Source: Kluyvera intermedia (GTDB lineage: Bacteria > Pseudomonadota > Gammaproteobacteria > Enterobacterales > Enterobacteriaceae). Taken from it: a stretch of 40,000 nucleotides of DNA. Where the stretch lies: positions 1,788,799 to 1,828,798 of the forward strand of contig NZ_CP139986.1 of assembly GCF_034424175.1 (NCBI RefSeq), given 5' to 3'. Shown here piece by piece: positions 1 through 40,000 of this stretch; position 1 is the first letter of the stretch, and every line of letters begins with the position of its first letter. A program made the position numbers and the translations under genes. The notes under the pieces are model-generated. The model did not search any database. It was not told the DNA's origin and saw nothing but the letters and a program-made list of their open reading frames with translations.

Positions 1-1
1 A

Positions 2-1105
2 CCGCCGTACTACCCGGAGTGGCAGGTTGGCGTGAACTACTCGGCCTGGCGCTATCGTCGGGAAGAGGGGGCAGCCACGGTGTGGCGCTGCCCGCTGTAC
101 GTGCCGAAACAACCGTCGACCATCAAACGTCTGCTTCACCTCAGCAGCTTTGCGGTAAGCAGTTTCTTCCCACTCATGGCGCAGCGAAGCTGGAAGCCCG
201 ATCGCATCATCGGGGTGGTGCCGACGCTGTTTTGCACCCCGGGAATGCGCCTGCTGGCGAAACTCTCCGGTTCGCGCACGTTGCTGCATATTCAGGATTA
301 TGAAGTGGACGCCATGCTCGGCCTGGGAATGGCCGGGAAAGGCAAGTCAGGCAGTGTGGCAAAACTGGCGAGCGCCTTTGAGCGTAGCGCCCTGCACAAC
401 GTGGATAACGTTTCCACCATTTCGCGCTCAATGATGAAAAAAGCCTGCGAAAAAGGCGTGCCGATGGAAAAGGTAATTTTCTTCCCAAACTGGTCGGAAG
501 TTTCCCGTTTCCGTGATGTATCGGAAACCCTGATCATCGCTCTACGCCAGCGTCTGGGCTTGCCAGAAGATCGCAAACTGATTCTCTATTCCGGCAATAT
601 CGGAGAAAAACAGGGACTGGAGAGCGTGATTGACGCCGCCGACCAGCTCCGCCATCAGCCCTGGTTATTTGTGATTGTCGGCCAGGGGGGGGGTAAAGCG
701 CGGCTGGAAAAAATGGCCGCCGAACGTGGCCTGGATAATGTGAAATTCCTGCCGCTGCAATCCTATGAAGATTTACCCGCTCTGCTGGCGATGGGTGACT
801 GCCATCTGGTTATCCAAAAGCGCGGTGCGGCGGATGCCGTCTTGCCTTCCAAGCTGACCAATATTCTGGCGGTCGGCGGTAACGCGGTGATAACCGCTGA
901 AGCCGAAACCGAGCTGGGCCAGTTGTGTCAGGACAATCCGGGTATTGCGGTTTGCGTGACACCTGAATCGGTTCCGTCACTGGTGGAAGGGATTGAACGC
1001 GCGTTGATGATGCCAAAACAGAATGTTATCGCCCGCGCCTGGGCCGAACGCACGCTCGATAAAGAGCATGTTCTTGAACAATTTATGACAGATATTCGGG
1101 GTTAA
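2..1105 (+). CDS. wcaI: Colanic acid glycosyltransferase WcaI, 5'-truncated by the window edge
   Basis: The frame is open from base 2 (PPYYPEWQVGVNYSAWRYRREEGAATVWRCPLYVPKQPST ... LDKEHVLEQFMTDIRG). It is collinear with E. coli WcaI as I remember it. About 40 N-terminal codons lie upstream of the window, so the ORF-track Met at 32 is internal. Sits directly upstream of cpsB as in colanic acid clusters. Confidence 0.9.
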   Translation, partial: PPYYPEWQVGVNYSAWRYRREEGAATVWRCPLYVPKQPSTIKRLLHLSSFAVSSFFPLMAQRSWKPDRIIGVVPTLFCTPGMRLLAKLSGSRTLLHIQDYEVDAMLGLGMAGKGKSGSVAKLASAFERSALHNVDNVSTISRSMMKKACEKGVPMEKVIFFPNWSEVSRFRDVSETLIIALRQRLGLPEDRKLILYSGNIGEKQGLESVIDAADQLRHQPWLFVIVGQGGGKARLEKMAAERGLDNVKFLPLQSYEDLPALLAMGDCHLVIQKRGAADAVLPSKLTNILAVGGNAVITAEAETELGQLCQDNPGIAVCVTPESVPSLVEGIERALMMPKQNVIARAWAERTLDKEHVLEQFMTDIRG

Positions 1106-1108
1106 ACG

Positions 1109-2545
1109 ATGAGTCAATCTACGCTTTTCCCGGTCGTGATGGCCGGAGGGTCGGGCAGCCGCCTGTGGCCGTTGTCCCGAGTGCTTTACCCAAAACAGTT
1201 CCTTTGTTTGAAAGGGGATTTGACCATGCTTCAGGCGACGGTGAATCGTCTGGACGGCGTGAAGTGTGCAAGCCCGGTGGTTATCTGTAATGAAGAACAC
1301 CGTTTTATCGTTGCTGAGCAACTGCGCCAGCTCAACAAGCTGACGGAAAATATTATCCTCGAACCTGCGGGGCGTAATACCGCCCCAGCGATTGCGCTGG
1401 CCGCTCTGGCCGCCAAACGACGCGAGCCGGATAACGATCCACTGATGCTGGTACTCGCAGCGGATCACGTGATTCAGAATGAAGAAGCCTTCCGCGCTGC
1501 GGTACGAGAAGCCACGCCGTATGCCGAAAGCGGCAAGCTGGTGACCTTCGGTATCGTGCCGTCGGTTCCCGAAACCGGCTATGGCTATATTCGTCGCGGC
1601 GAAGTGAGCCCTGGCGTTGACGATACGCTGGCTTTCGAAGTGGCGCAGTTCGTTGAAAAACCGAATCTTGATACCGCTCAGGCCTACGTTGCCTGCGGGG
1701 AATATTACTGGAACAGCGGTATGTTCTTGTTCCGCGCGGGCCGTTATCTGGAAGAATTGGGCAAATATCGCCCGGATATCCTCAGCGCCTGTGAAAAAGC
1801 GATGGATGTTACCGACCCGGATCTCGACTTTATCCGCGTTAACGAAGCCGCGTTTATGAGCTGTCCGGATGAGTCTATCGACTACGCGGTAATGGAACAG
1901 ACCCATGATGCCGTTGTGGTGCCGATGGATGCGGGCTGGAGCGATGTAGGCTCGTGGTCATCACTTTGGGAGATCAGCCAACACACGCCAGAAGGTAATG
2001 TCCATCACGGTGATGTTATCAGCCATAAAACTGAGAACAGCTATGTGTATGCCGAGTCGGGATTGGTGACCACCGTTGGGGTAAAGGATTTGGTGGTGGT
2101 GCAAACCAAAGACGCGGTGCTTATCGCCGATCGCAACGCGGTGCAGGACGTGAAAAAAGTGGTCGAAAAGATTAAGGCCGATGGTCGTCACGAACACCAT
2201 ATTCACCGGGAAGTCTACCGTCCGTGGGGTAAGTATGACTCTATCGATGCGGGCGACCGTTATCAGGTGAAACGCATCACCGTGAAGCCGGGCGAAGGAC
2301 TGTCACTGCAAATGCATCACCACCGAGCGGAACACTGGATTGTGGTTGCGGGTACCGCCAAAGTGACCCTCAATGATGAAATCAAACTGCTGGGCGAAAA
2401 TGAGTCTATCTACATTCCGCTTGGCGTCACCCACTGCCTCGAAAACCCGGGGAAAATCCCGCTCGACCTGATTGAGGTGCGTTCTGGCACCTATCTGGAA
2501 GAGGACGATGTGGTGCGATTCGCCGACCGTTATGGGCGAGTGTAG
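1109..2545 (+). CDS. cpsB: Mannose-1-phosphate guanylyltransferase, colanic-acid copy
   Basis: 478 aa. N-terminal nucleotidyltransferase motif [15 protein letters not shown] and C-terminal cupin-type motif [13 protein letters not shown]. Same length as E. coli CpsB and located between wcaI and cpsG. Confidence 0.95.
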
Positions 2546-2551
2546 CGCCAA

Positions 2552-2586
2552 TTCGGTAGGCCGGATAAGCGCAGCGCCATCCGGCA
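2552..2586. repeat. REP (palindromic unit) element in the cpsB-cpsG spacer
   Basis: TTCGGTAGGCCGGATAAGCGCAGCGCCATCCGGCA contains the classic stem GCCGGAT...ATCCGGC (2560-2585), typical of E. coli/Salmonella/Citrobacter REP sequences. Confidence 0.8.
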
Positions 2587-2595
2587 AATAGTCGA

Positions 2596-2630
2596 CTCGG
2601 TAGGTGGAATAAGCAAAGCCCCCTCCGACA
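2596..2630. repeat. Degenerate second copy of the REP unit, direct orientation, palindrome destroyed
   Basis: A hand alignment of 2596-2630 to 2552-2586 gives 26/35 identical positions (CTCGGTAGGTGGAATAAGCAAAGCCCCCTCCGACA). The stem arms no longer pair. Confidence 0.5.
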
Positions 2631-2696
2631 AATCACAAACGTTGAAAATTGGCCGTCATGGTCAGGGCCAACTGTTGCCTGAAGAAAGGTAAAAAC

Positions 2697-4067
2697 ATGA
2701 ATAAGTTAACCTGTTTTAAAGCCTACGATATTCGCGGCAAGCTGGGCGAAGAGCTCAATGAAGATATTGCGTGGCGCATTGGCCGCGCTTACGGCGAATA
2801 CCTGAAACCGAAAACCATTGTGCTGGGGGGCGATGTGCGCCTGACCAGTGAAGCGCTGAAAATGGCGTTGGCAGGCGGTCTGCGTGATGCGGGCGTCGAC
2901 GTGCTGGATATTGGTCTTTCTGGTACAGAGGAGATCTACTTCGCCACGTTCCACCTCGGCGTAGATGGCGGTGTTGAAGTGACGGCCAGCCATAATCCGA
3001 TGGATTACAACGGTATGAAGCTGGTGCGCGAAGGCGCACGTCCGATCAGTGGTGACACCGGCCTGCGTGATATTCAGCGTCTGGCGGAGGCCAATGACTT
3101 CCCGCAGGTCGTTGAAGACCAGCGCGGAAGCTATCAGCAAATCGACGTACAAGACGCGTATATCCAGCACTTACTGGGCTATATCGACGTCAAAAACCTG
3201 ACGCCGCTGAAGCTGGTGGTGAACTCCGGTAACGGTGCCGCTGGCCCGGTGATTGATGCGCTGGAAGCGCGCTTTAAAGCGCTTAATGTTCCGGTGAGCT
3301 TAATTAAAGTCCACAACACCCCGGACGGGACGTTCCCGCACGGTATTCCGAATCCGCTGCTGCCGGAGTGCCGAGATGATACGCGTGACGCGGTTATCAA
3401 ATACGGTGCCGATATGGGCATAGCCTTCGACGGCGATTTTGACCGCTGCTTCTTGTTTGACGAAAAAGGCCAGTTTATTGAGGGCTACTACATTGTCGGC
3501 CTGCTGGCAGAAGCGTTCCTCGAGAAGAACCCGGGCGCGCGCATTATTCATGACCCGCGTTTGTCCTGGAACACCGTGGATGTGGTGACGGCGGCGGGCG
3601 GTACACCGGTGATGTCGAAAACAGGGCACGCGTTCATTAAAGAACGGATGCGCCAGGACGATGCGGTGTATGGCGGCGAGATGAGTGCCCATCACTACTT
3701 CCGCGACTTTGCTTACTGCGACAGCGGCATGATCCCGTGGCTACTGGTCAGTGAACTGCTGTGCCTGAAGGGGAAAACCCTGGGTGAGCTGGTGCGCGAC
3801 CGTATGGCGGCATTCCCGGCAAGCGGGGAAATCAACAGCAAACTGGCTGAACCGACGGCGGCGATTGCTCGCGTTGAAGCGCATTTTGCGGGTAGCGCAC
3901 TGGAGATTGACCGCACCGATGGTATCAGCCTGGCGTTTGCTGACTGGCGCTTTAACCTGCGTTCTTCTAACACCGAACCGGTGGTGCGGTTGAACGTGGA
4001 GTCACGCGGAAATTCGCCGCTGATGCAGGCGCGAACGCAGGACATTCTGGCGTTACTTAATCAGTAA
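2697..4067 (+). CDS. cpsG: Phosphomannomutase, colanic-acid copy
   Basis: Start chosen at ATG 2697 ([26 protein letters not shown]...), giving 456 aa like E. coli CpsG. Phosphoserine loop [13 protein letters not shown] and metal site FDGDFDR are present. The ORF-track start at 2649 is an unsupported upstream extension. Confidence 0.93.
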
Positions 4068-4072
4068 TTATT

Positions 4073-4127
4073 CCCCCCCTCACCCCGGCCCTCGCCCCTT
4101 TGGGGAGAGGGCCGGGGTGAGGGGGGG
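4073..4127. repeat. Perfect 21-bp GC-rich inverted repeat (hairpin) between cpsG and wcaJ
   Basis: Left arm CCCCCCCTCACCCCGGCCCTC (4073-4093) is the exact reverse complement of the right arm GAGGGCCGGGGTGAGGGGGGG (4107-4127). The 13-nt spacer GCCCCTTTGGGGA can itself pair (CCCC/GGGG). No U-tract follows on either strand. Confidence 0.85.
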
Positions 4128-4153
4128 AGGAAAACTACACAATAGGACCGACG

Positions 4154-5548
4154 ATGACGACTCTAAAAAAGCGCGAGCGAGCCAAAACGAATGCATCGTT
4201 AATCTCAATGGTGCAGCGTTTTTCAGACATCACCATCATGCTTGGTGGTCTTTGGCTGGTTTGTCAGGCCATCTCGCTGCCGTTTTTGTACCTGCATCTG
4301 CTGATGGCGCTGGTCACGCTGGCGGTGTTTCAGATGATTGGCGGTATCACTGATTTTTACCGCTCATGGCGTGGTGTACGGATAACGACGGAACTGCTGC
4401 TGCTATTGCAAAACTGGACGCTCAGTCTGGTATTTGCCGCAGGCTTACTGGCGTTCAATGACGACTTTAGTACCAACTTTGGTATCTGGCTGGCGTGGTA
4501 TTTGCTCAGCACAGTCGGCATGCTCGCCAGCCGCGCCTTTATCCGTTATGGCGCGGGCATGCTGCGTCATCGCGGTTATAACACTCGCTACGTGGCGGTA
4601 GCGGGCGATATGCCGGAAGGCCAGGAGCTACTGGACAGTTTCCGCAACCAGCCGTGGCTGGGGTATGAAGTGGTTGGCTGTTATTACGATGCGAAACCGG
4701 GCGGCGTGAGTGCGGATTGGATGGGAAATCTTGAGCAGCTTCGTGATGACGCTCGTGCTGGCAAGATTCATAACGTCTACATCTCCATGGCCATGCAGGA
4801 AGAGGGGGAGATCAAAACGCTGGTGCGCTCTCTTGCTGACACCACCTGTTCAGTGCTGCTGATCCCTGACGTGTTCACCTTCAATATCCTGCATTCACGT
4901 GTCGAAGTGGTTAACGGTATCCCGGTCGTCCCGCTATATGACACGCCGCTTTCCGGGGTGAATCGTCTTATTAAAAGGCTGGAAGATATTGTGCTGGCGC
5001 TGTGCATTTTACTGCTGATTTCACCGGCACTGTGCTGTATCGCGCTGGCGGTCAAAATCAGTTCGCCTGGGCCAATCATTTTCCGCCAGACCCGCTACGG
5101 CATGGACGGTAAACCTATCAAGGTGTGGAAATTTCGCTCCATGAAGGTGATGGAGAATGACAGGGTGGTGACGCAGGCGACACAGAACGACCCACGAGTG
5201 ACGCGCGTTGGCAACTTCCTGCGTCGTACTTCGCTTGATGAATTGCCGCAGTTTATCAATGTTCTCACCGGCGGGATGTCGATAGTTGGCCCGCGTCCAC
5301 ACGCGGTGGCGCATAACGAGCAGTATCGTCAGTTGATTGAAGGCTACATGCTGCGCCACAAAGTGAAACCCGGCATTACCGGCTGGGCGCAGATCAACGG
5401 CTGGCGCGGTGAAACCGACACGCTGGAAAAAATGGAAAAGCGTATCGAGTTCGATCTCGAATATATCCGTGAATGGAGCCTGTGGCTCGATATCAGAATC
5501 GTCTTCCTGACGGTGTTCAAAGGCTTTGTCAACAAAGCAGCCTATTGA
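4154..5548 (+). CDS. wcaJ: Undecaprenyl-phosphate glucose-1-phosphate transferase (colanic acid initiating enzyme)
   Basis: 464 aa with N-terminal TM segments. C-terminal polyisoprenyl-phosphate hexose-1-P transferase domain (SPGPIIFRQTRYG...DELPQFINVLTGGMSIVGPRPH...KPGITGWAQINGWRGETDT). Collinear with E. coli WcaJ. Confidence 0.95.
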   Translation: MTTLKKRERAKTNASLISMVQRFSDITIMLGGLWLVCQAISLPFLYLHLLMALVTLAVFQMIGGITDFYRSWRGVRITTELLLLLQNWTLSLVFAAGLLAFNDDFSTNFGIWLAWYLLSTVGMLASRAFIRYGAGMLRHRGYNTRYVAVAGDMPEGQELLDSFRNQPWLGYEVVGCYYDAKPGGVSADWMGNLEQLRDDARAGKIHNVYISMAMQEEGEIKTLVRSLADTTCSVLLIPDVFTFNILHSRVEVVNGIPVVPLYDTPLSGVNRLIKRLEDIVLALCILLLISPALCCIALAVKISSPGPIIFRQTRYGMDGKPIKVWKFRSMKVMENDRVVTQATQNDPRVTRVGNFLRRTSLDELPQFINVLTGGMSIVGPRPHAVAHNEQYRQLIEGYMLRHKVKPGITGWAQINGWRGETDTLEKMEKRIEFDLEYIREWSLWLDIRIVFLTVFKGFVNKAAY

Positions 5549-5557
5549 GGAAGTGAC

Positions 5558-7039
5558 ATGGGCCTGAGAGAAAAAACCATCAGCGGCGCGAAATGGTCGG
5601 CGATGGCGACTATCGTGATTATTGGACTGGGGCTGGCACAAATGACCGTGCTGGCACGCTTGTTCGACGGTCATCAGTTTGGTCTATTGACCGTCTCGCT
5701 GGTGATTATTGCGCTGGCGGATACGCTGTCGGACTTTGGTATTGCCAACTCGATTATTCAGCGTAAGCAAATCAGCCATCTGGAGCTGACCACCCTCTAC
5801 TGGCTGAATGTGGGGCTGGGGTTGGTGGTGTGCGCTGCGGTGTATCTGCTGAGCGATACCATCGCTAATGGGCTGCATAACCCCGATTTGGCGCCGCTTA
5901 TCAAGACGTTATCGCTGGCGTTTGTGTTGATTCCCCACGGCCAGCAGTTCCGGGCGTTGATGCAAAAGGAGCTGGAGTTCAACAAAATCGGCTCGATTGA
6001 AACCGCGGCCGTACTGTCTGGGTTCACATTTACCGTCATCAGCGCGTGCTACTGGCCGCTGGCGATGACGGCTATTCTGGGATATCTGGTCAATAGTGCG
6101 GTACGTACGCTGCTGTTTGGTTACTTTGGCCGCAAAATTTACCGTCCGGGGCTACATTTCTCACTGGCTACCGTGGTCCCTAACCTGCGTTTTGGGGCGT
6201 GGCTGACCGCTGACAGTATCGTTAACTACATCAATACCAACCTCTCAACGCTGACGCTGGCGCGCATTCTCGGGGCCAGCGTCGCCGGTGGCTATAACCT
6301 CGCTTACAACGTAGCGGTGGTGCCACCGATGAAGCTCAATCCGATTATTACCCGCGTGTTGTTCCCGGCGTTTGCCAAGATTCAGGACGATACCGACAAG
6401 CTGCGGGTAAATTTCTACAAATTGTTGTCGGTGGTGGGGATTATCAACTTCCCGGCGCTGCTGGGACTGATGGTAGTCAGCAACAACTTTGTGCCGCTGG
6501 TGTTTGGTGAAAAGTGGCTGCACATCGTGCCTATCCTGCAACTGCTGTGCGTGGTGGGTCTGCTGCGCTCGGTCGGCAACCCGATTGGCTCGCTGCTGAT
6601 GGCGAAAGCGCGGGTTGATATCAGCTTTAAATTCAACGTGTTTAAAACCTTCCTGTTTATTCCGGCGGTGATTATCGGCGGGCAGCTTGGTGGGGCGATT
6701 GGCGTCACGCTGGGCTTCTTGCTGGTGCAAATCATCAACACCATTCTCAGCTACTTCGTGATGATTAAACCGATTCTGGGGCCGAGCTACCGCGACTACC
6801 TGCTGAGCCTATGGCTGCCGCTGCGACTATCGCTGCCAACGCTGGTGGTGAGTTATGCCGTCGGTCGGCTGCTGGAAGGCAGCGTCTCGCTGTCGTTGCT
6901 ATTGGGATTGCAGGTCCTGGCGGGCGTGCTTAGCTTCGCGCTGGTTGTCGTGTTGTCCCGCAATAGCCTGTTGATTGAACTTAAAAAAACGCTCTGTCGG
7001 AGCGAAAAATTGAAAACGTTATTACGCGTTCCTAATTGA
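5558..7039 (+). CDS. wzxC: Colanic acid repeat-unit flippase (MOP/Wzx family)
   Basis: 493 aa, strongly hydrophobic multi-pass protein. Collinear with E. coli WzxC (MxLREKTISGAKWSA...). GAGG lies upstream of the ATG. Confidence 0.93.
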   Translation: MGLREKTISGAKWSAMATIVIIGLGLAQMTVLARLFDGHQFGLLTVSLVIIALADTLSDFGIANSIIQRKQISHLELTTLYWLNVGLGLVVCAAVYLLSDTIANGLHNPDLAPLIKTLSLAFVLIPHGQQFRALMQKELEFNKIGSIETAAVLSGFTFTVISACYWPLAMTAILGYLVNSAVRTLLFGYFGRKIYRPGLHFSLATVVPNLRFGAWLTADSIVNYINTNLSTLTLARILGASVAGGYNLAYNVAVVPPMKLNPIITRVLFPAFAKIQDDTDKLRVNFYKLLSVVGIINFPALLGLMVVSNNFVPLVFGEKWLHIVPILQLLCVVGLLRSVGNPIGSLLMAKARVDISFKFNVFKTFLFIPAVIIGGQLGGAIGVTLGFLLVQIINTILSYFVMIKPILGPSYRDYLLSLWLPLRLSLPTLVVSYAVGRLLEGSVSLSLLLGLQVLAGVLSFALVVVLSRNSLLIELKKTLCRSEKLKTLLRVPN

Positions 7040-7069
7040 TTTGCTTGAAACCCTTTTGATGAGGCCATG

Positions 7070-8350
7070 ATGAAATTATTAATTTTAGGCAACCACACCT
7101 GCGGTAACCGTGGCGATAGCGCCATTATGCGTGGGCTGCTTGATGCGATTGTTCGCCAGCAACCGGACGTTGAGATGGATGTGATGAGCCGTTTCCCGAC
7201 CAGTTCCTCCTGGCTGCAAGGACGCGAAATAATGGCCGATCCGCTGTACCAGTTAAGCCAAAAACAGCAGGCGGCACCGGGCGTGAGTGGACGCGTAAAG
7301 AAGGTGCTGCGTCGTCGCTTCCAGCACAAGATCCTGCTGGCGAAGGTCACCGGCGAAGGTAAGCTGCGCAACTTTGAAATCGCGCCAGAGTTTCATGACT
7401 TTGTGCGTTTTCTGGGTAACTACGATGCCATCATTCAGGTGGGCGGGTCGAACTACGTCGATCTCTATGGTTTGACCCACTTTGAATATCCGCTGTGCGC
7501 CTTTATGGCCAATAAGCCCATTTACATGATTGGTCACAGCGTCGGGCCGTTCCAGAACCCGGACTTTAACCAACTGGCGAACTACACCTTTGGGCGCACC
7601 AATGCGTTGATTCTGCGTGAAACCGTCAGTCGCGAACTGATGGTAAAGGCGCAGATTGATACCAGCAAAGTGGAGCAGGGTGTGGATACTGCGTGGCTAG
7701 TAGAGCACCGTAACGACAGTTTTGAGGCCAGTTATGCGGTACAGCATTGGCTGAATCTGACCGCACAGCGCAAAACCGTTGCCATTACCCTGCGCGAACT
7801 GGAGCCGTTCGATAAACGTCTGGGTACCACCCAACAGGCGTATGAAAAAGCCTTTGCCGAGGTGGTGAATCGCATGATTGATGACGGCTACCAGGTGCTG
7901 GCGCTCTCCACCTGTACCAGCATTGACCGCTATAATCGCGACGATCGCATGGTTGCTCTGCGCATGTCGCAGTACGTGAAAAATCGTGAACATTTCCATA
8001 TTGCTATGGACGAACTCAACGATGTGGAGATTGGTAAAATCCTTGCCTCTTGCGCGCTGACCATCGGCACTCGCCTGCACTCTGCCATCATCTCGATGAA
8101 CTTTGGCACCCCGGCTATCGCCATTAACTACGAGCACAAATCTGCCGGCATCATGCAGCAGTTGGGAATGCCGGAGATGGCTATCGACATTCGTCACCTG
8201 CTAGACGGTTCAATGCAGGGCGTAGTGGCCGATATCTTAAATCAGCTGCCCGCGCTTGGTGAACGTGTGGCGACGGCGGTAGAAGGTGAGCGCCAGAAAG
8301 GATTTACTATGATTGAATCGGTACTTAACCGCATCCGGGAGGGCCGATGA
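7070..8350 (+). CDS. wcaK: Colanic acid pyruvyl transferase
   Basis: The second ATG (7070) lies 5 nt after GAGG and gives 426 aa (MKLLILGNHTCGNRGDSAI...), as in E. coli WcaK. The ORF-track start at 7067 is 2 nt from the SD. Confidence 0.92.
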   Translation: MKLLILGNHTCGNRGDSAIMRGLLDAIVRQQPDVEMDVMSRFPTSSSWLQGREIMADPLYQLSQKQQAAPGVSGRVKKVLRRRFQHKILLAKVTGEGKLRNFEIAPEFHDFVRFLGNYDAIIQVGGSNYVDLYGLTHFEYPLCAFMANKPIYMIGHSVGPFQNPDFNQLANYTFGRTNALILRETVSRELMVKAQIDTSKVEQGVDTAWLVEHRNDSFEASYAVQHWLNLTAQRKTVAITLRELEPFDKRLGTTQQAYEKAFAEVVNRMIDDGYQVLALSTCTSIDRYNRDDRMVALRMSQYVKNREHFHIAMDELNDVEIGKILASCALTIGTRLHSAIISMNFGTPAIAINYEHKSAGIMQQLGMPEMAIDIRHLLDGSMQGVVADILNQLPALGERVATAVEGERQKGFTMIESVLNRIREGR

Positions 8351-9570
8351 AAGTCAGCTTTTTCCTGCTGAAATTCCCATTATCGTCAGAAACGTTTGTC
8401 TTAAACCAGATTGTGGCGTTTATCGAGATGGGTTATGAAGTGGAGATTGTCGCCTTGCAAAAAGGCGACCTGACCAACACCCATGCGGCCTATACCCAAT
8501 ATCAACTGGCGGATAAAGTCCGCTGGTTGCAGGATGAGCCGCCGAGTGCGCTGGCTAAACTGCGCTATCGCGGGTTTAGTACGCTGCGTGGGCTTCATCG
8601 TCCTGCGGTGTGGCGGGCGCTGAACGCCCGTCGTTATGGCCAGGAAGCGCGTAACCTGATCCTCTCCTCAATTTGTAGTCGCACGCCATCGCCGATTACC
8701 TCTGATGTGTTTATCGCCCACTTCGGCCCGGCCGGGGTGACGGCGGCGAAGCTGCGTGAACTGGACGTGATTCGCGGCAAAATCGCTACCGTGTTCCACG
8801 GAATTGATATCTCCAGCCGTGAAGTGCTCGATCACTACCGCGGTGAGTATCAGCAACTGTTTCGCCGTGGCGATATGATGTTGCCGATTAGCCAGCTATG
8901 GGCTGATCGCCTGAAAACGATGGGCTGTCCGGGGGAAAAAATCACTGTCTCCCGGATGGGCGTCAATATGGAACGTTTCGCGCAGCGCCCCCTGAAGGCA
9001 CCGAATGCGTGCCTGCAAATTATCTCGGTTGCTCGTTTGACCGAGAAGAAGGGGCTGCATGTGGCGATTGAAGCCTGTCGTCAGTTGAAAGCGCAGGGCG
9101 TGAATTTCCGTTACCGCATTCTGGGGATTGGGCCGTGGGAGCGGCGTCTACGTACTCTCATTGAACAGTATCAACTGGAAGACCGGATAGAGATGCCCGG
9201 TTTTAAGCCCAGTCATGAAGTGAAAGCGATGCTCGATGACGCCGACGTGTTCCTGCTGCCTTCTATTACCGGGGCGGATGGCGATATGGAAGGGATTCCG
9301 GTGGCGCTGATGGAGGCCATGGCGGTGGGCATCCCGGTGCTATCTACCGTTCACAGCGGTATCCCTGAACTTATCGACTCTGGTGATTCCGGCTGGCTGG
9401 TGGCGGAGAACGATGCCGAGGCGCTAGCCAATAAACTGCGGCTATTGGGAAGTATGGATGAACAGGGGCTTCAGCCGGTGGTGACGCGCGCACGTAAAAA
9501 AGTCGAAACCGATTTTAATCAGCAGCTTATTAACCGGCAGCTCGCCAGTCTGCTGCACACGCTTTGCTAA
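8347..9570 (+). CDS. wcaL: Colanic acid glycosyltransferase (GT4)
   Basis: 407 aa. ATGA start/stop overlap with wcaK. C-terminal GT4 signature ...DGDMEGIPVALMEAMAVGIPVLST.... Collinear with E. coli WcaL. Confidence 0.93.
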   Translation: MKVSFFLLKFPLSSETFVLNQIVAFIEMGYEVEIVALQKGDLTNTHAAYTQYQLADKVRWLQDEPPSALAKLRYRGFSTLRGLHRPAVWRALNARRYGQEARNLILSSICSRTPSPITSDVFIAHFGPAGVTAAKLRELDVIRGKIATVFHGIDISSREVLDHYRGEYQQLFRRGDMMLPISQLWADRLKTMGCPGEKITVSRMGVNMERFAQRPLKAPNACLQIISVARLTEKKGLHVAIEACRQLKAQGVNFRYRILGIGPWERRLRTLIEQYQLEDRIEMPGFKPSHEVKAMLDDADVFLLPSITGADGDMEGIPVALMEAMAVGIPVLSTVHSGIPELIDSGDSGWLVAENDAEALANKLRLLGSMDEQGLQPVVTRARKKVETDFNQQLINRQLASLLHTLC

Positions 9571-9579
9571 GGAGGCTTG

Positions 9580-10989
9580 ATGCATACCTTAACCCGACGT
9601 TATTTCCTGACGGCAGGCGCAACGCTTGCCGCTGCACTGCCCGTTCTTCCTGTCGCTGCCGCACGCGCAGCGGCAGGAAAGAGCACGACGGCCGATATTC
9701 GCGATTTTGTGGATAACGGTGATTGGATCCGCGCATTTAATGAGGCGTTTCGCCAGGCTGATAGCGTGACCGTGCCCGCAGAGGTCATCTGCGATAATAT
9801 CAACACGGCAATTACCCTGCCGCCGGGAAAAACGCTGCACGTGGCTGGTAGCCTGAAAGGCAATGGCCGGGGACGCTTTATTTTACAAAAAGGGTGCCAG
9901 ATTATTGGCAGCGGCGCGGCAAGCTTATACAACATCACCCTTGATGTGCGCGGGGGGGATTGCACTATCGCCGGCCTGACGATGAGCGGTTACGGCCCGG
10001 TGACGCAGATTTTTATCGGCGGCAAAGACAAACGTCAGATGCGTAACCTCACGATTACTCGCCTGACTATCACCAAAGCCAATTACGGCATTCTCCGCCA
10101 GGGGTTCCACAACCAGTGGGTTGACGTCAATATTACCCATTGCCACTTCAGCTACCTGCAGGGCGACGCTATCGAGTGGAACGTGGCGATTAATGACCGC
10201 AACATCCTGATCTCCGATCATGTTATTGACCATATCGACTGTACCAACGGTAAGGTGAATTGGGGTATCGGCATTGGACTTGCGGGCAGCACATACGATA
10301 ATGGCTATCCGGAAGAGCAGGCGGTCAAAAACTTTGTCGTCGCCAATATCACCGGGAGTAACTGTCGCCAGCTGGTACATGTGGAGAATGGAAAGCATTT
10401 TATCATCCGCAATGTCAAGGCCAGCAATATTACGCCGGACTTCAGTAAGAAGGCGGGAATAGATAACGCAACGGTAGCAATATATGGGTGTGATAATTTT
10501 GTTATTGATGGTGTCGATATGGTTAATAGCGCGGGAATGCTTATTGGCTACGGTGTTATCAAAGGGAACTATTTGTCGATCCCGCAGAATTTCCGATTAA
10601 ATAATATACAGCTTGATAATAGCAAGCTGGCCTATAAGGTCCGGGGTATCCAGATTTCATCAGGCAATAATCCTTCATTCGTTTCTATCACCAACCTCAC
10701 TATGAAGCACGCATCACTGGAGATTCATAATAAACCTCAGCACTTTTTCTTACGTAATATCAATGTAATGCAAGAGTCAGCGCGCGGGCCAGCGCTACAA
10801 ATCAACTTTGACATGCGTAAAGACGTTCGTGGAAAGTTCATGGCGCGTGATGACACGCTGCTGTCGCTGGCGAACGTCACCGCAGTGAACGAGAAAGGGC
10901 AGTCATCGGTGGATATTGACCATATCGATCAACAGGTTGTCAACACTGAGCGTCTAAACTTTGCGCTGCCGCAGCGTGGAGTACGATAA
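9580..10989 (+). CDS. wcaM: Colanic acid cluster protein WcaM (function unassigned; Tat-signal, beta-helix-like)
   Basis: ATG 9580 sits 4 nt after AAGGAGG; the ORF-track start at 9577 is TTG. 469 aa. N-terminus [30 protein letters not shown] has a twin-arginine motif, a hydrophobic core and AxA. The body is collinear with E. coli WcaM (...[27 protein letters not shown]...). Confidence 0.9.
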
Positions 10990-11078
10990 TTTACGTCATT
11001 CTCAGACAACACCCCGAGATCTAGCCTACCCGAATCAGTAATATGACAAAACAAAGTGGATTAAACACGGTTAATCGC

Positions 11079-11084
11079 TATAAT
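11079..11084 (+). promoter_or_regulatory. Candidate -10 hexamer for galF
   Basis: Perfect TATAAT 30 nt upstream of the galF ATG. No good -35 at 16-18 bp spacing (best is GTGGAT). Pattern match only. Confidence 0.3.
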
Positions 11085-11113
11085 TCAGCAACCGAATATA
11101 GGTGGACAAGATA

Positions 11114-12007
11114 ATGGTTAATTTGAAAGCAGTCATTCCGGTAGCGGGTTTGGGTATGAATATGTTACCCGCCACAAAGGCAATCCCTAAAGAGATGCTG
11201 CCGATCGTCGATAAGCCAATGATTCAATACATCGTTGACGAAGTGGTTGCTGCTGGTATCAAAGAAATCGTTCTGGTGACCCACGCATCAAAAAACTCTG
11301 TGGAAAACCACTTCGACACCTCGTATGAACTTGAAGCGCTGCTCGAAATGCGCGTGAAACGTCAGCTTCTGGCGGAAGTTCAGGCTATCTGTCCACCGGG
11401 TGTTACCATCATGAACGTCCGTCAGGCCCAACCGCTGGGTCTGGGACACTCAATCCTTTGCGCGCAGCCCATTGTTGGCAACAACCCGTTTGTGGTTGTC
11501 CTGCCAGACATCGTTCTGGATAACGCGTCTGCAGATCCGCTTCGTTACAACCTTGCTGCCATGGTCGCGCGTTTCAATGAGACCGGCCGTAGCCAGGTGT
11601 TGGCTAAACGTATGCCGGGTGACCTGTCTGAATACTCTGTGATCAAAACCAAAGATCCTTTGGATGCCGAAGGTAAAGTCAGCCGTATTGTTGATTTTAT
11701 CGAAAAACCGGATCAGCCACAGGAACTGGACTCCGATTTGATGGCGGTAGGGCGTTATGTGCTTGCGGCTGATATCTGGGAAGAGCTTGCGAAAACCGTG
11801 CCTGGCGCATGGGGCCGTATTCAACTGACCGATGCGATTGCGGAACTGGCTAAAAAACAGTCGGTTGATGCGATGCTGATGACGGGCGAGAGCTACGACT
11901 GCGGGAAGAAGATGGGGTATATGCAGGCGTTTGTGCAGTATGGGTTACGGAATTTGAAGGATGGGGCTAAGTTCCGGAAAGGGATTGAGCAGATGCTGAC
12001 AGACTAA
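11114..12007 (+). CDS. galF: UTP-glucose-1-phosphate uridylyltransferase-like regulatory subunit GalF
   Basis: ATG 11114 ([43 protein letters not shown]...) gives 297 aa like E. coli GalF. The ORF-track start at 11102 is GTG. Classical position between the cps and O-antigen clusters. Confidence 0.95.
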
Positions 12008-12042
12008 GAATATCGGCACAATTTTATAGTACTCAGATGAGC

Positions 12043-12107
12043 AAAAAACGACAGATGAAATAATGGTACTGAACACTCAGTAGATACTTATTTCCCTGTC
12101 GTTTTTT
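12043..12107 (+). terminator. Long imperfect hairpin ending in a T6 run, possible galF terminator
   Basis: AAAAAACGACAG (12043-12054) pairs with CTGTCGTTTTTT (12096-12107). An inner stem GAAATAA (12057-12063) pairs with TTATTTC (12088-12094). The 24-nt apical loop makes this atypical for an intrinsic terminator. Confidence 0.4.
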
Positions 12108-12277
12108 CATTTAAAATCAATAACTAAAATTGATGGTTTTGGCATGGAAATTTTCGCATGATGCTAGTTTTTTTCCTTGTTTTGCCGTGCAATTGAGACC
12201 ACAATACTGGATTATTTTTGGCATTATGAGCGGTATAAATAGCCGTTCAGTAAGTTTGAGATGCATGACTTTTTATG

Positions 12278-12316
12278 CAGTGCACTGGTAGCTGTTGAGC
12301 CAGGGGCGGTAGCATG
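12278..12316 (+). promoter_or_regulatory. JUMPstart element (39 bp) of the O-antigen operon leader
   Basis: CAGTGCACTGGTAGCTGTTGAGCCAGGGGCGGTAGCATG matches the remembered JUMPstart consensus (CAGTGCTCTGGTAGCTGT.AAGCCAGGGGCGGTAGCGTG) at nearly every position. It ends 85 nt upstream of the rmlB start on the same strand. Confidence 0.9.
12305..12316 (+). promoter_or_regulatory. ops (operon polarity suppressor) site, RfaH recruitment signal
   Basis: GGCGGTAGCATG fits the ops consensus GGCGGTAGnnTG, at the 3' end of JUMPstart. Confidence 0.85.
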
Positions 12317-12401
12317 CGTCAAATTAATGTCAGTGAAATTGATAGTCATTTTCCAAAACCAATAATCTCTAATTTGAATGAGTTCTAAAGCGGAAAAAAA
12401 C

Positions 12402-13487
12402 GTGAAAATTCTGGTCACTGGTGGTGCAGGTTTTATCGGGTCTGCAGTCGTAAGACATATTATCATTAATACTTCTGACGTTGTGGTTAATGTTGATAAA
12501 TTAACCTATGCAGGTAACCTCGAATCTCTGGCCGAGGTTGACAATAGCGAACGCTATAGCTTTGAGCATGCAGATATTTGCAATGCTGACCAAATGGCGA
12601 AAATTTTTGCTGAGCATCAGCCGGATGCTGTTATGCATCTTGCCGCAGAAAGTCACGTAGACCGCTCCATTACTGGGCCTGCCGCCTTTATTGAAACAAA
12701 TATTGTTGGCACCTATGTGCTGCTTGAGGCTGCTCGCAGCTATTGGGGCGGTCTGAATGATGAGAAAAAAGCAGCGTTCCGTTTCCATCATATTTCAACG
12801 GATGAAGTCTACGGCGACCTGCCGCATCCGGATGAAGTAGTAACGGGTACCACGTTGCCGCTGTTTACCGAAAACACAGCCTACGCACCGAGCAGCCCAT
12901 ATTCTGCCTCTAAGGCTTCCAGTGATCACCTCGTCTGCTCATGGCTTCGGACCTATGGTTTCCCGACCATTGTTACCAACTGCTCAAACAACTATGGCCC
13001 GTACCACTTCCCGGAAAAACTAATCCCGCTGGTGATTCTGAATGCGCTTGAAGGCAAGGCATTGCCAATCTACGGCAAGGGTGACCAAATCCGCGATTGG
13101 CTATATGTCGAAGATCATGCCCGTGCGTTGTACACCGTGGTAACCCAGGGTGAAATTGGCGAAACCTATAATATCGGGGGCCACAACGAAAAACAGAACC
13201 TGGATGTGGTTCACACTATCTGCGACCTGCTCGATGAGATTGTACCGAAAGAGGGATCGTATCGTGACCAGATCACCTATGTAACTGACCGTCCGGGACA
13301 CGATCGTCGCTATGCAATTGATGCCGGGAAAATCAGTGATGAGCTTGGCTGGAAGCCGCTTGAAACTTTTGAAAGCGGGATTCGTAAAACAGTTCAATGG
13401 TACTTGAGCAATACCCAATGGGTTGAGAATGTAAAAAGTGGAGCTTACAAGACCTGGATAGAACAGAATTATGGAGAACGCCAGTAA
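12402..13487 (+). CDS. rmlB: dTDP-glucose 4,6-dehydratase
   Basis: GTG 12402 gives (M)[20 protein letters not shown]... and 361 aa, like E. coli/Salmonella RmlB. The ORF-track ATG at 12378 adds 8 unsupported residues. Catalytic YSASK motif present. Confidence 0.93.
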
Positions 13488-14386
13488 TGAATATTTTACT
13501 GTTTGGGAAAAATGGACAAGTCGGCTGGGAGCTTCAACGGGCACTCGCCCCTCTGGGAAATATAATTGCTCTTGATGTGCATTCAAGCGATTACTGCGGA
13601 GATTTTAGCGATCCTGAAGGTGTGGCCGAAACCGTACGAAAAATACGTCCAGACGTGATAGTGAATGCCGCTGCGCATACTGCTGTAGATAAAGCTGAAG
13701 CAGAAGCAGAGTTTGCCTTATTACTTAATGCGAAAAGCGTAGAGGCAATTGCCAAAGCAGCGGCTGAAACGGGTGCTTGGGTGGTTCATTACTCAACTGA
13801 TTACGTTTTCCCAGGCACTGGTGAGACACCGTGGTCTGAAGATGATGCTACAGCGCCGTTGAATGTTTACGGAGAAACAAAACTGGCTGGTGAAAGAGCA
13901 CTAAAAGAGCATTGCCCAAAACACCTTATCTTTCGTACCAGCTGGGTTTATGCCGGTAAAGGTAATAACTTTGCAAAAACCATGCTACGTCTGGCTAAAG
14001 AGAGGACGGAACTTTCTGTCATTAACGATCAGTATGGCGCACCGACTGGTGCGGAGTTGCTGGCAGATTGTACCGCTCACGCTATTCGAATTGCGTTGAA
14101 AAATCATGAGGTTGCTGGTCTCTATCATCTTGTTGCGGATGGTGTGACTACATGGTACGACTATGCCGCACTGGTCTTTGCTGAAGCTAGGAAAGCAGGC
14201 GTCGAACTAGCAATCAATCGGTTAAATGAAGTCCCGAGTAGCGCTTACCCAACACCAGCTCGTCGTCCCAATAATTCTCGTCTTAACACTGAAAAATTCC
14301 AGAGTAGCTTCCAGCTTGTTCTTCCTCATTGGGAAAGTGGCGTTAAACGTATGCTGAACGAATTATTTTCTGGAACAGCAATCTGA
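13487..14386 (+). CDS. rmlD: dTDP-4-dehydrorhamnose reductase
   Basis: 299 aa, [24 protein letters not shown].... TAATG overlap with the rmlB stop. Canonical rmlB-D-A-C order. Confidence 0.95.
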   Translation: MNILLFGKNGQVGWELQRALAPLGNIIALDVHSSDYCGDFSDPEGVAETVRKIRPDVIVNAAAHTAVDKAEAEAEFALLLNAKSVEAIAKAAAETGAWVVHYSTDYVFPGTGETPWSEDDATAPLNVYGETKLAGERALKEHCPKHLIFRTSWVYAGKGNNFAKTMLRLAKERTELSVINDQYGAPTGAELLADCTAHAIRIALKNHEVAGLYHLVADGVTTWYDYAALVFAEARKAGVELAINRLNEVPSSAYPTPARRPNNSRLNTEKFQSSFQLVLPHWESGVKRMLNELFSGTAI

Positions 14387-14439
14387 ACATAATGTGAGTA
14401 CCCGCAATCGGGTATTATTACGTATAAAGAGATAATAAA

Positions 14440-15318
14440 ATGAAAACCCGTAAAGGCATTATTTTAGCTGGCGGATCTGGCACACGTTTATATCCGGTAA
14501 CTATGGCGGTCAGCAAGCAGCTGTTACCCATTTATGACAAGCCAATGATCTATTATCCGCTTTCAACCCTGATGCTGGCTGGGATCCGTGATATTCTGAT
14601 CATTAGCACGCCACAGGACACACCGCGTTTCGAACAATTATTAGGCGACGGCAGTCAGTGGGGACTCAATCTTCACTATAAAATACAACCTACTCCGGAC
14701 GGCTTGGCTCAGGCATTTATCATTGGCGAGAAGTTTATCGGAAATGATGACTGCGCATTAGTGCTAGGCGATAATATCTTTTATGGTCATGATCTGCCTA
14801 AATTAATGGATTCAGCTGTTAATCAAGAAAATGGCGCAACCGTATTTGCATATCATGTTAAGGACCCGGAACGCTACGGAGTTGTTGAATTCAATAAGAA
14901 TGGAACAGCTATCAGTCTTGAAGAAAAACCTCTGGAGCCTAAAAGTAATTATGCGGTTACCGGTTTATATTTCTATGACAATGATGTAGTTGAGCTGGCC
15001 AAAAATTTAAAGCCTTCCGCTCGTGGTGAGCTGGAAATTACTGATATCAATCGAATCTATATGGAGCAGGGACGTTTGTCCGTTGCGATGATGGGGCGTG
15101 GCTATGCATGGCTAGACACAGGTACACACCAAAGTCTGATTGAAGCCAGTAACTTTATTGCCACGATTGAAGAGCGGCAAGGACTGAAAGTCTCCTGTCC
15201 GGAAGAGATTGCTTATCGTAAGGGGTTCATTGATGCTGGGCAGGTTACAAAGCTTGCAGAACCCTTGTCAAAGAATGATTACGGTAAATACCTTATAAGA
15301 ATGATTAAAGGTTTTTAA
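14440..15318 (+). CDS. rmlA: Glucose-1-phosphate thymidylyltransferase
   Basis: 292 aa, [57 protein letters not shown].... Confidence 0.96.
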
Positions 15319-15320
15319 AA

Positions 15321-15869
15321 ATGAATGTGATTAAAACAGCAATTCCAGACGTTTTAATTTTTGAACCGAAAGTATTTGGCGATGACAGGGGATTCTTTTT
15401 CGAAAGTTTTAATTATAGAATTTTTGAAGAAGCAGTTGGGCGCAACATATCTTTTGTGCAAGATAACCATTCTAAATCTCGCAAAGGGGTATTGAGGGGT
15501 TTGCATTTTCAAAAAGGAGAGTATGCGCAAGGTAAATTGGTGCGCTGCACTCTGGGTGAAGTTTTTGATGTCGCAGTTGATATTCGCACAAGTTCTCCGA
15601 CGTTTGGAAAGTGGATCGGCGTACATCTTTCAGCAGAAAATAAAAAACAACTATGGATTCCTGAAGGTTTTGCGCATGGTTTCGTTACTCTGAGCGAAAA
15701 TGCTGAATTCCTTTATAAAGCAACTAATTATTATACGCCATCTGCTGAAGGCAGTATATTGTGGAGTGATGACGCAATTGGTATCGAATGGCCGATAACA
15801 CAGCATCCTGAACTTTCAGAAAAAGATGCGATTGCTCCATTGTTAAAACAAATTTCTTTATTTGAGTAA
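15321..15869 (+). CDS. rmlC: dTDP-4-dehydrorhamnose 3,5-epimerase
   Basis: 182 aa with cupin fold motifs (...FEPKVFGDDRGFFFESFN...GVLRGLHFQ...LVRC..GEVFDVAVDIR...). Confidence 0.95.
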   Translation: MNVIKTAIPDVLIFEPKVFGDDRGFFFESFNYRIFEEAVGRNISFVQDNHSKSRKGVLRGLHFQKGEYAQGKLVRCTLGEVFDVAVDIRTSSPTFGKWIGVHLSAENKKQLWIPEGFAHGFVTLSENAEFLYKATNYYTPSAEGSILWSDDAIGIEWPITQHPELSEKDAIAPLLKQISLFE

Positions 15870-15874
15870 AAAAA

Positions 15875-16849
15875 GTGTCGCATCTAATCAAAATTTTTCC
15901 ATCTAATATTGAATTCACTGGAGAAGAAAGTTCATCAATTCTCGATTCTGCGCTGGCTGTAGGTATACATCTGGAGCACAGCTGCAGAAACGGGGATTGT
16001 GGGGTTTGTGAGTCGACATTACTTGCAGGAGAAGCCGAAGATCCGCAGGGAACCGTGTATGTGCAAGGGGATAAAGTCCTGACCTGTACTTGTAAACCAA
16101 AGAGTAATCTACAGTTGCAGGCACTATACTATCCTGAATTGCAAGGACAGGTGAAGAAAATTGTCCCCTGTAAAGTAAATAGTATTGACCTTGTCTCTGC
16201 TGATGTAATGAAATTGACTCTTCGCTTGCCTCCTGCCGCAAAAATGAATTTTCTCCCAGGGCAATATATTAACCTAATGTATAAAGGCGTAACGCGTAGC
16301 TATTCTATTGCCAATAGCAATGGAGTTGATGGGATTGAGTTGCACATTAGAAATGTTCCCAATGGTCAAATGAGTTCATTAATTTTCAGTGAGCTGCAAG
16401 TCAATACTCTGATGCGTATCGAAGGCCCATGTGGAACATTCTTTATTAGAGAAAATGCCCGTCCAATTATCTTTATCGCAGGTGGTACTGGATTTGCTCC
16501 AGTTAAAGCCATGGTTGAGTACTTGGTGGAAAATTCATCAGCTCGTGAAATCTATATCTATTGGGGTATGCCTTTGCCCAAAGATTTTTATTCTGCATTA
16601 CCGCAAGAGTTAAATGATAAGTTTGAAAATGTTCATTTCGTTCCTGTGGTATCCTGTGATGATCCCACCTGGAATGGGCGTAAAGGCTTTGTTCACCATG
16701 CTGTAATGGAAGATTTTGATTCACTTGAGCTATTTGATATTTATGCCTGCGGTTCGCCGGTTATGATCGATGCAAGCAAAAAAGATTTTCTATCCAAACA
16801 AATGTCAGTTGATAATTTCTATTCTGATGCTTTTACCGCATCTAAATAA
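15875..16849 (+). CDS. ddhD: CDP-6-deoxy-delta-3,4-glucoseen reductase (E3)
   Basis: GTG start, 324 aa. N-terminal plant-type 2Fe-2S motif CRNGDCGVCES. FNR-like flavin motif RSYSIAN and NAD(P)H motif GGTGFAP. N-terminus (M)SHLIKIFPSNIEF resembles Salmonella RfbI as I recall it. Confidence 0.9.
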   Translation: MSHLIKIFPSNIEFTGEESSSILDSALAVGIHLEHSCRNGDCGVCESTLLAGEAEDPQGTVYVQGDKVLTCTCKPKSNLQLQALYYPELQGQVKKIVPCKVNSIDLVSADVMKLTLRLPPAAKMNFLPGQYINLMYKGVTRSYSIANSNGVDGIELHIRNVPNGQMSSLIFSELQVNTLMRIEGPCGTFFIRENARPIIFIAGGTGFAPVKAMVEYLVENSSAREIYIYWGMPLPKDFYSALPQELNDKFENVHFVPVVSCDDPTWNGRKGFVHHAVMEDFDSLELFDIYACGSPVMIDASKKDFLSKQMSVDNFYSDAFTASK

Positions 16850-16864
16850 AATAGAGGGTTAAGT

Positions 16865-17638
16865 ATGAAAGCGGTGATTTTGGCTGGTGGACTGGGTACC
16901 AGATTAAGTGAAGAAACAATAGTAAAACCAAAACCAATGGTTGAAATTGGTGGTAAGCCGATTCTTTGGCATATTATGAAAATGTATTCAGCCCACGGCA
17001 TTAAGGATTTTATTATCTGCTGTGGCTATAAAGGTTACGTAATCAAAGAATATTTTGCTAATTATTTTCTGCATATGTCTGATGTGACATTCCATATGGC
17101 TGAGAATCGTATGGAAGTTCACCATAAACGAGTTGAGCCATGGAACATTACATTGGTTGATACAGGTGATTCATCTATGACTGGCGGACGTTTAAAGCGT
17201 GTGGCCGAATATGTAAAAAATGATGAAGCTTTTCTGTTTACTTATGGTGATGGCGTTGCAGATATCGATATCCGAGCGACAATTGATTTTCATAAAGCTC
17301 ATGGCAAAAAAGCGACCTTGACGGCGACTTTCCCTCCGGGACGCTTTGGCGCGCTGGATATCCGAGGTGGCCAGGTTCAATCATTCCAGGAAAAACCAAA
17401 AGGTGATGGTGCAATGATTAACGGTGGTTTCTTTGTTCTGCATCCTTCAGTAATAGACCTCATTGAAAATGATGCGACCACCTGGGAACAAGAGCCATTG
17501 ATGACATTGGCGAAACAGGGTGAGCTTATGGCCTATGAACATGCGGGATTCTGGCAGCCAATGGATACGCTGCGTGATAAAACGTATCTTGAAGGTTTGT
17601 GGGAAAAAGGGACAGCCCCTTGGAAAACTTGGGAGTGA
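16865..17638 (+). CDS. ddhA: Glucose-1-phosphate cytidylyltransferase
   Basis: 257 aa, [45 protein letters not shown] upstream. Confidence 0.95.
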
Positions 17639-17640
17639 AC

Positions 17641-18723
17641 ATGATTGATAATAGCTTCTGGAAGGGTAAGCGTGTATTCATTACCGGTCATACGGGATTT
17701 AAAGGAGGCTGGCTTGCTCTTTGGCTAAGTGAAATGGGCGCAACGTTAAAGGGGTATTCCCTTGACGCCCCAACATCCCCAAGTTTATTTGACACTGCTA
17801 AAATCAGTTCGCTGATGGAGTCGGATATTGGCGATATTCGTGATTTTGAAAAATTACGGAACTCGATAGCGTCTTTTAAGCCAGAAATTATTTTCCATAT
17901 GGCAGCACAGCCTCTTGTAAGGCTGTCTTATAAAGAGCCTATTGAAACTTATTCAACGAATGTTATGGGCACTGTGCATTTACTCGAAGCAGTAAAGCAG
18001 GTTGGCGGTATTAAGGCTGTTGTCAATATCACCAGCGATAAATGCTATGAAAATCGTGAGTGGGTTTGGGGTTACCGTGAAAACGAAGCAATGGGCGGTT
18101 ATGACCCATACTCTAATAGCAAGGGATGTGCTGAATTAGTCGCTTCTGCATTTCGTAGTTCATTTTTTAATCCTCAAAACTATGCTAAGCATGGTGTTGG
18201 CCTTGCTTCGGTTAGAGCAGGAAACGTTGTTGGTGGTGGTGATTGGGCGGAAGATCGTCTAATTCCCGATATTTTACGTTCTTTTGAAAATAACCAGCAG
18301 GTTGTTATTCGTAATCCTCACTCCATTCGTCCATGGCAACATGTGCTTGAACCTCTCTCAGGGTATATTGTGGTTGCCCAAAAGCTCTACAATGACGGTG
18401 CTAAATACTCTGAAGGCTGGAATTTCGGTCCTCGTGAAGAGGATGCTAAAACGGTTGAGTTTATTGTTGATAAGATGGTTATGTTGTGGGGCGAGGGGGC
18501 TAGCTGGTTGTTGGATGGGCAGGATCATCCACATGAGGCACACTATCTCAAACTAGACTGTTCAAAAGCACATATGCAATTAGATTGGCACCCTAGATGG
18601 GCGCTAGTTGAAACACTTGGTCGTATTGTTAAATGGCACAAAGCATGGATAAACGGAGCGGATATGATGGATTATTCGAAACGTGAAATCCATGATTACA
18701 TGGCCACTAAAACTTTTAGTTAA
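17641..18723 (+). CDS. ddhB: CDP-glucose 4,6-dehydratase
   Basis: ATG 17641 follows GGGAG. 360 aa with Rossmann motif ITGHTGFKGGW and catalytic YSNSK. The ORF-track start at 17599 overlaps the ddhA 3' end and is unsupported. Confidence 0.93.
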   Translation: MIDNSFWKGKRVFITGHTGFKGGWLALWLSEMGATLKGYSLDAPTSPSLFDTAKISSLMESDIGDIRDFEKLRNSIASFKPEIIFHMAAQPLVRLSYKEPIETYSTNVMGTVHLLEAVKQVGGIKAVVNITSDKCYENREWVWGYRENEAMGGYDPYSNSKGCAELVASAFRSSFFNPQNYAKHGVGLASVRAGNVVGGGDWAEDRLIPDILRSFENNQQVVIRNPHSIRPWQHVLEPLSGYIVVAQKLYNDGAKYSEGWNFGPREEDAKTVEFIVDKMVMLWGEGASWLLDGQDHPHEAHYLKLDCSKAHMQLDWHPRWALVETLGRIVKWHKAWINGADMMDYSKREIHDYMATKTFS

Positions 18724-18749
18724 AATAGATAAATACAGGAATTATAGCA

Positions 18750-20063
18750 ATGGCAGCAAAAAACCTGCGTGAACAAATTTCCAAACTCGTTGCTGAGTAT
18801 GCTGATGAGGCATTAAGCCCAAAACCTTTTAATGCAGGTGTGAGTGTTGTACCACCTTCAGGAAAGGTAATCGGTGCTAAAGAATTACAGCTTATGGTTG
18901 AAGCATCATTAGATGGGTGGCTTACAACAGGCCGTTTTAATGATGCTTTTGAAAAGAAACTCGGTGAGTTTATTGGTGTACCTCATGTACTAACAACGAC
19001 TTCGGGTTCATCAGCAAACTTGTTAGCGTTAACTGCCTTGACCTCACCAAAATTAGGCGATCGTGCATTGAAGCCAGGTGATGAAGTTATTACCGTTGCA
19101 GCAGGCTTTCCTACGACTGTTAACCCAGCAATCCAGAATGGATTGATTCCAGTCTTTGTTGATGTGGATATCCCTACCTATAATGTTGACGCTTCACTTA
19201 TTGAAGCTGCCGTGAGTGAAAAATCAAAAGCGATCATGATTGCACACACATTAGGCAATACGTTTGATTTAACTGAAGTTCGTCGCATTGCGGATAAATA
19301 TAACCTTTGGTTAATCGAAGACTGCTGTGATGCCCTTGGATCAACGTATGATGGTCAGATGGTTGGCACATTTGGTGATATTGGCACAGTGAGTTTCTAT
19401 CCGGCACACCATATTACGATGGGAGAGGGCGGTGCTGTCTTCACAAAATCAGGTGAGTTAAAGAAATTGATTGAATCTTTCCGTGACTGGGGACGTGATT
19501 GTTACTGTGCGCCTGGCTGTGACAATACCTGTGGCAAACGTTTTGGTCAGCAACTTGGTTCTTTACCGTTCGGATACGATCACAAATACACATATTCTCA
19601 TTTGGGTTATAACCTGAAAATTACGGATATGCAGGCAGCATGTGGTCTGGCACAGCTAGAACGCGTGGAAGAATTTGTACAAAAGCGAAAAGAGAACTTT
19701 GTCTATCTTAAGCAAGGCTTACAATCTTGTGCTGAGTTTCTTGAGTTACCAGAAGCCACAGAAAAATCTGATCCATCCTGGTTTGGTTTCCCTATCACGC
19801 TTAAAGAGACTAGCGGCGTGGAACGTATTGATTTAGTGAAGTTCCTTGATGAAGCTAAAATCGGTACACGCCTGCTGTTCGCCGGTAATCTCACTCGCCA
19901 GCCATACTTCGCGAACGTTAAGTATCGCGTAGTGGGTGAGTTAAAAAATACGGACCGTATTATGAATCAAACGTTCTGGATTGGTATTTATCCAGGGCTT
20001 ACTACAGAACATTTGGATTATGTAGTAAGTAAATTTGAAGAATTCTTTGGTTTGAATTTCTAA
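18750..20063 (+). CDS. ddhC: CDP-6-deoxy-D-xylo-4-hexulose-3-dehydrase (E1), PMP-dependent
   Basis: 437 aa with DegT/DnrJ/EryC1 fold. His stands where aminotransferases carry the Schiff-base Lys ([14 protein letters not shown]). A Cys cluster [11 protein letters not shown] is present. Both are hallmarks of the E1 dehydrase. Confidence 0.92.
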
Positions 20064-20090
20064 GTAAATTTATTAAGTTTGGTGATTGTG

Positions 20091-20996
20091 ATGATGAATA
20101 GAAAAAAAATTGTAGTTGTAAGTGGAGCATCTGGCTTTATCGGTAAGCATATGCTCGAAGCTTTGCAGTTGTCAGGTATATTTGTTATCGCAATCACTCG
20201 CAATGTTTTGAGAAATGATGATTCAAACTTATCCGATGTCAAATGGTGTGATTGGGAAAAAGTTGAGTCACTATTAGCCGAATATCTAATTGATTCAACG
20301 TTTATTGCTGTTATACATTTAGCAACAGAATATGGAAGAAATTTATCATCATTAGTAGAGGTGGAGGACAGTAATGTTGTAAAGCCTCTTAAGTTACTTG
20401 ATTTGGCTGTTAAGTATAAAGCCAATGCATTCATAAATACGGATAGTTTTTTCTCTAAAAAAGAATTTTCGTATCGATATATGCAACCATATATAATAAC
20501 CAAAAAACACTTTGCTGCAATAGGGCAGTATTATAGCGAGCTTCATGATATTTCATTTGTAAATATGCGCTTAGAGCATGTTTATGGCCCCGGAGATGGT
20601 GAAGGGAAATTTATTCCGTACATATTATCACAATTAATTGATGGCCAATTAGATATAAAATGTACCTCTGGTATGCAAGTCCGAGATTTTGTTTATGTCG
20701 ATGATGTTGTCGCTGCATATTTAACTGTTTTAGAAAAAATAAATGATATTCCTTCATATGTTGAATATCAGGTAGGTACAGGCTATGGTGTTAGTCTTCA
20801 AGATTTTCTTATTCATTTGCAGCATTTAGTACCCGGTTCACGAGGAACATTTGATTTTGGTGCTTTGCCACAACGAGAAAATGAGATAATGTATTCTACT
20901 GCTAATAATAATGATTTAGTTAAGTTAGGTTGGAAGCCAAAATTCGATTTTAAACTCGGCATACGAAAGTTGCTAGAAAATACACAACTTAAGTGA
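20091..20996 (+). CDS. abe: CDP-3,6-dideoxyhexose synthase (4-keto reductase), most like CDP-abequose synthase
   Basis: 301 aa from ATG 20091 (GGTGA 5 nt upstream). The ORF-track start at 20079 is TTG. Extended SDR with VSGASGFIGKH and YIITK. Sits immediately after ddhC, where Salmonella/Yersinia carry abe or prt. Motifs HLATEYG, NMRLEHVYGPGDGE.KFIPYI and EYQVGTG resemble my memory of S. enterica RfbJ. Abequose versus paratose specificity cannot be settled by eye. Confidence 0.75.
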   Translation: MMNRKKIVVVSGASGFIGKHMLEALQLSGIFVIAITRNVLRNDDSNLSDVKWCDWEKVESLLAEYLIDSTFIAVIHLATEYGRNLSSLVEVEDSNVVKPLKLLDLAVKYKANAFINTDSFFSKKEFSYRYMQPYIITKKHFAAIGQYYSELHDISFVNMRLEHVYGPGDGEGKFIPYILSQLIDGQLDIKCTSGMQVRDFVYVDDVVAAYLTVLEKINDIPSYVEYQVGTGYGVSLQDFLIHLQHLVPGSRGTFDFGALPQRENEIMYSTANNNDLVKLGWKPKFDFKLGIRKLLENTQLK

Positions 20997-21058
20997 TTGT
21001 TGAATGATTTTTAATTATTCGTCATTAGGCAAAGTGTGTGATGTAGATTAACGGAATA

Positions 21059-22351
21059 GTGAAATTTAAATTGTTAAAAATCCCAAATCACTTAATTATC
21101 GCTGGCTCATCATGGTTATCAAAAATAGTAATCGCCGGAGTCCAGGTTGCTAGCATTTCTTATCTTTTATCAATACTAGGTGAAGAAAAGTACGCAGCAT
21201 TTAGTCTATTAACAGGATTATTAGTATGGTGTAGCGCTGTTGATTTTGGTATAGGTACAGGACTTCAAAATTATATTTCTGAATGTAGAGCTAAAAATAT
21301 TAATTATAATGGTTTTATTAAAGCTGCTTTACAGTTAAGTTTTTTTGCAATTCTATTCTTTATATTGCTTTTTTATGCTTTCTCTGGGGTTATCTCTTCG
21401 CGTTATCTTTCCTCGTTTTATACCACCTTGCAAGGTGAGACTAGAGAGATCTTTTTTATTGCTTGTTTAGTTTTCAGTTCAATAGGTATCGGCACGATTG
21501 CGTATAAGATTCTTTTTGCAGAATTAGTTGGCTGGAAAGCTAATCTGTTGAACGCATTGTCATATGTGATTGGTATGTTTGGGCTTTTATATATTTTTTA
21601 TGAAAAAATAAATATCGATATTAAATATTCATTGGTTGTAATGTACCTTCCTGTTGGTTTGATTTCCATCTGTTATTTGCTTTATCGATACATTAAATTA
21701 ATAAATGTTAAAGCAAGCAAGTTTCACTATATGGTATTGCTGCGTAGATCGTCAGGTTTCTTCATTTTTACTTTATTATCAATATTAGTGCTCCAAATGG
21801 ATTATATTGTCATCTCTCAGAGGTTAACACCGACAGATATCGTACAGTATACTGTAACAATGAAGGTTTTTGGATTGGTATTTTTCATCTATACGGCAGT
21901 GTTACAAGCATTATGGCCAATATGTGCAGAGTTAAGAATTAAACACCAATGGCAAAAGCTTAATAAAATGATTGCTATAAACATAGCGACTGGTTCGTTG
22001 TTTGTTATAGGGTGCACGATATTTATTTACACTTTTAAAGTTATATTATTTTCAGTAATAGCTAAAGATGTGAATTATCAGATGTCTATGATGTCATTTA
22101 TACTAATTGCGATTTATTTTTGTTTGCGTGTATGGTGTGATACCTATGCAATGTTATTGCAAAGCATGAATTATTTGAAGGTGCTTTGGATATTAGTGCC
22201 ATTTCAGGCAATCGTCGGGGGGGCATCTCAATGGTATCTCTCACAAATGTTTGGCATTAATGGCGTGTTGCTTGGATTAATTATATCTTTTGCTGTCACT
22301 GTTTTCTGGGGACTTCCACTGGCTTATTTTATACAAGCAAAAAAAGGTTGA
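21059..22351 (+). CDS. wzx: O-antigen flippase (Wzx)
   Basis: GTG start, 430 aa, about 12 hydrophobic segments, very AT-rich. Positioned after abe as in Salmonella dideoxyhexose clusters. Confidence 0.85.
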   Translation: MKFKLLKIPNHLIIAGSSWLSKIVIAGVQVASISYLLSILGEEKYAAFSLLTGLLVWCSAVDFGIGTGLQNYISECRAKNINYNGFIKAALQLSFFAILFFILLFYAFSGVISSRYLSSFYTTLQGETREIFFIACLVFSSIGIGTIAYKILFAELVGWKANLLNALSYVIGMFGLLYIFYEKINIDIKYSLVVMYLPVGLISICYLLYRYIKLINVKASKFHYMVLLRRSSGFFIFTLLSILVLQMDYIVISQRLTPTDIVQYTVTMKVFGLVFFIYTAVLQALWPICAELRIKHQWQKLNKMIAINIATGSLFVIGCTIFIYTFKVILFSVIAKDVNYQMSMMSFILIAIYFCLRVWCDTYAMLLQSMNYLKVLWILVPFQAIVGGASQWYLSQMFGINGVLLGLIISFAVTVFWGLPLAYFIQAKKG

Positions 22352-22355
22352 TTGT

Positions 22356-23357
22356 ATGATGGTCTCATTTTGTATACCAACTTATAATAGAAAAGAATTT
22401 TTAGAAGAATTACTTAAAAGTATTAATAATCAAAAGAAACCAAATTTTGATATAGAGGTATGCATTTCGGATAATGCATCAACTGATGGTACTGAGAGCA
22501 TGATTGAAATTTGGAGAGAGGATTTCAATTTTCCTATCGTTTACCATCGCAATAGTGAAAATCTGGGGCCTGATACAAATTTTCTTGCATCTGTATCACT
22601 TGCTACGGGTGATTACTGTTGGATATTTGGTAGTGATGATGTGCTTGCTGATGATGCATTAATTACATTAGAGTCTTATCTTCATTCTAATGCAGATATA
22701 TATCTGTGTGACAGAAGTGAAACTGGGTACGATTTGTCTGAGCTAAGAAATGCACATCGGCATTGGCTCAGTGCTTATGATGAATTATATATATTAGATA
22801 GTGATAAAGATAGAACTAATTATTTCAAAAGATGTTTATCCATCGGCGGTGTATTTAGCTATTTAAGTTCTTTAGTTGTTAAAAGGGCTAAATGGTTTGC
22901 AGTCGATTTTGATCAATCATTTATTGGGTCATCATACCCACATGTTTTTATCATGATGAATATTTTTAATAATCAAAGTTGTCGTTTACATTATTTAGCT
23001 AAGCCGCTAGTTGTTTGCCGTGGAGACAATGACAGTTTTGAAAATAAAGGTAAGGCAAATAGAGTAATAATTGATTTTTCTGGATATTTCAAATTGTCGG
23101 ATACATTATATCCTAACAATCAAATGTTACAGATGGAATTCGAAAAGATATTATTACGTGAAAGACCCTGGTTATATACATCCTTAGCTATCTCATGCTA
23201 TGGAGACCGAGAAGAAAAGGAAGTGATTTCTTCTTTTTATAAAAGGCTTGGTCATAGTGAATATTTGACCTTTTTTGTATTTAAATTCTGCTTTTTTAGC
23301 CGTGTCTTGAAAAATAATAGAATGTTAAAAACAATCCTTAAAAAATTCCTCTCATAA
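22356..23357 (+). CDS. GT2-family glycosyltransferase (candidate dideoxyhexosyl transferase, WbaV-like by position and length)
   Basis: ATG 22356 lies 8 nt after AAAAAGG and 5 nt after the wzx stop. 333 aa. Motifs CIPTYNRKEFLEELLKSINNQ, ISDNASTDGT and GSDD indicate GT-A/GT2. The ORF-track start at 22290 overlaps wzx. Confidence 0.8.
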   Translation: MMVSFCIPTYNRKEFLEELLKSINNQKKPNFDIEVCISDNASTDGTESMIEIWREDFNFPIVYHRNSENLGPDTNFLASVSLATGDYCWIFGSDDVLADDALITLESYLHSNADIYLCDRSETGYDLSELRNAHRHWLSAYDELYILDSDKDRTNYFKRCLSIGGVFSYLSSLVVKRAKWFAVDFDQSFIGSSYPHVFIMMNIFNNQSCRLHYLAKPLVVCRGDNDSFENKGKANRVIIDFSGYFKLSDTLYPNNQMLQMEFEKILLRERPWLYTSLAISCYGDREEKEVISSFYKRLGHSEYLTFFVFKFCFFSRVLKNNRMLKTILKKFLS

Positions 23358-23379
23358 TTATTTAAAACGAGATGTTTTT

Positions 23380-24564
23380 ATGGTGTTACTAGTTTGGTTT
23401 CTTGCTATAGGGTTATACTTAATTTGTGGTGTTCTCTACCTACAATTCCCACAGCTGTCTCCATTAGGAGCTCTTGGATATTCTGATACGGTTAGTGATG
23501 TTATCTACGTTGCAATTATAGGAATAGTTGGTGTTTTCTTTGGTTATTCTTCATTTTCCAAAATCAAGATTTTTGGAATCAAAGATTTTAATAATCCTGT
23601 ATTCATAAATCTTTGCTCTTTATGCTTTATGGTTTCAGCTCTATTGGTGTTCCTTCTGGGGGTTACAGCTTATGGTGGATATATTGCATTTTTGAATACA
23701 CCATATTCGCCAATCTATCAGGGAAGTGCAGATAATGAAACCAGAGATGTTCTTATTTCTTCCTCTGGATTGCTATCAATTTTTGCACTGCTGACAAGTG
23801 TCCAGGCTAAAGACATAAAAAACACAAAAGGGAATAAGTTAATTATAACCTTAGCAATGTTTATTCTCTTTTCAATATTTATTCAAGGGAGAAGGGAGAA
23901 TTTAATATTATTGATATTATGTTTTATATCATTTTATTTATTTAACTATAAAATTAGTTTTAAAAGAATTTTAAAGATCATATCTATTTGTGCAGGAATG
24001 CTTTTTATTGCAGGTTTAGGTTTGTATTTACGTGAGAGTACTTCTACATCAGGTGGTAGTGTTCTCACTGCAATTCCTTTTGCTGTTATGTATGAGACAC
24101 ATTTTTCTTTGGCAACATTAGCAAATGAAGTAAGAACTCATCTGCATGATAACGTTCCTTTTGGTGGTATATTGGAACTGTTCTCGCCTGTGTTATTTAT
24201 TATCCCAGCATTCTTTTATGGTATTTTTGGTTTTAATAAACAATCTCTGTTTGAGAATAATGAAGTGCATCTTTATGATGATAAGGGTGGGCAGTTTATT
24301 TTCACTGAAGCATTCCATTCTCTAGGTTATGTAGGTGTTTTTCTACATGGTTTTATTCTCGGCTGTATGTTAATAATCTTTTATCGCGCGGCAAAACGTA
24401 GTGGACTAATAATATATCAATTCCCAATTGTTTCATTAATATTCGTTGCAATGAGAAAAGATATGACTTATGGTGTAAAATATATATCTTTATTATTTAT
24501 TTTTATGATGCTTTTCTATTTTATCTATAAGCTTCTTCCACTTAAAAAAAATGGTCAATATTGA
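23380..24564 (+). CDS. wzy: O-antigen polymerase (Wzy) candidate
   Basis: 394 aa, about 10-11 hydrophobic segments with a larger loop late in the protein. Very AT-rich with no soluble-domain motifs. It is the only other multi-pass protein in the cluster besides Wzx. Confidence 0.7.
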   Translation: MVLLVWFLAIGLYLICGVLYLQFPQLSPLGALGYSDTVSDVIYVAIIGIVGVFFGYSSFSKIKIFGIKDFNNPVFINLCSLCFMVSALLVFLLGVTAYGGYIAFLNTPYSPIYQGSADNETRDVLISSSGLLSIFALLTSVQAKDIKNTKGNKLIITLAMFILFSIFIQGRRENLILLILCFISFYLFNYKISFKRILKIISICAGMLFIAGLGLYLRESTSTSGGSVLTAIPFAVMYETHFSLATLANEVRTHLHDNVPFGGILELFSPVLFIIPAFFYGIFGFNKQSLFENNEVHLYDDKGGQFIFTEAFHSLGYVGVFLHGFILGCMLIIFYRAAKRSGLIIYQFPIVSLIFVAMRKDMTYGVKYISLLFIFMMLFYFIYKLLPLKKNGQY

Positions 24565-24565
24565 G

Positions 24566-25636
24566 ATGCATACAGTACTTTTTGTCAGCGCTTTCCATCC
24601 CGGGGCTAAAGGTGCAATTGGGGCCGGTGAAGCTATTTGCGGTGATAATCTTAAGGTATTTTTATCACGAGGTTATGCCGTTGATGTGATAGTATTAAGT
24701 CCCCCTGGTCAACGCAAAAATGAAGAGCTTGTAGATCGGTGTACGAGTTATGCCGAAAAACATACGTCGAAAGGCAAAACGCTTTCAGGGTTACTATTTA
24801 ATTTTTTAAAGGGAAGTTTTCTGGCGCCATGGTTTTATACCAGAGTAACACCTTCATTTATTCATGAGATTCAGCATAAAATAAATAGCAATAGCTATGA
24901 TACCGTATGGCTTGATTTTCCCTCTGTTCTCGGTGTCGCAGAGCATATTCAGCATAAGAATATTCAGTATTTTGCTCACGATATCGTTTCTCAGCGCATT
25001 AGTCGTACCAAAATAAACCGTTTATTCTTTCCCTTAGTTGAGTCAGTTGAAACCAGGTTGTTGATGAAACTCACTAATATAACGACAATGTCCTTGAAGG
25101 ATAAGGAGTTGATTGAACGGTTAGGATTTCGTGGGCCCGTAGTTGTTGCTGACCTGGGTGAGCAGAAAGTTGGTCAAGTTGATAATGCGGTTGAAATTTC
25201 ATCGCTTCTACCATCTTTTTCCGGGAAATCTAATCTTGTATTTTTTGGCAATATGAAACGCTCGGAAAATCACTGGTCAATAGTTTGGTTCATTATCTTT
25301 CACTTTATAAAACTTAAAAAACAAAGAAAGGGCCTCAATTTATGGGTACTAGGTCTGCAACCGCGGCGTTCGTTGAGATTGTTGCAGAATATAATCCCCG
25401 GGCTTCATGTTGTTGGTGCAGTTGATGATCCCGTTCCGGCATTTGTCCAGGCTGATTTAAATATCGCACCTCTTTTATATGGTGCTGGGGTAAAAATTAA
25501 AGTCCTACAGATACTTGATGCTGGTGCGAAGGTCGTTGCGACGGAGGTCGGTGCCGAGGGTATCCAACCACATAAAAATCTTTATGTGGTTGATAAATCG
25601 AATATTGGAAATAAAATATTAGAACTGTTGGATTAA
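24566..25636 (+). CDS. GT-B-like glycosyltransferase (candidate mannosyltransferase)
   Basis: 356 aa from ATG 24566, which is 2 nt after the wzy stop; ATG 24551 is an alternative. C-terminal ...LNIAPLLYGAGVKIKVLQILDAGAKVVATEVGAEGI... resembles the GT4 nucleotide-sugar binding region. Acceptor and anomeric specificity unknown. Confidence 0.7.
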   Translation: MHTVLFVSAFHPGAKGAIGAGEAICGDNLKVFLSRGYAVDVIVLSPPGQRKNEELVDRCTSYAEKHTSKGKTLSGLLFNFLKGSFLAPWFYTRVTPSFIHEIQHKINSNSYDTVWLDFPSVLGVAEHIQHKNIQYFAHDIVSQRISRTKINRLFFPLVESVETRLLMKLTNITTMSLKDKELIERLGFRGPVVVADLGEQKVGQVDNAVEISSLLPSFSGKSNLVFFGNMKRSENHWSIVWFIIFHFIKLKKQRKGLNLWVLGLQPRRSLRLLQNIIPGLHVVGAVDDPVPAFVQADLNIAPLLYGAGVKIKVLQILDAGAKVVATEVGAEGIQPHKNLYVVDKSNIGNKILELLD

Positions 25637-25639
25637 AAA

Positions 25640-26584
25640 ATGTTTTCATTTACTCTAATTGTGCCAACCTTTAATGCTGGTGATAGGTGGGAAGAGTGGT
25701 TCCTGGCTTTGCAAAAACAAACCATTCAACCGTCTGAATTAATTATAATCGATTCGTCGTCCACGGATAATACGCGAGAAATCGCCAGCAAATTTGATTG
25801 CAAAATAGTAATAATCCCATCGAGTGAGTTTAATCACGGAGGCTCAAGGAACAGAGCGTTGTCTTATGCAAGTGAAAGCGAGCTAGTTATTTATCTGACA
25901 CAAGATGCAATTTTTGATAATGAAGATGCACTGGCTAAGATGACCGATGTATTTAAGGATTCGAGTGTTTCGGCCGCTTGTGGGAGGCAGATGCCTCATC
26001 ATGATGCAAATCCTCTAGCTGTTCATGCTCGAAATTTCAATTACAGTTCGACCTCACAGATTAAGAGTAAATCTGATATACAAACCTTCGGCATCAAAAC
26101 GGTATTTATGTCGAATTCTTTTGCTGCTTATCGTCGCTCCATTTTTGAAAATTTAGGCGGGTTTCCTGAGCATAACATCCTCGCGGAAGATATGTTCATG
26201 GCAGCGAAAATGATACAGGCTGGCTACAAGGTTGCTTATTGTGCTGAGGCCTCAGTAAGACATTCCCATAACTATACCCCGCTTGAAGAATTTCAGCGGT
26301 ATTTTGATACCGGTGTATTTCACGCCTGTAATCCTTGGATCCAACGTGATTTTGGTGGTGCCAGCGGCGAAGGGGCTCGTTTTGTTAAGTCAGAAATACG
26401 CTTCCTCCTCAAAAGAGCACCGCTTTGGATCCCAAGAGCATTGCTAACCACATTCGCAAAGCTTCTTGGCTATAAACTCGGAAAGCGCTGGCAATCTCTT
26501 CCATTGCCTCTTTGCCGCTCTTTAAGTATGTATAAGAGTTACTGGAATAATATTCAGAGCTCTAAATCGAAAGAGATAAGATAA
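25640..26584 (+). CDS. GT2-family rhamnosyltransferase-like protein (WbaN/RfbN-like by length and position)
   Basis: 314 aa, FTLIVPTFNAGDRWEEW...IIIDSSSTDNT...YLTQDAIF. Lies immediately upstream of manC, as does wbaN (314 aa) in Salmonella clusters. Confidence 0.75.
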   Translation: MFSFTLIVPTFNAGDRWEEWFLALQKQTIQPSELIIIDSSSTDNTREIASKFDCKIVIIPSSEFNHGGSRNRALSYASESELVIYLTQDAIFDNEDALAKMTDVFKDSSVSAACGRQMPHHDANPLAVHARNFNYSSTSQIKSKSDIQTFGIKTVFMSNSFAAYRRSIFENLGGFPEHNILAEDMFMAAKMIQAGYKVAYCAEASVRHSHNYTPLEEFQRYFDTGVFHACNPWIQRDFGGASGEGARFVKSEIRFLLKRAPLWIPRALLTTFAKLLGYKLGKRWQSLPLPLCRSLSMYKSYWNNIQSSKSKEIR

Positions 26585-28027
26585 ATGTCTGTTCTTCCAG
26601 TAATTATGGCCGGCGGTTCAGGTAGTCGCCTGTGGCCACTTTCTCGTGAGTGTCACCCTAAACAGTTTCTTAGCGTTGAAGGTAAGTTCTCAATGCTACA
26701 GAATACAATAGCTCGGGTAGCACCATTGTCAGCGGGAGACCCAGTTGTCATCTGTAATGATAAGCATCGTTTCCTGGTTGCTGAACAACTCCGTGCTATC
26801 GATAAACTCGCTAATAATATCATTCTTGAACCTGTGGGCCGAAATACTGCGCCTGCGATCGCACTTGCTGCTTTTAGTGTTCTTCAAACGGCAGAAGGGG
26901 ATGATCCTCTCTTACTGATTCTTGCTGCAGACCATGTCATTCGCGATGAAGTGGCCTTTATTCAAGCCATCACCTACGCAGAGCCCTTGGCTGAACAGGG
27001 TAAACTTGTGACCTTTGGTATTGTTCCCACGGAAGCCGAAACGGGTTATGGATACATCCGTAGAGGCGATGAAATTGGTGAGCAAGCGTATACTGTAGCC
27101 GAGTTCGTCGAGAAACCTGATTTCGATACGGCCTGTCAGTATTTTGAATCGGGAAAATATTACTGGAACAGCGGAATGTTTTTATTCCGTGCCAGCAGTT
27201 TTCTGAATGAACTTAAACAGTTATCACCTGAAATATATTACGCATGTGAAAAAGCAGTTGGGAATATTAATCCCGATCTTGATTTTATCCGAATTGATAA
27301 AGAGGCATTTAACACATGCCCGACTGATTCAATAGATTATGCAGTTATGGAACATACGCAGCATGCGGTTGTTGTCCCGATGAGTGCTGGCTGGTCTGAT
27401 GTGGGTTCCTGGTCTTCATTATGGGATATTTCTACTAAAGATCCGCAGAGAAACGTTTTACACGGCGACGTGTTTGCGCATGATAGTCAAGATAATTACA
27501 TCTATTCGGAAAATGCCTTTGTGAGCACAGTAGGGATCAATAATCTCGTTATTGTTCAGACACCAGATGCCGTATTAGTTGCAAATAAAGATTCTGTTCA
27601 AGATGTAAAAAAAATCGTAGAACATTTAAAGCAAAACAACAGAGCCGAGTGTCAACAGCATCTGGAAGTTTTCCGTCCATGGGGTAAATACAACGTCATC
27701 GATAGTGGGGAAAATTACCTGGTTAAACGGATCACCGTTAAACCAGGTGAGAAATTTGTTGCGCAGATGCACCATCATCGTGCCGAACATTGGATTGTGG
27801 TCTCTGGTATGGCTCGGGTTACCAAAGGAGAACAGACTTTTATTGTTAAGGAAAATGAGTCTACGTTTATTCCACTTGAAACTATCCATGCGTTAGAAAA
27901 TCCAGGGATCCGTGCATTAGAATTAATCGAAATCCAGTCGGGTTCTTACCTTGGAGAGGATGACATTATTCGTCTGGAGCAGCGTTCAGGATTTTTGGAG
28001 GATGGGTTTGATGAGTCCAGTAAGTAA
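26585..28027 (+). CDS. manC: Mannose-1-phosphate guanylyltransferase, O-antigen copy
   Basis: 480 aa with [16 protein letters not shown] and [13 protein letters not shown]. Roughly 60% identical by eye to the cps copy at 1109-2545. Confidence 0.95.
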
Positions 28028-29438
28028 CAGCCACGATGTGATTAGCACATCGGGTATCGCTTTTGGCACCAGTGGTGCTCGCGGTCTCGTGACCGATTTT
28101 ACGCCTGCCGTGTGCGCTGCTTTTACCGTTTCGTTTGTGGCTGTTATGCAGCAACAATTTTCATTCGAGGCGATAGCGCTGGCAATTGATAATCGTCCGA
28201 GTAGCTATGCGATGGCACAAGCTTGTGCTGCAGCGCTGAATGATAAAGGTATCAACACGGTTTTCTATGGTGTTATACCAACGCCTGCTTTAGCACTACA
28301 GTCTATGGCTGACAACATTCCGGCGATCATGGTGACCGGTAGCCACATACCTTTCGATCGCAATGGGCTAAAGTTCTATCGTCCTGATGGTGAAATTACC
28401 AAAGATGATGAAATGGCAATTCAGAATGTTGAAGCATCCTGTGACCAGCTTATCGTTAAAGAGCTGACAATCTCAACGGTTGCTGCTGAAAACTACATTT
28501 CACGTTATCTTTCATTATTCCCTGCGCCTTTTTTGAAAAATAAGCGCATTGGTATTTATGAGCACTCCAGCGCGGGACGCGATCTCTATAAGCCCTTATT
28601 CAATGCATTAGGGGCGGAAGTAGTAAGCCTGGACCGAAGCGACAGTTTTGTCCCTATAGATACCGAAGCGGTAAGTGAAGAGGACAGAGAAAAAGCGCGT
28701 AATTGGGCAAAACATTTCAAACTTGATGCCATCTTTTCTACCGACGGCGATGGTGACCGGCCATTAATTTCTGATGAGAAAGGACAGTGGTTGAGAGGGG
28801 ATATTCTTGGGTTGTTGTGTTCGCAGGCCCTGTTCGCAGATGCTGTTGCTATTCCGGTAAGCTGTAACAGTATTATTTCTTCTGGTTGTTTCTTTAAGCA
28901 TGTGGAGCTAACGAAAATCGGCTCCCCCTATGTTATCGCAGCTTTTTCTGAGTTGGCACAGTGTTATGACCGCATCGTTGGGTTCGAAGCCAATGGCGGT
29001 TTTTTATTAGGAAGTGATGTCACCATTAATGATCGTACTTTGTGTGCATTACCGACCCGCGATGCCGTATTACCTGCGATTATGCTCCTTTACAGCAGCC
29101 GTGAGAAAAATATTAGTAGTCTTGTTACGACATTGCCTCATCGTTATACCCATTCTGACCGATTACAGAATATCAGTCTTGAGAAAAGCCGCAGCTTGGT
29201 TGAGATGGGAACGGTCAATCAGCAGTTGTTGTTGAGTCGTATCGGTTTGGGAGAAGAAGTTGCGCACTCAATGGATACGACGGATGGGATAAGAATAACC
29301 CTTGGTAGCGGAAGTATTGTACATTTGCGTCCTTCAGGGAATGCGCCTGAATTGCGTTGTTATGCCGAGGCCAATTCACTAGAATTGGCGCAGGATATTG
29401 TGGATACAGTACTCACAAATGTCAGTAGTTTAAATTAA
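28011..29438 (+). CDS. manB: Phosphomannomutase, O-antigen copy (RfbK type)
   Basis: ATG 28011 lies 8 nt after GGAGGA, giving 475 aa; it overlaps the manC 3' end by 17 nt. Phosphoserine loop [13 protein letters not shown] and metal site DGDGDRP are present. Clearly a different subfamily from CpsG at 2697-4067. Confidence 0.9.
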
Positions 29439-29482
29439 GCTTTTATCTGGTTGCTAATACCCATTCATAGGGTGAGGATTAA

Positions 29483-30003
29483 ATGGATAATATTGATAAT
29501 AAGTATAATCCACAGTTATGTAAGCTTTTATTAGCCATTTCTGACTTGGTTTTTTTTAATGTGGCGTTGTGGTTATCATTAGGATGTGTCTATCTGATTT
29601 TTGACGATGTCCAGCGTTTTGTCCCCCAGGAGCAGATGGATACCCGCGTGATTTCGCATTTTATATTATCGATAGTCTGTGTGGGGTGGTTCTGGGTTCG
29701 CTTGCGACATTATACCTACCGCAAACCATTCTGGTATGAACTGAAAGAAATCTTCCGTACTATCGCCATTTTCGCCGTGTTTGATTTAGCCTTAATTGCA
29801 TTTACGAAATGGCAGTTTTCGCGTTATGTTTGGGTTTTTTGCTGGGCTTTTGCATTAATCTTGGTGCCTCTTTTCAGAGCTCTGACCAAACGTTTCCTCA
29901 ACAAAATGGGCATCTGGAAGAAAAAAACGATTATCTTGGGATCTGGGCAAAATGCCCAAGGGGCTTACTCTGCCTTGCAGAGTGAAGAGATGATGGGATT
30001 TGA
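29483..30003 (+). pseudogene. wbaP: wbaP 5' fragment (codons 1-173 plus 2 nt), interrupted by IS1
   Basis: MDNIDNKYNPQLCKLLLAISDLVFFNVALW... with four TM segments matches the N-terminus of Salmonella WbaP as I remember it. The frame runs into IS1 and stops at 30025 after 7 IS-encoded residues (EVMTPTY). Confidence 0.93.
29996..30003. repeat. IS1 target-site duplication, left copy
   Basis: GGATTTGA is identical to 30772-30779 and directly abuts the IS1 terminus. Confidence 0.9.
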
Positions 30004-30018
30004 GGTAATGACTCCAAC

Positions 30019-30522
30019 TTATTGATAGTGTTTTATGTTCAGATAATGCCCGATGACTTTGTCATGCAGCTCCACCGATTTTGAGAACGACAGCGACTTC
30101 CGTCCCAGCCGTGCCAGGTGCTGCCTCAGATTCAGGTTATGCCGCTCAATTCGCTGCGTATATCGCTTGCTGATTACGTGCAGCTTTCCCTTCAGGCGGG
30201 ATTCATACAGCGGCCAGCCATCCGTCATCCATATCACCACGTCAAAGGGTGACAGCAGTCTCATAAGACGCCCCAGCGTCGCCATAGTGCGTTCACCGAA
30301 TACGTGCGCAACAACCGTCTTCCGGAGCCTGTCATACGCGTAAAACAGCCAGCGCTGGCGCGATTTAGCCCCGACGTATCCCCACTGTTCGTCCATTTCC
30401 GCGCAGACGATGACGTCACTGCCCGGCTGTATGCGCGAGGTTACCGACTGCGGCCTGAGTTTTTTAAATGGCGGAAAATCGTGTTGAGGCCAACGCCCAT
30501 AATGCGGGCGGTTGCCCGGCAT
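30019..30522 (-). CDS. insB: IS1 InsB (expressed as the InsAB' transposase by -1 frameshift)
   Basis: 167 aa, [16 protein letters not shown]...[15 protein letters not shown] few substitutions relative to the K-12 IS1 copy I remember, so probably a different IS1 isoform. Confidence 0.95.
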
Positions 30523-30716
30523 CCAACGCCATTCATGGCCATATCAATGATTTTCTGGTGCGTACCGGGTTGAGAAGCGGTGTAAGTGAACTGCAGTTGC
30601 CATGTTTTACGGCAGTGAGAGCAGAGATAGCGCTGATGTCCGGCAGTGCTTTTGCCGTTACGCACCACCCCGTCAGTAGCTGAACAGGAGGGACAGCTGA
30701 TAGAAACAGAAGCCAC
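30441..30716 (-). CDS. insA: IS1 InsA (transposition inhibitor / N-terminal part of InsAB')
   Basis: 91 aa, [43 protein letters not shown]... with a zinc-finger-like CxxC...CxxC. Confidence 0.96.
30459..30465 (-). promoter_or_regulatory. IS1 programmed -1 ribosomal frameshift motif A6C
   Basis: The minus strand reads TTTAAAAAACTCAGG. The motif lies 18 nt upstream of the insA stop, in the insA/insB overlap, as in canonical IS1. Confidence 0.85.
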
Positions 30717-30771
30717 TGGAGCACCTCAAAAACACCATCATACACTAAATCAGTAAGTTGGCAGCATCACC

Positions 30772-30779
30772 GGATTTGA
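30772..30779. repeat. IS1 target-site duplication, right copy
   Basis: GGATTTGA is identical to 29996-30003. Confidence 0.9.
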
Positions 30780-31689
30780 TGTTGTGGCTTTTTTTGACAC
30801 ACAGACCCACGATATTGAAATAAATTCATTGCCTGTAATAAAAGATGTTGAGACCATCTGGAACCTGAGGCGCACTGGTGATGTTCATTATATTCTTGCT
30901 TTTGAATATACCGAGCTAGATAAAACACACTTCTGGTTACGTGAACTATCAAAACACAATTGCCGTTCTGTGACCGTGGTTCCTTCGTTTCGTGGTTTGC
31001 CATTATATAACACAGATATGTCCTTTATCTTTAGCCATGAGGTTATGTTGCTAAGGATTCAGAACAATCTTGCCAAACGTTCTTCTCGATTCATTAAGCG
31101 TACATTTGATATTCTTTGTTCATTAACGATTCTGTTAATCACGTCGCCGCTTATGATCTATCTTTGGTTCAAAGTCACGCGTGACGGCGGTCCGGCAATT
31201 TACGGTCATCAGCGAGTAGGGCGTCATGGTAAATTATTTCCATGCTATAAATTTCGCTCGATGGTGATGAACTCTCAGGAAGTGCTAAAAGATCTTTTGG
31301 ACAAAGATCCTGTGGCGAGGGCTGAGTGGGATAAAGATTTTAAATTGAAAAATGATCCACGCATCACATCCGTTGGCAGTTTTATTCGTAAAACAAGCCT
31401 TGATGAGTTACCGCAATTGTTCAATGTTTTGAAAGGAGAAATGAGTCTGGTCGGCCCACGACCTATCATTTCTGATGAGCTTGAGCGCTACTGTGATGAT
31501 GTTGATTATTATTTGATGGCAAAGCCAGGAATGACGGGCTTATGGCAGGTTAGCGGCCGTAATGATGTTGACTATGACACTCGCGTCTATTTCGATTCCT
31601 GGTATGTTAAAAACTGGACGCTCTGGAATGATATTGCCATTCTGTTTAAGACCGTGAAGGTGGTTTTACACCGCGATGGTGCGTATTGA
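30772..31689 (+). pseudogene. wbaP: wbaP 3' fragment (last TM plus catalytic galactose-1-P transferase domain), open in frame
   Basis: Frame continuity is ..ga|t gtt gtg gct ttt ttt gac.. = DVVAFFDTQTHDIEINSLPVIKD.... It carries the PHPT domain (GGPAIYGHQRVGRHGKLFPCYKFRSM...[21 protein letters not shown]...KPGMTGLWQVSGRND). The ORF track shows a 301-codon ORF from GTG 30784. Confidence 0.93.
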
Positions 31690-31845
31690 AAGCGATGGTA
31701 GTGACTAAAAATTATACATTGAATCGTTCTTGTATTTTGAGTGCATCAATTGCTACCTTCTTGCCTCGCCCCTGAGTTAACATGTTGTTCGTTTAAGCCC
31801 TCGGAGTCAGTTCCGCTGGGTTACCACACCTGACAGGAGTATGTA

Positions 31846-33252
31846 ATGTCCAAGCAACAGATCGGCGTTGTCGGTATGGCAGTGATGGGGCGCAATCTGG
31901 CGCTCAACATCGAGAGCCGTGGTTATACCGTCTCCATCTTTAACCGTTCCCGTGAAAAAACCGAAGAAGTTGTTGCCGAGAACCCAGGCAAGAAATTGGT
32001 GCCACATTACACGGTACAAGAATTCGTCGAGTCTCTTGAAACCCCACGTCGTATCCTGTTAATGGTGAAAGCGGGCGCGGGAACTGATGCTGCCATTGAT
32101 TCCCTGAAGCCATACCTTGATAAAGGCGACATCATTATTGATGGCGGCAATACCTTCTTCCAGGACACTATTCGCCGTAATCGTGAACTGTCTGCAGAAG
32201 GTTTTAACTTTATCGGCACCGGCGTATCTGGCGGCGAAGAAGGCGCCCTGAAGGGCCCATCTATCATGCCTGGTGGCCAGAAAGAAGCATACGAGCTGGT
32301 TGCTCCAATCCTGACTAAGATTGCTGCGGTTGCTGAAGATGGCGAACCGTGCGTGACCTATATTGGTGCGGACGGTGCGGGTCATTACGTGAAAATGGTT
32401 CACAACGGTATTGAATACGGCGATATGCAGCTGATTGCTGAAGCGTATTCTCTGCTGAAAGGCGGCCTGAACCTGTCTAATGAAGAGCTGGCTACCACTT
32501 TCACTGAGTGGAATGAAGGCGAGCTGAGCAGCTACCTGATCGACATCACCAAAGACATCTTCACCAAAAAAGATGAAGAAGGTAAATACCTGGTTGATGT
32601 GATTCTGGATGAAGCAGCGAACAAGGGTACCGGTAAGTGGACCAGCCAGAGCTCACTGGATCTGGGTGAACCGTTGTCTCTGATCACTGAATCCGTGTTT
32701 GCGCGTTACATCTCTTCTCTGAAAGAGCAGCGTGTTGCGGCATCTAAAGTGCTGTCTGGCCCACAGGCCAAACTGGCGGGCGATAAAGCTGAGTTTATCG
32801 AGAAAGTTCGTCGCGCTCTGTATCTGGGTAAAATCGTCTCCTACGCGCAAGGCTTCTCTCAGCTGCGTGCAGCGTCCGATGAGTATAACTGGGATCTGAA
32901 CTACGGCGAAATCGCGAAGATCTTCCGCGCGGGCTGCATCATTCGTGCTCAGTTCCTGCAGAAAATCACCGACGCCTATGCTGAAAATGCAGGCATCGCG
33001 AACCTGCTGCTGGCACCGTATTTCAAAAATATCGCTGATGAATATCAGCAGGCGCTACGTGATGTCGTCGCGTACGCTGTGCAGAACGGTATTCCGGTAC
33101 CAACGTTCTCTGCCGCCGTGGCTTACTACGATAGCTATCGTGCTGCGGTTCTGCCAGCGAACCTGATTCAGGCTCAGCGTGACTACTTCGGTGCGCACAC
33201 CTATAAACGTACTGATAAAGACGGTGTGTTCCACACCGAGTGGCTGGATTAA
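31846..33252 (+). CDS. gnd: 6-phosphogluconate dehydrogenase, decarboxylating
   Basis: 468 aa, [34 protein letters not shown]. Conserved leader ...ACCTGACAGGAGTATGTAATG. Confidence 0.97.
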
Positions 33253-33279
33253 TCTGAATTAGCTAACCACTAAATGCAG

Positions 33280-33306
33280 GCCCGGAGCGCTCCTTCGGGC
33301 TTTTTT
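33280..33306 (+). terminator. Rho-independent terminator after gnd
   Basis: GCCCG GAGCGCTCCTT CGGGC followed by TTTTTT. The loop contains the palindrome GGAGCGCTCC. Confidence 0.8.
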
Positions 33307-33462
33307 ATTGTCTGAAAACAGCATTCAGTCAGCTCTGATAGGCGCCGTTATACTGATTCGCGATATACTGGGGCCACATGTTGATCCGATAACACGATGT
33401 TGGGTCTCACGGCGGTAACACGCTTACCCTTAAATGTTTAACCGGAAGAAGTTACAGAGCGA

Positions 33463-34629
33463 ATGAAGATAACTATCTCAGGAACAGGTTACGTTGGCCT
33501 CTCGAACGGCATTTTGATCGCCCAACATCACGAAGTTGTGGCGCTGGATATCATTCAGGCCAAAGTCGACATGCTGAATCAGAAAATATCACCGATCGTC
33601 GACAAAGAGATTGAAGAGTATCTGGCGACGAAAACGCTGAATTTCCGTGCGACCACAGATAAGCATGACGCATACCGCGATGCCGATTTTGTGATCATCG
33701 CGACGCCAACCGACTACGATCCGAAAACAAATTACTTCAATACGTCGAGCGTTGAATCGGTTATTCGCGATGTTATCGAGATTAACCCGCATGCGACGAT
33801 GGTCATAAAATCTACCATCCCGGTCGGTTTCACTAAAGAGATTAAAGAAAGATTGGGTATCGACAACATCTTTTTCTCACCCGAATTTCTGCGTGAAGGT
33901 CGCGCCCTGTATGACAACTTGCACCCGTCACGTATTGTGATTGGTGAGCGCTCCGAACGTGCTGAGCGTTTCGCTTCGTTATTGCAGGAAGGGGCTCGGA
34001 AGAAAGATATCCCGACTCTCTTTACCGATTCTACTGAAGCGGAAGCCATCAAACTTTTCGCCAATACTTATCTGGCATTACGTGTGGCTTACTTTAACGA
34101 GTTAGACAGTTATGCGGAAAGCCTGGGTCTGGACTCTCGTCAGATTATTGAAGGGGTTTGTTTGGATCCGCGCATTGGTAACCATTACAACAATCCGTCG
34201 TTTGGTTATGGTGGCTACTGCTTGCCGAAAGATACCAAGCAACTTCTTGCTAACTACGCTGCGGTGCCAAATAACATTATCGGCGCGATTGTCGACGCTA
34301 ACCGTACACGTAAAGATTTTATTGCTGACTCTATCCTTGCTCGCCAGCCTAAAGTGGTCGGCATCTATCGCCTGGTGATGAAGTCGGGGTCTGATAACTT
34401 CCGCGCGTCCTCTATTCAGGGGATCATGAAGCGTATTAAGGCTAAAGGCATTCCGGTGATCATCTATGAACCAGCGATGAAAGAAGATGAATTTTTCAAC
34501 TCACGCGTAGTACGTAGCCTGGATGCTTTTAAGCAGGAAGCTGATGTGATTGTCTCCAACAGAATGGCGGAAGAGTTGGCGGATGTAGCAGACAAAGTTT
34601 ATACCCGCGATCTCTTTGGTAATGATTAG
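33463..34629 (+). CDS. ugd: UDP-glucose 6-dehydrogenase
   Basis: 388 aa, [30 protein letters not shown].... Catalytic region [14 protein letters not shown]. Confidence 0.96.
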
Positions 34630-34641
34630 ATTTTTTGACTG

Positions 34642-34671
34642 ATGCAATGCCCCAGCTAGGGGGCATTGCAT
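34642..34671 (+). terminator. 12-bp stem hairpin after ugd (terminator-like, weak U tract)
   Basis: ATGCAATGCCCC (34642-34653) pairs with GGGGCATTGCAT (34660-34671) around a 6-nt loop. Followed by GATTTATC. Confidence 0.55.
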
Positions 34672-34891
34672 GATTTATCATCACAATTGATTATTTTTCT
34701 AAAAAACGCCGTATTTTTTGCCTTATCAATAAATGAAGTTACACTTGATGGAAATGATAATCATCAGCAGCCAAAAATAGAGTCGTTATCTCTGATAACT
34801 CTGTCTTTTTTCTGGGTTAATTCTGATAGTAATTATTAGAATAATGTTTAGAATGGCAGGCTTTTATACCTTTATTTCAGTTAGGGTTTAT

Positions 34892-35875
34892 ATGACGCAA
34901 GCAAGTAACAGCGGAGCAGTGAAGGATCGTTCCGAACCAGAGCAAATCGATTTAATTGATTTAGTAGTGCAGCTTTGGCGTGGCAAAGTAACTATTATAG
35001 CCAGTGTCATGATTATCCTTATCCTGGCTGTGGCCTATCTGTTTGTAGCCAAAGAAAAATGGACTTCAACGGCCATTGTGACGCAACCGGATGCTGCACA
35101 AATAGCTACATACAGTATCGCTTTAAAAGTGCTCTATCCAGACGGCTCGGTCAAAATGGAGGAAGTCCAAAATCGAGTTGTTAGTCGCTTTTCCTCGGCG
35201 CTTTCGGCTCTCTCGAATGAGCTAGATAATCAAGATAAACCCGAAAAACTGACGGTAGATCAGGCTATTAAAGGACATGAATTACCTATTCAGATTACCT
35301 ATGTGGGCGGTAGTGCCCAAGAAGCACAGAAAACGTTGGCGCAGTATATCCAGAAGATTGATGAACAGGTCGCAGATGAACTGCATCTCGATTTGAACGA
35401 TAGCATCAAACAGCAAATCCTGACGCTGTCCTCCTCTTTAGAAACCCAGGAAACCGTTGCTGAAGAGCAACGTACTCTGCGCCTGAAACAAATTAAAGAA
35501 GCGTTGAAGTACGCGCAAGAAGCCAATATCGTCAAGCCACAGCAACAGCAGCCGCAGGATGTGACGCAAGATACTCTGTTCCTGCTGGGCAGCGAAGGGC
35601 TGAGCGCGATGATTAAAAATGAAGCGACTCGTCCGCTGGTCTTCCCGGGTAATTACTACCAGACAAAAAACAACCTGCTGGATATTGAGCGTATTAAAGT
35701 TGACCCGAAAACCATCCATGCCTATCGCTATGTGATGAAACCGGATCTTCCTATCCGCCGTGATAGTCCGAAACGCGCCATTGTGCTGGTGCTAGCCGTT
35801 CTATTAGGTGGCATGATTGGCTCCGGCATCGTACTTGGACGCAACGCACTCCGCGAGTACCGTAACCGCCACTAG
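34892..35875 (+). CDS. wzzB: O-antigen chain-length determinant (PCP-1 family)
   Basis: ATG 34892 (MTQASNSGAVKDRSEPEQIDLIDLVVQLWRGK...) gives 327 aa, like E. coli/Salmonella WzzB. N- and C-terminal TM segments are present, with the C-terminal motif PIRRDSPKRAIVLVLAVLLGGMIGSGIVLGRNALR. The ORF-track start at 34844 is unsupported. Confidence 0.93.
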   Translation: MTQASNSGAVKDRSEPEQIDLIDLVVQLWRGKVTIIASVMIILILAVAYLFVAKEKWTSTAIVTQPDAAQIATYSIALKVLYPDGSVKMEEVQNRVVSRFSSALSALSNELDNQDKPEKLTVDQAIKGHELPIQITYVGGSAQEAQKTLAQYIQKIDEQVADELHLDLNDSIKQQILTLSSSLETQETVAEEQRTLRLKQIKEALKYAQEANIVKPQQQQPQDVTQDTLFLLGSEGLSAMIKNEATRPLVFPGNYYQTKNNLLDIERIKVDPKTIHAYRYVMKPDLPIRRDSPKRAIVLVLAVLLGGMIGSGIVLGRNALREYRNRH

Positions 35876-35893
35876 CGCCACGGTATCGTGAAA

Positions 35894-35930
35894 AAAACAG
35901 GCCCGCCAGCATCTGCTCCGGGCCTGTTTT
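35894..35930. terminator. Bidirectional Rho-independent terminator shared by convergent wzzB and the his operon
   Basis: AAAACAGGCCCG (35894-35905) pairs with CGGGCCTGTTTT (35919-35930). A-run upstream and T-run downstream. Lies between the wzzB stop (35875) and the hisI stop (35932). Confidence 0.85.
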
Positions 35931-35931
35931 G

Positions 35932-36524
35932 TTATTTATGTCGGTCCCGCAAATTCTCAATCACCGCCGTCAAATCCAACTCTTGATCCTGCAGCAGTAC
36001 CAGCAGGTGATACATCAAGTCCGACGCTTCATTTTTGAGCTCAAACTTATCATGCACCGTTGCCGCCAGTGCAGTCTCAACGCCTTCTTCACCCACTTTC
36101 TGCGCAATACGCTTAGTCCCGCTAGCATACAGCTTGGCGGTGTAAGAGCTGTCCGGGTCGGCGTTTTTACGCTCGGCCAGCAGTTGTTCTAACTGATACA
36201 GGAACAGCCACTGGTGGCTGGTATTGCCAAAGCAGCTTGAAGTCCCTTTATGGCAGGTGGGGCCGATCGGATTCACCAGTACCAGCAGAGTATCGTTATC
36301 GCAGTCTGGGGCGATGCTCACCACGTTCAGGAAGTTGCCGGAAGTTTCGCCTTTGGTCCATAGACGCTGCTTAGTGCGCGAGAAAAAGGTCACTTTGCCC
36401 GTTTCCTGCGTTTTCACCAATGCTTCCTGGTTCATATAGCCCAGCATTAACACTTCGCCGGAAACCGCATGTTGGATAATGGCGGGCATCAGTCCGTCGG
36501 TTTTTTCCCAGTCCAGTTGTTCAG

Positions 36525-36531
<7 letters not shown>
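35932..36531 (-). CDS. hisI: Bifunctional phosphoribosyl-AMP cyclohydrolase / phosphoribosyl-ATP pyrophosphatase
   Basis: 199 aa, [34 protein letters not shown].... It appears 4 residues shorter near the N-terminus than the E. coli/Salmonella protein I remember (MLTEQQRRELDWEK...); this is from memory and unverified. Confidence 0.95.

Positions 36532-40000
<3,469 letters not shown>

What the first reader, a model, noticed from the sequence alone, without database searches (positions are those of the whole stretch)
29483..31689. The O-unit initiating transferase wbaP is cleanly split by a complete IS1 with an intact 8-bp target duplication
Seen in sequence: a 768-bp IS1 (30004-30771) has canonical 23-bp inverted repeats, intact insA and insB, and the A6C frameshift site. 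It is flanked by the direct repeat GGATTTGA (29996-30003 and 30772-30779). Deleting the IS plus one repeat copy (30004-30779) joins 521 nt and 910 nt into one 1431-nt ORF of 476 codons plus stop, with junction ...SEEMMGF-DVVAFFDTQ.... That is the length I recall for Salmonella WbaP. Every other gene in the roughly 19-kb cluster looks intact, so the insertion appears recent rather than part of general decay. By analogy with the IS5 insertion in wbbL that makes E. coli K-12 rough, this strain is predicted to be rough or O-antigen-deficient. That would change serotyping, serum resistance and phage receptor availability. Precise excision would restore the gene.
Basis: partly seen in the sequence, partly recalled or inferred. 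Interest (0 to 1): 0.7.

Follow-up and report, generated by a model that had tools for sequence, protein, structure and literature searches.

The report
IS1 knocks out wbaP in Kluyvera
A common jumping gene (IS1) has recently landed in the gene that starts O-antigen synthesis in one laboratory stock of the Kluyvera intermedia type strain, probably leaving that stock without O-antigen; this is a real but textbook kind of mutation.

Summary
A 768-bp IS1 (30004-30771, IS1B-like, all parts intact) sits in wbaP between two copies of the 8-bp repeat GGATTTGA. Removing the IS and one repeat gives a 476-codon gene.

New here:
- The organism is Kluyvera intermedia, not Salmonella or E. coli.
- The restored protein is exactly WP_062778303.1.
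- The window matches strain HAMBI_1299 (GCA_034424175.1), which is the HAMBI stock of type strain ATCC 33110.
- Two other assemblies of that type strain, BCYS01 (ATCC 33110/NBRC 102594) and LR134138.1 (NCTC12125), have the empty site. They show no substitutions against the window over about 21 kb.
- At least eight independent short-read runs show one or both IS junctions, so this is not an assembly artefact.

The insertion therefore arose after the strain was deposited, much like wbbL::IS5 in E. coli K-12.

Loss of O-antigen is the likely result but was not tested. The break is at codon 174, upstream of the C-terminal domain (F258-Y476) that is known to be sufficient for WbaP activity. No in-frame start that keeps that domain has a ribosome-binding site, so residual activity is unlikely but not excluded.

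The finding is ordinary biology. Its practical value is for users of the HAMBI synthetic community.

The parts
29483..30003 (+). wbaP 5' fragment: codons 1-173 plus 2 nt of codon 174. It encodes the four N-terminal transmembrane helices and the start of the central domain (PF13727). As interrupted, the ORF reads on into IS1 to a stop at 30023-30025 and gives 180 aa ending ...[11 protein letters not shown].
   Evidence: The exact 180-aa product is encoded on contigs from independent short-read runs. Domain positions come from the gap-free 89% alignment to Salmonella WbaP and from PMC10942596.
29996..30003 (.). Left copy of the 8-bp target-site duplication GGATTTGA.
   Evidence: The site is single-copy in the empty-site alleles; the BLAST segments overlap by exactly 8 nt.
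30004..30771 (-). Complete IS1 (IS1B-like), 768 bp, with its genes antisense to wbaP. IRR lies at 30004-30026 and IRL at 30749-30771.
   Evidence: It is 100% identical to an IS1B-like copy on NZ_CP016764.1 and 99.9% identical to E. coli IS1B copies.
30441..30716 (-). insA (91 aa, GTG start). The A6C programmed -1 frameshift motif lies at 30459-30465.
   Evidence: The InsAB' fusion matches NF033558 over its full length at 243.8 bits.
30019..30522 (-). insB' reading frame (167-aa ORF), which forms the C-terminal part of the InsAB' transposase.
30772..30779 (.). Right copy of the 8-bp target-site duplication GGATTTGA.
30780..31689 (+). wbaP 3' fragment: the last base of codon 174 through the stop codon. 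It holds the rest of the central domain, the membrane hairpin (TMH-V) and the whole catalytic PF02397 domain, including F258-Y476. It is cut off from the wbaP start codon. The first in-frame start is GTG at 30784, with no Shine-Dalgarno sequence.
   Evidence: Contigs from independent runs begin 29-30 nt inside IRL and carry this fragment.
12305..12316 (+). Exact ops element GGCGGTAGCATG upstream of rmlB. It marks the RfaH-dependent long operon whose last gene is wbaP. This is context, not part of the lesion.

Best explanation

The event happened in the lineage of the HAMBI 1299 stock of the Kluyvera intermedia type strain (ATCC 33110T), after that stock separated from the ATCC/NBRC and NCTC stocks.

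The gene is now split in two. One part is a 180-aa membrane stub. The other is a 3' fragment with no promoter or ribosome-binding site of its own, and it carries the catalytic domain. Without Und-PP-Gal no O-unit can be built, so the cells should make lipid A-core only (rough LPS). The rest of the pathway is intact but idle. Precise excision would restore the wild-type sequence exactly.

- **Shown:** the element, the junctions, the identity of the restored allele, the empty site in sister stocks, and independent read support.
- **Inferred:** the loss of function and the rough phenotype; that the event occurred during culture-collection or laboratory propagation; and that losing the initiating enzyme is the route to O-antigen loss that cells tolerate, because no dead-end Und-PP intermediates build up.
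For: **Anatomy**
- The anatomy of the IS, the repeats and the restored ORF is confirmed.
- The restored ORF is WbaP: NF011751 at 1047.7 bits against a cut-off of 907, and 89% gap-free identity to Salmonella WbaP.

**Intact allele and empty site**
- The restored protein is exactly WP_062778303.1 of K. intermedia.
- BCYS01000029.1 matches the window at 100.000% over 16,624 + 4,569 bp, with a single GGATTTGA. BCYS01 is ATCC 33110T (PMC12812546).
- NCTC12125 (LR134138.1) has the same empty site. It shows 0 substitutions and only four 1-nt homopolymer indels.

**Source of the window**
- The IS-bearing allele is in SRR27033682, which is K. intermedia HAMBI_1299 (GCA_034424175.1, 4,732,808-bp chromosome, PacBio HiFi plus MiSeq) (PMC11237487).
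- The window's own proteins lie on a contig of exactly that length.
- HAMBI 1299 is listed as ATCC 33110T (supplement of PMC6102323).

**Independent read support**
- The left junction is seen in SRR27033682 and in ERR14823738/46. The right junction is seen in ERR14823735/38/42/47.
- These contigs stop 29-30 nt inside the IS. That is what a multi-copy repeat produces; a mixed population would break the contig at the junction itself.

**Likely loss of function**
- No in-frame start upstream of F258 has a Shine-Dalgarno sequence.
- No outward sigma-70-like promoter is found at the IRL junction.

**Precedent**
- IS1-like insertions in wbaP and wcaJ are the commonest spontaneous route to capsule loss in Klebsiella (PMC7590720).
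Against: - No phenotype data exist for this stock.
- The 3' fragment keeps the complete C-terminal domain. That domain alone gives WbaP or WcaJ activity when expressed from a plasmid promoter (PMC4361858).
- The operon carries an ops element. RfaH-modified RNA polymerase might therefore read through IS1 and allow weak internal initiation.
- The time and place of the insertion (HAMBI, an earlier holder, or a user laboratory) cannot be fixed from sequence.
- The provenance of the ERR148237xx runs is unknown to me.
Confidence: 0.85

Rival explanations
1. Leaky lesion. Operon transcription reads through IS1, helped by RfaH and ops, and translation restarts at an internal codon such as GTG176, ATG254 or ATG263. 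A stand-alone C-terminal transferase is made, so the strain still produces some O-antigen, probably less and with a different chain-length distribution.
For: - Residues 175-476 are intact in frame.
- WbaP-CT (F258-Y476) and WcaJ-CT are sufficient for activity. Changes to the central loop alter O-antigen chain length (PMC4361858).
- An exact ops element lies at 12305-12316.
Against: - None of the in-frame starts at or before residue 254 has a Shine-Dalgarno-like sequence. The only GAGG lies 3 nt before ATG263, which is too close.
- No promoter-like site reads out of IRL.
- IS1 is classically strongly polar in both orientations (established knowledge).
- Published C-terminal constructs were expressed from strong plasmid promoters.
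Confidence: 0.1
2. Assembly artefact: the IS1 was wrongly placed in wbaP by a repeat-induced chimera in the hybrid assembly.
For: IS1 is multi-copy, and contigs break inside it. Such repeats are a classic source of misjoins.
Against: - A perfect 8-bp target duplication flanks a complete element.
- Both junctions are recovered in de novo short-read contigs from several independent runs, each extending 29-30 nt into the IS.
- The source assembly used PacBio HiFi reads of about 11 kb mean length, which span a 768-bp repeat.
Confidence: 0.02
3. The insertion is a natural polymorphism of wild K. intermedia populations, an old rough lineage, rather than a post-deposit stock mutation.
For: The IS-bearing allele is seen in at least eight sequencing runs.
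Against: - HAMBI 1299 is catalogued as ATCC 33110T. Two other stocks of that strain have the empty site with 0 substitutions over about 21 kb.
- Other K. intermedia strains with the identical WbaP protein are uninterrupted.
- The IS-positive runs are SRR27033682, the HAMBI strain itself, and a consecutive ERR148237xx block with fragmentary coverage. That fits metagenomes or resequencing that include this strain (inference).
Confidence: 0.03

Closest known systems
E. coli K-12 wbbL::IS5 (the rfb-50 mutation)
   Same: An IS inserted in a single O-antigen gene of an otherwise intact cluster, in a long-propagated laboratory strain. The strain becomes rough, and supplying the intact gene restores the O-antigen.
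   Different: Here the element is IS1, not IS5. The target is the initiating phosphoglycosyl transferase wbaP, not the rhamnosyltransferase wbbL. The host is Kluyvera intermedia. The phenotype has not been tested.
IS1-like insertions in wbaP or wcaJ of Klebsiella pneumoniae capsule loci (PMC7590720)
   Same: The same IS family hits the same enzyme family, the initiating Und-P hexose-1-P transferase. These are spontaneous events that abolish a surface polysaccharide during culture. In that study 56% of non-mucoid variants were IS insertions, several of them IS1-like in wbaP.
   Different: Those events affect the capsule, not the O-antigen, and their phenotype was demonstrated. Here the evidence is sequence only, and the locus is a galF-gnd O-antigen cluster.
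Salmonella enterica WbaP (RfbP), the prototype large monotopic phosphoglycosyl transferase
   Same: Both are 476 aa, with 89% identity and no gaps. The equivalog model NF011751 is passed. The domain order is the same (four-helix bundle, PF13727 domain, PF02397 catalytic domain), and so is the position as last gene before gnd.
   Different: The gene is from a different genus and is interrupted at codon 174, inside the PF13727 regulatory and dimerisation domain (residues 146-272 in PMC10942596).

Membership tests
IS1 family insertion sequence (IS1B-like isoform) | Length of about 768 bp with imperfect terminal inverted repeats of about 23 bp beginning GGT | tested here: met
   The element is 768 bp and its repeats match at 18 of 23 positions. 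The end pattern is found only at these two sites, against 0 expected.
IS1 family insertion sequence (IS1B-like isoform) | Two overlapping frames, insA and insB', joined by a -1 frameshift at A6C to give the InsAB' transposase | tested here: met
   Both frames are open, and A6C lies at 30459-30465. The fused 232-aa protein matches NF033558 at model positions 1-199 of 199, with 243.8 bits against a cut-off of 100.
IS1 family insertion sequence (IS1B-like isoform) | Short direct target-site duplication (8-9 bp for IS1; own knowledge of ISfinder family tables) | tested here: met
   The 8-bp repeat GGATTTGA is on both sides. It is single-copy in the empty-site alleles.
IS1 family insertion sequence (IS1B-like isoform) | Near-identity to reference IS1 copies | tested here: met
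   It is 100% identical to a copy annotated 'IS1-like element IS1B family transposase' on NZ_CP016764.1, and 99.9% identical to many E. coli copies.
IS1 family insertion sequence (IS1B-like isoform) | Transposition activity of this copy | not testable with these tools
   Activity is implied by the recent insertion and the intact parts, but was not measured.
[quoted passage not shown] | The restored protein passes the curated equivalog model | tested here: met
   NF011751 scores 1047.7 bits against a cut-off of 907, covering 1-476 of 476. TIGR03022 (WbaP) scores 619.7 against 403. The glucose-specific WcaJ models fall below their cut-offs.
[quoted passage not shown] | Domain architecture: N-terminal transmembrane bundle, PF13727 domain, PF02397 catalytic domain | tested here: met
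   PF13727 and PF02397 hits are recorded for the identical intact protein. The alignment to Salmonella WbaP has no gaps.
[quoted passage not shown] | Genomic context: last gene of a galF-gnd O-antigen operon that makes a Gal-initiated unit | tested here: met
   The order is galF, ops, rmlBDAC, ddhDABC, SDR, wzx, GT2, wzy, GT4, GT2, manC, manB, wbaP, gnd, ugd, wzzB.
[quoted passage not shown] | UDP-Gal specificity and enzymatic activity | not testable with these tools
   This is inferred only from 89% identity to the characterised Salmonella enzyme.
Rough (O-antigen-less) laboratory variant of the K-12 wbbL::IS5 type | A single IS lesion in an otherwise intact cluster, absent from sister stocks of the same strain | tested here: met
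   The window is 100% identical to BCYS01 over 13380-30003 and 30772-35340 apart from the IS, and all other genes are called intact. NCTC12125 also has the empty site.
Rough (O-antigen-less) laboratory variant of the K-12 wbbL::IS5 type | Loss of the O-antigen ladder, restored by complementation | not testable with these tools
   This needs LPS gels of HAMBI 1299 against ATCC 33110, with and without wbaP on a plasmid.

The most novel reading that the evidence does not exclude
The split may not be a null. RfaH-dependent read-through and internal initiation could yield a free-standing catalytic domain, with the N-terminal bundle and a truncated regulatory domain made separately. HAMBI 1299 would then be a natural 'domain-split' large phosphoglycosyl transferase, making O-antigen at an altered level or chain length and without UMP feedback.

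A more modest and more likely reading is that this is a stock-specific domestication mutation. In that case a standard member of a widely used synthetic community would lack O-antigen, unlike the type strain it is catalogued as. That could affect its interactions with phages, protist grazers and neighbouring species in published eco-evolutionary experiments.
Probability: 0.1. Interest if true: 0.4.

Novelty: new member of a known kind. Interest (0 to 1): 0.2.

Why it matters
IS disruption of an O-antigen or capsule initiating transferase is textbook biology, so nothing conceptual is at stake. The practical points are these:

1. The HAMBI 1299 stock of the K. intermedia type strain is genetically not equivalent to ATCC 33110/NBRC 102594 or NCTC 12125 at a locus that controls the whole cell surface.
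2. HAMBI 1299 is a member of a synthetic community used for ecology and evolution experiments. A rough surface would change phage receptors, grazing resistance, aggregation and antibiotic permeability.
3. Before 2024 that community was analysed against the ATCC 33110 reference GCF_001598315, which has the intact gene.
4. The case also shows that the strain carries an active IS1.

Tried and rejected
- **E. coli origin.** No E. coli complete genome carries this wbaP. Only the IS matches by megablast, and the best wbaP hit in the distant search is 75%. The ugd-his flank is only 81% identical to E. coli. An E. coli origin is rejected.
- **Scan of GTDB representative genomes.** The scan with the restored protein gave nothing above 83% identity and no Kluyvera or Salmonella hit, so it did not identify the source. 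That scan was the only one allowed.
- **NCTC12125 as the source.** I first suspected the NCTC12125 complete genome. This is rejected: LR134138.1 has the empty site. Its apparent wbaP split (40 + 451 aa) comes from one extra T in a TT run, one of four homopolymer indels.
- **Outward or hybrid promoter at IRL.** I looked for one that could drive the 3' fragment. TTGGCA in IRL has no acceptable -10 at a 16-18 nt spacing, and nothing is reported by the scan.
- **Terminator-like hairpin.** One spans the IRL/wbaP junction at 30761-30785. The total of such hits is not above the count in shuffles, so I did not interpret it.
- **Papers not found or not helpful.** Wang, Liu and Reeves 1996 (PMC177985) is not held. 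The main text of Cairns 2018 lacks the strain table, but its supplement has it.
- **Left undone.** I ran no further search on whether the 301-aa SDR is an abequose or a paratose synthase.
Full report
**1. The observation**

- **The IS.** Reading 29400-31800 and checking it by script confirms a 768-bp element at 30004-30771. Its ends are GGTAATGACTCCAACTTATTGAT and, reverse-complemented, GGTGATGCTGCCAACTTACTGAT. They match at 18 of 23 positions. An IS1-end pattern finds only these two sites in the 40-kb window, against none expected.
- **Its genes.** On the minus strand, insA (30441-30716, 91 aa) and insB' (30019-30522, 167 aa) are open. The A6C slippery motif is at 30459-30465. The conceptual -1 frameshift product (232 aa) covers the IS1 transposase model NF033558 end to end, with 243.8 bits against a cut-off of 100.
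- **Its identity.** The element is 100% identical to an IS1B-like copy on a Citrobacter freundii plasmid and 99.9% identical to many E. coli copies.
- **The target duplication.** GGATTTGA flanks the element at 29996-30003 and 30772-30779. The duplication is 8 bp, which is within the 8-9 bp known for IS1 (own knowledge).
- **The restored gene.** Removing 30004-30779 gives a 1431-nt ORF of 476 codons. It passes the WbaP equivalog NF011751 (1047.7 bits against a cut-off of 907) and fails the glucose-specific WcaJ models.
- **The truncated product.** As interrupted, the 5' ORF runs into the IS and stops at 30025, giving 180 aa.

**2. Whose genome this is**

The window is not E. coli. Only the IS matches E. 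coli genomes at high identity, the ugd-his flank is 81% identical, and the best E. coli wbaP is 75% identical.

Exact-sequence look-ups settled the source. The window's Wzy, two glycosyltransferases and Gnd are Kluyvera intermedia proteins. They lie on contigs of 4,739,056 and 4,732,808 bp. The restored 476-aa WbaP is exactly WP_062778303.1 of K. intermedia.

The truncated 180-aa product is found only in short-read assemblies, among them SRR27033682. That run belongs to K. intermedia HAMBI_1299 (GCA_034424175.1), assembled from PacBio HiFi plus MiSeq with a 4,732,808-bp chromosome (PMC11237487). The SRR27033682 contig is 100% identical to the window over 5,550 bp and ends 29 nt inside IS1. The window therefore almost certainly comes from the HAMBI_1299 genome.

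HAMBI 1299 is catalogued as ATCC 33110T, isolated from surface water in France (supplement of PMC6102323).

**3. The uninterrupted allele exists in the same strain**

| Assembly | Strain or stock | Match to the window | Site |
|---|---|---|---|
| BCYS01000029.1 (GCA_001598315.1) | ATCC 33110T / NBRC 102594T (PMC12812546) | 100.000% over 16,624 bp (window 13380-30003) and 4,569 bp (30772-35340); also over 10,521 + 9,229 bp out to window position 40000 | Empty |
| LR134138.1 | NCTC12125 (GCA_900635475.1, PMC10493288) | No substitutions; four 1-nt insertions in homopolymer runs | Empty |

- In BCYS01 the two aligned segments overlap by exactly 8 nt of the query, which is the single GGATTTGA. Its wbaP is called as an intact 476-aa gene with PF13727 and PF02397.
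- The four indels in NCTC12125 split rmlC, ddhB, manC and wbaP in that assembly's gene calls. I read them as PacBio errors.
- Three further runs from other K. intermedia strains carry the identical WbaP protein uninterrupted.

So the insertion is specific to the HAMBI stock lineage and is younger than any point substitution in about 21 kb.

**4. It is not an artefact**

- **Left junction.** Contigs from SRR27033682, ERR14823738 and ERR14823746 carry it.
- **Right junction.** Contigs from ERR14823735, 38, 42 and 47 start 29-30 nt inside IRL and carry the 301-aa 3' ORF followed by gnd and ugd.
- **What the contig ends mean.** Contigs that stop one k-mer inside the IS, rather than at the junction, are what a multi-copy repeat produces. 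A mixture of IS-plus and IS-minus cells would break them at the junction (inference).
- **Assembly method.** A perfect target duplication and HiFi reads of about 11 kb make a chimera very unlikely.

**5. Context and mechanism**

- **The operon.** The surrounding genes are galF; an exact ops element (GGCGGTAGCATG, 12305-12316); rmlBDAC; ddhDABC; one 301-aa short-chain dehydrogenase; wzx; a 333-aa GT2; wzy; a GT4; a 314-aa GT2; manC; manB; wbaP; then gnd, ugd and wzzB. wbaP is the last gene of an RfaH-type long operon.
- **Numbering.** The restored protein aligns without gaps at 89% identity to Salmonella WbaP, so published residue numbers transfer directly.
- **Where the break falls.** The break after residue 173 lies in the cytosolic PF13727 domain (residues 146-272), which mediates dimerisation and UMP regulation (PMC10942596). 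It is upstream of the membrane hairpin and the catalytic domain.
- **Predicted effect.** The catalytic part is separated from its promoter-proximal start codon by 776 bp of antisense IS1. No Und-PP-Gal should be made, so no O-unit is built and the LPS should be rough.
- **Why this target.** Inactivating the initiating enzyme is the route to O-antigen loss that cells tolerate, because it traps no undecaprenyl phosphate in dead-end intermediates (established knowledge). IS1-like hits in wbaP or wcaJ also dominate spontaneous capsule loss in Klebsiella (PMC7590720).

**6. The caveat**

The C-terminal domains of WbaP (F258-Y476) and WcaJ are sufficient for activity when expressed on their own (PMC4361858). 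The 3' fragment here encodes residues 175-476 intact.

I therefore listed all in-frame starts: GTG176, TTG191, GTG238, GTG240, TTG247 and ATG254 lie before F258, and none has a Shine-Dalgarno-like sequence. The only GAGG lies 3 nt before ATG263. No sigma-70-like promoter reads out of IRL. The insA promoter in IRL points away from the fragment (own knowledge). IS1 is classically polar, although RfaH could lessen that.

I rate residual activity at about 10%.

**7. Comparison with what is known, and novelty**

The closest parallel is wbbL::IS5 in E. coli K-12: a single IS lesion acquired during laboratory life in an otherwise intact cluster.

- The element is an ordinary IS1B-like copy.
- The gene is an ordinary WbaP.
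- This is a new instance of a known kind of event.

It matters mainly because HAMBI 1299 is a standard member of a synthetic community and had earlier been analysed against the ATCC 33110 reference.

**8. Verdict**

- **Observation:** confirmed.
- **Interpretation:** supported. The organism is now identified, the event is dated relative to sister stocks, and the phenotype remains untested.
- **Interest:** low, 0.2.

Noticed in passing
window 12378-31689: [quoted passage not shown] That is the layout described for Salmonella groups B2 and D3 (PMC3715488). Its Wzy is 75% identical to a 2,785-member Salmonella Wzy cluster, and its WbaP is 89% identical to Salmonella WbaP. The intact strain may make a Salmonella O4/O27-like or O9-like O-antigen and cross-react with Salmonella antisera. 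I did not resolve whether the single 301-aa SDR (20079-20996) is an abequose or a paratose synthase.
   Followed up: partly
L083, L086, L087 against window 24611-30003: Other K. intermedia strains (SRR31440795, SRR29077489, SRR17907840) have a different 5' O-unit module (glf, a WbsX-type GT, a hexapeptide acetyltransferase and a different polymerase). They still share the 3' module from inside the GT4 gene through manC, manB and wbaP at 99.7% identity, and the WbaP protein is identical. This looks like a mosaic O-antigen cluster with a recombination breakpoint near window 24611.
   Followed up: partly
L089 (LR134138.1, NCTC12125) at window 15438, 17808, 27607, 29573: The NCTC12125 assembly differs from the window only by four 1-nt insertions in homopolymer runs. 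In its gene calls they split rmlC, ddhB, manC and wbaP (40 + 451 aa). These are most likely PacBio consensus errors, but they could mislead an automated pseudogene comparison.
   Followed up: yes
window 12305-12316: An exact ops element (GGCGGTAGCATG) lies 62 nt upstream of rmlB, implying RfaH-dependent antitermination of the O-antigen operon. This bears on how polar the IS1 insertion is.
   Followed up: partly
window 30761-30785: A terminator-like hairpin (9 pairs) followed by a T7 run is formed across the IRL/wbaP junction. The total number of terminator-like hits in the region is not above the count in shuffles.
   Followed up: no
L090 (ERR14823746) at window 22529; L082 (ERR14823738) at window 28797; L093 (ERR14823738) at window 24802: Some short-read contigs carry single-base homopolymer indels, and the one at 22529 splits the wbaV-like GT2 into 66 + 284 aa. 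These are probably low-coverage assembly errors. The provenance of the ERR148237xx runs is unknown to me; their fragmentary coverage suggests metagenomes that contain the HAMBI strain.
   Followed up: partly
window 32-10989: The upstream third of the window holds large plus-strand ORFs ending just before galF. Their layout suggests the distal part of a colanic-acid-type cluster, which would include a second initiating transferase (WcaJ). This is inferred only from ORF sizes and positions. I did not run family searches on these ORFs.
   Followed up: no
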